NCBI RefSeq assembly: GCF_002154695.1 | Contig: NZ_MTAV01000014.1 | Coordinates: forward strand, 43,880-75,879 | From: Nostoc sp. T09 | Lineage (GTDB): Bacteria > Cyanobacteriota > Cyanobacteriia > Cyanobacteriales > Nostocaceae | DNA: 32,000 nucleotides | Direction of reading: 5' to 3' | In this document: in pieces, positions 1 to 32,000 of the stretch | How positions within the stretch are numbered: the stretch's first letter is position 1 | How the letters are laid out: every line of letters begins with the position of its first letter | Notes under the pieces: generated by a model | Seen by the model: the letters and a program-made list of their open reading frames with translations, nothing else | The model's database searches: none | Told to the model about the DNA's origin: nothing | Program-made: the position numbers and the translations under genes

Positions 1-2113
1 CCCAGAAGTATTGGTGCCAAGCACGACAACACCAAAAACTGCACAACTTACCCAAGAAACGCCACAACCGACTCTCCAACTTACTCCCCAGCCAATTCCA
101 CAACAAACAACCCCACAGCCTACTCCCCAACAAACACCAGTTCCCAACATTCCGTCCCCAGGTACGCAACAACCAGCACCTGCTCCGGCTCCTGGTAACA
201 ATCCATCCCAAGACAATACCAACCCACCAGTAGGGGCACCTATATTTCCCAGTAATCCAGAAACTACTCCAGAATCGAGTGAACCCCGCGTATTGGTATC
301 AGAAGTAGCGGTGAGAACTCAATCTGGGCAACTAGTACCAGAACTGGAAAATCAAGTTTACTCAGTGATTCGTACCCAACCGGGGAGGACAACCACCCGT
401 TCCCAACTTCAAGAAGATATCAATGCTATCTTTGGTACAGGTTTCTTCTCGAATGTCCAAGCAGTGCCAGAAGATACACCTTTAGGAGTAAGGGTAAGTT
501 TTATAGTCCAACCAAACCCAGTCCTCACTAAGGTACAAATCCAAGCAAATCCTGGTACAGGTGTGACTTCCGTACTCCCGCAAACTACTGCGGATGAAGT
601 TTTTCGCGATCAGTATGGCAAGATCCTCAACTTGCGTGACTTGCAGGAAGGTATCAAGCAATTAACCAAGCGGTATCAAGACAAAGGATACGTACTAGCG
701 AATGTCATCGGAGCGCCCCAAGTCTCAGAAAATGGAGTTGTTACCTTACAGGTAGCAGAAGGGGTAGTTGAGAACATTAGAGTCCGGTTTCGCAATAAAG
801 AAGGTCAGGATACAGACGAGAAGGGCCAACCAATCCGGGGACGAACACAGACATATATCGTCACGCGAGAGTTGGAGTTGAAGCCAGGACAGGTATTCAA
901 CCGCAACACCGTACAAAAAGACCTACAACGGGTATATGGGTTGGGCATCTTTGAAGATGTGAACGTTTCCCTTGACCCTGGTAGTGACCCCAGCAAAGTA
1001 GATGTAGTAGTGAATGTGGCTGAACGCAATAGCGGTTCTATTGCCGCAGGTGCGGGGATTAGTTCTGCTAGCGGACTATTCGGCACCATTAGTTATCAGC
1101 AGCAAAACTTCAATGGTAGAAACCAAAGACTAGGAGCTGAGTTACAAGTAGGTGAACGGGAACTGCTGTTTGACCTGCGCTTTACAGATCCTTGGATTGC
1201 CGGCGATCCATACCGGACTTCTTACACAGCTAATATTTTCCGTCGCCGTTCAATTTCCTTAATTTTTGATGGCAAAGATCAAAATATTGAGACCTTTGCA
1301 CCAGGAGATACTGAAGGCGATCGCCCCCGTGTTGTTCGTTTAGGTGGCGGTCTCACTTTTACCCGTCCGCTTTCGGCTAATCCCTACGCAAGTTCTGAAT
1401 GGACTGCTTCAGCGGGTTTCCAATATCAACGAGTTTCCACCAAAGATGCTGATGGCAATAGCAGAAACCAAGGCACAGTCTACAGGGATGGACTGCCGAC
1501 AGAACTAATTCCCCTAACCCAATCTGGGACAGGTGATGACGATTTGTTGCTACTTCAACTGGGAGCACAGCGCGATCGCCGTAATAACCCCTTGCAACCC
1601 ACTAGTGGTTCTTATCTTCGTTTTGGGGTCGATCAGTCAGTTCCCATAGGACAAGGTAGTATTTTCCTCACACGGTTACGGGGTAGCTACAGCCAATATC
1701 TTCCGGTCAGCTTAATTAGCCTCAGCAAAGGACCGCAAACTCTGGCTTTTAACTTGCAAGGAGGTACTGTTTTAGGTGACTTGCCCCCCTATGAAGCCTT
1801 TACCTTAGGTGGTAGTAACTCTGTGCGTGGTTATGAAGAAGGTACGCTAGCCAGTTCCCGCAGTTATGTGCAAGCCTCTGTTGAGTATCGTTTTCCCGTG
1901 TTCTCAGTAGTCAGTGGGGCACTATTTTTCGATTTTGGTACAGATTTAGGAACCAATACCAGAGCCGCTGAATTACTGAACAAAAATGGTACTGGCTATG
2001 GCTATGGTCTTGGTGTTCGTGTGCAATCACCATTAGGACCAATTCGTATTGACTACGGTCTCAACGATGACGGTGACAGCCGGATCAATTTTGGGATTGG
2101 CGAAAGATTTTAA
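1..2113 (+). CDS. bamA: Omp85/BamA-family outer-membrane protein assembly factor; the 5' end probably runs off the window
   Basis: The frame is open from base 2, and the ORF track starts at TTG 11. The N-terminus is Pro/Thr/Gln-rich and is followed by POTRA-like repeats. The C-terminal beta-barrel ends in ...GPIRIDYGLNDDGDSRINFGIGERF with a terminal Phe, which is typical of OMPs. Its position upstream of lpxC-fabZ-lpxA-lpxB matches the cyanobacterial omp85 cluster. Confidence 0.85.
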   Translation, partial: PEVLVPSTTTPKTAQLTQETPQPTLQLTPQPIPQQTTPQPTPQQTPVPNIPSPGTQQPAPAPAPGNNPSQDNTNPPVGAPIFPSNPETTPESSEPRVLVSEVAVRTQSGQLVPELENQVYSVIRTQPGRTTTRSQLQEDINAIFGTGFFSNVQAVPEDTPLGVRVSFIVQPNPVLTKVQIQANPGTGVTSVLPQTTADEVFRDQYGKILNLRDLQEGIKQLTKRYQDKGYVLANVIGAPQVSENGVVTLQVAEGVVENIRVRFRNKEGQDTDEKGQPIRGRTQTYIVTRELELKPGQVFNRNTVQKDLQRVYGLGIFEDVNVSLDPGSDPSKVDVVVNVAERNSGSIAAGAGISSASGLFGTISYQQQNFNGRNQRLGAELQVGERELLFDLRFTDPWIAGDPYRTSYTANIFRRRSISLIFDGKDQNIETFAPGDTEGDRPRVVRLGGGLTFTRPLSANPYASSEWTASAGFQYQRVSTKDADGNSRNQGTVYRDGLPTELIPLTQSGTGDDDLLLLQLGAQRDRRNNPLQPTSGSYLRFGVDQSVPIGQGSIFLTRLRGSYSQYLPVSLISLSKGPQTLAFNLQGGTVLGDLPPYEAFTLGGSNSVRGYEEGTLASSRSYVQASVEYRFPVFSVVSGALFFDFGTDLGTNTRAAELLNKNGTGYGYGLGVRVQSPLGPIRIDYGLNDDGDSRINFGIGERF

Positions 2114-2313
2114 CTTTAGTCAAGAGTCCAAAGTCAAAGAACTTTTGACCGCTAAACGCCATTTGCTCTACTTGAGCAGATCCCAAGACCGCAGTGGCTC
2201 CTCTTGACTGTTGACCATTGACGAGGAATTATTAATATTTTCAGGTGCAGTTCGCAGGTTTAACTAAATCTGAACATGAACAATACCAACCGCAAGATAT
2301 TGACTTTTTGCTT

Positions 2314-3165
2314 ATGCAACAACACACAATAGCCGCACCAATCACTCAAACCGGAGTGGGGCTGCATAGCGGTGTGAGTACCCAAGTTCGGATACTACCA
2401 GCCGATGTGGGTAGTGGGCGCTACTTTGTGCGAGTAGATTTAGCAAATTCGCCAATTATTCCAGCGCAAGTTGCAGCAGTTAGTCAAACTCTGCTCTCAA
2501 CCCAATTGGGTAAAGGTGAGGCGTGCATCCGTACTGTCGAGCATTTATTGGCATCTCTTACGGGTATGGGTATAAATAACGCCCGGATTGAAATTGATGG
2601 ACCGGAAGTGCCACTGCTGGATGGTTCGGCAAGGGTATGGGCAGAAAGCATCGCCCAAGCTGGCTTGCGATCGCAAGCCGTAACTGACGGCGAAGTATCT
2701 GTAGCTATTAAAGAGCCAATTTGGATTTATGAGGGAGATACCTTTGTTGCTGCTATCCCCGCACCAGAAACCCGCTTTAGTTACGGTATTGACTTTGATC
2801 TGCCTGCTATTGGTAACCAATGGCACAGCTGGTCACTAACTGCCGATCTGGAAAATGCCTCTGCTAGCTTTGCTACAGAGGTTGCTCCCGCACGCACCTT
2901 TGGTTTGCTGCATCAAATCGAACATTTGCAACAGTCTGGCTTAATCAAAGGTGGCAGCTTGGAGAATGCACTCGTCTGCGGCCCTGATGGGTGGTTAAAT
3001 CCACCATTAAGATTTGCAAATGAGCCAGTACGTCATAAAATCTTGGATTTAGTAGGAGATTTGAGTTTACTGGGTAATATTCCTCGTGCTCACTTCTTAG
3101 CGTATAAGGCCAGCCACAATTTACATATTCAACTGGCACAAAGGATTTTAGATTTTAGATTTTAG
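2314..3165 (+). CDS. lpxC: UDP-3-O-acyl-N-acetylglucosamine deacetylase LpxC
   Basis: [20 protein letters not shown]... is the typical LpxC N-terminus. The ORF track begins at GTG 2245, but the internal ATG at 2314 matches the usual LpxC start. The gene sits in the lpx cluster. Confidence 0.85.
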
Positions 3166-3251
3166 ATTTTGGATTGATTCACAAATCTTAACCTTCAAAT
3201 TTAAAATTCCTTCGCTGCTCGATTCCAGATTGAAAAACAAGCGCACAGCCA

Positions 3252-3743
3252 ATGACAACCCTCACCGAAGCCGATAGCATTAAAGCTCAAAGCACACCGG
3301 AACCGAAAAAAATCTTCACCACTGAAGAAATTCAAAACCTCCTGCCTCACCGCTACCCGTTTTTACTGGTAGATAAAATTATTGACTATGTTCCAGGAAA
3401 ACTAGCGGTAGGTGTGAAAAACGTCACTGTCAATGAACCCCAATTTCAAGGTCATTTCCCAGGAAGGCCACTGATGCCAGGAGTGCTAATTGTCGAAGCA
3501 ATGGCACAAGTAGGCGGTATAGTCCTGACGCAACTACCAGATTATGAAGCAGGTGGACTATTCGTGTTTGCTGGTATCGATAAAGTCCGCTTTCGTCGCC
3601 AAGTAGTTCCAGGAGATCAGCTAATCATGACGGTGGAACTGTTGTGGGTAAAACAGCGTCGTTTCGGTAAAATGCAGGGTCGTGCTGAAGTTGACGGTCA
3701 GATAGCTGCTGAAGGCGAATTAATGTTTTCTTTAGTAAACTAA
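3252..3743 (+). CDS. fabZ: 3-hydroxyacyl-ACP dehydratase FabZ
   Basis: The hot-dog fold motifs [33 protein letters not shown] are present, and the gene lies in lpx cluster context. Confidence 0.9.
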
Positions 3744-4034
3744 AAACCTGCTCTTGTGGTAGGGGCACAGCCGTGAAGTGCCTTTACTGAAACCTGAAAA
3801 AGGATAGCAGTAAAACTAACTAGCCACAAGAGTAATTTATAATTTCTTAATTTCGTCGCCCTCACACTTAACTTGCTTTGCCCGACACTTTCGGTAACTG
3901 AATACTTAGTGTTCAGTTACTGAGAGCTTAAATGTTCCGCAACGCCAGTCGCCTCAACGGGGAAACCCTAGCAGTACGCTGCCAGCCCAACCCAGAAAGG
4001 CGCAGGCTCTCAAGACAGTTCTGGAGATTCACCC

Positions 4035-4853
4035 TTGAAGACGCTTATTCACCCAACTGCTGTAATTCATCCTAACTCGGAACTCCACCCATCAGTGCAA
4101 GTCGGTGCCTATGCTGTGATTGGAGCGCATGTTAAAGTAGGTCCTGAAACAATAATTGGCGCTCATGTAGTGCTAGAAGGACCCTGTGAAATTGGGGCGC
4201 GAAATCAGATTTTCCCTGGTGCAACTATCGGCATGGAACCCCAGGATCTCAAATATGTGGGAGAACCTACCTGGGTCAAAATTGGTGACAATAACCAAAT
4301 TCGTGAGTACGTCACCATTAACCGCGCTACTGGTGCAGGGGAAGCGACAGTCATTGGCAACGGCAACCTATTGATGGCTTATGTCCATGTGGCTCATAAC
4401 TGCGTTATTGAAGACCATGTGATTATTCCCAACTCCGTAGCGCTCGCGGGTCATGTTCATATAGAATCACGCGCTAGACTAGGCGGGGTTTTGGGAGTCC
4501 ATCAATTTGTGCGTATTGGCAAGCACTCCATGATCGGGGGTATGGCACGTATTGACCGGGATGTGCCGCCATATATGCTTGTAGAGGGAAATCCAGCACG
4601 AGTGCGTACCCTCAACTTGGTAGGGCTAAAACGCTCTGGTATGAACCCGGGCGAGTTGCAAACCCTAAAAAAAGCTTTTCGGATTCTCTATCGCTCTAAC
4701 TTAACCTTTAAAGAGGCTTTGGAACAGCTAGAACTGCTGGGTGATACCGAACAGCTACAACACCTGCGCCGCTTCCTGCTACTTTCTAAGATGCCAGGAA
4801 GACGTGGTTTAATTCCTGGAAAGGGTAGACCAAGCGCTAGTGATGAGTCCTGA
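4035..4853 (+). CDS. lpxA: Acyl-ACP--UDP-N-acetylglucosamine O-acyltransferase LpxA
   Basis: The start is TTG. Left-handed beta-helix hexapeptide repeats are visible (IHPTAVIHPNSELHPSVQVGAYAVIGAHVKVG...), followed by an LpxA-type C-terminal helical domain. Confidence 0.9.
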   Translation: MKTLIHPTAVIHPNSELHPSVQVGAYAVIGAHVKVGPETIIGAHVVLEGPCEIGARNQIFPGATIGMEPQDLKYVGEPTWVKIGDNNQIREYVTINRATGAGEATVIGNGNLLMAYVHVAHNCVIEDHVIIPNSVALAGHVHIESRARLGGVLGVHQFVRIGKHSMIGGMARIDRDVPPYMLVEGNPARVRTLNLVGLKRSGMNPGELQTLKKAFRILYRSNLTFKEALEQLELLGDTEQLQHLRRFLLLSKMPGRRGLIPGKGRPSASDES

Positions 4854-4863
4854 GTCAGTTAGA

Positions 4864-5103
4864 AGTTTGAGTTGAGGTCTGAATCCCCGACTCAAACTAA
4901 GAATAACGTAGACGCGTACTCCTTCAAAGAAGCAAGCTACGCGGAGCGTTGCCGCAGGCTAGCGGCTTCCCGTTCCCTCGTAAAGCCCTTCGGGCATAGC
5001 TGCGCTTACCGCGTTAGCGTCTCCGTAGGAGAAGAGGGTTCCCGCAGGGTAGGGTACCACAAAGGACACAAAGGTCACGTTCGCCGGAGGCGTTCTTGAA
5101 GGG
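4864..5103. repeat. Structured, MITE-like intergenic repeat region between lpxA and lpxB
   Basis: A 9-bp hairpin pairs AGTTTGAGT (4864-4872) with ACTCAAACT (4890-4898). An imperfect inverted repeat pairs CCTTCAAAGAAGC (4921-4933) with GCGTTCTTGAAGG (5090-5102), matching at 10 of 13 positions. The ORFs predicted here (4872-5099 and 5014-5280) look like artefacts. Confidence 0.3.
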
Positions 5104-5235
5104 TAGAAATAAGAGTTTGAAAGAGATTTTGCGTAAGTACAAGATTACTCTGTTGCGTTTTTCTCTGCGACTCTGAGACTCTGCGTGAGATAAAAAAGAT
5201 GTTTTCCTGTCCCTTATTTTCTTCCTAATTACTAA

Positions 5236-6405
5236 ATGCGGATATTTATCAGCACTGGCGAAGTGTCTGGCGATTTGCAAGGTTCTTTACTAATTGCGGC
5301 GCTGAAGCGTCAAGCTGTGGCTGCTGGCTGGGAATTAGAGATTGTGGCACTTGGTGGCGAAAAAATGGCAGAGGTAGGAGCAACGATACTGGGCGATACT
5401 AGTCATATTGGCTCAATGGGTCTTCTAGAAGGCCTGCCTTATCTTGTACCTACTCTCCAGGTACAACGAAAAGCGATCGCCTACTTGAAGCAAAATCCCC
5501 CTGACCTGGTGCTGCTAATTGACTACATGAGTCCAAATCTCGGCATTGGTACCTATATGCAACAGCATTTACCAAAAGTGCCAGTAGTTTATTACATCGC
5601 TCCCCAAGAGTGGGTATGGTCTGTCAGTGTGCGTAACACCAACCGCATTGTCGGGTTTACAAATAAGCTTTTAGCCATCTTCCCCGAAGAAGCCCGTTAT
5701 TTTAGCCAGCAAGGTGCCGACGTTACCTGGGTGGGGCATCCACTAGTCGATCGGATGCAAACTGCCCCCAGTCGCCAGAAAGCCCGCGCTCAATTGGGAA
5801 TTGACCCAGAGACGATCGCGATCGCTCTCCTACCCGCTTCTCGTCGTCAAGAAGTAAAATATCTTTTACCTGTAATTTTTCAAGCTGCCCAAACTATTCA
5901 AGCTAAATTACCAGAGGTGCATTTCTGGATTCCCTTATCTTTAGAAGAATTTAGAAAGCCCATTGCAGCAGGAATTCAGAGTTATGGTTTGCGCGCGACA
6001 ATTGTATCGGGTCAACAAAAAGAAGTTTTTGCTGCTGCTGATTTTGCTATTACCAAATCAGGCACTGTCAACCTGGAACTTGCCCTGTTAAATGTACCGC
6101 AAGTGGTTGTCTATCGCCTAAACCCAATTACAGCTTGGATTGCTCGTAACATCCTTAAAGGTTCTATCCCCTTTGCATCGCCAACCAATTTGCTGGTGAT
6201 GCGGGAAATTGTGCCAGAGTTTTTACAAGAGCAAGCTACAGCAGAGAATATTATCCAAGCCACGATGGAATTACTGCTCAATCCTGATAAGAGACAGCAA
6301 ACCTTAGCAGATTATCAAGAAATGCGGCAGGGTTTGGGAGAATTAGGAGTATGCGATCGCGCTGCTCAAGAAATTTTGCAAATGCTACCGGATATGGGAG
6401 TTTAG
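5236..6405 (+). CDS. lpxB: Lipid-A-disaccharide synthase LpxB
   Basis: The N-terminus MRIFISTGEVSGDLQGSLL, the 389-aa length and the cluster context all fit LpxB. Confidence 0.9.
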   Translation: MRIFISTGEVSGDLQGSLLIAALKRQAVAAGWELEIVALGGEKMAEVGATILGDTSHIGSMGLLEGLPYLVPTLQVQRKAIAYLKQNPPDLVLLIDYMSPNLGIGTYMQQHLPKVPVVYYIAPQEWVWSVSVRNTNRIVGFTNKLLAIFPEEARYFSQQGADVTWVGHPLVDRMQTAPSRQKARAQLGIDPETIAIALLPASRRQEVKYLLPVIFQAAQTIQAKLPEVHFWIPLSLEEFRKPIAAGIQSYGLRATIVSGQQKEVFAAADFAITKSGTVNLELALLNVPQVVVYRLNPITAWIARNILKGSIPFASPTNLLVMREIVPEFLQEQATAENIIQATMELLLNPDKRQQTLADYQEMRQGLGELGVCDRAAQEILQMLPDMGV

Positions 6406-6457
6406 ATTTTAGATTGGGAGTTATTTGTAGAAATTTCAGAGTCAGCTTAGAGGTGTC

Positions 6458-6721
6458 ATGGCTCATGAGTTGAGAAAACAACGACCAATCGCAGTTGACT
6501 TGTTCGCCGGTGCAGGTGGGATGACTCTTGGCTTTGAACAAGCTGGCTTTGATGTACTCGCATCGGTGGAAATTGACCCCATTCATTGTGCAATCCACGA
6601 ATTTAACTTTCCCTTCTGGACGGTCTTATGCCAAAGCGTTGTAGACACAACTGGGGATGAAATTAGAAAGCGATCGCAGATTGGCGATCGTGAAATTGAT
6701 GTAGTCATTTGTGGGAGTCCT
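6458..6721 (+). pseudogene. 5' fragment of a DNA (cytosine-5) methyltransferase gene, truncated at motif IV
   Basis: It encodes motif I DLFAGAGGMTLGF and runs to ...VVICGSP. The frame then continues into unrelated AT-rich sequence (YNNNNFILHN...) and stops at 6790. Motifs VI-X are absent. About 60% of residues are identical to the N-terminus of the intact dcm at 12062. Confidence 0.8.
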
Positions 6722-6724
6722 TAT

Positions 6725-6769
6725 AACAACAACAATTTTATATTACACAATTTAGAAAAACAACAACAA
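6725..6769 (+). repeat. Two 11-bp direct repeats AACAACAACAA (6725-6735 and 6759-6769) just inside the left end of the element, upstream of the first recombinase gene
   Basis: Both are exact copies read directly from the sequence. Their position fits arm-type recombinase sites or promoter elements, but the function is untested. Confidence 0.3.
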
Positions 6770-6823
6770 ATAGCTTATTCTTCATGGTAAAGTTACTATA
6801 GTAAAACTTCCACGAAGTAGAAA

Positions 6824-7936
6824 GTGATAAGCCTAGAAAGAGCAATTAATCCTCAAACAGAGGAAAGATTTTGCTGCGTATTTGACACAGAAACTGGCTT
6901 GCCAATAGAACCAATCCAGCGATACTTAAACTACTGCCGTAAGCGTCAATTAGCAGCTAACACAGTTAACACTTATGCTTGTCGATTAGTAGATTTCTGG
7001 CAGTGGCTAGAATATAAATCTCTTAGCTGGCAAGATGTAGGACTCCAAGAACTGGCTGATTTTGTTAACTGGTATCTCCTTGGTGGCGAAGTAGAAGTTA
7101 TCTCCGAAGAAGTACGTGAAATAGTTTCCAAACGTAGCCCAAAAACAGTCAATCAAGCAGTTACAGCTATACAAGGACTCTATGAATTCCACATTGTAGA
7201 AGGTAGGATTGACGAAAAAGTTTTTGCTAAATTGGTTCATGGATGGGGCAAACGAGGTGGCTTCTTACGAGGCATAGTTAAAAGCACCCCAGAAAAACGC
7301 AAACGGATTAAAGTAAAAGAGCCAAAAATATTCCCTGGTTGTCTGACCGACGAACAAGTAGGTCAACTAGCAAATGCCTGTTACAGCTACAGAGACAGGC
7401 TGATAGTCATGCTACTGAGAGAAACGGGATTGCGGAGAGGAGAATTATTAGGCTTACATTTAGTAGACGTACAGGACTTTGATACTAGAGGAAGAATTAG
7501 AGTTGTAAGGCGGGACAATAATCCCAATGGCGCAATAGCTAAAGGCACAGAAAGAGAAATAGCAGTCCTTCATAACAGAGAGTCGGTTCAAGAAACTTTT
7601 CATGCTTATCTATTAGAAGAATATCCCTCAGAAGCAGAAAAACTCGGACATGGGATGCTGTTCGTTAATTTGGATGGCAAGTATATTGGAAAACCCATGA
7701 CCAGTGCAAGGTTAAATAGTCTGTTTTATCAACTAAAAGATCGAACAGGAATTGAAGCACATCCTCATTTATTCAGACATACTTTCGCTACTAGGATGCT
7801 CCAAGCGGGTTATGCAGATCACTACGTACAGCAACTATTAGGGCATAGTTCGATTGTGACTACTAAAGATATCTATTCTCATGTACTGAATGAAATGAGT
7901 CTAGATGCTTATTTATCAGCAGATGAGCAAAAATAA
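6824..7936 (+). CDS. Tyrosine recombinase/integrase, first of three in tandem
   Basis: The start is GTG. Catalytic signatures are GLRRGELLGL (Arg), HPHLFRHTFATRML (H-x-x-R-H) and LLGHSSIVTTKDIYSHV (His...Tyr). There is an N-terminal SAM-like core-binding region. Confidence 0.85.
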   Translation: MISLERAINPQTEERFCCVFDTETGLPIEPIQRYLNYCRKRQLAANTVNTYACRLVDFWQWLEYKSLSWQDVGLQELADFVNWYLLGGEVEVISEEVREIVSKRSPKTVNQAVTAIQGLYEFHIVEGRIDEKVFAKLVHGWGKRGGFLRGIVKSTPEKRKRIKVKEPKIFPGCLTDEQVGQLANACYSYRDRLIVMLLRETGLRRGELLGLHLVDVQDFDTRGRIRVVRRDNNPNGAIAKGTEREIAVLHNRESVQETFHAYLLEEYPSEAEKLGHGMLFVNLDGKYIGKPMTSARLNSLFYQLKDRTGIEAHPHLFRHTFATRMLQAGYADHYVQQLLGHSSIVTTKDIYSHVLNEMSLDAYLSADEQK

Positions 7937-7938
7937 TT

Positions 7939-9381
7939 ATGTTATCTCTAGAAGTCTTAAAAGAAAAGATAGCAAAATCAGAATTGGGACCAAAATGGCT
8001 ATATCTCCCTTTTTTTGAGAGAGATATTTGGTCTCTTGAAGAACTTAGTTACACAGAAGAAGAACGTAAATTTATTGGACACAGCAATCTTTATTTCAAG
8101 GGGTTTTCACTACTTTGGCTTAAGTTGTTGGCAAAATTAACCGTTTTAGCAACCTTTAGACAAAAACAATCATTGGATAATATTAGACATCGAATTACTT
8201 ACTTAAGACAATTGGATGAGTTTTTGATGGCTAAAGGCTATAGTCAGCCAGAAGATTTAACCGATACTCTATTGCGAGAGTATGTATCTCAAAGAATGAC
8301 AAAAGCTCGTCAACAATGTATAGCCTATGCAGTCAAATTATGGGCTGAAGAAGGATGGTTGAAATTAACTTATACTCATTTTAAAATTAAAAAAAAAGTT
8401 CCTAAACTAGAGACAATTCCAGAAGAAGTTCTTTATCAAATTTATGAGAATTTTGATCTTTTCCCACCGCAACTAGAAAGATTATTTAGACTCCAACTTG
8501 TTTTGGGATGTCGCATCGGAGAAATGCTCAGGATACCTCGCCAATGTTTGAAACAAGAAGACGATAAGTGGTTTATGCTGCGTTGGGTAGAGAAACGCAA
8601 ACAATGGCGGTTCTATCAAATTCATTATTTGTTAGCTGAATTGGTTCAAGAGCAACAGAAATTTTTAGATGGTAAATTTGGTGCTAATTCCAAATTTGAT
8701 AAATTGTTTTGTAAAGTTGATGTTTCATCTCATCGTTATAAAGGAAGATTTCACGTAGAGCCAGTTTATCAACCTGAAATTCTATCTTTTGCAACAACTG
8801 CACTTTGGTTAAGTGAATTTCGAGAAGAGGCTGACCTAAAAGATAAACACGGTAATAGATTTAAACTCACTAGCCATCATTTCCGCCGTACTAAAGCTAG
8901 TATCATGGCTTATTGTGAAGCAGAAGATGAATATATTGCTGCGGTTTTAGGTCATGCTTCTTTGGATATGCTGCCACATTATCGTAAGCGTTCTTTAGAG
9001 CGATTGGAGAAAGAGGCTAATTCTCAAGGATATGTCAATAAGTATGGTCAAGTTAGTAGCTTTAAACCTAGAAAACATAGATACGAGAAACTAGCTGAAA
9101 TTTTAAAAGTTAGCACTCCGCTAGGAGAATGCCACCGACCAAGTATATTAGGTGATTGCCAGTCCCGTTATGCCTGTCTAAGTTGCGATCACCATCGAGT
9201 TACTCTAGATGACAAGGCTAAGTTAGAGGCTGATTGCGAAAGCTTACAACAAGATTTAGAGCAAGCAAAAACTGTAGGGCAAGAAAGAAGAATTACTGAA
9301 ATTAATCGATTAATAGATTTGCTTAAAGTTCGATTAAAAGGCTTAGTAGAACTACAAAATTTGAAGATGGATGCAATATAA
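7939..9381 (+). CDS. Tyrosine recombinase, second of three, with a C-terminal Cys/His cluster
   Basis: Signatures are LGCRIGEML (Arg), TSHHFRRTKAS (H-x-x-R) and VLGHASLDMLPHYRK (His...Tyr). The C-terminus has CHRPSILGDCQSRYACLSCDHH followed by a coiled coil. It starts 2 nt after the upstream stop. Confidence 0.8.
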   Translation: MLSLEVLKEKIAKSELGPKWLYLPFFERDIWSLEELSYTEEERKFIGHSNLYFKGFSLLWLKLLAKLTVLATFRQKQSLDNIRHRITYLRQLDEFLMAKGYSQPEDLTDTLLREYVSQRMTKARQQCIAYAVKLWAEEGWLKLTYTHFKIKKKVPKLETIPEEVLYQIYENFDLFPPQLERLFRLQLVLGCRIGEMLRIPRQCLKQEDDKWFMLRWVEKRKQWRFYQIHYLLAELVQEQQKFLDGKFGANSKFDKLFCKVDVSSHRYKGRFHVEPVYQPEILSFATTALWLSEFREEADLKDKHGNRFKLTSHHFRRTKASIMAYCEAEDEYIAAVLGHASLDMLPHYRKRSLERLEKEANSQGYVNKYGQVSSFKPRKHRYEKLAEILKVSTPLGECHRPSILGDCQSRYACLSCDHHRVTLDDKAKLEADCESLQQDLEQAKTVGQERRITEINRLIDLLKVRLKGLVELQNLKMDAI

Positions 9382-11198
9382 TGACTCAACAGATATCTAA
9401 TACAATTTCTATTCATCCTACTTTATATGGACAATTAGAAGTAGATTGGAATAAAGAATATCAAGGTGAATTTATTTGCCCCAATTGTCAGAAAACCAAT
9501 CTGAAGAAAACTTCCTATAAAGAAAATTCAATATGTAAACTTAGATTTATTTGTAATACCTGCAATAAACGGATCTCTCTGACTTGTCTAGTTCCTGCCT
9601 TTATTTACAAATACCGCTCTGATATAGAATGTCCCAACCCACTTTGTACTCAATTAGGACATGATGGGCAAAAAGGATGGATATATACAATAAGAAATAT
9701 ATATGAACAGTGTAAATGTCGCTATTGCGGTGTTGGCTTTGAGCCTCAATCAACTGCCGCATCAAGCTGGGTTAATAGGACAACGGAAGGTCAATTATTA
9801 CCTTTTTGTTTTGAGGATGACATTTGGTATTTAAGACATTTCTACGATAATCCTTTTCCGCAATCAATTAGTTTTCAAAACATATCGCCGCAATGGTATC
9901 TATTAGAAGTTAAAAAATATATTCAATATTTACTCAAATCTAGAGTGTATTCTTCACCATCAGGAGTTAGACATACTCTAACAAATTTAAAGCAATTTGG
10001 AAAAATTCTAGACACTTATAAAATAAAACAAACTGCTGATATCAGTCGCGAAGCTGTACTCAGATTTTTAGATAATTACAAAAATTGCGATAACAAAACA
10101 ATCAATCATAAATTAAGCTACATAAAATCTTTTTTTGAATGGTTAGAACTTGATGCATCACACCTAATTCGTAGCCGTGATTACCTTAAAGAATCAAAAA
10201 ATGATGCTGACTGGTTGGATGAAGTAACGCGCACATCTATTAAAGAACATTTGTCGAAAATTCCTGCACCTATTGCTCGCCATTACCTGGTACAGGAGTA
10301 CACTGCTGCTCGTCCAGGAGATATTTGCCAATTAATTTTTGATTGCTTAGTAGAGGAAAATAGCAAATGGTATATCAAATTCTATCAACATAAAACTAAG
10401 CGTTGGCATCAAGTACCTGCTACCCGTGAAATTAGGCAATTAATTGAGGAACAACAACAATGGATAAGACAAGAAATTGGTCTAGAATATTCATATTTAT
10501 TTTGTCATTTCAGGAATATCAGGATCAAAAATTACCCTACTTTTACTACTATGAAGCCTTTGCCAATACCACCTCCGTTAACTATAAATGATAATAGGAT
10601 GGTAGCCATTATTCGTTTACTGATAGAAAAAGAAGACATCCGTGATGCTAATGGGCAGAGACCCCACTTCACAGGTAAAATCACTCGCCATAACAGGTTA
10701 CAAGAAGTACGAGTAAAACATGGTATTGAAGCTGCTCAACTTTATGCTGACCATGTTAGAAGTACTACTACTTTTCAAAACTATACACCTCCTACTAGAG
10801 AACAAGTAGCAGCAGTAGACTTGCCTTTTCAGGAACTGTTAATGAACCTGGATAACAAGTTCCTCCCTTGGCAATCTTTGCCAGAAAGCCTACTCAACAA
10901 CCCTAAAGCACACGAACTCGATCTCGAAATTGCACCACGCTTAGTGGTCTATGGACACTGTGCCCTCGACCCGAAAACGCCCTGTCCTGTTAATCTTTAC
11001 CCCAAATGCTATGGCTGTTCCAGTTTTCGCCCTAGCACTGGTAAATTACCTCTCTATGAACGTCAATATAACGGAGAACAACAAAGACTAACTGAAGCAG
11101 AACAAGCTGGTGCAGAATTAGCAAAAGAAGAAGCCAAAGCCACCATCGAGGCGATGGATAAATGGCTACCAGAACTAAGAAATTTAGCACATGGCTAA
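9381..11198 (+). CDS. Large tyrosine recombinase, third of three, with N-terminal zinc-ribbon-like Cys pairs
   Basis: The start overlaps the upstream stop (TAATG). N-terminal Cys pairs are CPNCQK...CNTCNK and CPNPLC...CRYCG. The catalytic-domain candidates are TAARPGDICQL (Arg), KITRHNR (K-x-x-R-H) and ADHVRSTTTFQNY (His...Tyr). There is a C-terminal Cys cluster CALDPKTPCPVNLYPKCYGC. Confidence 0.7.
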   Translation: MTQQISNTISIHPTLYGQLEVDWNKEYQGEFICPNCQKTNLKKTSYKENSICKLRFICNTCNKRISLTCLVPAFIYKYRSDIECPNPLCTQLGHDGQKGWIYTIRNIYEQCKCRYCGVGFEPQSTAASSWVNRTTEGQLLPFCFEDDIWYLRHFYDNPFPQSISFQNISPQWYLLEVKKYIQYLLKSRVYSSPSGVRHTLTNLKQFGKILDTYKIKQTADISREAVLRFLDNYKNCDNKTINHKLSYIKSFFEWLELDASHLIRSRDYLKESKNDADWLDEVTRTSIKEHLSKIPAPIARHYLVQEYTAARPGDICQLIFDCLVEENSKWYIKFYQHKTKRWHQVPATREIRQLIEEQQQWIRQEIGLEYSYLFCHFRNIRIKNYPTFTTMKPLPIPPPLTINDNRMVAIIRLLIEKEDIRDANGQRPHFTGKITRHNRLQEVRVKHGIEAAQLYADHVRSTTTFQNYTPPTREQVAAVDLPFQELLMNLDNKFLPWQSLPESLLNNPKAHELDLEIAPRLVVYGHCALDPKTPCPVNLYPKCYGCSSFRPSTGKLPLYERQYNGEQQRLTEAEQAGAELAKEEAKATIEAMDKWLPELRNLAHG

Positions 11199-12072
11199 AA
11201 AACATAATCGCGATAAACAAGCTGAAGTTCTGCGTCGTACTCAAGCTCAAAGAAAGGAACAAAAAAAAGAACAAGTATTAAAAGCTATTAAAGTAATACT
11301 TGATCAAAAACAGCCATTGACATTTGCAAAGATTGCTAATGTTTCTGGCTGTTCTATTTCTTATCTCTATAAATGGGATGAGATTAAGGCATATATCCAC
11401 GAACTTCAACAGGAAAAGGAGACTAAACTAAATCCCTTAGAAGAAAAAGACCCAAGACCCCATAGCCTTAAAACTCTACATGAAGTTGCTAGGCAAAGAA
11501 TTAGAGAACTGGAAGCGGAGATTAGGGAACTCAAACACCAGAATGAAAAACTCAGAGGTCATGTCGCAGAAATCTATGAACTTAAAGATGAGTGCGATCG
11601 CCTACGATCGCAGTTACGAGAGAAAGCTTCTGCTGATTCATCGACAAAGATAATTTCCTTAAGAATAAATAAACCTGAGACAAGTTCCTCTACACCTGAT
11701 ATACCTAAACCCAGTGAAGTTCATACTGCTGATATTCAACTAGAAGACTCGGATATCTTTCAATTAATTAACGAAATGGGGATTAAGATGAATTCAAAAC
11801 TAAAGCAAGAAATAGCAAGTCGTGAATATCATAAAGTTAAGTTATCAATTGAAGCTTTTCAAGAGTATCGTAGTAAAACTGATATAGAGAATCCTGCTGC
11901 TTGCTTACTAACCATGATACGTGATGAAGCAAAGCCTAATATCCCCGAAGGATCGACACTTAAACCATCAAGTAAATCTTCAGTTGCTATGCATAATAAT
12001 CAAAAAAAATTAATTTCTCACGATAAGCTCAAACAACTTAGCAAGTTATTTAACGAAAAGAATGAAGAGTAA
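11191..12072 (+). CDS. HTH plus coiled-coil accessory protein of the recombinase module, in the position of ginD/tnpC
   Basis: It overlaps the upstream gene by 8 nt and the downstream dcm by 11 nt. Features are a basic N-terminus, a probable HTH (LTFAKIANVSGCSISYLYKW) and a heptad-rich stretch (IRELEAEIRELKHQNEKLRGHVAEIYELKDECDRLRSQLRE). The function is inferred from position only. Confidence 0.45.
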   Translation: MAKKHNRDKQAEVLRRTQAQRKEQKKEQVLKAIKVILDQKQPLTFAKIANVSGCSISYLYKWDEIKAYIHELQQEKETKLNPLEEKDPRPHSLKTLHEVARQRIRELEAEIRELKHQNEKLRGHVAEIYELKDECDRLRSQLREKASADSSTKIISLRINKPETSSSTPDIPKPSEVHTADIQLEDSDIFQLINEMGIKMNSKLKQEIASREYHKVKLSIEAFQEYRSKTDIENPAACLLTMIRDEAKPNIPEGSTLKPSSKSSVAMHNNQKKLISHDKLKQLSKLFNEKNEE

Positions 12073-13339
12073 GCTAAAAAGACCAATAGCAATAGATCTA
12101 TTTGCTGGTGCGGGAGGGCTAAGTTTAGGATTTGAGCAAGCTGGATTTGATGTAAAAGCTGCTGTTGAAATCGATCCAGTTCATGCTGCTGTTCATAAGT
12201 TTAATTTTCCTTATTGCGTTGTATTACCTTGTTCGATCACTGAGTTATCAGGGAAAGATATTCGAGAAAGAAGTGGAATTGGCAACCAAAATATAGAAAT
12301 TATTATTTCTGGGTCTCCCTGCCAAGGTTACTCCTATATGGGTCGTCGAGTATTAGACGATCCAAGAAATTTTTTAGTAAAAGATTTTATAAGATTAGTC
12401 TTAGAGCTAAAGCCTTCTTATTTCGTTTTTGAAAACGTCAAAGGTTTTACAGTTAGTAAATATCAATCATTTTTAGATGAATTAATTGAAACTTTCAGTA
12501 ATAATAATTATCAAATCTGTTTACCCTGGAAAGTCCTTAATGCTGCTTATTATGGAATACCACAAAAGAGAGAAAGACTATTTCTAATTGGTGCAAAGAA
12601 AGGTTGTGTCTTGCCTGAGTATCCTGCTCCATGTAGCCAACCACTTTTTGCAAAGTTAGCCAATCCTATCTTACCTCCTACTCCATCTTGTTGGGATGCC
12701 CTCAAAGATTTACCAGAAGCAGAAGAATTTGAGGAATTACTATATAGTGATTGCGTAGAAACGGGACAATGGAGCAATCCCAGCCACTATGGGCGAGAAA
12801 TGAGATGTTTAGATGATAGTAGCTGGCATTTTGGCTATAGGAGAAATTGGAATCCCTTTCTTTTGACTTCTAGCATAAGAACTAATCATTCGCCAATCTC
12901 ACGAGCTAGATTTCATGCCACAGTACAGGGAAAGAAAGAACCTGTTTCTCACTTCTTCAAATTGGCACAAGATGGCATAGCTAATACCTTAAGGGCAGGA
13001 ACTGATGCTGCTCATGGCTCACACACATCTCCAAGACCTATTCATTACAGTAGTCCTCGCTGTATTACTGTACGAGAAATGGCACGATTACATGGGTTTC
13101 CTGATTGGTTTCGTTTTCACATCACAAAATGGCATGGTGCGAGACAGGTAGGAAATTCAGTTCCGCCACCATTGGCGAGAGCAATTGGTACAGAAATTAT
13201 GAAATGTTTGGGAATGAATCCAACTACTCCTGAAGATGTTTTGGATCTGGGAGATCCCAAACTTTTATCAATGACTATGAAACAAGCTGCAAATTATTGG
13301 CAGCTTACTATACCAACTAAAGATATTATCAATGTCTAA
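12062..13339 (+). CDS. dcm: DNA (cytosine-5)-methyltransferase, intact
   Basis: All key m5C-MTase motifs are present: I DLFAGAGGLSLGF, IV GSPCQGYS, VI ENVKG, VIII QKRERLFLIG, IX TVREMARLHGFPDWF and X GNSVPPPLA. Confidence 0.9.
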   Translation: MKSKLKRPIAIDLFAGAGGLSLGFEQAGFDVKAAVEIDPVHAAVHKFNFPYCVVLPCSITELSGKDIRERSGIGNQNIEIIISGSPCQGYSYMGRRVLDDPRNFLVKDFIRLVLELKPSYFVFENVKGFTVSKYQSFLDELIETFSNNNYQICLPWKVLNAAYYGIPQKRERLFLIGAKKGCVLPEYPAPCSQPLFAKLANPILPPTPSCWDALKDLPEAEEFEELLYSDCVETGQWSNPSHYGREMRCLDDSSWHFGYRRNWNPFLLTSSIRTNHSPISRARFHATVQGKKEPVSHFFKLAQDGIANTLRAGTDAAHGSHTSPRPIHYSSPRCITVREMARLHGFPDWFRFHITKWHGARQVGNSVPPPLARAIGTEIMKCLGMNPTTPEDVLDLGDPKLLSMTMKQAANYWQLTIPTKDIINV

Positions 13340-14645
13340 GAGTAACCAGTTTTTAGGAAACTTAGAAGCAGAAGAAGCCATACTAGGGGGTATCTTACTT
13401 GACCCTAATGCTATTAGCATAGTTGCTAATATTCTTCCTGTAGAGGCTTTTGGTACTCATGGTAATCAACAAATTTATAAGGCAGCTTTAGAGTTATATC
13501 AAAATAATAAGCAAACAGATTTAATGACTATTTCTACTTGGTTGTCAGACCATAAAGTATTAGAAAAAATAGGAGGTAATAATAAACTATCTCAACTTCT
13601 TACCCGTACTGTATCAGCAGTAAATATAGACCATTATGCTGCCCTAGTACTGGATAAATACCAACGCCGTCAATTAGTAGCAGTAGGACATACCATAGTT
13701 GATTTAGGTTGCGATACTAGCATTGAATTAGAACAAGTATTTGAGCAATCTGAACAAAAACTATTTAATCTCACAACTAACAAGAAAGCTAGATTTCAAC
13801 CCAAACCTATTCATGAGTGTTTAGCTAATGTCCTGAATAAGATAGAGCAAGGTTCATCTCCTGCTTATCCTACGGGTTTAGTAGACTTAGATGCTCTCAT
13901 TGGTGGCTTAATTAAACAAGACTTGATTGTGGTTGCTGCTAGACCATCTATGGGTAAAAGCTGGTTCGGCTGTTATCTGACTAATTATATTGCAAGCAGT
14001 ATTCAGAAGCCAGTATTGTTCTTTAGTGCAGAGATGTCTGAGGAACAACTGACTAAAAGATTCCTCTCTATGCACACAGGTATTGATTCCCAAAGACTCA
14101 TGCACAATCAAATTTATGAGGAGGAATATGATTCTTTAGTACAAGGTTTATCTAATCTAGGTAAACTGCCCATTATCATTGATGATACTCCAGCAAGTGA
14201 ATTAACTCCCACTAAAATTCGTTCTGCACTTCGTAGAATAGAATCTGAAAGAGGAGAGTTAGGATTAGTAGTATTAGACTACATTCAAAAGCTTGGAGAT
14301 AGAGCAGCAGGTAATAGAGCGCAAGCAATTGGTAAATATTGTGGTGCTTGTAAGGATATTGCTAAAACCTTCAATGTCCCATTTGTAGTTCTGGCTCAAA
14401 TTAATCGTGGTGTAGAAGGTCAAAGTAATAAACGTCCTTCTATGGCTGATATAAAGGACTCTGGCGATATTGAACAGGACATGGACTTAGGACTACTACT
14501 TTATCGAGATGAATATTACAACTCGAATACTAGCGATCAAGGAATTATGGAGATAATAGTCGCTAAAAATAGAAATGGTATAACAGATACTTGTAAGGTG
14601 GTGTTTGACCCTAGTATTGGTAACTTCTCTGATTACAAAAATTAG
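13332..14645 (+). CDS. DnaB-family replicative DNA helicase, element-borne paralogue
   Basis: It has a DnaB N-terminal domain (EAEEAILGGILLDP), Walker A ARPSMGKSWF, Walker B LVVLDYIQ and LAQINRGVE...DIKDSGDIEQDMD. It overlaps the dcm stop by 8 nt. No intein is present. Confidence 0.85.
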   Translation: MSKSNQFLGNLEAEEAILGGILLDPNAISIVANILPVEAFGTHGNQQIYKAALELYQNNKQTDLMTISTWLSDHKVLEKIGGNNKLSQLLTRTVSAVNIDHYAALVLDKYQRRQLVAVGHTIVDLGCDTSIELEQVFEQSEQKLFNLTTNKKARFQPKPIHECLANVLNKIEQGSSPAYPTGLVDLDALIGGLIKQDLIVVAARPSMGKSWFGCYLTNYIASSIQKPVLFFSAEMSEEQLTKRFLSMHTGIDSQRLMHNQIYEEEYDSLVQGLSNLGKLPIIIDDTPASELTPTKIRSALRRIESERGELGLVVLDYIQKLGDRAAGNRAQAIGKYCGACKDIAKTFNVPFVVLAQINRGVEGQSNKRPSMADIKDSGDIEQDMDLGLLLYRDEYYNSNTSDQGIMEIIVAKNRNGITDTCKVVFDPSIGNFSDYKN

Positions 14646-14784
14646 CTAAATCATGAAACTGTAGGATTTAATGTGGAAGTCACCCAGTACAAGAGTAAAA
14701 GCGATCGCATCCCATAATCTTTTCTTTCCCTCACGCGAGCCAATTTTTACAAAATAATTCTATTTATTGGAAGACTGTCAGTCT

Positions 14785-17700
14785 TTAGCTAGCATCTTGT
14801 GTCAACCTATGATATACCTTCTCTAGTATCCAGTCCTTCACTGCTCCGCCAAATTCTTTGTCATCTATAATTTTCGCAAATATATCTTGGTTTAAATCCA
14901 TGCGCTCAATCAGTTTTGTGAGAAAAATATCCTCAAATCCATATTTGAAGTTCTGAATTGAGTTGCTTTTAGCTTGTTGTGATAGTACTTCATCTTGAAC
15001 TAATGCTTCCTCAATTTGGCTAAAAAAGTATTTATCTGCTTCCGTAAAATCGGTACGAAATCTTTGGTTGAGGATGTCTATAATTTCTGAGAGTTTAGCT
15101 TGTGTCTCTTTTTCTCTAGGTATGCCAGCTTCAGTTATTGGTTGCAGATGTGATTCTGCATTTTTTTCTAAGACAATTCTACCTTCTCTGATTTTTTGTA
15201 ATCGATAATATTCCAGTGCAACTTCATCAGTGAGTTTAAAAACTTCGCTTTGGCTGCGTTTTGGTAATTTAGTTTGCAGTAGACGAGCAAAAGCATAGAA
15301 TTTTTCTAGTTCTTCATCTGCAAAGGGCATAATCTGGGACAAGAAAGCATATAGCCTGATGAATGTAGTTAAACTATTTTTAAATTCATCTTGTTGTTCT
15401 TCGCCTAATGCCTTAAAACGGTCAACAGCAGGATCAACTAGGGAATGAAGCCTACTGTGATCTTGCTTGTTTGTCTTTTCCTGAGATTTAAAAAATACCT
15501 GCGTGAAAGCATCTACATCGCTATTCCAAATGATTTGGTAGCTATCTAGCCTATTTTTTAAGTCATATAGTCGGTTAGGATCTGTGGTTGATGCTAGTGT
15601 AGTTTGTTCATAATAAAGCTGGAAAGCATCAATAATTTCTTGCTCTGAATTAGCAAAATCTAAAACAAAGGTATCTTCTTTGCCTGAAAAAGTGCGATTC
15701 AAGCGAGATAAAGTTTGTACGGCTTTGACTCCAGACAGTTTTTTATCCACGTACATGGTGTGTAACAATGGCTGGTCAAAACCAGTTTGATACTTGTCTG
15801 CGACAATCAAGAGTTGATATTCACCAGACTCAAACTTTTCCGGTAATTCCCGTTCACCAAAACCGTTGAGATCATATTCAGTGTATTTAATAGCTGTTTC
15901 TCGATCAGTGAAACTGGTAAAAGCTACCAATGCTTTGATATCAACATAACCTTGCTTTCTTAAATAGTTATCAAATTCTTCTTTATAGCGCACTACGTGA
16001 GGACGAGAAGCAGTAACTACCATTGCCTTTGCTTTTCCACCAATTTTGTGCATGACGCATTGGCGAAAATGTTCGATGATCACTTCAGTTTTTTGAGCTA
16101 AGTTATGTGGATGCAGAGATAAAAACCTGGCTATAGCCCGACTTGCTTTCTTCGCATTAATTTTAGGGTCATCTGCGATCGCTTTAGAAATTTGGAAATA
16201 AGTTTTATAGGTTGTGTAATTCTGCAACACATCCATAATGAACCCTTCTTCAATTGCTTGGCGCATGGAATACAAATGAAAGGGTTCTGGAAGACCTTGG
16301 GCATTAATTTGACCAAATTCTTCCAAGGTTTTTTGCTTTGGTGTGGCAGTGAAAGCAAAGAAGCTCAAGTTCGGTTGTTTACCACGAATATGCATCTCTT
16401 TGCGGATATTGTCTTCAATATCTTCTTCTTCTGTCATGCTTTCCTCTTTAGCTGAACGGCTGAGGTCATTGACAGAAAGGACTTCTTTCATTTTCTTGGA
16501 TGCTTCGCCACTTTGAGAACTATGGGCTTCATCCACTATTAAAGCGTAATTGCGTTTTGGTAGTTGGGCAATGTTGTTTTTTTCTAAGATTTCCCGAATC
16601 TTATCCAAGACGAAAGGAAATTTTTGCAAGGTAGTAATAACAATATTAGTTCCAGAAACCAAAGCTTCGGCTAGTTGGGTAGAGTTTTTATCAATTTTTT
16701 GCACAACACCTTGCTTATGCTCAAATTGATAAATTGTGTCTTGTAGCTGCTGATCTAGTACCCTCCTATCAGTGATAACGATGACTAAATCAAAAACTCG
16801 CTCATTTTGGTTGTTGTATAAACTAGCAAGTTGATATGCTAACCAGGCAATGGAGTTACTTTTGCCACTACCAGCAGAATGCTGAATTAGGTAATCATGT
16901 CCTGGTCCCTTAACTTTTGCATCTGCGGTCAACTTGCGAACCACATCTAATTGGTGAAATCGAGGGAATATAAGGGTTTCTTTTTTGGCGGATTTACCAT
17001 TGAGTTTAATGTTTTGCTGCTCAAGGTGCAAAAAACGACCCACGATGTCTAGCCAACTGTCTTTCGCCCATATATCTTCCCAGAGATAGGCGGTTTTGTA
17101 GCCGTTGGGGTTGGGAGGGTTGCCTGCACCTTTGTTGAAGCCTTTGTTGAATGGTAGAAAGCGGGTATTACTACCTTCAATGCGGGTAGTCATCCAGACT
17201 TCATCCGGGTCTACAGCAAAATGTACCAAAGTACGACGCTTAAATTGAAATAATAAATCTCGGTTATCCCGGTCTTGGATATACTGGCGCTTGGCTTTAT
17301 CTACATCTTGTCTGGTAAATTGGTTTTTTAGTTCTACTGTGGCGACTGGCAAACCATTGATACTTAACAGTAGATCTATTGAGTTTCCATGTTGATCACT
17401 GTAGTGTACCTGACGAGTTACTGTGAGGATATTTTGGTTATAAAGTACTAGAGTATCGGGGTTTAGTCCACTTGCGGGTTTGAAGAATGCTAATTTGAAG
17501 CGTACACTGTAGTCAATGATACCATATCGCAGTACATCTAACATCCCACGATTATTCAATTCTTGATACAGCCTTTGCATGAACTTAGGTTCAACCTCAG
17601 CACCATGAATGTCTGTCAGATGTTGCCATGCTTCCATCTGAGAAGTTTGAATAAACCTCAGTAGAGTGGCTTGATCGAGTGCTAGTTCTTGAATAAAATT

Positions 17701-17796
17701 GCTAGCATACCCTTCTTCATAGCCACCATTACTTAATAAGCTGGCAATGATTGCATTTTCAAAAGCTTTTTCGGTTGTCTGAACAGTTGCAGTCAT
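14785..17796 (-). CDS. hsdR: Type I restriction enzyme R subunit (HsdR)
   Basis: The protein is 1003 aa. SF2 helicase motifs are QHSAGSGKSNS (I), IVDEAHSSQ (II, DEAH), FTATP (III) and QTLSRLNR (VI). There is an N-terminal nuclease-type region. The start overlaps the upstream stop (ATGA). Confidence 0.9.
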   Translation of the reverse strand: MTATVQTTEKAFENAIIASLLSNGGYEEGYASNFIQELALDQATLLRFIQTSQMEAWQHLTDIHGAEVEPKFMQRLYQELNNRGMLDVLRYGIIDYSVRFKLAFFKPASGLNPDTLVLYNQNILTVTRQVHYSDQHGNSIDLLLSINGLPVATVELKNQFTRQDVDKAKRQYIQDRDNRDLLFQFKRRTLVHFAVDPDEVWMTTRIEGSNTRFLPFNKGFNKGAGNPPNPNGYKTAYLWEDIWAKDSWLDIVGRFLHLEQQNIKLNGKSAKKETLIFPRFHQLDVVRKLTADAKVKGPGHDYLIQHSAGSGKSNSIAWLAYQLASLYNNQNERVFDLVIVITDRRVLDQQLQDTIYQFEHKQGVVQKIDKNSTQLAEALVSGTNIVITTLQKFPFVLDKIREILEKNNIAQLPKRNYALIVDEAHSSQSGEASKKMKEVLSVNDLSRSAKEESMTEEEDIEDNIRKEMHIRGKQPNLSFFAFTATPKQKTLEEFGQINAQGLPEPFHLYSMRQAIEEGFIMDVLQNYTTYKTYFQISKAIADDPKINAKKASRAIARFLSLHPHNLAQKTEVIIEHFRQCVMHKIGGKAKAMVVTASRPHVVRYKEEFDNYLRKQGYVDIKALVAFTSFTDRETAIKYTEYDLNGFGERELPEKFESGEYQLLIVADKYQTGFDQPLLHTMYVDKKLSGVKAVQTLSRLNRTFSGKEDTFVLDFANSEQEIIDAFQLYYEQTTLASTTDPNRLYDLKNRLDSYQIIWNSDVDAFTQVFFKSQEKTNKQDHSRLHSLVDPAVDRFKALGEEQQDEFKNSLTTFIRLYAFLSQIMPFADEELEKFYAFARLLQTKLPKRSQSEVFKLTDEVALEYYRLQKIREGRIVLEKNAESHLQPITEAGIPREKETQAKLSEIIDILNQRFRTDFTEADKYFFSQIEEALVQDEVLSQQAKSNSIQNFKYGFEDIFLTKLIERMDLNQDIFAKIIDDKEFGGAVKDWILEKVYHRLTQDAS

Positions 17797-18785
17797 AGTT
17801 GTGCCTCGGTCTGTTCAATTATTTTTACAGTATTTAAGAATTGCTCATAGGCAACCTGACGGAGGATTTCTTGTAATTTGCCCCTTTGAAATTCATTTAA
17901 ATCTAACTTGAGATTATCCTCTTCGTTGTAGCAAAGGTTGACAAAAGTGATTTCATCGGTATGTAAAAATTTTGCTACATCTGGTTTTTTATCAGGCAGA
18001 TTGTTAATTAATTCGCAGGTATCTGGGTCAAAATACAGATGCACTAAATTTTGAATGCCAACAACAGGGCGACCTTGATAGTGGGGCTTGCCATCACTAG
18101 ATTGCCACAGAACACCAAAGACTTTGCAATTTCCAGAACGGTAGACTTTCCCGATTTGTGGTGCACCTCTAATACTAGATGAGGGTCGTGAAGTATCCCG
18201 AATTTTTCTGATGAGTAGTTTTAAGGGTTGCATATCTAGCTTGATATCTGTCATCCCCACAACTTCATAAAGTTCTAAAATCAAATCGTCACTTTCAATA
18301 TCTCCAATAAAGCAGACTGGCTCAGAATCATCTAGATAGCAACGTTCGGCTGTAAATACTTCTACTTTTAGATCATAGAACAGTCGCCAAACATAAAACT
18401 CACTGGTTTGCCAGCGCCAACCCCCGAATATAAATTGAGCTTCACTTCTCGCTTCATCGTAGTTTGGGCGGTTAATTTCACTGAGATCAATGGCTTGAGC
18501 AAGATCAGTAAAGAGAGCTTTTGTGTGGTTGAGGATGTCTAATAAATCTGTCTGCGGATTTTTCAGAGCAGGAGAAGTATTGATTGTCTGAATTAGGTTG
18601 AGAATCATGGGGTATGCACGATTGGTTTCTCCTGCAAAACAGATGAAACAGTCTCTGCGGGGCAATTCAAAAAGTTTTACTCCCGCTTCCCATCGTTCAC
18701 CCGCAGAAAGACAACTATCGGTTGCAAATACTAATTCTTGATCGCCTGTCGGTGTATGACGTACCCAGGCTGCACATAAAGTCAT
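17793..18785 (-). CDS. Uncharacterised 330-aa protein embedded in the type I R-M operon. The N-terminal ~185 aa resemble the HslV/proteasome-beta Ntn-hydrolase fold, and the C-terminal ~145 aa are unassigned.
   Basis: ATGA overlaps link it to both hsdS (18782-18785) and hsdR (17793-17796). The pattern MT-LCAAWV...LVFATDSCLSAGE...GVKLFEL...FICFAGETNRAY...VCFIGDIESDD parallels E. coli HslV MTTIVSV...VVIAGDGQAT...VKKVRRL...IAGFAGGTADAF...IAIGSGGPYA, recalled from memory. The gene call is solid and the fold call is inference. Confidence 0.55.
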   Translation of the reverse strand: MTLCAAWVRHTPTGDQELVFATDSCLSAGERWEAGVKLFELPRRDCFICFAGETNRAYPMILNLIQTINTSPALKNPQTDLLDILNHTKALFTDLAQAIDLSEINRPNYDEARSEAQFIFGGWRWQTSEFYVWRLFYDLKVEVFTAERCYLDDSEPVCFIGDIESDDLILELYEVVGMTDIKLDMQPLKLLIRKIRDTSRPSSSIRGAPQIGKVYRSGNCKVFGVLWQSSDGKPHYQGRPVVGIQNLVHLYFDPDTCELINNLPDKKPDVAKFLHTDEITFVNLCYNEEDNLKLDLNEFQRGKLQEILRQVAYEQFLNTVKIIEQTEAQL

Positions 18786-20104
18786 GCAGTAACCTCCTCC
18801 CTAACATCAATTTTGCCTGTTACTGCTGCTGTGATAAGGGTCTGGCGATATTCTTGCAGTTTTTCTATAGTTTCCTTGTTTTTAGTAATAATTTTGTCAA
18901 TCATTACTGTTGACTTTTGAATAAATGAAACAATATCCTCTTGTTCTTTATAAGGTGGTTCAACAATTGGTAAGGTTTGCAAGATAGGAACGCTTAAATT
19001 AACTTGTGCTGATCCCCAACCTTCAACTGTAAAGAATGACTGAGCAAATGAGGAGTTAATATAATAACTATAAAAGAGGGGAAATTGCTGAGGATTAAGT
19101 GTAGCTATTAGTAAAGTAAAACATTGAGCATGATTTAGTTCTTCAGGAACTACAGCAGTCATGCCAGCGTTTGCACCTGTGCGAACAGTCAAAATATCTC
19201 CTTTACGAAGATACTTAGAGCGATTTTTTTCTGCAAACCACTCCTCAATATAAAGAATATCGCTGAAATCAATATAATTTTTTTTTACATTACCAGAGCG
19301 AACGATAGGAACTCCTTGGAGTGTATAAGCGTGAGTTGCTGCTTCTGCAATTCCGACTTCAATACGTGATGTAACACGTTTAAAAATTTTTACTCGCCAA
19401 TGTTCAGGAACTTCACCAATCCCAGAAATACCAGAATCTTTCATCGGAACATTTGGGTTTAGCCCTTTGGTTACAGCTTGGTTAATCAGAGCATTGCGTT
19501 TTTCTTCGAGTAGTTCGATGAGACGTTGTTTTTTGTCAATAAGGGTAGCGATCGCAACAGTTTTGCGATCAAGGAAAGAGGCGATTGCACTTTGCTGCTC
19601 AAGAGGAAGCACAGGAATAGAAATTGAACCAATCTCAGAGGCATTAGTTGCTGGGTAACTCACTCCAATAGAACGAGCACATATTTCATCAACTACAAAA
19701 CTAGAACGCATCCAGTAATATAGGTAACGAGGATTTAGTATATTGCCTATTGGAGAAAGAACAGCAAATCCTGTTGAGGCAATTAGGCTGGGATTATTCT
19801 CTTCAACATAGCTAATGGCTTTCAGGTATGTTCTAACAGTAGAAACAATCGTGTCTCCTTGAATCACTTTTCGTCTTGCTCTTGATGGTGAATTCTCGAA
19901 AACGAATTCACTCATTTGTAAGATTTTTCCAGTAGAATCAACGCTTCCAATATCTATGTATTTTATGGGAAAATCGGACGGAGTTGATTCCGGTAGAGTT
20001 TTTGCATTAATTTGAGTTACATACTTCAATGGCATTAAGGTAACTGATTTTTCTAAGTCTCCAAGCCATAGAAGATTTCGGTCACAGCTAACTAAGGCTT
20101 TCAT
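18782..20104 (-). CDS. hsdS: Type I R-M specificity subunit (HsdS)
   Basis: The protein is 440 aa with two variable target-recognition halves. These are separated and followed by the conserved helical spacers LIELLEEKRNALINQAVTKGL and IEKLQEYRQTLITAAVTGKIDV. Confidence 0.85.
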   Translation of the reverse strand: MKALVSCDRNLLWLGDLEKSVTLMPLKYVTQINAKTLPESTPSDFPIKYIDIGSVDSTGKILQMSEFVFENSPSRARRKVIQGDTIVSTVRTYLKAISYVEENNPSLIASTGFAVLSPIGNILNPRYLYYWMRSSFVVDEICARSIGVSYPATNASEIGSISIPVLPLEQQSAIASFLDRKTVAIATLIDKKQRLIELLEEKRNALINQAVTKGLNPNVPMKDSGISGIGEVPEHWRVKIFKRVTSRIEVGIAEAATHAYTLQGVPIVRSGNVKKNYIDFSDILYIEEWFAEKNRSKYLRKGDILTVRTGANAGMTAVVPEELNHAQCFTLLIATLNPQQFPLFYSYYINSSFAQSFFTVEGWGSAQVNLSVPILQTLPIVEPPYKEQEDIVSFIQKSTVMIDKIITKNKETIEKLQEYRQTLITAAVTGKIDVREEVTA

Positions 20105-20106
20105 GG

Positions 20107-22188
20107 TTAATTTATAACCTCCTTCAGCATTCCCTGAATTTCATCTTCTAAATCTTTAATTTCCTGTTCAATTTTCTCCAACGGTCTAGGTGGTACATAT
20201 TCATAAAAATGCCGTGTAAACGGTATTTCATAACCAATCTTCGTCTTACTCCCATCTACCCATGCATCTGGCACATGGGGTAAAACTTCGCGCTTCATAT
20301 ACTCATCAATATCTTCTTTCAATGGCACATTTTCGTAATCTCTAAGGTCTGAGTCTGGTTCTGGGTTGCCATCTTTATCAATACAGATATCAGCTGTTTC
20401 ATCTCGTTCAGCTAAAGCATTTATAATTGCTTTCTTCACCGGAGCTGCTACTTTCACATCAGCCACTTTCAATGCAGCCGTCAAATCTGTTTCAAACTCA
20501 TCCCGCTTTTTGTATAGAATATCTCCTAAATTACGCAATGCTTCTTTAATAGTCTCCTGTAACTGCTTCCCTTCTTCAATTTCTCGTAAAGCAACCCCAC
20601 CGCGTTTTTTAGACTCAGCTAAATTTATAAAGGCAGTTTCAGTTTCTAGCTTGGCAATACGTTCATCACTCACCTGAAAATTTAACCTTAGCGGACGTTC
20701 TACTGTGATGCGCCAATAACCAAAGTCTTCATTATCAAAAATTTTGCTAACAATAATATCTTGTTCTTTACCATCTACCTCAAGTTTGCGTTTAACATAC
20801 TGATGAAACTCGCCCTCGCCGTAAATGCAGGTAATTTCTGCTATTTGATTGGGCTTGCCATCTTCACCATCCCCAATTTCATTACGCTTATTTCCCAAAC
20901 TACGGGTCATTTTTTTGTAATAATGGATGCCATTAACAAGCTGTATTTTACCTTTACGTTTTGGAACTTTACAATTGGTTACAATCCAAATATATGTATA
21001 AATTCCAGTGTTATAAAACAATTGGTCTGGCATAGCAACAATCGCTTCTAGCATATCGTTTTCGATAAGCCATTTGCGAATTTCACTTTCGCCACTACCA
21101 GCACTGCCTGAAAATAGCGGTGAGCCGTTGAATACAATGGCAATTCGAGAACCACCATTATCAAGCTTCATCTTAGAAATCATGTGTTGTAGGAACAAGA
21201 AAGAACCATCAGAAATCCTCGGTAATCCGGCTCCAAAACGTCCATCAAATCCTTTCTTCTCATACTCATTTTTGACATATGTTTGCACCTTCTTCCATTC
21301 CACACCAAAGGGCGGATTAGACAACATATAATCAAATGTTTCGTGTGCCAAACCATCATTAGTAAAAGTATTTCCAAACTTAATATTGCTGATATCTTGA
21401 CCTTTAATCAACATATCAGATTTACAAATTGCGTAAGATTCTGGGTTGAGTTCTTGACCAAAAACCACAGGCTTAGAATATTCGTTAAGTTCTTTAATGT
21501 ACTCTTCTGCTACAGACAGCATCCCACCAGTTCCACAAGCAGGATCGTAGATAGTTTTGACAATACCTTTTTGGATTAGAATATCTTTATCATTGATAAA
21601 CAGAAGGTTAACCATTAGTCGGATAACTTCACGCGGTGTAAAGTGTTCCCCCGCAGTTTCATTAGATAATTCTGAAAATTTGCGAATTAACTCCTCAAAA
21701 ACATATCCCATCTCCGTGCTGTTTGCTTCTTTTGGATGAAGATCAACTTCAGCAAAATTTTTAACAATTAAAAATAGCAGATTAGCTTCATCTAAACGAT
21801 TAATTTGGTCATTGAAGTTAAAATATTCGATGATTTCTCTGCCTGCGGCAGAGAAGCCATTAATAAAGTTTTTGAGATTAGCGGCTAAATTATCTGGATC
21901 TGCTTTGAGTTTTTGAAAGGTAAACTGGCTAATATTGTGAAAAGGTACGCCAGCTTTTTGGTTTAGTAAAGGCTCAGGATTCTTCAGATTCTTCATAGAC
22001 TTTACTTTCGTTTCGTAAAAGTCCATCACAGATACTTTTGTTGGCTCTAAAATGCAGTCTAATCGACGCAACACTGTGAATGGCAGTATGACTTTGCCAT
22101 AGTCAGCTTGCTTATAATCACCGCGTAAAAGTTCAGCAATACTCCAAATAAAACCAACAAGCTTTCTTACTTTTTCCGTTCGCGCCAT
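20107..22188 (-). CDS. hsdM: Type I R-M N6-adenine DNA methyltransferase subunit (HsdM), long form
   Basis: It has the SAM-binding motif DPACGTGGML, the catalytic motif LSNPPFG and an HsdM N-terminal domain. An acidic, helical C-terminal extension of about 200 aa follows. The stop lies 2 nt before the hsdS start. Confidence 0.9.
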   Translation of the reverse strand: MARTEKVRKLVGFIWSIAELLRGDYKQADYGKVILPFTVLRRLDCILEPTKVSVMDFYETKVKSMKNLKNPEPLLNQKAGVPFHNISQFTFQKLKADPDNLAANLKNFINGFSAAGREIIEYFNFNDQINRLDEANLLFLIVKNFAEVDLHPKEANSTEMGYVFEELIRKFSELSNETAGEHFTPREVIRLMVNLLFINDKDILIQKGIVKTIYDPACGTGGMLSVAEEYIKELNEYSKPVVFGQELNPESYAICKSDMLIKGQDISNIKFGNTFTNDGLAHETFDYMLSNPPFGVEWKKVQTYVKNEYEKKGFDGRFGAGLPRISDGSFLFLQHMISKMKLDNGGSRIAIVFNGSPLFSGSAGSGESEIRKWLIENDMLEAIVAMPDQLFYNTGIYTYIWIVTNCKVPKRKGKIQLVNGIHYYKKMTRSLGNKRNEIGDGEDGKPNQIAEITCIYGEGEFHQYVKRKLEVDGKEQDIIVSKIFDNEDFGYWRITVERPLRLNFQVSDERIAKLETETAFINLAESKKRGGVALREIEEGKQLQETIKEALRNLGDILYKKRDEFETDLTAALKVADVKVAAPVKKAIINALAERDETADICIDKDGNPEPDSDLRDYENVPLKEDIDEYMKREVLPHVPDAWVDGSKTKIGYEIPFTRHFYEYVPPRPLEKIEQEIKDLEDEIQGMLKEVIN

Positions 22189-22233
22189 TCACAACTCCAC
22201 GGTAGACTAATTATCTGTCATATTTAGCAGTAC

Positions 22234-22267
22234 TTAGCACAAACAATTTTTAGTCGTGTTGTGCTAA
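22234..22267. promoter_or_regulatory. Inverted repeat TTAGCACAAACA / TGTTGTGCTAA in the hsdM upstream region
   Basis: The 11-12 bp arms are 11 nt apart and lie 46-79 bp upstream of the hsdM start on the minus strand. This could be an operator or a 5'-UTR hairpin. It is untested. Confidence 0.25.
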
Positions 22268-22351
22268 ATGTATTCATGGTCAAATTACACAACTAATCCT
22301 CTAACTAATCTGTATGTGCTGCCAAATTGTCCATTATCTAGTAAACCATTA

Positions 22352-22957
22352 TTAAGTCCAATCTCTTCTAATACGAGTTACCGCCTGGTTTAACCCTTCA
22401 CTATGAATCCAACCGACAAACCCGCCGTAAATCATTCTGTCATTGACATCGCCTAAAAAAACATGGTCAACACCAACGGGGTTTTTCCAAGTTCTTACCA
22501 CTGTCCCATCTCTCAGCTTCATGATGGGAATTGACCACTGAAAATCTCTGTGGTTTGCAGGAGTCATGCCAGGGACATTCTCTAAAATAGCCATTACCTC
22601 TTGAGTGACATTTTTGGTGTAAGTTTTTACCGTAGCTTTGAGCCGTTCTTTAAGGTTTCTGTCAAACAATAGTAAAAAATCAATTTCTTTAAAAAGCTTG
22701 GTATGTGATTGAGTCTGCCGTCTGTGGCTATAAATACCTGTTAAGAAACCTTCCAGAATTACTTTTGCCAAAGCATGGCTAATCAAACCTATTAGTCCTA
22801 AGGCAGCAATTCCACCCACCATCCCTGCTGGACCTCCCAGGAATGCTAAAGCTGTGGTGATAGCAGCGGCATCTTTTAAACCTGTAGTCGCCATTAATAC
22901 CGCCAAGATAATACAAGGTAATCCGATAGCAGCAAGTTTTTTGACGACTTCATCCAT
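22352..22957 (-). CDS. Small membrane protein with a glycine-zipper-like N-terminal double TM segment and a soluble C-terminal domain
   Basis: The N-terminus reads IGLPCIILAVLMATTGL...ALAFLGGPAGMVGGIAALGLIGLI. I recognised no family. Confidence 0.55.
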   Translation of the reverse strand: MDEVVKKLAAIGLPCIILAVLMATTGLKDAAAITTALAFLGGPAGMVGGIAALGLIGLISHALAKVILEGFLTGIYSHRRQTQSHTKLFKEIDFLLLFDRNLKERLKATVKTYTKNVTQEVMAILENVPGMTPANHRDFQWSIPIMKLRDGTVVRTWKNPVGVDHVFLGDVNDRMIYGGFVGWIHSEGLNQAVTRIRRDWT

Positions 22958-23147
22958 ACCCTTTCACCGCAAGACAAGATTCATGCTGAAGTCTTTTTTA
23001 ACACATATGAAAGTTAAAATTGCTGAAATTGCAGTAATCCTTTATGGCGGGAATCACAATCTCGACTTTGCGATCGCATTTTTATCAACAGCAACGCAAA
23101 ATTCAGATTATCTAAAGGAGACTCAATTTCACTCCAAATCCTTATAG

Positions 23148-23198
23148 TTTGTAAACTGTAGTAGCTCAAAATTTTATATTTTGTTTACTGCTGTAGCT
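23148..23198 (+). promoter_or_regulatory. Two imperfect 19-bp direct repeats (TTTGTAAACTGTAGTAGCT / TTTGTTTACTGCTGTAGCT) just upstream of the XRE gene; candidate operators
   Basis: The copies match at 15 of 19 positions and are spaced 32 bp start to start. They lie in the divergent intergenic region between the membrane-protein gene and the XRE gene. Confidence 0.3.
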
Positions 23199-23203
23199 AT
23201 TAT

Positions 23204-23497
23204 ATGAGCAATAAGGACGATAAAAAAACCAGAATGTATATTTATGTTGCAGATGTTGTAGCGGTTGCTTGGAACAAAGAGAGAGGAATGCTTTTAAAGC
23301 GATTGCGGGGAAAAAAATCACGTCAAAAACTAGCTGATGAAATTGCAGCCAGGGGAGGAGAATGCTCCCATCAAAATCTCAAGAAACTAGAGTACGGTGA
23401 GTCCGAAAGTGTCTCAACCAAAGTATTAGAGGCTGTTTGTGCTGCATTAGATATTTCTTTAAGTGACTTTCTCAGTACTGTCGAAGTGACTAATTAA
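23204..23497 (+). CDS. XRE-family helix-turn-helix transcriptional regulator
   Basis: LLKRLRGKKSRQKLADEIAARGGECSHQNLKKLEYGE...VLEAVCAALDISLSDFL is a typical HTH_3 pattern. The true start may be the internal Met at 23288. Confidence 0.8.
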   Translation: MSNKDDKKTRMYIYVADVVAVAWNKERGMLLKRLRGKKSRQKLADEIAARGGECSHQNLKKLEYGESESVSTKVLEAVCAALDISLSDFLSTVEVTN

Positions 23498-23624
23498 AGT
23501 TTTGAATATTCTTCTTGTTATTAGCTACTAAAGTATCTAATATATTTGATGAAATCAAAAAGACGATCGTCCTCCGGCAAGAGTATGCGATCGCCTTTTA
23601 AACCCCGTTAATGAGGTTACTTAA

Positions 23625-23927
23625 ATGATTGTACAAGAAGAGTTCGATGACGAAACCTCGGCTCAATCAGAGTTTGAGGAATACATTGACCAGCTTGCTC
23701 AAACAGTACCGCCAGAAATTGAAATCGATTCAGTACCAGATGATTTTGGAGAACTGTATCGAGTGTGGAACAGCTATCATCTGCTAGGAACTTTTTATCA
23801 GAATCTTGAAGGCAAATGGGTAGCACAATGCTGTAACACAGATGAAAGACCTTGTTGTGACACCCCTGAATTAGCACAGCTTTTCATCATTGCTGTGAAC
23901 GGGTTACTAGTTGCAGATGTAGCGTAA
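23625..23927 (+). CDS. Small, very acidic hypothetical protein
   Basis: The protein is 100 aa. About 15 of the first 50 residues are D/E, with no K/R before residue 46. A strong terminator follows. No family was recognised. Confidence 0.5.
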   Translation: MIVQEEFDDETSAQSEFEEYIDQLAQTVPPEIEIDSVPDDFGELYRVWNSYHLLGTFYQNLEGKWVAQCCNTDERPCCDTPELAQLFIIAVNGLLVADVA

Positions 23928-23965
23928 TACGTAATTACTTTTTATACATCAATTTTCCATCACCT

Positions 23966-23991
23966 AGAGACGTGCATTTAAGCACGTCTCT
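23966..23991 (+). terminator. Rho-independent terminator
   Basis: A perfect 10-bp stem AGAGACGTGC / GCACGTCTCT encloses a 6-nt loop. It is followed by the T-rich TTATTGTTT and lies 39 bp after the stop at 23927. Confidence 0.6.
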
Positions 23992-24368
23992 TTATTGTTT
24001 AAAGCTTCTTATAAATAGAACTATCTCCAATAATTAAATAAATATAAAATTGGATTTTTCATAGCTTGATTTAGCTTACTTTGTAGAAGGTAAATCTAAA
24101 ATACTTGATTTGACGTAATTTTACATTGTGGAATAGATATAAGCGGGGATGGGAAAACGCGGAGATTTATATATAGCGAGATTTTAGAGCAAGGCTATAA
24201 TGCCACAAATTGCCCAAATTTCCGATTTAGAAAGGTTCACAGCGATTTTGCGGACATTGCTCCTAACTAAGTGCAATCAGACTGCATAAACTAGCGATCG
24301 CTAACCTATTGATTGAGTGAAGGGGTTGAAACCTTGCAAACACTGCTCACATCAAAAGGAAAACGGTC

Positions 24369-25004
24369 ATGAAAACGCAAATTTTGTTAAGCCTTGCTTG
24401 TTCTTTGTCTCTGTTGGGTGCTGTTACAGTACCAGCTAGTGCTCAACCTACTGTGCAGCCTCAGCCCCAAGCAGTAAGTCAAGATCTAACTATTCCTCAA
24501 GATACAGCCATTATCGTTTCATTTCCCGCATCTGTGACTGTAGATGTTGGGCAAAAGAAAGATTATCCTTTGACACTTCCTTTAGCTAGTGCAATTAAAG
24601 ATGCTCAAGGTAATGTTGTAGCACCGGAAAATACTCCCGTCACCATTGTTCTTAAACCTACTGATGGGGGCGCTAAAATTGTCGCACAATCGCTGGTAAT
24701 TAATGGTCGAATTGTCTCAATTAAAGCATCGAGTCAGATGATTCCTGGCACTACTATCACCCAAAAGCGAGCTAATGATAAAGCTGTAGAAAACGGTTCT
24801 GTTTGGGGTAGACTAACCGGAAGTACCTTGGGCTTTTTGAGCAATGGAGATCCTGAACAGTTTGACCGAGGTGCAATGCTAGGGAGCGCCATTGGATTAG
24901 TCTCAGGCTTGCGTTCGGCAGAAAATACTCGTATTGTCCAAATTGCCCAAAGCAGTGTTTATGTTTTGTCGCTTGAAGCTCCTATCCAATTGTCTGCTCG
25001 CTAA
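24369..25004 (+). CDS. Secreted hypothetical protein
   Basis: The signal peptide is MKTQILLSLACSLSLLGAVTVPASA-QP. No family was recognised. Confidence 0.6.
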   Translation: MKTQILLSLACSLSLLGAVTVPASAQPTVQPQPQAVSQDLTIPQDTAIIVSFPASVTVDVGQKKDYPLTLPLASAIKDAQGNVVAPENTPVTIVLKPTDGGAKIVAQSLVINGRIVSIKASSQMIPGTTITQKRANDKAVENGSVWGRLTGSTLGFLSNGDPEQFDRGAMLGSAIGLVSGLRSAENTRIVQIAQSSVYVLSLEAPIQLSAR

Positions 25005-25998
25005 TTTCATCTTCAGTAGAAAAAGCAGATTCCTTAGGATGCAGTATTGTTAAATGAAAGCCATGTCGAGTTTCGGTTTTCAGATATCGCTCCTGTAATG
25101 GTTGCCACTGCTGCCACAATTGGTAACGATTTTCTGCTAATAATTTAGTCAGCCCATGCAGATGAGTATGCATGTCTGACTTAAAGACATCCTCTAGCCA
25201 CTCAGTCAATACCACACCATCATGCATCGCACCCAAGATGTCTTGGATACTTTTCACATCTGCAATATAAGCTGCGTAAAACTCGTTGTATAAATCAGAA
25301 AATAAATCCATTTGATAGCGTACGCGTTTGGCTTGTTTGCGTAAACTATGAAGTGTTTCACCTTTATTAGCTAATTCTTGTTCTACTTTTTCTGCTTCCC
25401 AGCCTTTGCGGATTTTTAACTCCGATTCTCCAACTTCGGTTCCCACTAGCCAACCGGGATGTAACAGGAATTGACTCACTTCTGGTAACAGTAAATCTGG
25501 TAGAACTTGCTGAATGGTAATAGATGCTAAATCTTTATAGCTTGGCTTTTCTAACCACTCTTCCATTGACTGTTTTAAAGACTTGTAAGATTCATCTTTT
25601 AATGTTGTCTGTACTGTAGCTAGCGCGTGTTCACGTTGTTTAGCTAAAGCATCAAAGGCTGTATGTAAATATTTCTGTTCTTTATTAGATAAACGCGGTT
25701 TATAATCTTTTTCTATGGTTTGTTTGAGTACATCTAAATCTCGGAGATTCCCAAGCCGACGAGCAATTTTACCGATATTTTTATCACTGATCGGCTTCGA
25801 TAAATCTAAGGCTATGACAAACCTACTGACAGAAGTCCGTAGCCGACGCATCCCTACTCGCATTTGATGCAATGCTTCTGGATCTTCATCTTTCTTAACT
25901 GATTTTTCCCACTTTAATGTTTTCTTATAATGTTTTTGAATCGCCTGGTAAGCGTAGTCTCCGAGCGTTTGCGCTGTTGTATTTGTATCTAATTTCAT
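24982..25998 (-). CDS. CHAD domain-containing protein
   Basis: EALHQMRVGMRRLRTSVSRF and LHSLRKQAKRVRYQMDLF are the repeated conserved His/Arg helices typical of CHAD domains. Confidence 0.75.
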   Translation of the reverse strand: MKLDTNTTAQTLGDYAYQAIQKHYKKTLKWEKSVKKDEDPEALHQMRVGMRRLRTSVSRFVIALDLSKPISDKNIGKIARRLGNLRDLDVLKQTIEKDYKPRLSNKEQKYLHTAFDALAKQREHALATVQTTLKDESYKSLKQSMEEWLEKPSYKDLASITIQQVLPDLLLPEVSQFLLHPGWLVGTEVGESELKIRKGWEAEKVEQELANKGETLHSLRKQAKRVRYQMDLFSDLYNEFYAAYIADVKSIQDILGAMHDGVVLTEWLEDVFKSDMHTHLHGLTKLLAENRYQLWQQWQPLQERYLKTETRHGFHLTILHPKESAFSTEDEISEQTIG

Positions 25999-26306
25999 AA
26001 TCTACAGCAATCTCATACTGAATCAGGTTATTGCATGATAGCATTAGTCAAAAAATTGCATATATAACTTTTGATATTTTTTTTAACTTAAATTTTTATA
26101 AAAAATTTTAATATAACATTGAATAAGTTATTGTCTGAAAATCTGCTGTAAATTTCACACCTATTTTTGTGGCGATCTCTGAGCTTAAATCAACTATTAT
26201 TAAGTTGTAAAAATGTGAATAAACTGGTGTTTATCTAGGAAAAATTAGTAGTATTTAAAACATTAAAACAATCATCAAAGCGCCAAATACTTAAAAAGAT
26301 TGTCAA

Positions 26307-27374
26307 ATGTATAACAGTTATTCAATAGCCCAAGTCTTTCTGACGTTTACAAAGAGTTTTCAAAAACACAGAAAAGACCTTTCGGCATTACTGCTCACCT
26401 CACACAAGTATCTCTGGTTGGGTTCGGATGAAACATCAACCATTGAAAGGCTCTCTTTAATAGATCCTAACAACTTTGCAGACCACCAGCACTTTCGAGT
26501 GGCAGAATTTATTAGTTTACCTGCACCAGAAACGGATGAGATTGATATTGAAGGGTTTGCTTATGCAGATTATTACTTATGGTTCGTAGGTTCCCACAGC
26601 TACAAGCGTAAAAAACCTAAATCTAATAAGACCGATGTAAAAAATATTCAAAGGCTAGCAACTGTTATCACAGAACCTAACCGTTACATTCTAGGAAGAA
26701 TTCCCTTGATAGAGGGAAATTTATTTTCATCTTGCCTACACCCGCACAATCCAGATGTGCAGTTAACAGCCGCTAAACTAGAGTTGGCTAACCAGAGTAA
26801 TTTGCTGATGACTGCCTTAGTAGATGACCCCCATTTGGGCTGGGCGATTAAAGCAGCAATTCCAGGGAAAGACAATGGCTTTGATATCGAAGGTATAAGT
26901 ATTTATCAAAACCGGATTTTTTTAGGTTTACGAGGCCCAGTATTGCGGGGTTGGGCTGTAATTCTAGAAATAGAATTAATTGATTCTTCCCCAGGATTGA
27001 TGACACTACAACCAATTGGGGAAGAAAAGAAAGGGTATAAAAAGCATTTTCTCTGGTTGAATGGTTTGGGAATTCGAGATTTATTGCTAGATGGTGAAGA
27101 CTTGTTAATTTTAGCCGGGCCGACGATGGACTTAGATGGGCCAGTGCAAGTTTATCGTTGGAAAAATGGCGTTAATTCAGCAGAAAATCTTCTTAGTTAC
27201 CCAGAGCTTGTACAAGACATTCCCTATGGGAATAGAGAAGATCATGCTGAGGGTATGACCTTATTTAATGATGTAGTTGGGAAACCTTCATTGTTAGTAG
27301 TTTATGACTCTCCAGCCAAGAATCGGCTGGTAGGCGATAGCACAGTCATAGCTGATGTGTTCAACTTGAGCTAG
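26307..27374 (+). CDS. Hypothetical protein, DUF3616-like (tentative)
   Basis: The repeated motifs DIEGFAY...LWFVGSHS and GFDIEGISIYQNRIFLGLRGPVLRGWA recall the DUF3616 family. The start codon is uncertain. Confidence 0.45.
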   Translation: MYNSYSIAQVFLTFTKSFQKHRKDLSALLLTSHKYLWLGSDETSTIERLSLIDPNNFADHQHFRVAEFISLPAPETDEIDIEGFAYADYYLWFVGSHSYKRKKPKSNKTDVKNIQRLATVITEPNRYILGRIPLIEGNLFSSCLHPHNPDVQLTAAKLELANQSNLLMTALVDDPHLGWAIKAAIPGKDNGFDIEGISIYQNRIFLGLRGPVLRGWAVILEIELIDSSPGLMTLQPIGEEKKGYKKHFLWLNGLGIRDLLLDGEDLLILAGPTMDLDGPVQVYRWKNGVNSAENLLSYPELVQDIPYGNREDHAEGMTLFNDVVGKPSLLVVYDSPAKNRLVGDSTVIADVFNLS

Positions 27375-27436
27375 TACCAAAAGGTATAGAAGCAGGGGGA
27401 CAACTTAACTATTGACTCCCCGAAAGTGCAGTCAAT

Positions 27437-27841
27437 TCAAAGATTGGTGGAAATCGCCTGCACAGGACAAGTAGGGATACACTGTTCACAGACAATACAG
27501 CGCGATCGCGTAAATGTCAGCTTGTATGTCTCTGGGTTAAGGGTAAGGGCTTCAGTCGGACAAACCCCAGTACACAAACCACAGTCAACACAGGCCTCTT
27601 CATCAATGATAATTTCGCCCAATGTATGAGAAACATTGATATTTTGCGATCGCATCCACTCGATAGCAGCATCTAACTGATCGATGTCTCCTGATAGTTC
27701 TACTACCAGTTTGCCAATTTGATTCGGAGCGACTTGGGCACGGATAATATTGGCAGCGACATTGAACTCTTTTGCCAGCCGATAAGTAACTGGCATTTGT
27801 ATGGCACGTTTGGGAAAAGTGAGAGTAACTCGTTTTTTCAC
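27437..27841 (-). CDS. NIL-domain protein fused to a 2x[4Fe-4S] ferredoxin domain
   Basis: The N-terminal NIL-like region is PVTYRLAKEFNVAANIIRAQV...GKLVVELSG. It is followed by CVDCGLCTGVCP and CIVCEQCIPTCP. Confidence 0.8.
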   Translation of the reverse strand: MKKRVTLTFPKRAIQMPVTYRLAKEFNVAANIIRAQVAPNQIGKLVVELSGDIDQLDAAIEWMRSQNINVSHTLGEIIIDEEACVDCGLCTGVCPTEALTLNPETYKLTFTRSRCIVCEQCIPTCPVQAISTNL

Positions 27842-27986
27842 TGATTTCGCAGAGACTTTATCTCTGTTCTAGCGTATCTTTATTTCTGTCGCGCTGTATA
27901 ATCCTCCTTGCCCTCCTCATTTCCCTCATCCCCAATCCCCGTTAAACTGAAGATGATACTGCTTAATAAGTTTTAATAATTCTGTT

Positions 27987-28577
27987 ATGACACCGGATTC
28001 ACCTGTTAATTCTCCAGCAAAGCCTGAATCTACTATAGGGACGCGTGTGAGAAATTTCTTAATTGCGATAGTCGCGATCGCCCTCAGCGTTGCTCTAGTT
28101 TTAGGACTACGAACTGAGACAACTTCGGCTTCCCTGACTAAGTTAGATGAAGCCTCTATACCCTTAGAAGTCGCTATCAGCAACGGTAAGCCCTCACTGG
28201 TGGAGTTTTATGCTGATTGGTGTACTGTCTGCCAAAAAATGGCACCAGATATCGCTGAGTTAGAACAGCAATATGCTGACAAGCTAAATTTTGTCATGCT
28301 GAATGTGGATAACACCAAGTGGCTGCCGGAAATGTTGAAATATCGGGTTGATGGAATTCCCCATTTTGTATTCTTGGGTAAGAACGGCGAAACTATAGCG
28401 CAGGCGATCGGCGATCAACCACGCGCTGTCATGGCTAGTAACTTAGAAGCTTTAGTAACTGATTCCTCCCTACCTTACGCGCAAGCTAGCGGGCAAGTTT
28501 CTAAATTCTCAGCACCAGTTGCACCAACAACTAGTCAAGATGATCCGCGCAGTCATGGTAGCCAAGTGGTAAATTAG
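27987..28577 (+). CDS. txlA: Membrane-anchored thioredoxin-like protein (TxlA-type)
   Basis: It has an N-terminal TM anchor (FLIAIVAIALSVALVLGL) and a thioredoxin fold with SLVEFYADWCTVCQKMAP (WCxxC). Confidence 0.7.
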   Translation: MTPDSPVNSPAKPESTIGTRVRNFLIAIVAIALSVALVLGLRTETTSASLTKLDEASIPLEVAISNGKPSLVEFYADWCTVCQKMAPDIAELEQQYADKLNFVMLNVDNTKWLPEMLKYRVDGIPHFVFLGKNGETIAQAIGDQPRAVMASNLEALVTDSSLPYAQASGQVSKFSAPVAPTTSQDDPRSHGSQVVN

Positions 28578-29345
28578 CAACGTAATTATTTATAGAAGTT
28601 TTTACTTCGATAAACCACAGAAAACAGGCAATAGGTAAGCATTGCCTTAAAATTTTGTACTTTACTCAATTAGAAATTACATATTTTAACCCTCTTAGGT
28701 AGGCAATAAATATGAAGAAATTGCCAATTGTCTAAGAGGATTTTTCTTGTAATTTTAATTACTGATTAATTTTTCTACCTATATAAATATCCATATATGA
28801 ACCTGTTAATAATAAAACATCAGTCTTGGATAAGTTTTTTCAAATATATGTAAATATGAAAACTCAGAGTAAAAACACCAATGTCTAAAAAATTAGGGCA
28901 TCTTAGCATATATCAGGTGAGGAAAACCCTAAAATTCAAAAACTCACCCTACGGATTGTCAGGATAAAAATTTGGTAGTAGATAAAATTTTTATTAGCAA
29001 GCCATAACTTTATAAAATTTTCAGTTTGTTCTCATAAATACAATAGCTTTCTATTCAGCAAAGTATATTCAAAATAGACTGGCTTAAATCCTGGCTTTTC
29101 TAACTAATAATCTAAAAATTTAACTGAAAGTTTGAGATTTCGTTAAATCTTCTCTGGCAATTTACTAGAGTCTCATGCGTACAAGGTGAACATCACTTAT
29201 CCAAGTGTTTAACTTGCTACAAAAATTTAATCCTTAACTACAGCATCAAAGAACTATTTAAAAGAGTAATGACCCAAAATATTTTTTGTTAGTTCCAAGA
29301 TTATTGTTAATAGTCTCTATGGCAGTAGAGCAGCATTAGAAATCT

Positions 29346-30188
29346 ATGAAAGCCTCATCAAGTAAAACTCACATATTTTCTAATATGAACACAACACACC
29401 AACGTCAGCCTAAAAAAACTGCTCTTATTACTGGAGCAGCTAATGGGATTGGCTACGAACTAGCATATATTTTTGCCCTTAATGGCTACAATCTGGTATT
29501 AGTAGACAGAATGGCAGAAAAATTGGCTGAAGTTGCTAATAAATTCCAAGACGAACTTGGTATTTCTGTTAAAGCTATTGTCAAAGATTTATCTATAAAA
29601 ACATCACCTGAAGAGATTTTTACTGAGTTACAACAAGAATTTATCAAGGTTGATGTGCTAGTCAATAATGCTGGATTTGGTATTCATGGATTATTTAATG
29701 AAACCAACTTGAATACTGAACTAGAAATGCTACAGGTAAATTTAGTATGTCTCACCCATTTAACTAAGTTATTCTTGAAAGATATGGTAAAGCAAGGCGA
29801 AGGGAAAGTATTAAATCTTTCTTCTGCTGCTGCTTTTCAACCAGGCCCTTTAATGGCAGTTTATTTCGCTACTAAAGCCTATATCTTATCATTTTCACAA
29901 GCCCTGGCGAGCGAATTAGAAGGTACAGGTGTTACTGTAACGGCCCTTTGTCCTGGCCCAACAGAATCAGCCTTTCATGAAAGAACAGGGATTGCGGGTG
30001 CTAAACAGGTAGAGAATAATAACATGATGGACGCAGCAACAGTAGCCAAAATCGGTTATCGCGCTTTAATGGAAGGTAAAACTGTTGCTATTCCTGGGTT
30101 TAAAAATAGATTACTTGCTGAAATCGTTAGATTTACACCGAGAAATCTAGTAACGAAAATAGTGAAAAATATGCAAGAAATCAAATAA
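29346..30188 (+). CDS. Short-chain dehydrogenase/reductase (SDR) family oxidoreductase
   Basis: Motifs are TGAANGIGYELA (TGxxxGxG), NNAG and YFATKAY (YxxxK). The start may be the internal Met at 29385. Confidence 0.85.
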   Translation: MKASSSKTHIFSNMNTTHQRQPKKTALITGAANGIGYELAYIFALNGYNLVLVDRMAEKLAEVANKFQDELGISVKAIVKDLSIKTSPEEIFTELQQEFIKVDVLVNNAGFGIHGLFNETNLNTELEMLQVNLVCLTHLTKLFLKDMVKQGEGKVLNLSSAAAFQPGPLMAVYFATKAYILSFSQALASELEGTGVTVTALCPGPTESAFHERTGIAGAKQVENNNMMDAATVAKIGYRALMEGKTVAIPGFKNRLLAEIVRFTPRNLVTKIVKNMQEIK

Positions 30189-30318
30189 TAGGAACTAGAT
30201 ACTAGCGATCGCCCCTGACTTGGCTTTGTTGTCACAGCTTTACAAGAGCGATCGCAGATTGCTTTGTTTCTCTTCTATGTCTTTGCTAAGACAAAGATTA
30301 GCTTAAATCCAATACCCC

Positions 30319-30468
30319 TTATGGCATAGGATGGAAAAGCAGATCTGGAAAAATAAAGTTAAACACTGCCCAAGTAGAAAAGGCAATTGATATCGACAGA
30401 ACCGCAAGCACAGGTGCGAGAGAAAGGTATTTCAGGAAATAGCCTTGTTGGTTATTTGCTTTTTGCAT
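30319..30468 (-). CDS. psaJ: PsaJ-like small membrane protein (photosystem I subunit IX paralogue), absent from the ORF track
   Basis: Hand translation gives MQKANNQQGYFLKYLSLAPVLAVLSISIAFSTWAVFNFIFPDLLFHPMP (49 aa). The conserved PsaJ features LS.APV and FN.F.PDLLFHP.P are at the same positions and in the same overall length as cyanobacterial PsaJ. GAGAGG lies about 8 nt upstream of the ATG. Confidence 0.65.
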   Translation of the reverse strand: MQKANNQQGYFLKYLSLAPVLAVLSISIAFSTWAVFNFIFPDLLFHPMP

Positions 30469-31002
30469 ACAGTAACCTCTCAAACAAGTATGGTAATTAA
30501 ATTGAAATAGTGCAGGAAAAATAAAAATCCTTCATCTGTGATATGTATGTCACTGAAAAATGGCTCTGGTTATTTTTGAAAAGCAAAATTTTCAGAATCA
30601 GAAATTTAAGTTAACTGCACAACAAATAGATTAATTATTAATTTTTAATTAAACTTCTAACTAAAGTGCTATTTTGTATTAAGTTGATTTGTAATTTCAT
30701 GTACTATAAATATATCTTATAATTCATTTTCATACCCCTAAAGGTTGAGGAGAAATTAATAATGATGTGCAAATAATGTGTAAAAATTAAATGTTTAATT
30801 CTAACAAGTAGGTTTAGCTTGTTTAGGCGTGACCCCAATCAAAGCAGGAAATCAGAAATTTTTAGACATCCTACGAGATTTAAATATGGACGTGAGTAGA
30901 TGAATATACATAAACATCACTATATTTTACTTGGGGAAAGTAAAAACACCTTCCCCTAAAAACAACTGTAAATACTTAGGTTTAATTCCACCAACCTACT
31001 TA

Positions 31003-31287
31003 TCAATTGTCTAAAGTGTTACTTTGATATGAATCTAAAATGCCACTACGAATAATTAGTTGCGGCCAGATTAATAGAAAAAAGCCCATCCATATCAATA
31101 TAGGTATAGAGATTAGAACTGTAAGCCAGATGGTTTTAAATATTAACCAACTACCACTAATTATGGTTACACCTGTGAGCAGTATAGACCAGGGCTGACA
31201 CCACCACGGTTTGTAATTCCAAGGACTTACGGGCTTTTTTTCGGACATTGTTGTGAGCGACCAAAGTTGAGTATTATCTTTTAACAA
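31003..31287 (-). CDS. Small conserved cyanobacterial membrane protein
   Basis: It has the motif WNYKPWWCQPWSILLTG followed by two predicted TM helices. Confidence 0.55.
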   Translation of the reverse strand: MLKDNTQLWSLTTMSEKKPVSPWNYKPWWCQPWSILLTGVTIISGSWLIFKTIWLTVLISIPILIWMGFFLLIWPQLIIRSGILDSYQSNTLDN

Positions 31288-31350
31288 GTTTTAGCTTAAC
31301 AGCTATTTGGTTACTGCATCTCAATGTGTAGCGAAAGCCCACTAATTACT

Positions 31351-31383
31351 AGATTCCCGACTTCCTGAAGAAGTCGGGAATCT
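31351..31383. repeat. Perfect 14-bp palindromic hairpin AGATTCCCGACTTC-ctgaa-GAAGTCGGGAATCT
   Basis: Read directly from the sequence. It lies about 95 bp downstream of the minus-strand gene ending at 31476. It resembles a dispersed Nostoc palindromic element or terminator, but no T-run follows on the minus strand. Confidence 0.45.
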
Positions 31384-31475
31384 CACTACCTATCAAAAGT
31401 CGATATTCAAAATATCAAAGCACAGATATTTATCTGTTTTAATCTGCGGCTAACAGAGCGATCGCTGTTTGAAAA

Positions 31476-31973
31476 TCAGTTAGGTTTCCATTCTTGTAAT
31501 GATATATATTCATCCTTGAGAATATCGTAAACTTGGATGACACCAGTAGGATTCAAGACACGAAATAGGTATATTGTGTCAACATGGTCTACATGATTTT
31601 CCACTACTCGAATTGTGTAGTAAGGTGTCTCTGGAGTTGGTGAACTATCGACAATCGCTGCAACGCGGATAGTTCCTTTAGAAAGCCGTTCAATTTCTTT
31701 GGCTTTGCGTTTGACTTGGGGTAGTTTCCAAACTAAGTTAAAAGCTGCTTTTTCATCAATTACACTAGTCGCCTGAGAAACATTTATATCAGTATTCTTG
31801 TCTAACTCAGTAGATATTTGTGAATACTTGATCCCCATTTGAGCATGATTTATCGGACTTTGCGCCATAGCGGACTGTCCTGCTATTGCTAGGAGAAATG
31901 TAATAATTAAAGGACTACAGGTCAATCGTTGTATGACGCTACTTGTAAGCATTCTGGTTCGCTCTAAATGCAA
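31476..31973 (-). CDS. Secreted hypothetical protein
   Basis: The signal-peptide-like N-terminus is LIITFLLAIAGQSAMA-QSP. The start is probably the internal Met. No family was recognised. Confidence 0.5.
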   Translation of the reverse strand: MHLERTRMLTSSVIQRLTCSPLIITFLLAIAGQSAMAQSPINHAQMGIKYSQISTELDKNTDINVSQATSVIDEKAAFNLVWKLPQVKRKAKEIERLSKGTIRVAAIVDSSPTPETPYYTIRVVENHVDHVDTIYLFRVLNPTGVIQVYDILKDEYISLQEWKPN

Positions 31974-32000
31974 ATTCGTTATAAATTAAGCATATCGGCA

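Follow-up and report, generated by a model that had tools for sequence, protein, structure and literature searches.

Among described mobile elements that encode several tyrosine recombinases, the transposons of the Tn554 group (Tn558, Tn559, Tn6674) occur in Staphylococcus and Enterococcus and carry tnpA-tnpB-tnpC. GInts have three recombinase-fold genes and a small TnpC-like gene, arranged as an overlapping operon at their 5' end, and a 6-nt stagger was proposed for them (PMC5385486). SEs, found in Gammaproteobacteria only, encode a small recombinase, a middle protein (Tfp), a large recombinase and a small TnpC-like protein. The locus of Nostoc sp. T09 described here shares features with all three. 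We consider it highly probable that it represents a site-specific integrative element, 17.4 kb long, which belongs to the Tn554 superfamily, is laid out like a GInt and would move by the mechanism proposed below.

Gene module

In the window (i.e. the whole stretch of 32,000 nt analysed), six intact plus-strand ORFs abut or overlap one another at 6824-14645 (Table 1). They encode three tyrosine recombinases (YR1, YR2 and YR3), a TnpC-like (DUF6262) protein, a C5-cytosine methylase (dcm) and a DnaB helicase, in this order, and are joined by a 2-nt gap, a 1-nt overlap (TAATG) and overlaps of 8, 11 and 8 nt. A preliminary description had given this layout, its junctions and the three consecutive recombinases of 370, 480 and 605 aa exactly. 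It had also considered that these proteins might fail to hit recombinase profiles; in the Pfam search, all three matched PF00589. It is from the gene overlaps that we infer co-transcription of the module, and a search of the 100-nt left end for a sigma-70-like promoter yielded none that was convincing.

In YR1, residues R204, K240, H315, R318, H341 and Y351 were invariant (38 sequences). In YR2, the same applied across the family to R192, H313, R316, H339 and Y348, as well as to C398, C407, C413 and C416. YR3, whose H/K-x-x-R box reads R-x-x-R, had invariant R311, K338, R436, H458 and Y468, and R439 was present in at least 90% (24 sequences); it has a zinc-ribbon region at its N-terminus and a Cys cluster at its C-terminus. 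The catalytic sets of all three recombinases are complete. The TnpC-like protein consists of a DUF6262 helix-turn-helix/coiled-coil N-terminal part followed by a family-specific C-terminal extension.

Table 1. Features of the T09 locus (positions in the window; cut-offs: PF00589 Phage_integrase, 27.1 bits; PF19776, 29 bits)
Feature	Position	Strand	Evidence or remark
Severed 5' part (88 codons) of conserved host dcm	6458..6720	+	PF00145, E 3e-12
attL 6-bp overlap GAGTCC, target-derived	6715..6720	.	attB (N6)/attL/attR alignment
Left end	6721..6823	+	GC 0.243; repeats found; end sequence conserved
YR1, TnpA-like tyrosine recombinase, 370 aa	6824..7936	+	PF00589, 104.9 bits; TnpA match
YR2, second TnpB-like tyrosine recombinase, 480 aa, C-terminal Cys cluster	7939..9381	+	PF00589, 31.8 bits
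YR3, large TnpB-like tyrosine recombinase, 605 aa	9381..11198	+	PF00589 (27.2 bits) and PF02899 matches
TnpC-like protein, 293 aa	11191..12072	+	PF19776, 45 bits
Cargo dcm, C5-cytosine methylase, 425 aa	12062..13339	+	PF00145, 220.8 bits
DnaB-family replicative helicase, 437 aa	13332..14645	+	TIGR00665, 445 bits (cut-off 385); Pfam DnaB_C 251.5 and DnaB 89.6 bits
Variable cargo, type I restriction-modification (R-M) system	14678..22351	-	Pfam matches for hsdR, hsdS, hsdM
hsdR	14785-17796	-	Pfam
330-aa gene, function not assigned	17793-18785	-	between hsdR and hsdS
hsdS	18782-20104	-	precomputed Pfam, same contig
hsdM	20107-22188	-	precomputed Pfam, same contig
Conserved right arm	22352..24142	.	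95.5% identical to Mojavia L003 19333-21123
201-aa membrane-like protein	22352-22957	-	right arm
Cro/C1-type HTH protein	23204-23497	+	HTH_26 match
100-aa protein	23625-23927	+	right arm
AT-rich right end with TTTTACATTGTGGAATAGATATAA	24119-24142	.	right-end motif
attR 6-bp overlap GCGGGG	24143..24148	.	junction alignment

Insertion site and element ends

The ORF at 6458-6720, overlooked in the preliminary description, is the 5' part of a severed host dcm. Its last codons are Gly-Ser-Pro of the catalytic PCQ motif, past which the reading frame continues into element DNA up to a stop at 6790. The fragment shares 86% amino acid identity with residues 1-88 of the intact dcm of Nostoc N6, has a host-flank-like GC content (0.468) and, as host genes do, shows 47-50% identity to relatives at 4-fold sites. 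The insertion lies in a conserved Nostocales dcm downstream of lpxB, where it separates the Pro codon of PCQ from the Cys codon; intact orthologues of this gene across Nostocales share 80-87% identity.

Nostoc N6 provides the empty site, in which bamA-lpxC-fabZ-lpxA-lpxB precede an uninterrupted dcm of 422 aa. N6 positions 7990-8257 align with 6447-6714 of the window, and 8260-9248 with the right flank in Mojavia pulchra. The latter strain carries the same insertion precisely, flanked by both dcm halves, the 3' half being 79% identical to N6. With the 6-bp overlap in brackets, attB of N6 reads GTGG[CTCACC]ATGTCAAGG, and the Mojavia junctions read GTGG[CTCACC]TTATAAC (attL) and CTATAA[TCCACC]CTGTCAAGG (attR), i.e. 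the target's 6 bp on the left and a slightly different 6 bp on the right. The right flank in T09 showed no synteny with those of N6 or Mojavia. Because the DNA past attR in T09 is not the 3' part of dcm, this flank must have been deleted or rearranged. The T09 copy, with its genes intact and the matching right-hand host flank lost, may therefore be stranded, and its excision could not restore host dcm.

The element itself spans 6721-24142, the six genes forming its conserved left module. Of the previously suggested extent (6720-14681), the left end was thus accurate to within 1 nt, but the right end falls far short; that the element continues to 24142 had been missed. If the six-gene block were the whole element, the R-M genes and all that follows them on the right would have to be regular host sequence. 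T09 and Mojavia do cease to be homologous at 14677, just past DnaB, and cargo-free relatives with DnaB end 100-500 nt past dnaB. However, homology returns at 22352-24142 (95.5%) and in Mojavia ends at the conserved right-end motif abutting the 3' half of host dcm. The stretch in between is swapped cargo, the same slot in Mojavia being occupied by different R-M genes, and GC remains at ~0.38 throughout the element (0.375 overall, versus 0.469 in the flank). This reading is refuted by the Mojavia attR junction, and we regard it as highly improbable.

As for the ends of the 17.4-kb element, the left one carries the terminal TTATAACAACAAC, an imperfect inverted repeat TATATTACACAATTTAGAA at 6739-6757 and a further repeat TTCCACGAAGTAGAA at 6808-6822, which adjoins the YR1 start codon. 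Left-end sequence was kept in ~40 loci with differing upstream flanks. The last 215 nt of the right arm have a GC content of 0.256. Since TTATAAC... and ...ATATAA recur as the ends of related elements, joined ends would form a palindromic core, ATATAA-N6-TTATAA; a search of metagenome contigs for this pattern returned chance matches only.

Cargo dcm and DnaB

The full-length dcm at 12062-13339 might alternatively be a chimera, in which a 5.6-kb element ending at PCQ inside dcm supplied the host with a new 5' end for its gene, while dnaB and the 3' part of dcm belonged to the host. At the DNA level, the left fragment is ~70% identical to the 5' region of the full-length gene, and in both the likeness stops at the PCQ codons. 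In addition, minimal relatives measure 5.4-6.5 kb, and the absence of any further dcm remnant from the window would fit. Nevertheless, Mojavia possesses the same full-length dcm plus, at a distance of 8 kb, the genuine 3' half of the host gene, and the element ends (TTATAAC/ATATAA) are not dcm sequence. Furthermore, the whole cargo dcm shows 90% identity at 4-fold sites, which is element-like and unlike host genes, and DnaB accompanies recombinases in other phyla-level clades. These findings refute the chimera, which we regard as extremely improbable.

Over 417 aa, the cargo dcm shares 54% identity with the intact host dcm of N6; cargo and interrupted host gene fall into one subfamily. In two further dcm genes, one in Calothrix HK-06 and one in Nostoc FACHB-888, the PCQ codons are likewise occupied by elements of this clade. 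The cargo dcm and the dcm that it accompanies in interrupted form are 54% identical in the T09 type and 61.5% identical in the HK-06 type, as against 26-40% across types. Cargo dcm was confined to this dcm-targeting clade and is lineage-specific cargo rather than a core gene. In FACHB-888 only 70 codons of it are left, which shows that the gene can be dispensed with. The interrupted dcm of HK-06 may not be a host gene but cargo that an older element brought in; if so, the match between the two dcm types would be explained without compensation.

Of 46 informative loci, 22 had DnaB after the TnpC-like gene, making it a recurrent fifth gene for about half the family. In T09, dcm and DnaB do adjoin the module in the order described before, but the former is clade-specific cargo and the latter is present in about half of the loci. 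The 120 closest homologues of the element DnaB were all cyanobacterial and of similar size, and included known element-bearing taxa. Two divergent clades likewise have DnaB behind the TnpC-like gene, as does a Stanieria variant with two recombinases; the Stanieria DnaB is 75% identical to that of T09, versus 28-37% for the recombinases.

Conservation of DnaB at 65-94% where recombinases have diverged to 28-43%, together with the existence of island-borne DnaB families (NCBIfam NF040583, SPI-7-type), would also suit an integrated plasmid- or phage-like replicon, in which DnaB would mark a module for autonomous replication and the three recombinases would serve only integration and excision. We consider this unlikely: no initiator, relaxase, partition, capsid or conjugation genes were found in 6721-24142, the element DnaB scored below the cut-offs of phage and SPI-7-type models, and about half of the family has multiplied without DnaB, including a 5.4-kb multi-copy form.

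Horizontal transfer and distribution

At 4-fold sites, the six element genes of T09 and Mojavia were 84-92% identical, in contrast to 47-70% for six flanking host genes; for T09 and Nostoc WHI, the values were 76-94% and 48-65%, respectively. Silent-site identity far higher in the element than in its flanks indicates arrival by recent transfer, and the element has moved recently between Nostoc lineages.

In total, 52 related loci were detected across cyanobacteria, with one to three copies per genome and differing targets. The locus is thus not a block conserved at one place in all relatives, as the empty N6 site and the multi-copy genomes attest. Gloeomargaritales VI4D9 contained three copies, two of them 100% identical over the 5418-bp element but differently flanked, and the third 99.3% identical. 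One VI4D9 copy has attL GCCCTA and attR CCGTTC, the latter being the overlap of a sister copy. Elsewhere, junctions carried 6-bp repeats (CCGAAT/CCGAAT in locus L017, GACTGA/GACTGA in L009). This cyanobacterial family with three catalytically complete recombinases, often with DnaB, constitutes a distinct lineage, as had been suspected.

Interruption of a conserved gene in heterocyst formers brings to mind the nifD, fdxN and hupL interruption elements; like them, the T09 element would stay in its gene and be excised during development in particular cells, thereby restoring dcm. In Mojavia and HK-06 both halves of the split dcm have kept their reading frames open, and such elements are also known from genes with no role in nitrogen fixation (PMC4874684). 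However, the family is multi-copy and was also found in unicellular and non-heterocystous cyanobacteria, on plasmids and at many targets; silent sites point to recent horizontal arrival; T09 lacks the dcm 3' half; and known interruption elements have a single recombinase each. Developmental excision is therefore very unlikely.

Proposed model

According to our model of the integrative element, YR1 (TnpA-like) and the TnpB-like YR2 and YR3 would assemble on both element ends and exchange strands across the 6-bp staggered overlap, with no requirement for overlap homology, in the manner of Tn554. The TnpC-like protein would determine direction or orientation, and the element would depart as a circle or a copied-out circle. 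As presumed roles, the co-translated DnaB helicase might aid replication of the circular intermediate, and cargo dcm might provide the methylation lost with the split host dcm. The operon may be transcribed from the host dcm promoter besides its own.

Comparison with described systems

By sequence, Tn554 is the closest characterised relative, and GinA-D are set beside the element by layout and description; the earlier GInt/Tn554-like assignment holds on both counts. YR1 matched TnpA (29.7% over 357 aa, E 1e-45), and TnpB was matched by both YR3 (E 7e-18), a homologue of which is labelled 'Tn554, transposase B' in UniRef, and YR2 (E 9e-8; Cys motif E 1e-4), which is paralogous to YR3 (E 4e-11). 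The TnpC-like protein matched TnpC (29% over 110 aa, E 4e-8), which scored 55.4 bits on PF19776, both proteins exceeding the cut-off. Shared with Tn554 are three homologous transposition proteins in the same order, the TnpB-type C-terminal Cys cluster, site-specific insertion into a gene, junctions with 6 bp target-derived on one side and donor-derived on the other, and short, imperfect terminal inverted repeats. The T09 element differs in its additional TnpB-like recombinase (YR2), in the N-terminal zinc ribbons of YR3 and in the length of the TnpC-like protein (293 versus 125 aa). The T09 family targets dcm and other genes instead of radC, the T09 cargo consists of methylase and restriction genes instead of antibiotic resistance, DnaB recurs as a fifth gene, the host phylum is Cyanobacteria, and identity to Tn554 proteins is 24-30%.

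With GInts, besides the operon layout, the element has in common cargo beginning at the fourth gene's stop codon, a short AT-rich 3' end, site-specific integration into conserved genes or at their ends, short imperfect flanking repeats and the frequency of R-M systems as cargo. In contrast, the catalytic set is incomplete in GinC but complete in all three T09 recombinases, the flanking repeats of GInts are longer (10-17 nt versus 6-7 nt in the T09 family), the gin core has no DnaB, and the literature holds no report of GInts from cyanobacteria.

The SE gene order is also that of T09, as are the 6-bp 'fingerprint/footprint' behaviour at junctions, the few, selected targets and the lack of mobilisation genes, but Tfp is devoid of the RHRY set present in YR2. 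A four-gene Pseudomonas module of SE-like type is weakly similar (YR1 27%, YR2 E 7e-5), and its fourth protein falls below the PF19776 cut-off. Finally, Tn554-type plasmid modules of Bacillus, Mycobacterium and Legionella follow the T09 order of TnpA-like, TnpB-like and DUF6262 proteins, as does the Stanieria PCC 7437 variant with DnaB, present in three copies in one genome; both kinds have only two recombinases, 28-37% identical to those of T09.

Gene content and extent of the element

Checking of the ORFs confirmed six intact genes that abut or overlap one another, as stated in the preliminary description. All three tyrosine recombinases, YR1 (370 aa), YR2 (480 aa) and YR3 (605 aa), reached the PF00589 cut-off, the N-terminal part of the fourth, TnpC-like protein (293 aa) corresponded to PF19776 (DUF6262), the dcm gene of the module was full-length, and the sixth protein was a DnaB-family helicase scoring above the TIGR00665 cut-off. 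NCBIfam offered no equivalog-level family for any of the four core proteins, and its matches to gamma-mobile-trio (GmtY) and VPA1267 were far below cut-off.

Upstream of the module, behind lpxB, lies a dcm fragment which loses its dcm likeness at GGG AGT CC^T TAT AAC AAC (the caret marks junctions here and below), after the Gly-Ser-Pro of the catalytic PCQ motif. Behind lpxB, Mojavia pulchra JT2-VF2 (locus L003) is arranged in the same way; it matches the window over two segments, one at each end of the element, and between them, after L003 position 15296, Mojavia carries restriction-modification cargo different from that of T09. Directly beyond L003 position 21123 the sequence reads ...TTTTACATTGTGGAATAACTATAATCCACCC^TGTCAAGGGTTTTCG..., with the translation PPCQGFSLIGKR..., which is the 3' portion of the host dcm missing from the window. 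Because of this junction between right end and dcm 3' part in Mojavia, the T09 element can be delimited from TTATAAC... on the left to ...GGAATAGATATAA on the right. The GC content drops from 0.469 to 0.375 precisely at the element junction. A chimeric-dcm model, in which the element would run from 6721 to ~12320 only and end inside the downstream dcm, giving that gene a new 5' end, was ruled out by the true host 3' half that follows the conserved right end in Mojavia, together with the silent-site data described below.

Features of the T09 element and its surroundings (positions in the window)
Feature	Position	Strand	Remarks
bamA-lpxC-fabZ-lpxA-lpxB housekeeping cluster	1-6405		GC 0.47
Segment aligned to N6 7990-8257	6447-6714
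110-codon ORF	6458-6790		first 88 codons = C5-cytosine methylase N-terminus, PF00145, E 3e-12
Left segment shared with Mojavia	6481-14677		L003 7100-15296, 94.4% identity
Element	6721-24142		17.4 kb
YR3 N-terminal zinc-ribbon unit	9381-9700		~65 aa
Last ~40 residues of TnpC-like protein	11950-12072		residues 253-293
Cargo dcm	12062-13339
Type I R-M cargo	14785-22188	minus
330-aa gene	17793-18785	minus	between hsdR and hsdS, 4-nt overlap with each
Right segment shared with Mojavia	22352-24142		L003 19333-21123, 95.5% identity
Conserved right arm			201-aa protein, Cro/C1-type HTH protein, 100-aa protein; last 215 nt GC 0.256
Perfect hairpin	23960-23995		GAGACGTGC-ATTTAA-GCACGTCTC, then T-rich
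Unrelated DNA at right junction	24143-24400		GCGGGG, then ATGGGAAAACGCGG...

Within the cargo, the 330-aa gene had no match in Pfam and NCBIfam searches and may be an accessory of the type I R-M system in which it is embedded. The hairpin, which Mojavia shares, follows closely on the ORF for the 100-aa protein in the right arm and is likely a terminator pointing towards the end of the element. When the left end and the DnaB 3' region were scanned for promoters and terminators, no signal exceeded that expected from shuffled sequence, and no standout sigma-70-like promoter was seen at the left end; transcription of the element might start at the host dcm promoter and read through. Exact matches to LpxB and YR3 were confined to Nostoc sp. 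T09, an NCBI entry of this strain being 100% identical to the 605-aa YR3, and proteins P0123 and P0125 had no exact match.

The empty site and the right flank in T09

By joining the two Mojavia halves we rebuilt the host Dcm protein, intact orthologues of which (413-441 aa, 80-87% identity) occur throughout Nostocales. An unoccupied site was found in Nostoc sp. 'Peltigera membranacea cyanobiont' N6, where the order purC-bamA-lpxC-fabZ-lpxA-lpxB-dcm ends with an intact dcm of 422 aa. The N6 sequence aligns to the T09 left flank up to position 8257, and its positions 8260-9248 align to the Mojavia right flank, so the insertion proceeded without loss of host sequence. Nostoc PCC 7120 is likewise element-free.

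Empty site and element junctions (6-bp cores in brackets)
Site	Sequence
attB (N6)	GTGG[CTCACC]ATGTCAAGG
attL (Mojavia)	GTGG[CTCACC]TTATAAC
attR (Mojavia)	CTATAA[TCCACC]CTGTCAAGG
attL (T09)	GTGG[GAGTCC]TTATAAC
attR (T09)	GATATAA[GCGGGG]ATGGG

The two flanks of the element match each other in Mojavia and in Nostoc sp. WHI. In T09 itself, the sequence right of 24148 is not dcm and is syntenic neither with the Mojavia right flank nor with that of the element-free N6. Neither a second dcm remnant nor the host dcm 3' half is present within the window. The T09 copy is thus without its right-hand host partner, and the missing dcm 3' half together with the unrelated right flank points to a deletion or rearrangement beside the element.

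Element ends and junction cores

Across subfamilies, the left end starts with TTATAAC(AACAA) and the right end finishes with G(T/G)(A/G)GAATnn(n)ATATAA, followed by 6 bp. Joined ends would therefore read ATATAA-N6-TTATAA, that is, two palindromic half-sites with a 6-bp spacer between them; for T09, the predicted attP would be ...GGAATAGATATAA-N6-TTATAACAACAAC.... Imperfect inverted repeats occupy sub-terminal positions (left TATATTACACAATTTAGAA, right TTTTACATTGTGGAATAGATATA), and an additional repeat copy, TTCCACGAAGTAGAA, adjoins the YR1 start codon.

In several loci the same 6 bp were present on both sides (CCGAAT in L017, GACTGA in L009 and CCGTTC in L031). In L032, attL has GCCCTA, and attR has CCGTTC, which is the core of the sister copy L031. 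In Mojavia, the left 6 bp, CTCACC, equal those of attB, while the right 6 bp, TCCACC, differ at 2 positions. In this pattern, the target core lies proximal to the recombinases and the donor core distal to them. This is the placement described for Tn554 and for SEs (SE: PMC10214605), and as in Tn554-type elements, comparison of the loci indicates that mismatches in the 6-bp core are tolerated and that the donor core is kept at one junction.

Two further observations concern the ends. Many attL flanks (L008, L009, L026, L033, L037, L039, L045, L046) contain (G/A)TG(G/A)CA 6-7 nt before the junction, which on the opposite strand corresponds to Cys-His codons, as in S-G-C-H or C-x-x-C-H. This suggests a sublineage targeting HNH-type nuclease genes; one ORF reconstructed from these loci had no Pfam match. 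On one Xenococcaceae contig, comparison of L006 (6260-8107) with L007 (13748-13968) revealed a 1.6-kb segment beyond the element DnaB gene, separating it from a repeat of the final ~50 DnaB codons and the right end; an insertion or a duplication has taken place close to this end.

Relationship of the core proteins to Tn554

The proteins were compared with those of the canonical Tn554 copy on S. aureus plasmid pWBG14. This copy has a JAB/RadC-like gene in front of it and contains ant(9)-Ia and erm(A). BLASTP, as proposed in the preliminary description, found homologues of all three Tn554 proteins: YR1 matched TnpA (29.7% over 357 aa, E 1e-45), both YR3 (25.7% over 253 aa, E 7e-18) and YR2 (23.8% over 202 aa, E 9e-8) matched TnpB, and the fourth protein matched TnpC (29% over 110 aa, E 4e-8). 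The C-terminal Cys motif of TnpB was also recognisable in YR2 (44% over 25 aa, E 1e-4), and YR2 and YR3 proved to be paralogues (E 4e-11). PF19776, with a cut-off of 29 bits, scored 45 bits with the fourth protein and 55.4 bits with Tn554 TnpC, which RefSeq names 'DUF6262 family protein'. Two-recombinase Tn554-type modules with a DUF6262 gene were also present on plasmids of Bacillus, Mycobacterium and Legionella. From these homologies and modules, it can be concluded that the cyanobacterial element is related to Tn554 and has its TnpB-type gene in duplicate. The Tn554/GInt-like reading put forward earlier was essentially right, by sequence homology as regards Tn554 and by layout as regards GInt.

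All three recombinases keep the Arg, (H/R)xxR, His and Tyr residues, which are invariant or nearly so among 24-38 family members; R439 of YR3 is nearly invariant across the family. The catalytic tyrosines are Y351 in YR1, Y348 in YR2 and Y468 in YR3. The recombinases might act as a heteromeric complex.

The zinc-ribbon unit at the N-terminus of YR3 occurs in tandem 1 to 5 times in its homologues, the length of which ranges from 605 to 882 aa (arrays at L029 2892-3689, L046 10001-10822 and L033 10001-10588). This variable array could be a DNA-reading arm tied to target choice.

Distribution, copy number and horizontal spread

Aligned YR3 homologues served as query for a scan across species, one genome for each, which yielded 52 related loci, nearly all in cyanobacterial assemblies, and the layout of three recombinase genes and a fourth gene is kept in them. 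The left end is kept in ~40 loci, preceded by varying sequence. At 4-fold-degenerate sites, T09 and Mojavia are 84-92% identical across the six element genes and 47-70% identical in bamA, lpxC, fabZ, lpxA, lpxB and the host dcm fragment; for T09 and Nostoc WHI, the corresponding values are 76-94% in element genes and 48-65% in host genes. The element is thus far younger than the divergence of its hosts, so either the same site was entered independently or the element was exchanged.

Gloeomargaritales VI4D9 harbours three copies of a four-gene version of 5418 bp, two of them 100% identical with different flanks and the third 99.3% identical. Several copies were also found in Mastigocoleus, Crocosphaera chwakensis and Stanieria, and plasmid-borne copies in Nostoc C117, Brasilonema, Chondrocystis and Stanieria. 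These comparisons show recent horizontal spread and multiple copies within genomes. A circular, possibly replicating intermediate may be involved. A strict pattern for the circular junction (right end-N6-left end) had no matches in the fetched loci and metagenome contigs; a looser pattern had eight, which we attribute to chance, since none adjoins a recombinase gene.

DnaB as a recurrent partner

The DnaB gene directly follows the TnpC-like gene in 22 of the 46 informative loci, usually with a 4-nt overlap. It does so also in the divergent L018 elements, with recombinases only 29-43% identical, and in the Chondrocystis plasmid element. Stanieria PCC 7437 carries three copies of a two-recombinase variant whose DnaB is 75% identical to that of T09, while its recombinases are 28-37% identical. 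The best 120 DnaB homologues were all cyanobacterial and of 420-447 aa; they include known element-bearing taxa, and no obvious chromosomal Nostoc DnaB was among them. The retention of DnaB in such distant and divergent settings indicates a long-standing, strongly constrained partner of the element, though not a universal one: the 5.4-6.5-kb forms are without DnaB, yet they multiplied.

Of the 22 loci with DnaB, 21 encode the last ~40 residues of the TnpC-like protein, as against 1 of the 24 without it, a count that ignores shared ancestry. This tail may be a DnaB contact. DnaB itself would presumably serve replication of an excised or copied-out circle. The idea that DnaB-carrying elements target dnaB, by analogy with dcm, was rejected, as the reconstructed targets were other genes.

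As for the Stanieria cyanosphaera PCC 7437 copies (L073-L075), two are chromosomal and one is on a plasmid. Their genes encode proteins of 364 aa and 557 aa, a DUF6262 protein and DnaB, and each copy is located directly behind an IS200/IS605 tnpA-tnpB pair.

Targets and the dcm cargo

Cargo dcm is confined to the T09 clade, and all clade members with a visible left or right flank are inserted at the PCQ codons of some dcm gene. The interrupted gene is the lpxB-linked host dcm in T09, Mojavia, WHI and Nostoc P12545. In Calothrix HK-06 it is a short-type dcm, with attR ...AACATAA[TTCACC]TTGCCAAGAT reading SPCQDFS, and in Nostoc FACHB-888 a third dcm, cut at ...GGFP^CQ. The cargo Dcm of T09 is 54% identical to the N6 host Dcm over 417 aa, and that of HK-06 is 61.5% identical to the interrupted remainder over 226 aa; across the T09 and HK-06 types, identity is 26-40% over shorter stretches. 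This match between cargo and interrupted gene suggests that the cargo methylase may make up for the one destroyed. Two points qualify this reading. The HK-06 left flank lies outside the available sequence, and in FACHB-888 only the last 70 codons of the cargo dcm are left. Immediately upstream of the dcm interrupted in FACHB-888 (L076 1-1400) is a C-terminal piece of a foreign DnaB, only 44% identical to the DnaB of the element, so the target may belong to another mobile element.

Targets of other sublineages, from reconstructed or abutting ORFs
Loci	Target	Site
L027	AAA_24 ATPase	Walker B (IIIDS^L)
L031, L051	IS605-type TnpB	TNB domain
L019, L021	RecD-like helicase	DQLPSVG
L011, L012	Mu-type transposase
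L036	Strawberry-notch-like helicase
L022	dynamin-like GTPase
L023	APH-like kinase
L009, L045, L046	HNH-like ORFs	cut at C-x-x-C-H
L018, L015	YR1 gene of divergent family member

Insertion at codons of conserved motifs, often in genes of other mobile or defence systems, looks like a habit of the family. In L018 (2100-6750) and L015 (5257-5880), two family members are arranged head to head, with the closer relative sitting within the GLKHED region of a YR1-like gene that belongs to a divergent, DnaB-bearing member; this looks like one element inserted into its rival's recombinase gene.

A possible replicative model, and the wider bearing of the family

A model can be proposed in which the cyanobacterial family forms a distinct class of replicative tyrosine-recombinase transposons. 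According to the model, the three active recombinases and the enlarged TnpC-like protein would produce a copied-out circle of the element. Replication of this circle would fall to a DnaB dedicated to it and co-translated with the module, which the TnpC tail found together with DnaB could load or tether. The homing site of each sublineage would be the codons of a conserved catalytic motif, and the dcm sublineage would be self-compensating, destroying a C5-methylase gene at its active-site codons and bringing a methylase of the same subfamily. If so, a genome that lost the element would no longer be methylated, a form of addiction. We consider the model as a whole rather unlikely.

Among transposons and islands that depend on sets of tyrosine recombinases, to our knowledge only Tn554, GInts and SEs have been studied. 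The family brings this multi-recombinase group into Cyanobacteria and touches on two questions of the superfamily, namely whether elements are cut out or copied out, and why two or three recombinases are needed. It offers a comparison series of two-recombinase forms and three-recombinase, catalytically complete forms, with and without DnaB, down to a 5.4-kb minimal form that multiplied within one genome; the recurrent helicase hints that the intermediate replicates. Insertion at active-site codons (dcm PCQ, Walker B, helicase motifs, TnpB zinc finger), together with a cargo methylase that matches its target, is relevant to element-driven change of restriction-modification and methylation in cyanobacteria, and several of the methylases concerned are conserved orphan enzymes. 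For annotation, 'replicative DNA helicase' and 'DNA cytosine methyltransferase' at such loci denote element genes, not host housekeeping genes.

Comparison with Tn554, GInts, SEs and RIT elements

In the literature that we searched, no DnaB-bearing element of Tn554 type is described from cyanobacteria; the sole mention was a tyrosine-recombinase element in a cyanobacterial comM, made in passing (PMC9881144). With Tn554, the T09 element shares TnpA-type and TnpB-type recombinases encoded side by side and, downstream of them, a small TnpC-type protein (PF19776). It differs in having three recombinases rather than exactly two, and in targeting dcm and other genes instead of att554 in radC.

GInts are defined by three recombinase-fold genes, a TnpC-like gene, cargo starting from its stop codon and an AT-rich 3' end, and none has been reported from cyanobacteria in the GInt literature (PMC5385486). 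The T09 element resembles them in its three recombinase-fold genes and small fourth gene, forming one operon at the 5' end of the island, and in the tripartite structure of operon, variable cargo (swapped between T09 and Mojavia) and AT-rich 3' end. This likeness is one of layout, the Gin proteins having been compared by their published description. In GInts, all four genes are described as needed for circle excision and integration, and GinC is without part of the RHRHY set, whereas YR1-YR3 are complete.

SEs have the same gene order (PMC10214605); however, their middle protein, Tfp, is without catalytic residues while YR2 has the full set, and they carry srap and reside in Gammaproteobacteria, the T09 host being a cyanobacterium. 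A four-gene module of general SE/GInt type on a Pseudomonas plasmid was weakly similar to the T09 module. RIT elements are described as consisting of RitA, RitB and RitC subgroup recombinases without a TnpC-like gene; the PF19776 gene and the homology to TnpA and TnpB point to the Tn554 group rather than to RIT. The element is a new cyanobacterial variant of the Tn554/GInt kind and not a categorically new system.

Follow-up and report, generated by a model that had tools for sequence, protein, structure and literature searches.

The window, a stretch of 32,000 nucleotides from Nostoc sp. T09, carries the gene lpxB (5236-6405, plus strand) in its host flank, which has a GC3 of 0.40 and serves as the synteny anchor of the order lpxC-fabZ-lpxA-lpxB-dcm, with PF02684-type LpxB neighbours in relatives. 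Downstream of it lies part of a 5-cytosine methyltransferase gene of the host, here called type A dcm, of which codons 1-88 are present (6458-6721, plus strand), as assigned by PF00145 and by alignment to an intact gene at 12062-13339. Of the methyltransferase motifs, this fragment retains only the stretch from motif I to the Pro of motif IV. In a profile search, the open reading frame 6458-6790 matched PF00145 profile positions 4-70 (E 3.4e-12), and it is 57% identical to the N-terminus of the intact gene over 88 amino acids (E 2e-36), close to the figure of about 60% estimated in the first-pass annotation. The homology ends at 6721, after ...VVICGSP, and the catalytic Cys should be the next codon, so the host dcm is cut exactly at motif IV, as that annotation had claimed. 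The 22 codons past this point (YNNNNFILHNLEKQQQIAYSSW) are read-through into the AT-rich element end, up to 6790, while the intact gene has ...IIISGSPCQGYS where the fragment breaks off.

The fragment resembles lpxA and lpxB (GC3 0.40-0.43) in composition, with a GC content of 0.466 and a GC3 of 0.398, and contains a HIP1 site at 6667-6683. These values agree with the earlier estimates of about 47% GC for the fragment, with a HIP1 site, and about 37% GC for the 5' part of the intact gene (measured, 0.369). The fragment is not a conserved stand-alone gene of 88 codons, since relatives possess a gene of about 420 amino acids at this place. A second C-terminal dcm half is absent from the whole window according to tblastn with the intact protein, as had been noticed before. 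When the missing host 3' half was sought, the only fragment-length proteins among the best hits were the 3' half of Mojavia pulchra, described below, and P0273. A short-query protein search for fragments returned proteins of 154 amino acids or fewer only; most of these short dcm 'fragments' were contig-truncated genes and not insertions, and the YNNNN tail was present in only four of them. As for the identity of type A, it is near-universal and vertically inherited in Nostocales, which fits the description of the orphan methyltransferase DmtC / M.Ssp6803I (CGATCG) in PMC4390886; this is only a lead.

Structure and gene content of the inserted element

The integrative element occupies 6722-24142 (plus strand; 17,421 bp), with a GC content of 0.375 and a HIP1 density of 0.34/kb versus 1.04 and 0.89/kb in its flanks. 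The first-pass annotation had recognised an inserted block with its own dcm; however, its span to 13339 covers only about one third of the element, and the module of three recombinases and a TnpC-like protein was not recognised as the insertion machinery. A search for att-site repeats within the window gave chance-level pairs only, and the ends were taken instead from the comparison with the element copy of Mojavia pulchra (locus L005), the right terminus being set where homology to that copy ends. The left terminus is kept in 13 loci. The left end (6722-6823, plus strand; GC 0.245) starts with the terminus TATAACAACAACAA and contains a subterminal repeat TTACACAATTTA at 6743-6754, a second AACAACAACAA at 6759 and TTCCACGAAGTAG near 6808. 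At the other side, a conserved right module (22352-24142, plus strand), which is 95.5% identical to L005 at the nucleotide level, encodes a 201-aa protein (22352-22957, minus strand), an HTH protein (23204-23497) and a 100-aa protein (23625-23927). It closes with an AT-rich right end bearing an inverted copy TTCCACAATGTA (24122-24133, minus strand) and the terminus ...GATATAA, and the last 215 bp of the element have a GC content of 0.256. The only inverted motifs detected near the termini are short (12 nt) and subterminal, and they lie at unequal distances from the two ends.

The left part of the element is an operon in the order rec1-rec2-rec3-ORF4-dcm-dnaB with overlapping genes. Its first four genes (6824-12072) are all on the plus strand, and neighbouring genes are separated or overlap by 2, 1 and 8 nt. 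The gene rec1 (6824-7936) encodes a 370-aa tyrosine recombinase (PF00589, E 5e-30; R..HxxR..H..Y), which resembles XerA/C/D by NCBIfam with scores under the cut-offs. The second gene, rec2 (7939-9381), encodes a 480-aa tyrosine recombinase with a Cys-rich C-terminus (PF00589, E 1.5e-7; R..HxxR..H..Y), and the catalytic residues of both proteins are invariant in an alignment of 11 homologues. The third, rec3 (9381-11198), encodes a 605-aa recombinase-fold protein (PF02899, E 2e-8; PF00589, E 4e-6) that starts N-terminally with a Zn-ribbon module, which is followed by a SAM-like core-binding domain and a catalytic domain that is divergent. Its R, R, H and Y are conserved in the alignment and the first His is not, and its catalytic competence, as judged from these residues, is uncertain. 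A PDB sequence search with rec3 gave no match, and the searches with rec2 and rec3 yielded nothing useful. All three recombinase-fold genes (370, 480 and 605 aa) are kept in 11 of 11 relatives.

ORF4 (11191-12072, plus strand) encodes a 293-aa protein of the DUF6262 (Tn554 TnpC) family (PF19776, E 1.4e-11; 45 bits against a cut-off of 29), and it is placed as GinD, Srap and TnpC are. DUF6262 was reported as the TnpC of a Listeria Tn554-like transposon (PMC11947258). A tblastn search with ORF4 against 72,556 plasmids retrieved cyanobacterial matches only and none from proteobacteria. In the NCBIfam scan of the element proteins no named recombinase family was reached, the scores for GmtY and VPA1267 being 41.9 bits (cut-off 340) and 17 (cut-off 90), respectively.

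ORF4 is followed by a complete dcm of 425 amino acids, here called type B (12062-13339, plus strand; PF00145, E 4e-65), which overlaps the DnaB gene by 8 nt and possesses motifs I (FxGxG), IV (PCQ), VI (ENV), VIII (QxRxR) and X (GNSV). The first-pass annotation held that this gene is wholly foreign, and its composition bears this out: besides the GC value given above, the 5' part has a GC3 of 0.188, the 3' part has a GC and GC3 of 0.384 and 0.252, respectively, with no host-like half, and there is no compositional breakpoint at motif IV within 12062-13339. A DnaB-like helicase gene (13332-14645, plus strand; PF03796, PF00772; TIGR00665, E 2e-133) comes next; it belongs to the conserved core of the element family and directly follows ORF4 in relatives lacking a dcm.

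Between the operon and the right module lies variable cargo, a type I restriction-modification system on the minus strand (14678-22351), including hsdR (14785-17796), an unknown cargo gene (17793-18785), hsdS (18782-20104) and hsdM (20107-22188). In the Mojavia copy this block has no homologous counterpart, a different pair of a 773-aa R and a 520-aa M protein being present instead; the type I restriction-modification cargo is swappable.

Junctions, empty sites and footprint in relatives

The same element end is found at the same codon in four dcm backgrounds, namely the window and at least three others. The left junction reads GGG AGT CCT followed by TATAACAACAAC in the window, GGT AGT CCT followed by TATAACAACAAC in L001, GGC TCA CCT followed by TATAACAACAAC in Mojavia pulchra L005-7, and GGT GCG CCA followed by TATAACAACAAC in the metagenome contig L002, whose dcm is only 65% identical. 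Since a Pro codon followed by TATAACAACAAC... recurs in three further, different dcm genes, the position of the junction in the type A dcm is not a matter of chance. Viral-contig matches to the left-end and right-end patterns amounted to 20 loci, none of which codes for element proteins, and were set aside as chance.

Empty sites were also observed. An intact, contiguous type A dcm lies downstream of lpxB in 20 metagenome loci and in L003, and full-length type A genes are present in many named Nostocales, such as Calothrix sp. NIES-2098 (LpxB identity to the window of at least 90%). Type A is a widespread occupant of the lpxB site even across cyanobacteria with LpxB only 65-83% identical.

Homology between the window and Mojavia is continuous over 6481-14677 and again over 22352-24142. 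In Mojavia L005, the 3' half of type A (349 aa, NPPCQGFS...) directly follows the right end of the element, with attL being CTCACCT/TATAAC and attR being TATAA/TCCACCC/TGTCAAGG. The 7-mer TCCACCC at the right end differs from the local CTCACCT and equals the 7 nt before TGT in dcm genes of the GGPPCQ type, such as L059. The repeat formed by attL and attR is 6-7 nt and imperfect (TCACCT versus CCACCC, a weak similarity), and this 7-nt footprint is a single complete attL/attR example. Codon contexts of dcm entry thus number four that were seen, and the footprint suggests a fifth. Nucleotide identity between the window and Mojavia is 89% for lpxA, 82% for lpxB and 83% for the type A fragment versus 94-97% for the element genes; the element is less diverged than its hosts, which points to horizontal spread.

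The window copy lacks the expected attR flank, though on the right the junction coincides exactly with the end of the element. The right flank (24143-24368, GCGGGGATGGGAAAACG...) is not dcm, host-like genes start at 24369, and the 7 nt beyond the right end (GCGGGGA) are unlike a dcm-derived footprint. The same junction is present in the independent Logan assembly L025 of the same genome. When this flank was sought in relatives in view of a deletion or a translocation, it was matched in the same genome only, and the genes downstream of dcm are not common to most of the loci compared.

All elements with a dcm between ORF4 and dnaB and a visible left junction are inserted in a dcm, and nine relatives with dnaB directly after ORF4 are inserted elsewhere. 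The rec3 of the window is 68% identical to that of L002 versus 59-64% to the remaining relatives, and the elements with a dcm seem to belong to a single clade. Because of this, the link between carrying and targeting a dcm would rest on essentially one evolutionary event. For the relatives without dcm, a dnaB target was considered and rejected, the left flanks being heterogeneous.

A methyltransferase gene carried by an element that splits its homologue

We consider it highly probable that 6722-24142 is a site-specific element with multiple tyrosine recombinases that targets motif IV, splits the type A dcm, supplies type B as a rescue and moves in the manner of Tn554. By its three recombinase-fold proteins and its TnpC/DUF6262 protein, it would belong with GInts, strand-biased elements and Tn554. 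The attachment site is probably the DNA coding for motif IV (G-x-P/C-Q-G) of 5-cytosine methyltransferase genes. On entering the type A dcm resident at lpxB, the element would come to lie between the Pro and the Cys codon, so that the N-terminus, which binds AdoMet, is parted from the cysteine of the catalytic site and the gene is inactivated, while the element operon would express a complete paralogous type B dcm and keep the genome methylated. Movement most likely follows the route of Tn554 and the strand-biased elements, by similar recombination chemistry, through a putative circular intermediate with 6-7 nt copied from the left flank of the donor. The predicted circle joint reads ...GGAATAnnTATAA + 7 nt + TATAACAACAAC..., and after integration the footprint would sit between the right end and the right half of the target. 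In the window, a later event, exact to the right end of the element, may have removed or displaced the host 3' half. A developmentally excised heterocyst element was also considered and rejected, as neither the recombinases nor the target fit.

The type B gene, which has more than 7,000 relatives, occupies the same slot in L002, L005-7 and L018. Its identity to type A is 53%, and the two are aligned over their full length, recognition region included, with short gaps only, having many invariant residues in common within that region. Because types A and B align without large gaps through the target-recognition region, type B most likely keeps the genome methylated as a 'target-gene-like' rescue of type A. 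The first-pass annotation had proposed that the element targets the conserved PCQ-coding sequence and replaces the function it destroys; the targeting is upheld by the recurrent junctions and by the dcm-less relatives lying elsewhere, and the replacement of function is what we infer.

More tentatively, the island could possibly be one of 'methyltransferase-gene homing', which reads near-universal PCQ-coding DNA, enters divergent m5C genes and can permanently replace the orphan methyltransferase of its host. Such replacement would be possible because the paralogue of the element likely shares the specificity of its target. Its endpoint is suggested by type B genes that occupy the lpxB locus on their own in three genomes (Desmonostoc muscorum LEGE 12446, Goleter and CP170991), by the Goleter gene, which is type A at the first diagnostic sites (up to motif I) and type B afterwards, and by a decayed element of Nostoc P12650, in which the dcm is the only intact core gene.

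The same lpxB-linked genes could be read in the opposite direction. If type B were a native chromosomal allele or paralogue of Nostocales and the source from which the element lineage in Nostocales obtained or renewed its dcm, they would owe the element nothing. The type B tree roughly tracks taxonomy (Nostocaceae, Fischerella, Pleurocapsales), the L002 element copy is closest to the solitary chromosomal P0149 (77%), and the lpxB-linked type B genes are without flanking element remnants. However, the lpxB site is widely held by type A even among distant hosts, as described above; the lpxB-linked type B genes have an element-like GC3 of 0.25-0.28 against 0.35-0.46 in their neighbours; the Goleter gene shows replacement at the locus; and in L018 the element is decaying around an intact type B gene. 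We therefore regard this direction of flow as rather unlikely.

It is also unlikely, in our judgement, that the dcm of the element, although the targeting is real, is ordinary cargo instead of a functional replacement and serves in self-protection from restriction, addiction or phage defence with the type I system. That the gene resembles its target would in this case go back to one chance capture in an ancestor, which is consistent with carriage and targeting occurring together in probably one clade, with the frequency of orphan methyltransferases and restriction-modification systems on islands, and with the other members of the type B clade being solitary chromosomal genes at unrelated loci. 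Nevertheless, the dcm is retained within the recombination operon, where reading frames overlap; its divergence (70% for the copies of the window and L002) keeps pace with that of the module; and it is intact in L018 where the recombinases decay. The alignment of the two types through the recognition region and the lone type B at the lpxB locus in three genomes, one of them an A/B chimera, speak against mere cargo as well.

Two further proposals of the first-pass annotation fare far worse. A small element at 6721-12317 that gives a replacement 5' end would turn the intact gene into a fusion of an element 5' and a host 3' part, and the N-termini are indeed homologous and removal of 6722-12316 leaves an in-frame GSP-CQG fusion, but this is very improbable given that the element stops at 24142, the Mojavia homology runs unbroken through the gene with a real type A 3' half beyond the right end, the 3' part has an element-like and not host-like GC3 (0.25), the intact gene is type B throughout by phylogeny, and L002 has the same complete gene in the same slot. 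It is equally improbable that the 88 codons are left over from an earlier, displaced island: a 91% identical 5' region does lie beside a Uma2 neighbour in Scytonema sp. CRU_2_7, and a type A-like gene is therefore not immobile across cyanobacteria, but the fragment has a host-like GC3 and a host-like divergence from Mojavia (83% identity), and it is the orthologue of the resident gene found intact right after lpxB in 20 related loci and many named Nostocales.

For the preferred reading, in which the element splits type A and supplies type B, the target consists of the codons for the catalytic site in a conserved orphan DNA methyltransferase. In the element family the junctions are clean and can be compared, empty sites exist and a footprint can be seen, and the family raises the questions of how three recombinase-fold proteins read a coding motif, whether such elements drive the turnover of orphan methyltransferases and methylomes in Nostocales, including HIP1-associated methylation, and whether the module could be used as a programmable integrase for a site found in most bacteria.

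Comparison with known multi-recombinase elements

The element extends to cyanobacteria the poorly understood class of multi-recombinase transposons, which comprises GInts, strand-biased elements and Tn554. GInts (ginABCD; Bardaji et al. 2017, PMC5385486) likewise possess a one-end operon of three tyrosine-recombinase-like proteins and a fourth small protein, recombinases 1 and 2 having full catalytic residues and the third deviating. Their cargo starts from the stop codon of the fourth gene, as it does here, where the dcm overlaps ORF4 by 11 nt, and their far end is short and AT-rich; they enter protein-coding genes site-specifically with short imperfect direct repeats, and restriction-modification cargo is common among them (PMC5385486). 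However, their direct repeats are 10-17 nt, whereas the L005 pair is 6-7 nt and imperfect, and they reside in Proteobacteria, Verrucomicrobia, Bacteroidetes and Firmicutes (PMC5385486), unlike the cyanobacterial hosts here. The present element further differs in its 293-aa DUF6262 fourth protein, the DnaB-like helicase in its conserved core, the Zn-ribbon repeats of its third protein, and its insertion at a catalytic motif inside the target gene instead of at the end of a gene; moreover, it carries a paralogue of its target.

RIT (recombinase in trio) elements have three recombinases of 315-410 aa, all with a catalytic Tyr, 34-bp terminal inverted repeats and no fourth gene, whereas the proteins here are of 370, 480 and 605 aa, with a fourth DUF6262 gene and short 12-nt subterminal inverted motifs. 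Islands that repair the gene they enter are also comparable. SXT, for instance, integrates in prfC and the function of the gene is kept. Such islands, including the dusA-integrating ones (PMC4482086) and phages with att sites within genes, integrate inside a conserved gene whose function is kept; in contrast to the present case, where the element leaves the host gene broken and brings a separate, complete paralogue, they provide a short replacement end fused to the host gene.

Strand-biased circularizing integrative elements (intA-tfp-intB-srap; PMC10214605) share the gene order of an ordinary recombinase, a recombinase-fold protein, a large recombinase and a small TnpC-like protein, together with a 6-nt left-flank footprint, target specificity and the lack of conjugation genes. 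There are also faint NCBIfam matches to the gamma-mobile-trio GmtY and VPA1267 families, with scores far under the cut-offs. They are confined to Gammaproteobacteria (PMC10214605), and their middle protein lacks the catalytic R-H-R-Y, while rec2 here retains R, HxxR, H and Y.

The Tn554 family, above all Tn552-II/Tn553 (PMC12486829), has a TnpC-family (DUF6262) protein, one ordinary and one large recombinase and asymmetric ends, and brings 6-7 nt of att from the left flank of the donor to the right end; this type of footprint, without true target duplication, is seen in L005 as one complete example. The family differs in having two recombinases, about 360 aa (TnpA) and about 630 aa (TnpB) in size, rather than three, and in its Staphylococcus and Enterococcus hosts, its radC or yolD-like targets, its size of 6-9 kb and the absence of a helicase (PMC12486829). 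In its member Tn552-II, a gene homologous to the target directly follows tnpABC, and the authors proposed that it rescues the disrupted function (PMC12486829). By analogy, the closest precedent for the type B dcm is this 'target-gene-like' gene of Tn552-II, and the element described here would add an independent and much clearer second example of an element that carries a homologue of the gene it destroys.

The broken host methyltransferase gene and its unoccupied site

Next to the host genes lpxA (4035-4853) and lpxB (5236-6405), a 110-codon ORF (6458-6790) directly follows lpxB, and its first 88 codons match positions 4-70 of PF00145, the C-5 cytosine methyltransferase N-terminus (E 3.4e-12). 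This fragment (6458-6721) shares 57% identity (E 2e-36) with the N-terminal part of the intact 425-aa methyltransferase encoded at 12062-13339, and the homology ends after ...VVICGSP at 6721, the last 22 codons of the ORF being translated AT-rich DNA. With a GC of 0.466 and a GC3 of 0.398, the fragment is host-like in composition (GC3 of lpxA and lpxB, 0.40-0.43), and a tblastn search found no second methyltransferase C-terminal half in the window. The match, its stop at ...VVICGSP, the composition and the missing 3' half had all been described in the first-pass annotation and were borne out here.

According to a metagenome scan anchored on the C-terminal half of the host gene (type A dcm), an uninterrupted type A gene lies immediately 3' of lpxB in 20 loci, the LpxB proteins of which are 65 to 83% identical to that of the window; at locus L003, an intact type A gene is likewise downstream of lpxB. 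Moreover, full-length type A proteins are present in dozens of named Nostocales, and one is found in Calothrix sp. NIES-2098, the LpxB of which clusters with that of the window at 90%. Type A is thus the ordinary resident gene of the lpxB-linked locus, and its empty motif IV site is contiguous (ATT TGT GGC TCA CCA TGT CAA GG). Therefore, the proposal that the fragment is a remnant of an earlier, displaced island is ruled out, and the 88-codon ORF does not represent a gene conserved in its own right, since relatives have the uninterrupted gene at this place.

Two further type A sequences were observed. In Scytonema sp. CRU_2_7 (L004, 4065-4394), a type A 5' region with 91% nucleotide identity to the fragment runs uninterrupted through GSPCQGFS and neighbors a Uma2 gene, not lpxB. 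As well, the predicted start of a 329-aa type A protein (P0273; JGI, 1228-bp contig) is an internal Met (MGKRIFDDPRN...) located a few residues past the CQGFS motif, and this protein may represent another split dcm gene.

Element anatomy and recurrent insertion at motif IV

Six plus-strand genes, packed so closely that they overlap or are separated by just a few nucleotides, directly follow the fragment: rec1, rec2 and rec3 (370, 480 and 605 aa), which encode tyrosine-recombinase domains, ORF4, which encodes a 293-aa DUF6262 protein, the intact type B dcm (12062-13339) and a DnaB-like helicase gene. In an alignment of 11 homologues, the R, HxxR, H and Y residues are invariant in rec1 and rec2, while in rec3, R, R, H and Y are retained and the first His is not conserved. 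The rec3 N-terminus is a Zn-ribbon module (9381-9600; ISIHxTLxGxLxVDW..CPxC..CKL..C..C), which is single-copy here and occurs in 2-5 tandem copies in relatives using other targets (L016, 7354-8190; L126, 11573-12400), and may serve in site recognition.

A contig of a Mojavia pulchra MAG (L005) shows the same arrangement after lpxB, with homology to the window spanning 6481-14677 and then 22352-24142. The two sequences diverge at 24142 (...ACATTGTGGAATAGATATAA), the right terminus, while the left terminus, TATAACAACAA, is common to every family member found; together these place the element at 6722-24142. It is 17,421 bp long with a GC of 0.375, both ends having about 25% GC, and its HIP1 density is one third of that in either flank. 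A 12-nt motif lies near both ends, as TTACACAATTTA at 6743-6754 and inverted as TTCCACAATGTA at 24122-24133, a match that by itself is at chance frequency, so that only its position and orientation are notable. Between dnaB and a 201-aa gene, a cargo slot (window 14678-22351; L005 12616-16651) holds different type I restriction-modification sets: hsdR, an unknown gene, hsdS and hsdM in the window (14785-22188), and a 773-aa R and 520-aa M pair in L005. Such a difference in otherwise 94-97% identical copies looks like cassette exchange. A 330-aa protein encoded in the window cargo (17793-18785, minus strand) has no family match.

In four dcm backgrounds, the motif IV Pro codon is directly followed by the element end (slash, junction): the window (GGG AGT CCT/TATAAC), the related genome L001 (GGT AGT CCT/), the flank of which is 77-82% identical, Mojavia (GGC TCA CCT/), and the metagenome contig L002 (GGT GCG CCA/), in which the broken dcm and the window fragment have an identity of only 65%, and the same six-gene operon comes next, with about 72% nucleotide identity. 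Comparison of the window with Mojavia gives 82-89% identity for host DNA, the type A fragment included, and 94-97% for the element genes other than rec2, which indicates that the element moved between these lineages after their divergence; it found the same codon on each entry. The rec2 gene (window 7939-9381; L005 5878-7320) shows 90% nucleotide and 84% amino acid identity, compared with about 96% for rec1, rec3 and ORF4, which suggests mosaic recombination inside the module. Short-read assemblies also break near or at the element ends: the L001 contig stops 109 bp into the element, and two Mojavia contigs (L006 and L007) begin at the fragment. Such breaks may stem from the presence of several copies, or from occupied and empty sites occurring together.

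Right junctions and the missing 3' half

In Mojavia L005, the type A 3' half of 349 codons (...NPPCQGFSLIGKR...) starts immediately past the element. The left junction reads CTCACCT/TATAAC... and the right one ...CTATAA/TCCACCC/TGTCAAGGG, so that the local 7-mer is kept at the left and a different one, TCCACCC, stands at the right; the latter is exactly the 7 nt before TGT in GGPPCQ-type dcm genes, such as that of L059 (GGT CCA CCC TGT). Previous studies described how, in Tn554, Tn552-II and strand-biased elements, 6-7 nt of the donor left flank ride on the circular intermediate and land at the right junction (PMC12486829, PMC10214605). The L005 footprint, known here from one complete junction pair, has the same pattern, and a circular intermediate would accordingly carry 7 nt from the left flank of a donor dcm to the right junction.

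The window sequence past the right terminus reads GCGGGGATGGGAAAACG..., which is not dcm, and the same junction is present in an independent assembly. The first 7 nt past the terminus, GCGGGGA (24138-24200 region), bear no likeness to a dcm-derived footprint. The break coincides with the element terminus within one nucleotide, which points to a recombinase-mediated event rather than random deletion; recombination of attR with a secondary site, or exchange between element copies, are candidate routes. Among the best protein matches, none could be assigned to this genome as a type A 3' half. The lpxC-fabZ-lpxA-lpxB-dcm block is kept across L003, L005, L008/L021, L023 and the window, while the genes directly 3' of dcm differ among them, except for an SBP gene in both L008 and L021. 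The region right of dcm is a synteny breakpoint and, since downstream genes are unshared between most of these loci, synteny is no guide to the missing 3' half.

The element-borne methyltransferase and known systems

The GC3 of type B is 0.19 in its 5' part and 0.25 in its 3' part, compared with 0.24-0.30 in neighboring element genes, and type A and type B split deeply in the tree (53% identity). The first-pass annotation had also considered a small element at 6721-12317 supplying a new 5' end to the host 3' half, and had proposed comparing the composition of the two parts. Both resemble the surrounding block; this reading fails because the element does not stop at 12317, the intact gene has no compositional break and is type B over its whole length, and the true host 3' half, as seen in Mojavia, lies past the right end of the element.

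In the window, Mojavia, L002 and L018 (a Nostoc sp. P12650 MAG), ORF4 is followed by type B and then by dnaB, and the divergence of type B matches that of the module (the window and L002 copies being 70% identical). An ORF4 genome scan recovered nine other cyanobacterial elements that share these ends and recombination genes; in them, dnaB directly follows ORF4, and none of the nine is inserted in dcm. Carrying dcm and targeting dcm coincide, probably through one ancestral event, and for this reason the association is no statistical argument. One relative without dcm (L011, about 5400-5476) entered the end of a large ORF, immediately past ...QSLGRT; the resemblance to helicase motif VI (QxxGRxxR) hints that conserved motif-coding DNA is also the target of other family members.

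An end-to-end alignment of types A and B has short gaps only, and the variable recognition region contains many residues invariant in both, which makes the same or similar specificity plausible. On this alignment, type B could plausibly replace the type A function. Full-length type B genes with no element nearby also follow lpxB in Desmonostoc muscorum (L008, 10028-11299), CP170991 (L021, 10113-11374) and Goleter apudmare (L023, 10001-11272); their proteins are 83-86% identical to the element copy, and their GC3 of 0.25-0.28 is element-like (neighbors, 0.35-0.46). The Goleter gene is a chimera, in which the first 7 diagnostic sites are type A and the next 35 are type B bar one, the switch falling within motif I. 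In L018 (1-3330), the element is decayed: a deletion fused rec2 at aa 411 to rec3 at aa 479, ORF4 carries a frameshift and dnaB breaks off after 30 nt, with type B dcm remaining an intact 425-codon ORF. These lone genes, the chimera and the decayed copy fit replacement of the ancestral gene by the element gene. However, other members of the type B clade are solitary chromosomal genes at unrelated loci, so the direction of transfer could run either way.

Related four-gene modules (two recombinases, a large integrase and a DUF6262 protein; ORF4 identity about 55%) are carried by plasmids of Nostoc, Brasilonema and Anabaena (CP030123, NZ_CP026690 (L126), NZ_AP025734/5 and NZ_CP011457), with no adjoining dcm or dnaB. 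The searched literature contained neither an account of this cyanobacterial family nor one of an element targeting methyltransferase motif IV. TnpC of Tn554-type transposons belongs to DUF6262 (PMC11947258); GInts are recognized by three recombinases and a fourth small protein at one island end (PMC5385486), and strand-biased circularizing elements have the same gene set in another order (PMC10214605). The element has the architecture of GInts. It shares a TnpC-family protein with Tn554 but lacks the two-recombinase organization, does not have the inactive middle protein of strand-biased elements, and differs from RIT elements. By analogy, we infer that it would work like a GInt, strand-biased or Tn554-type element. 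The closest precedent for its dcm is the target-gene-like gene after tnpABC in Tn552-II, which was suggested by its authors to rescue the disrupted target (PMC12486829).

Follow-up and report, generated by a model that had tools for sequence, protein, structure and literature searches.

The gene between hsdS and hsdR in a type I restriction-modification (R-M) operon of Nostoc sp. T09, here called X, is predicted from its modelled fold and conserved residues to encode a proteasome/HslV-like Ntn hydrolase, and comparison of related loci indicates that its 330-residue form is an obligate resident of that slot in one lineage of a divergent type I R-M family. We suggest, by analogy with PrrC and with a probability of about 0.4, that X provides a second, proteolytic line of defence that depends on the R-M system. 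The features of the operon, all within the window (the whole 32,000-nucleotide stretch of DNA that was analysed), are collected in Table 1.

Table 1. Features of the hsdM-hsdS-X-hsdR operon, in window coordinates.
Feature	Coordinates	Strand	Basis
hsdM, type I methyltransferase subunit, 693 aa	20107..22188	-	Pfam and PADLOC
hsdS, specificity subunit, 440 aa	18782..20104	-	Pfam Methylase_S, two stretches
Strong Shine-Dalgarno-like GGGAGGAGG, in the 3' end of hsdS, 7 nt upstream of the X start codon	18793..18801	-	Read from the sequence
ATGA, hsdS stop overlapping X start	18782..18785	-	Read from the sequence
X, 330 aa, putative proteasome/HslV-like Ntn hydrolase with C-terminal extension	17793..18785	-	Predicted fold and conserved residues
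Thr2 codon of X, predicted N-terminal nucleophile once Met is removed	18780..18782	-	Conserved (M/V/L)T start
Predicted Ntn (proteasome-like) core of X, residues 1-256	18018..18785	-	AF2 strand/helix order, Foldseek columns
C-terminal extension of X, residues 257-330 (~75), with a predicted long helix at 298-329	17796..18017	-	AF2 model, comparison of relatives
ATGA, X stop overlapping hsdR start	17793..17796	-	Read from the sequence
hsdR, restriction/translocase subunit, 1003 aa	14785..17796	-	Pfam and PADLOC

The M, S and R genes are assigned, on their domain content, to a type I R-M system of a divergent family. HsdM combines an N6-adenine methyltransferase domain (Pfam N6_Mtase, 1.7e-56) with HsdM_N (1.2e-23) and matches PADLOC MTase_I PDLC03029 over its full length (3e-289). 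HsdS has two target-recognition domains and is hypervariable when near-identical operons are compared. HsdR joins an N-terminal nuclease of the PD-(D/E)xK class (HSDR_N) to an SF2 motor (SWI2_SNF2 and the SF2 helicase family ResIII, together with T1R_D3), and is matched by PADLOC REase_I. Both hsdM and hsdR score under the respective NCBIfam cut-offs, similarity of the hsd genes to EcoKI and EcoR124I is weak, and the similarity between this HsdR and that of EcoR124I is only local, in the helicase. Mobile-element genes adjoin the operon in the window.

A first-pass annotation, made from the letters alone, had described these four genes as following the order of the E. coli prr locus, with a 2-nt gap between hsdM and hsdS and an ATGA overlap on either side of X. 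Open reading frames and junction reading bear out its coordinates, gap and overlaps exactly: the hsdM stop codon TAA is followed by CC and the hsdS ATG. The order is indeed that of prr (M-S-passenger-R), with Pfam naming M, S and R and finding no match for X. The translational coupling that it proposed for X holds up, and among 77 related loci the S-to-X distance is -4 nt in 27/77 (-8 to +5 nt in 62/77) and the X-to-R distance is -4 nt in 33/77 (at most +11 nt in 63/77). This start/stop coupling is conserved beyond chance. Promoter-like and terminator-like matches within the operon show no excess over shuffled expectation.

The same annotation had taken X for a new effector. By sequence X matches nothing in Pfam, NCBIfam, PADLOC or PHROGs and nothing in the PDB; a Pfam search with X and 30 relatives gave no match even at E<=10, the Pfam Proteasome family included, and a PDB sequence search with an X profile gave none either, solved proteasome sequences included. 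The AlphaFold (AF2) model of X (pLDDT 84.5, pTM 0.80) instead points to a known class. Foldseek comparison of this model with the PDB returned 1082 matches at E<=1e-3, of which the best 50 were all 20S proteasome subunits or Anbu, with target TM-scores of up to 0.76 and ~225-245 columns aligned to proteasome chains, alpha and beta subunits alike. The order of strands and helices in the model agrees with the four-layer alpha-beta-beta-alpha fold of the proteasome.

The residues expected at a proteasome-type active site are also in place. X begins M-T-L-C, and removal of the Met, which we assume, would expose a Thr nucleophile with no need of a propeptide. Where a superfamily member starts at profile position 1 (341 cases), its first residues are (M/V/L)T in 335 and MS in 4, and across the superfamily D23 is kept in 354/354, K37 in 353/354 and G52 in 352/354; T2, D23, S24, K37 and G52 are invariant across 30 R-M-linked members. 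Thr2, D23, K37 and G52 are the predicted equivalents of Thr1, Asp17, Lys33 and Gly47 of the proteasome, and an hhalign comparison with E. coli HslV, itself weak (probability 5.7%), paired D23 with Asp17, K37 with Lys33 and FAG with FAG. The fold match and the near-invariant Met-Thr, Asp23, Lys37 and Gly52 thus identify X as a probable N-terminal-threonine hydrolase of the proteasome/HslV kind, one that belongs to the proteasome-beta/HslV branch of Ntn hydrolases and looks catalytically competent.

The first-pass annotation was right that the passenger differs from PrrC and has no NTPase domain, as Pfam, NCBIfam and PADLOC give no AAA/ABC or PrrC-type match. The stretch GAPQIGKV, which it had noted as a near match to a Walker A motif, is not a P-loop; it spans residues 207-214 and includes three residues, G207, Q210 and K213, that are conserved in the core of this fold family.

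Beyond the core, X carries a C-terminal extension that was modelled with a pLDDT of 79-94 across residues 250-320 and 64 for the final ten. Short-clade relatives (260-300 aa) span profile positions 1 to ~262 only and lack it, and it matches no other ORF among the loci collected, slot passengers included. On these comparisons the extension appears specific to the R-M-embedded clade. X contains no recognisable substrate-binding domain, and no partner unfoldase gene is encoded in the operon. Enzymes of the proteasome family usually require ring assembly or an unfoldase.

The hsdM-hsdS-X-hsdR layout recurs in other type I loci. Of 80 genomic loci with the 330-residue form of X, drawn from at least 10 phyla, 77 have this order; the other three loci are truncated or decayed and are the only places in which this clade was seen outside the M-S-X-R order. 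With a dN/dS of 0.08-0.12, similar to that of hsdM and hsdR, X is under purifying selection. The wider superfamily comprises ~700 sequence clusters. Its short, extension-less relatives are carried by plasmids, by an integron-like array and by lambda-like prophages, some of them occur without any R-M system, and in three of the loci inspected they lie directly downstream of a nuclease gene (PIN_12 twice, Mrr_cat once).

Viewed from the HsdR side, X is a rare occupant. Among 59 related operons, 57 lack X and two contain it; the S-R gap holds other genes in 33 and is empty in 25. The gap is a general slot for passenger genes, which in related operons include AAA+HNH (Septu-like), GIY-YIG, DUF4268, M78 peptidase, Fic, GmrSD, AAA_15/21, FRG, RhuM, SIR2 and Schlafen. 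One X-containing locus (L025) carries an AAA_13 ATPase as an extra passenger, AAA_13 being, we take it, the Pfam family that holds PrrC and RloC. X itself falls into at least eight discrete types, with about 40-48% identity between types, which have been swapped among M/R backbones that are 90-98% identical; in the DNA the breakpoints of these swaps lie at the hsdM/hsdS and X/hsdR borders. The first-pass annotation had also concluded that X is not a later insertion. In the evolutionary sense this does not hold, since all 58 of the deeper-branching relatives of HsdR (58/58) lack X, the gap accepts many alternative genes and X types are exchanged by recombination at gene borders. Operons with X are not distinguished from those without it by any column or indel of HsdR or of the C-terminus of HsdS; in HsdM only two columns discriminate (Y122 and I247), a difference that may be phylogenetic signal.

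Taken together with precedent, these observations suggest how X might work. X would be made together with HsdM, HsdS and HsdR from one message and would be kept latent on or by the restriction complex, with the clade-specific C-terminal extension as the most plausible means. Perturbation of the complex, or its engagement by a phage (through an anti-restriction protein, for instance), would activate X, which would then cut a host or phage protein, so that infection is blocked. The divergent X types on near-identical M/R backbones might then be the trace of an arms race over X recognition or X inhibitors. Dependence on R-M has comparative support in the exclusivity of the M-S-X-R context, the conserved start/stop coupling, the clade-specific extension and the hsdM/hsdR-like purifying selection. 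Defence-type passengers in the same slot, the swaps of X types and the mobility of the short relatives support a passenger or defence character, and a role of X in phage defence is most likely. Because the same HsdR accepts X types that are only ~40% identical, a tightly co-evolved X interface is unlikely, and any interface would have to use conserved parts of X. Also against the latent-protease reading are the lack of an unfoldase in the operon, of a PADLOC model for X and of a discriminating feature in HsdR or HsdS. Type I operons with an embedded second-line gene are already known, PrrC inside EcoprrI being the classic example and the precedent for an embedded effector (PMC12707154), and the protease modules of antiviral systems offer a precedent for proteases in immunity (PMC12799240).

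The counter-precedent is TgvAB, which is embedded in a type I operon and acts independently of the R-M enzyme (PMC11411939). By the same token X could be an autonomous anti-phage or anti-MGE protease, functionally uncoupled from the R-M enzyme, that like GmrSD/TgvAB rides between hsdS and hsdR only to be expressed and transferred along with them. The hot-spot character of the slot, in which X is far outnumbered by other genes, the swapping of X types regardless of M/R backbone, and the solitary short relatives of plasmids, prophages and a cassette array all fit such a gene, which would however be expected outside R-M operons too, as GmrSD is; the 330-residue clade leaves its context only at truncated or decayed loci and has an extension of its own. 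We regard autonomy as unlikely, if worth taking seriously. Rather less credible is that X is a restriction-alleviation protease, which would stand in for ClpXP by degrading HsdR (or another subunit) during attack on unmodified host DNA and so ease establishment in naive hosts. In types IA and IB, ClpXP does degrade HsdR to prevent autoimmunity (PMC12707154); X sits directly upstream of hsdR and overlaps its start, and the operon family reaches at least 10 phyla and here adjoins mobile-element genes. Yet nearly all R-M relatives of this family do without X, 25 of them with an empty slot, near-identical HsdR proteins are paired with X types ~40% identical, no HsdR feature tracks the presence of X, and the short relatives outside R-M would be left unexplained.

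Two further proposals concern what X might cut. As an anti-anti-restriction protease, X would degrade phage or plasmid inhibitors (Ocr/ArdA-type mimics or Stp-like peptides), with the X types as inhibitor repertoires; discrete, recombining types under purifying selection within each would fit arms-race recognition, and R-M exclusivity would fit a role useful only beside R-M, but short relatives occur without any R-M and X has no recognisable domain with which to bind substrates, which makes this improbable. More improbable again is that X switches on a neighbouring pro-nuclease by cutting it (HsdR, or PIN_12 or Mrr_cat in the short clade), in the manner of the Hachiman/AVAST/Canu pairs. The position of short relatives behind PIN_12 and Mrr_cat genes in three of the inspected loci reproduces the nuclease-then-protease order of the described pairs (PMC12799240). 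Their protease and nuclease classes are both unlike those seen here, however, HsdR of X operons has neither an insertion nor a discriminating residue relative to X-lacking operons, and the M, S and R genes are complete in relatives that lack X. Finally, X might serve the restriction complex in structure or assembly only, as a subunit without catalytic activity. Proteasome-fold subunits without activity exist (the alpha subunits), and the fold search matched alpha as well as beta chains; the free Met-Thr N-terminus and the retention of D23, K37 and G52 in >99% of 354 relatives, along with the absence of X from most operons of the R-M family, make this very improbable.

The R-M-dependent protease proposed above can also be cast more widely, in a version that we hold only tentatively and consider doubtful as a whole. 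X would be a threonine protease tethered through its extension to the type I complex and firing on attack or engagement; the superfamily would act as a mobile Ntn-protease unit, partnered with various nucleases or enzymes (PIN_12, Mrr-like, kinase, dynamin-like GTPases, type I R-M); and the X types would be target or trigger specificities. If this were true, no proteasome-family enzyme would have been shown before X to work in prokaryotic antiviral immunity. In the literature searched, neither restriction nor any other bacterial defence system is linked to a proteasome-type enzyme.

Looking forward, the X locus provides a strict, phylum-spanning context for one proteasome-homolog family, and with it the first functional lead for an orphan protease family, a clean active-site hypothesis (Thr2) and, in the C-terminal extension, a candidate element for docking. 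Because at least eight X types sit in otherwise near-identical operons, the locus is also a natural experiment. The function of an orphan protease thereby becomes directly testable, and X may uncover a new form of backup or regulation for restriction systems.

X shares with proteasome beta, HslV, Anbu, BPH and 22 families of 'proteasome-like homologs' (PMC8665760) the alpha-beta-beta-alpha Ntn fold, the N-terminal Thr and the equivalents of Asp17, Lys33 and Gly47, but differs in being undetectable by Pfam and PDB sequence profiles, in its extra C-terminal extension and in the lack of a partner unfoldase gene. Fuchs, Alva and Lupas (2021) found for their 22 families 'no genomic contexts ... suggestive of a specific function' (PMC8665760). 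X, in contrast, is strictly embedded in R-M operons, although it may equal one of these families (e.g. PMI-4, DAH or CPH). ClpXP, which alleviates restriction by type IA/IB enzymes, is likewise a protease of the self-compartmentalising type tied to HsdR control, as X is in one of the proposals above; ClpXP is a housekeeping enzyme encoded elsewhere, whereas X lies in the operon, is optional for the R-M family and varies independently of HsdR. The nuclease-protease pairs (of Hachiman/AVAST/Lamassu/DRT, and Canu; PMC12799240) couple a protease to a nuclease gene in immune loci; some short-clade relatives of X lie directly behind PIN_12 or Mrr_cat genes. The proteases of these pairs are trypsin-like or caspases rather than Ntn enzymes, their nuclease has an MBL fold rather than the PD-(D/E)xK of HsdR or PIN, and they have gating insertions; an X-specific insertion was looked for in HsdR and none was found. 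Other embedded defence genes (TgvAB/GmrSD, RloF and the PADLOC 'embedded' candidates) occupy the same kind of intra-operon slot as X, but they are also widespread away from R-M operons, and TgvAB is active on its own (PMC11411939), whereas the 330-residue X was not found outside such operons. The closest counterpart is E. coli prr (EcoprrI hsdM-hsdS-prrC-hsdR). The host R-M family of X is not type IC, and X has a proteasome-like fold in place of the ABC-type NTPase and anticodon-nuclease domains of PrrC. In both, a non-R-M gene stands between hsdS and hsdR and is essentially confined to type I operons, and it is this near-exclusive residence that leads us to propose a restriction-dependent latent effector.

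On re-reading, the four minus-strand reading frames of the R-M operon, namely hsdM, hsdS, hsdR and the 330-aa gene X between the latter two, have exactly the coordinates proposed in the first-pass annotation. Its description of the junctions also held: hsdM stops 2 nt before the hsdS start (TAA-CC-ATG), and ATGA overlaps, both read directly, link hsdS to X at 18782-18785 and X to hsdR at 17793-17796. A purine-rich ribosome-binding stretch lies within the preceding gene ahead of each downstream start, and promoter-like or terminator-like matches inside the operon were no more frequent than in shuffled sequence. X is co-translated with the R-M genes.

Features of the R-M operon and its surroundings in the window
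Feature	Position	Strand	Domains
tyrosine recombinase, first of three in tandem	6824-7936	+	
tyrosine recombinase, second	7939-9381	+	
tyrosine recombinase, third	9381-11198	+	
DUF6262 gene	11191-12072	+	DUF6262
C-5 cytosine DNA methylase	12062-13339	+	
DnaB-like helicase	13332-14645	+	
hsdR	14785-17796	-	Pfam HSDR_N, SF2 helicase, T1R_D3
X, 330 aa	17793-18785	-	no Pfam match
hsdS	18782-20104	-	Pfam Methylase_S, two stretches
hsdM	20107-22188	-	Pfam N6_Mtase, HsdM_N
gene upstream of hsdM	22352-22957	-	
gene upstream of hsdM	24369-25004	+	
gene upstream of hsdM	24982-25998	-	
gene upstream of hsdM	26307-27374	+	

The plus-strand genes from 6824 to 14645 all overlap or abut and run convergently towards the hsdR 3' end; they resemble a cargo-carrying mobile element of the 'recombinase trio' kind. 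GC content drops from ~0.48 to ~0.35-0.40 at ~6-7 kb of the window, which makes it likely that the R-M operon is part of acquired DNA or adjoins it. The genes upstream of hsdM (encoding 201-aa and 211-aa proteins with no Pfam match, a CHAD-domain protein and a DUF3616 protein) have no obvious tie to the operon.

Scanning a single genome for each species returned 109 relatives of X, and the 80 loci fetched represent Cyanobacteria, Bacteroidota, Deinococcota, Desulfobacterota, Gammaproteobacteria, Acidobacteriota, Nitrospirota, Chloroflexota and others. When the same four-gene layout was sought among them, hsdM-hsdS-X-hsdR was found on one strand in 77 of the 80, and the HsdM and HsdR encoded there are close relatives of the window's own; the remaining three are truncated or decayed. 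The order also occurs on two 'viral' (provirus-like) contigs. The long clade of ~330-aa X proteins is exclusive to R-M operons, and start/stop coupling is conserved across the related loci: hsdS-to-X spacing is -4 nt in 27 M-S-X-R loci and between -8 and +5 nt in 62, while X-to-hsdR spacing is -4 nt in 33. Some operons retain X alongside extra genes (for example GmrSD, SIR2, RhuM, Schlafen/AlbA_2 or an AAA_13 ATPase).

Several Bacteroidota operons carry a recurrent ORF of ~108-116 aa between hsdS and X, without a Pfam match, which may encode a further small component or adaptor (numbers beginning with L denote fetched loci: L010 7670-7999, L011 7671-7997, L026, L035, L038, L039, L052, L065, L079). 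One Nostoc sp. protein annotated as HsdM (P0027, 495 aa) joins HsdM residues 1 to ~263 in frame to X from residue ~103. We rejected it as a natural M-X fusion; it is an in-frame deletion remnant that has lost the 3' half of hsdM, the whole of hsdS and X's catalytic N-terminal part.

X matched nothing in Pfam, NCBIfam, PADLOC or PHROGs, nor in the PDB searched by sequence and by profile, and homology to an NTPase or PrrC was rejected; 30 relatives scanned against Pfam at E<=10 likewise gave nothing, and all 357 close homologues are annotated 'hypothetical'. The first-pass annotation had stated that X lacks an N-terminal Walker A NTPase domain, and this was borne out, but the GAPQIGKV stretch that it regarded as a P-loop near-match is no such thing: residues 207-214 form a motif conserved in the core of the fold family. 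An alignment of 30 homologues contains an invariant M-T-L-C start, T22-D23-S24, K37, G52 and further blocks, and the AlphaFold2 model built on it is confident (pLDDT 84.5, pTM 0.80). Its elements follow the order of a proteasome subunit, then comes an extra C-terminal part ending in a long helix (298-329). Foldseek returned 1082 PDB matches at E<=1e-3, of which the best 50 are all 20S proteasome alpha or beta subunits, mycobacterial proteasome or Anbu, over ~225-245 aligned columns; the fold is also found in a few uncharacterised phage proteins.

Against 1.84 billion representatives the X profile identified 696 clusters, about 20 of them ~330 aa long and covering the whole profile, the bulk being 260-300 aa and ending near profile position 262. 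Among the 354 superfamily members with N-terminal coverage, profile position 1 is the exact start in 341, of which 335 begin (M/V/L)T and four MS, and the putative active site is nearly invariant (D23 in 354, S24 in 353, K37 in 353, G52 in 352). A weak hhalign alignment with E. coli HslV pairs D23 with Asp17, K37 with Lys33 and FAG with FAG. We therefore assign X, with high confidence, as a predicted proteasome-beta/HslV-like Ntn hydrolase. Following methionine aminopeptidase specificity, its Thr nucleophile would be bared simply by removal of the preceding Met.

The shorter relatives lack the C-terminal ~75 residues of X, an extension specific to the long, R-M-embedded clade. They are cargo of mobile DNA: plasmids and islands adjoining integrases, an array of small co-oriented genes in Vibrio that is integron-like in appearance, and lambda-like prophages, where they lie as a moron after gpW and before the portal gene. 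Their immediate upstream neighbour varies (PIN_12 twice, Mrr_cat once, and also a Ser/Thr kinase, a TPR protein and two dynamin-like GTPases). In the prophage cases, on viral contigs (L184 6001-6867, L186 2983-3867, L188 5794-6885, L185 2336-3424), the head module reads terminase large subunit, X homologue, lambda-family portal and S49 protease; in L184 and L186 a small ORF takes the place of gpW after the terminase gene. On the conjugative IncFIB plasmid NZ_CP054968.1 of Klebsiella pneumoniae (L081 3963-8834), the X homologue follows two dynamin-like GTPase genes, one annotated as LeoA/HP0731 family, and the set may be a dynamin-type defence variant that includes an Ntn peptidase. In 128 of 5426 complete E. 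coli genomes a tyrosine recombinase near ypjA has a distant X-like gene beside it (L087 9001-9576); since the tblastn match spans ~285 codons and the annotated hypothetical protein only 191 aa, the gene is probably truncated or frameshifted.

The HsdM and HsdR of the window are divergent from characterised families, falling under NCBIfam cut-offs, and HsdR shows only local similarity to that of EcoR124I. A metagenome scan anchored on HsdR gave 80 loci (45-64% identity), 59 of which show both hsdS and hsdR. The two genes abut in 25 of these and have over 300 nt of additional gene sequence between them in 33, and X is present in only two, so we rejected a role for it as the fourth core subunit throughout the R-M family. 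Among the extra genes in the gap are those for M78 (IrrE-like) peptidases, which come with a small partner, and for Fic, GmrSD, AAA_15/21 ATPases and an FRG protein. That plasmid-borne relatives have AAA+HNH (Septu-like), DUF4268 or GIY-YIG genes there, or nothing, likewise counters the core-subunit reading. Neighbour joining of 151 HsdR proteins places the X operons in one crown group with about nine X-less loci nested inside; X is missing from every one of the 58 deep-branching loci. Thus this R-M family has a general passenger slot between hsdS and hsdR, of which X is one long-lived occupant.

Other slot ORFs also recur. A ~380-aa protein appears in X-less relatives (L105 5341-6489, L123 3408-4562, L130, L151, L166, L170); a scan identified those of L105 and L123 as M78 (IrrE-like) peptidases, and the other four are matched by size only. 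It is followed by a ~165-aa ORF in L123, L130, L151 and L170. With a BSP-like peptidase in the slot of L138, different peptidase classes recur there. An ORF of ~195-214 aa fills the slot of several X-less crown-group operons (L092 6374-6976, L098 6352-6981, L114, L146, L161), and L010 has an ORF, likened to these by size only, between X and hsdR (9008-9613); those of L092 and L010 gave no Pfam match.

X comprises at least eight clusters that are mutually only ~40-48% identical. In many pairs of operons HsdM and HsdR are 90-98% identical and X only 41-48% (91%, 91% and 41%, respectively, for the window and L014), with DNA homology stopping at the hsdM/hsdS border and restarting ~15 nt into hsdR. 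L029 and L011, by contrast, have similar hsdS and dissimilar X. Mirror-tree co-evolution of X with HsdR is weak (Spearman 0.43, against 0.84 for HsdM with HsdR) because X types have been shuffled. Taken together, these breakpoints, the L029/L011 pair and the loose tracking of HsdR show that recombination swaps X as a cassette and does so independently of hsdS. The X types are older than the M/R backbones now carrying them. Within types X is under purifying selection and evolves like its neighbours (window against L001, dN/dS 0.082 for X, 0.076 for hsdM and 0.099 for hsdR).

By analogy with PrrC, which the E. coli type I enzyme keeps latent (PMC12707154), we tentatively read X as an R-M-dependent latent protease, with a probability of about 0.4. 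Its activity would depend on the restriction complex, the C-terminal extension would act as tether or regulator, and the diversity of types would be the signature of an arms race. HsdM Tyr122 and Ile247 (window 21823-21825 and 21448-21450) correlate with the presence of X, occurring in 100% and 94% of 71 HsdM from X operons, 14% and 14% of crown-group X-less HsdM, and 9% and 6% of deep-branching ones. As a weak lead, they could mark an X contact site or be mere clade signal. The HsdS C-terminus showed no feature, column or indel correlated with X. A docking module common to the extension and other passengers was rejected, as no other ORF of the fetched loci, slot passengers included, resembles the extension.

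An autonomous defence gene that happens to be embedded in the operon has a precedent in TgvAB (PMC11411939); such a gene is nevertheless unlikely here, leaving both the R-M exclusivity and the C-terminal extension unexplained. Somewhat less probable still is an operon-encoded substitute for ClpXP in restriction alleviation, given that X is absent from most relatives and varies independently of HsdR. We consider it improbable that X destroys anti-restriction proteins, and give yet less credence to activation of a pro-nuclease, as in Hachiman/AVAST/Canu (PMC12799240): neither an insertion nor a residue in HsdR tracks the presence of X, and HsdR as a gated pro-nuclease particular to X operons was discarded for want of a discriminating indel or column. 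A dead structural subunit is very hard to credit.

A literature search for proteasome or Ntn enzymes tied to type I R-M or phage defence returned nothing relevant, and a catalogue of proteasome homologs describes 22 new families, with genomic context uninformative for all (PMC8665760). Type I operons that harbour a passenger gene are a known architecture. The passenger seen here, which may itself fall within those 22 families, is a predicted proteasome-type Ntn hydrolase that is obligately R-M-embedded, spread over many phyla and exchanged by recombination as discrete types; nothing in the literature found describes such a passenger.

Follow-up and report, generated by a model that had tools for sequence, protein, structure and literature searches.

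A proteasome-like protein encoded between hsdS and hsdR of type I restriction-modification operons: predicted fold, genomic linkage and possible role in defense

Background

What might a protein that starts like a proteasome-type hydrolase be doing between the specificity and restriction genes of a type I restriction-modification (R-M) system? The question is raised by the window analyzed here (the whole stretch of 32,000 nucleotides from Nostoc sp. T09), in which the hsd genes enclose an additional gene for what we term the proteasome-like protein (PLP). Proteolytic control of type I restriction, in the form of ClpXP, and accessory effectors within type I operons, in the form of PrrC, are both already known. 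ClpXP-dependent degradation of HsdR controls type IA and IB systems, with type IC being controlled by a different mechanism (PMC12707154). The anticodon nuclease PrrC, encoded inside the EcoprrI type IC locus, is held latent by its R-M enzyme and becomes active once that enzyme has been inhibited by T4 Stp (PMC12707154); the rlo genes of Campylobacter type I loci are also accessory genes situated between hsd genes (PMC12707154, PMC11411939). As regards the proteasome, Fuchs, Alva and Lupas described in 2021 22 divergent families of homologues (e.g. PMI-4, DAH, GPH and FC1-5), which are distant, unannotated, borne by prokaryotes or phages and free of propeptides, and several of which have structurally uncharacterised C-terminal additions; they report no informative genomic context for any family (PMC8665760). 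What would be new is a protease within a type I operon, and a proteasome-fold enzyme in prokaryotic defense, neither of which was found in the literature searched; no paper in this search connected R-M or anti-phage defense with a protease of the proteasome-like, Ntn or threonine kind. An earlier note on this DNA had likewise known of no described defense system that pairs a proteasome-like peptidase with HsdMSR, and no prior description came to light in the literature.

Results and discussion

An additional gene in a complete type I R-M operon

Pfam assignments identify hsdM, hsdS and hsdR as the neighbors of the PLP gene, which places it inside a type I R-M operon as the earlier note had stated. 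The set is complete by Pfam and has the order hsdM-hsdS-PLP-hsdR, with all genes on the minus strand:

20107..22188, minus strand: hsdM, methyltransferase subunit, 693 aa, first gene of the operon (Pfam N6_Mtase, 1.7e-56; HsdM_N, 1.2e-23)
18782..20104, minus strand: hsdS, specificity subunit, 440 aa (Pfam Methylase_S, 6.4e-19, in two stretches)
18793..18801, minus strand: Shine-Dalgarno-like GGGAGGAGG, 7 nt 5' of the PLP ATG and within the 3' end of hsdS (read in the sequence, function presumed)
18782..18785, minus strand: overlap of the hsdS TGA stop and the PLP ATG, ATGA (read in the sequence)
17793..18785, minus strand: gene for PLP, 330 aa, MTLCAAWV... (open reading frame, AF2, Foldseek, homologues)
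17793..17796, minus strand: overlap of the PLP stop and the hsdR start, ATGA, with GAGG 8 nt upstream (read in the sequence)
14785..17796, minus strand: hsdR, restriction/translocase subunit, 1003 aa, last gene of the operon (Pfam HSDR_N, SWI2_SNF2, ResIII, T1R_D3-like)

The reading frame from 17793 to 18785 is real, and its ATG is the first start past an upstream in-frame stop. A mis-called start and a hidden propeptide were considered and rejected, given this position of the ATG and the retention of a Met-Thr start throughout the family. Both ends of the PLP gene show 4-nt ATGA overlaps with the adjoining genes, and the overlap with hsdR probably permits translational coupling. A scan of the operon for promoters and terminators gave nothing above shuffled expectation. 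The nearest solved relative of the HsdR encoded in the window is that of EcoR124I, the similarity being limited to residues 641-733.

Sequence searches and the predicted proteasome fold

The PLP protein matched no Pfam model at E<=1 and no NCBIfam model, no entry of PADLOC-DB v2 at E<=10, i.e. no model of a known or candidate defense protein, and nothing in PHROGs better than E=0.15; PDB searches returned chance matches alone, whether the query was the protein itself or the family profile. Nevertheless it belongs to a sizeable family, with 357 homologues at E<=1e-3 in a 90%-clustered database and 702 representative clusters in an exhaustive search. This family is unannotated, all its members being labeled 'hypothetical' and lacking a Pfam, NCBIfam or PADLOC model. 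The conservation pattern of PLP is well beyond chance. The proteasome profile PF00227 was matched by none of 40 close relatives at E<=10 and by one of 22 distant relatives at E=0.19, in a Pfam scan that otherwise gave noise.

Two independent AF2 models of PLP were obtained, a shallower one with a pLDDT of 79.8 and another with a pLDDT of 92.7 (pTM 0.87). Foldseek searches of the PDB at E<=1e-3 returned 917 matches for the former and 1075 for the latter, of which the top matches were exclusively 20S proteasome alpha and beta subunits, Anbu, the Thermoplasma (T. acidophilum) beta subunit and M. tuberculosis PrcB (best E about 1e-7, probability 1.00, TM on target up to 0.72). All of the top 50 matches of the model with the higher pLDDT are proteasome alpha/beta or Anbu chains, and no competing fold was seen among the PDB matches of either model. 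The AF2 models show the S1-S10/H1-H4 topology, with the elements in the order beta-beta-beta-beta-alpha-alpha-beta-beta-beta-beta-alpha-alpha-beta-beta forming an alpha-beta-beta-alpha sandwich. The Ntn/proteasome similarity put forward in the earlier note is thus borne out by the structure search but not by sequence profiles; as no profile ties the family to PF00227, homology rests on fold and motifs. The predicted structures support the view that PLP is an unannotated relative of the cutting subunit of the proteasome.

Conserved residues and the putative active site

The protein can be divided as follows:

18606..18785, minus strand: residues 1-60, the most conserved part, with the putative active site (Thr2, Asp23-Ser24, Lys37, Cys49/Gly52), strands S1-S4 and the start of H1
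18078..18605, minus strand: residues 61-236, the remaining predicted proteasome-fold core (H1, H2, S5-S8, H3, H4, S9-S11; AF2 secondary structure, Foldseek)
17994..18077, minus strand: residues 237-264, a small family-specific segment with a helix (243-247), a strand (251-253) and a DPD motif
17796..17993, minus strand: residues 265-330, a predicted C-terminal alpha-helical extension with a helix (276-285) and a long helix (298-329) (AF2)

Residues 1-60 have a mean pairwise column identity of 0.75-0.79, against 0.31-0.61 in the other 30-residue blocks. The Met-Thr N-terminus is retained in 87 of 88 long-form sequences, and Asp23, Ser24, Lys37 and Gly52 in all 88; among 40 diverse members M1, T2, L3, C4, D23, S24 and G52 are, with others, invariant, and K37 is present in at least 90%. 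Shorter relatives behave similarly, with 21 of the 22 that were aligned beginning with MT and the remaining one with MS, which amounts to a swap of serine for the threonine nucleophile. E. coli HslV also begins with MTT, and the solved HslV chains in the PDB start at the threonine. As in HslV, a Met-Thr start means that the threonine would be exposed without a propeptide, and by this precedent Thr2 of PLP would become the nucleophile Thr1 upon removal of the initiator methionine.

The four motifs quoted in the earlier note are all present, namely LVFATDSCLS (residues 18-27), GVKLFEL (35-41), FICFAGETNRAY (47-58) and VCFIGDIESDD (157-167). Its claim that their spacing tracks HslV fared less evenly: hhalign reproduces the register, placing D23 on D17 of HslV or E17 of the T. 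acidophilum beta subunit, K37 on K33 and FAG on FAG, but the score is non-significant (P 0.009-0.17, and about 0.01-0.02 for the HslV register), and one run has a one-residue ambiguity of register. The two templates, E. coli HslV and the T. acidophilum beta subunit, were checked against the PDB, and the alignments serve as a lead for residue mapping only. In these alignments the equivalent of the oxyanion-hole Gly47 is either Cys/Ser49 (HslV register) or Gly52 (T. acidophilum register). Gly161 is conserved and is followed at position 162 by Asp, Asn or Glu, where the supporting Gly128-Ser129-Gly130 stretch of the proteasome has Ser129. The long form further contains three extra invariant cysteines, C4, C46 and C49, near the putative site.

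In comparison with HslV, the 20S beta subunits and Anbu (MEROPS T1), PLP shares the order of elements, the sandwich and the HslV-like Met-Thr start, and its conserved Asp, Lys and Gly residues at the ends of S2, S3 and S4 may correspond to theirs. It differs from them in lacking a significant profile match, in a C-terminal addition of roughly 95 residues, in the Asp/Asn/Glu in place of Ser129 and possibly a Cys/Ser at Gly47, and in having no AAA+ partner. Their context is also different, being a heat-shock or proteostasis locus as opposed to an R-M operon.

The C-terminal region

The earlier note had recognized nothing in a C-terminal domain of about 145 residues (186-330). Its first part, which comprises helix H4 and the strands at 210-214, 220-227 and 233-236 and extends from residue 186 to about 236, turns out to belong to the fold core, lying within the Foldseek alignment of 222-260 columns. 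What sets the R-M-embedded form apart is only the stretch of about residues 265-330, which is absent from the relatives of 265-300 aa found on phages and plasmids. The intervening segment, residues 237-264, is common to the shorter relatives outside R-M systems, which match the family profile from position 1 to about 260; within it P254 is invariant, and D253 and D255 are kept in most long-form members. The extension is a candidate docking element for the Hsd complex. Its column identity of 0.31-0.35 places it among the least conserved parts of PLP, a surprising feature if it docks on HsdR or HsdM, which are themselves well conserved.

Gene neighborhoods of the long and short forms

The neighborhood survey, seeded from PLP homologues, covered 80 genomes of at least 9 phyla. 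As to whether homologues adjoin hsd genes, a point raised by the earlier note, the pattern is clear: PLP is located between hsdS and hsdR, with hsdR downstream in 71 of the 71 loci with room for it and hsdS upstream in 76 of 78, although given the seeding these counts speak to the presence of R-M wherever PLP occurs and not to a need of R-M for PLP. The gap between PLP and hsdS is below 50 bp in 62 loci and that between PLP and hsdR in 57, and the -4 overlap of PLP and hsdR recurs in 30 of 71 related loci. Six more loci agree, save for the decayed locus L007, in which an intact PLP gene lies beside fragmented hsdS and hsdR and a 154-aa remnant is all that is left of HsdR. The long form was found outside a type I R-M operon in none of the 71-78 informative loci. 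R-M-embedded PLPs are commonest in Bacteroidota and Cyanobacteria, and culturable carriers include Shewanella frigidimarina, Flavobacterium rivuli DSM 21788, Dysgonomonas mossii DSM 22836 and Algoriphagus winogradskyi DSM 15360. The operons sit among island genes, integrases and other defense cargo, and the same operons carry GmrSD, RhuM, PIN, SIR2_2 and Schlafen/AlbA_2 inserts. A related R-M system without PLP, whose HsdR is 49% identical, fills the slot of PLP with an AAA ATPase and a retron-type HNH nuclease. The recurrence of one hsdS-hsdR slot across at least nine phyla suggests that a protein-cutting enzyme works together with the antiviral R-M system.

Shorter relatives, which lack the C-terminal helices, are carried by prophages, plasmids and genomic islands rather than by R-M operons, and in the loci examined they never adjoin hsd genes. 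Some occupy prophage moron positions, e.g. between the terminase/gpW genes and the portal gene, and others have LeoA-type GTPases as neighbors on a Klebsiella plasmid or lie beside integrases. A tblastn search of GenBank phages with one viral short form gave no match. Their hosts (Klebsiella/E. coli, Rhodococcus, Lactiplantibacillus and phages) resemble the taxa of the GPH, DAH and FC families of Fuchs et al., as compared by description; the combination of Bacteroidota and Cyanobacteria seen in the long form is matched, among their new families, only by PMI-4, CPH and AAH.

Divergence of PLP alleles

Operons whose HsdR and HsdM are 95-98% identical can hold PLPs that are only 43-47% identical, and in one third of the operon pairs with HsdR at least 95% identical the PLPs fall below 50% identity. 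Across operons, the distances of HsdR and HsdM are correlated with r=0.95, and those of PLP and HsdR with r=0.60. Residues 90-210 diverge most between alleles (13-46% identity in this region). We read this divergence as the signature of an arms race, with cassette-like replacement of alleles comparable to the switching of HsdS specificity. A strictly co-evolving, integral R-M subunit was rejected as a description of PLP, since alleles are replaced under near-identical HsdR and HsdM and related R-M systems go without it.

Proposed function and its alternatives

The earlier note had suggested that PLP could be a protease-based effector, sensor or regulator added to restriction. We tentatively propose, as a reading with a fair claim to attention though short of an even chance, that PLP is a threonine protease which is coupled in a latent state to the R-M complex and acts as a second line of defense in the manner of PrrC. 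PLP would have the proteasome fold and act as an N-terminal-nucleophile hydrolase whose nucleophile, Thr1, is freed by removal of the initiator methionine, with no propeptide needed. Presumably co-translated with HsdS and HsdR as an accessory component of this type I R-M class, it would be tethered to the Hsd complex, likely through the C-terminal helices (about 265-330). There the protease would be kept latent, to be released upon inhibition or disturbance of the R-M complex by phage factors, and the freed enzyme would then cut a host or phage protein and stop the infection. Indirect hints at such latency are the confinement of the C-terminal extension to the R-M-embedded form and the diversity of alleles. 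The exchangeable alleles and the variable residues 90-210 would set the trigger or the substrate recognized. We infer each of these elements, that is, the proteolytic activity, the physical coupling to Hsd, the latency, the trigger and the substrate. PrrC occupies the same hsdS-hsdR slot and is likewise embedded and co-expressed; it is a nuclease with an ATPase domain, whereas PLP is a predicted proteasome-fold hydrolase, and the two are likened by position. The Lit protease of prophage e14 offers a further model for the proposed mechanism. The intact PLP beside broken hsdS and hsdR in L007 argues weakly against a toxin that needs silencing by Hsd. In a more specific version, which is possible but which we hold to be doubtful, PLP would be a dedicated fourth component of a widespread type I R-M class, docked by its C-terminal helices and switched on by phage anti-restriction proteins or stalled complexes, with abortive proteolysis or destruction of the inhibitor to follow; the short relatives would then be single-gene protease defenses.

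Several other functions could be accommodated by the same contextual information. PLP might be a built-in device for restriction alleviation, degrading or restraining HsdR when the chromosome is unmodified, as in a new host or after DNA damage, and so acting in cis as ClpXP does. The established degradation of HsdR in type IA and IB systems (PMC12707154) is common ground with a candidate protease in an R-M operon; moreover, PLP lies directly 5' of hsdR, in apparent translational coupling and with an R-M association in every locus with room, and a self-contained safety device would aid the establishment of these mobile operons in a new host. Yet a regulator of HsdR should co-evolve with it, which the divergent alleles under near-identical HsdR contradict, and the R-M systems with HsdR 49% identical dispense with PLP. 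For the relatives that stand alone on phages and plasmids there is no HsdR that they could regulate. ClpXP is a serine protease with housekeeping duties that has an unfoldase and is encoded away from the R-M genes, while PLP is encoded in the operon, has no unfoldase partner and does not co-vary with HsdR. We regard this function as unlikely. Less probable again is that PLP is an independent passenger for which the hsdS-hsdR junction is a mere co-expressed insertion slot, with no functional link to R-M. The inter-hsd slots are indeed a hotspot, filled in related operons by GmrSD, RhuM, PIN, SIR2_2, Schlafen-like or ATPase+HNH modules, and one embedded system, TgvAB, does not depend on HsdR activity for its function (PMC11411939). 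PLP alleles are swapped like cassettes, and on mobile elements the short relatives manage to function, or at any rate to persist, by themselves. However, the truly independent passengers, GmrSD, RhuM and PIN among them, are often found in other settings, whereas the long form is confined to type I R-M operons in the informative loci and differs from its free-living relatives precisely by the added C-terminal extension.

The obligate linkage to R-M and the diversity of alleles would also suit a protease directed against anti-restriction, which destroys or strips phage and plasmid inhibitors, such as DNA mimics or Stp-like peptides, so that restriction stays on; a variable region outside the catalytic core could track such fast-evolving phage inhibitors. 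This leaves the standalone prophage and plasmid relatives unexplained, no description of such an activity was found in the literature searched, and we consider it improbable. There is, finally, a slim chance that PLP is no protease and has another chemistry, as a connectase-like ligase/transpeptidase or a small-molecule amidase, or serves as a structural or assembly subunit in which the conserved Thr has a different role. Proteasome-like proteins do include the monomeric ligase connectase and many uncharacterised odd architectures (PMC8665760), and PLP has non-canonical equivalents of Ser129 and Gly47 and the extra invariant cysteines near its site. Against this stand the strict conservation of the full Thr/Asp/Lys set with a free N-terminus, and the presence of catalytic beta subunits and Anbu, besides alpha subunits, among the Foldseek matches.

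Conclusions

The hsdS-hsdR linkage in every informative locus of the PLP-seeded survey gives a divergent family of proteasome homologues a concrete and testable context. If active, PLP would add a protein-level layer to a classic form of DNA-level immunity; and should it prove to be a fourth component of these R-M systems, the proteasome fold would thereby gain its first immune role in prokaryotes.

Proteasome-like gene in a type I restriction-modification operon

The gene for the 330-residue proteasome-like protein (PLP) is the third of a four-gene operon with the order hsdM-hsdS-PLP-hsdR, and Pfam identification of its neighbors bears out its earlier placement inside a type I restriction-modification (R-M) operon.

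Genes and junctions of the operon (with Pfam domains)
20107-22188, minus strand: hsdM (N6_Mtase and HsdM_N)
18782-20104, minus strand: hsdS (Methylase_S, two stretches)
18782-18785, minus strand: hsdS stop and PLP start, overlapping in a common ATGA
17793-18785, minus strand: PLP ORF, 330 aa, N-terminus MTLCAAWV
17793-17796, minus strand: PLP stop and hsdR start, overlapping in a common ATGA
14785-17796, minus strand: hsdR (HSDR_N, SWI2_SNF2, ResIII and T1R_D3-like)

The ATG of PLP is the earliest start codon past the upstream in-frame stop and is preceded, seven nucleotides upstream, by GGGAGGAGG; all four motifs quoted in the earlier note were found in the translation. A promoter and terminator consensus scan of the hsd operon yielded nothing above shuffled sequence. 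Directly upstream of hsdM is a 201-aa ORF with hydrophobic stretches (22352-22957, minus strand), which weakly matches the PADLOC candidate PDC-M09A (E 1.8e-5), and beyond it a divergent gene for a 97-aa Cro/C1-type HTH protein (23204-23497, plus strand); the pair could represent one more defence candidate plus a regulator. On the hsdR side, three successive tyrosine recombinases (6824-7936, 7939-9381 and 9381-11198) with a DUF6262 protein come after a 110-aa 5' fragment of a C5 DNA methylase (6458-6790), and an intact dcm (12062-13339), whose N-terminus closely resembles the fragment, lies downstream of the trio. The region 6458-13339 resembles a recombinase-in-trio element that has either inserted at the start of dcm or duplicated it. 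The gene for a DnaB-like replicative helicase (13332-14645), which overlaps the end of dcm and is convergent with hsdR, could belong to a mobile island flanked by an lpx/bamA cluster (11-6405) on one side and the R-M operon on the other.

Linkage to type I systems across genomes

In the loci surveyed, the long form of PLP, i.e. that with C-terminal helices, occurs exclusively inside type I R-M operons, to whose genes it is tightly coupled in translation. In six loci looked up individually (Shewanella frigidimarina, Sphingobacterium, an uncultured cyanobacterium, Methylobacter and two metagenome contigs) the PLP gene always directly follows hsdS, with a full hsdR downstream in five and only an HsdR remnant in the sixth (L007). 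We further scanned 80 PLP loci, one genome per species, in which Hsd genes were called by jackhmmer seeded with the window proteins; judged by their record titles, these are 42 Bacteroidota, 13 Cyanobacteria, 10 Desulfobacterota ('Deltaproteobacteria'), 5 Gammaproteobacteria, 4 Acidobacteriota, one each from Deinococcota, Nitrospirota, Chloroflexota and Marinimicrobia, and 2 unclassified. All 71 loci that leave room for it (at least 3.2 kb) have hsdR downstream on the same strand; upstream, hsdS is present in 76 of 78 loci and hsdM in 63 of 66. The spacing between hsdS and PLP is below 50 bp in 62 loci, being -4 exactly in 28, and that between PLP and hsdR in 57 (-4 in 30), non-adjacent loci having inserted genes instead. 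Inserts in PLP operons include GmrSD (12 loci), a ~110-aa ORF (10), RhuM (6), PIN (4), a Schlafen/AlbA_2-ATPase protein (4) and SIR2_2 (3). The ~110-aa ORF, which has no family match, occurs between hsdS and PLP (L019:7670-7999, L002:9659-9997 and eight other Bacteroidota loci) and could be a partner or inhibitor.

As the survey was seeded from PLP, it shows that having the long form implies having an R-M operon, but not the converse; PLP is absent from some R-M systems with HsdR 49% identical. In one of these, on Ketogulonicigenium vulgare pYP1 (L106, 5039-6983; HsdR 49% identical), the hsdS-hsdR slot holds genes with overlapping ends for an AAA ATPase and a 'retron system putative HNH endonuclease'. 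Thus, the hsdS-hsdR junction serves as a docking site for accessory defence modules in general. The slot is empty in a B. thuringiensis plasmid R-M system without PLP.

Predicted fold and putative active site

Sequence searches recovered 357 PLP homologues at E<=1e-3 in a 90%-clustered database and, with an exhaustive profile search, 702 representative clusters; the closest relatives are from Nostoc (90% identity). All homologues with a source gene name are 'hypothetical', with the sole exception of the 495-aa Nostoc sp. protein P0027. NCBI annotates P0027 as an HsdM subunit, since an in-frame deletion has fused HsdM residues 1-~266 to PLP residues ~103-330, taking out hsdS together with the putative catalytic N-terminus of PLP. 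PLP itself gave no meaningful match in Pfam, NCBIfam, PADLOC-DB or PHROGs, and none among all PDB sequences with either phmmer or a family-profile hmmsearch. Against Pfam, the 40 close and 22 distant relatives that were scanned returned noise, bar one sub-threshold match to PF00227 (Proteasome; E=0.19). Two AF2 models, built from 40 sequences (pLDDT 79.8) and from 79 sequences including distant relatives (pLDDT 92.7, pTM 0.87), predict an identical order of elements.

Predicted elements and domain limits of PLP (secondary structure from AF2)
Residues 3-10, 16-22, 38-40, 46-52: strands
Residues 54-70, 81-97: helices
Residues 116-124, 129-138, 143-148, 156-161: strands
Residues 165-176, 186-196: helices
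Residues 210-214, 220-227, 233-236: strands
Up to about residue 236: proteasome-fold core
Residues 237-264: small family-specific piece
Residues 265-330: C-terminal extension, long form only (helix 276-285 and long helix 298-329)

This order equals the S1-S4/H1-H2/S5-S8/H3-H4/S9-S10 arrangement of proteasome subunits (PMC8665760), in agreement with the fold first proposed from sequence. The 145-aa C-terminal domain delimited at that stage is too large, since the core ends at about residue 236 and only residues 265-330 are specific to the R-M-embedded form. Short forms of 265-300 aa align to profile positions 1-~260; the C-terminal extension tracks R-M embedding.

A Met-Thr start is present in 87 of 88 R-M-embedded sequences, and D23, S24, K37 and G52 are invariant in all 88. 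The 22 aligned short forms also begin with MT, except for one with MS; interchange of Thr and Ser is typical of Ntn nucleophiles. Given that E. coli HslV begins with MTT and its crystal chains start at Thr, Thr1 of PLP would reasonably be expected to be exposed by methionine aminopeptidase. Using hhalign with templates verified against the PDB, the PLP family was compared with E. coli HslV and the T. acidophilum beta subunit: ATDS falls on AGDG and ATER respectively (D23 on D17/E17), GVKLF on VKKV and GKKLF (K37 on K33), and CFAG on GFAG and TIAG, at scores that are not significant (P 0.009-0.17). Hence, the register of the HslV-like motif spacing described in the earlier note is reproduced, but the residue mapping is a lead and not proof. 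PLP differs from the canonical site in having Cys/Ser49 or Gly52, depending on the template, at the Gly47 position, and Asp, Asn or Glu after the conserved Gly161 in place of Ser129. Three cysteines are near-invariant in the R-M-embedded form (C4 in 88/88, C46 and C49 each in 83/88), where short forms mostly have Ala or Ser; they adjoin the putative active site and could conceivably have a redox or metal role. Together, models and alignments identify PLP as a predicted proteasome-fold protein in which a free N-terminal Thr and its putative Asp, Lys and Gly partners are conserved.

Allele exchange and relatives on mobile elements

PLP alleles are diverged and exchangeable, and relatives reside on mobile elements. 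In a set of 65 complete operons, the distances of HsdR track those of HsdM closely (r=0.95), whereas PLP and HsdR distances correlate only at r=0.60, and 48 operon pairs have HsdR at least 80% but PLP less than 50% identical. Examples are two Flavobacterium operons (HsdR 98%, HsdM 97%, HsdS 80% and PLP 47% identical) and the window against a Chroococcus operon (HsdR 91%, PLP 41%). When HsdR is at least 95% identical, HsdM is always at least 92% identical and PLP ranges from 43% to 99% (median 87%), with one third of the pairs below 50%. Single HsdR clusters contain a mixture of PLP clades, which number at least eight. Between alleles, residues 1-60 are 60-86% and residues 90-210 are 13-46% identical; by these comparisons the divergence looks like cassette replacement rather than gradual drift.

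No hsd genes were found near short forms in viral contigs. Short forms of ~280 aa occur in IMG/VR contigs (L093:8001-8867, L098 and L091:8001-8840) as single inserts inside phage structural modules; one viral copy lies between the terminase large subunit with a small gpW-like ORF and a lambda-type portal, and another is flanked by a DUF6441 head-tail gene and the tail tube. On plasmids, short forms follow two dynamin-like/LeoA GTPase genes (Klebsiella, NZ_CP054968.1, L099), or adjoin integrases (Agrobacterium, L100/L104, and Rhodococcus, L101) or an IS21 element (Lactiplantibacillus); the Agrobacterium copies come after a conserved gene of ~380-450 aa. A chromosomal E. coli short form (L105), for which RefSeq annotates a 191-aa CDS only, adjoins a tyrosine recombinase and occurs in 128 of the 5426 complete genomes. 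These sites are cargo positions on mobile elements, as would fit defence or counter-defence genes.

Functional implications

Embedded accessory genes as a concept and divergent proteasome homologues are already known: Fuchs, Alva and Lupas catalogued 22 divergent families of the latter, whose genomic context was stated to suggest no function (PMC8665760). PLP may belong to one of these families. Full-text literature searches revealed no link of proteasome-like, Ntn or threonine proteases with R-M or anti-phage defence, and PADLOC-DB v2 has no model for the PLP family. What appears to be new is that PLP pairs with R-M, that this pairing is obligate, and that PLP alleles are exchanged.

From the predicted fold and site, exclusive embedding, the associated extension, and the exchanged alleles and mobile relatives, we infer that PLP is probably an active threonine hydrolase functionally tied to the R-M enzyme. 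The main rival to the role we favor is a built-in restriction-alleviation protease, which would act on HsdR in analogy to the HsdR-degrading ClpXP (PMC12707154); the lack of co-variation of PLP with HsdR and the standalone relatives weaken it. PLP might also be a passenger gene unlinked to R-M, an anti-anti-restriction protease, or a non-proteolytic enzyme or scaffold of the connectase type. We tentatively propose, at somewhat less than an even chance, a latent protease akin to PrrC and Lit, because PLP occupies the hsdS-hsdR slot that the anticodon nuclease PrrC has in its own R-M locus (EcoprrI), other second-line defence modules occur in the operon, and the alleles resemble those of an arms race. 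Against this, the C-terminal extension is poorly conserved, and the decayed locus L007 keeps an intact PLP with broken hsdS and hsdR. As such a latent protease, PLP would stay inactive while the R-M complex works and be released upon inhibition of that complex.
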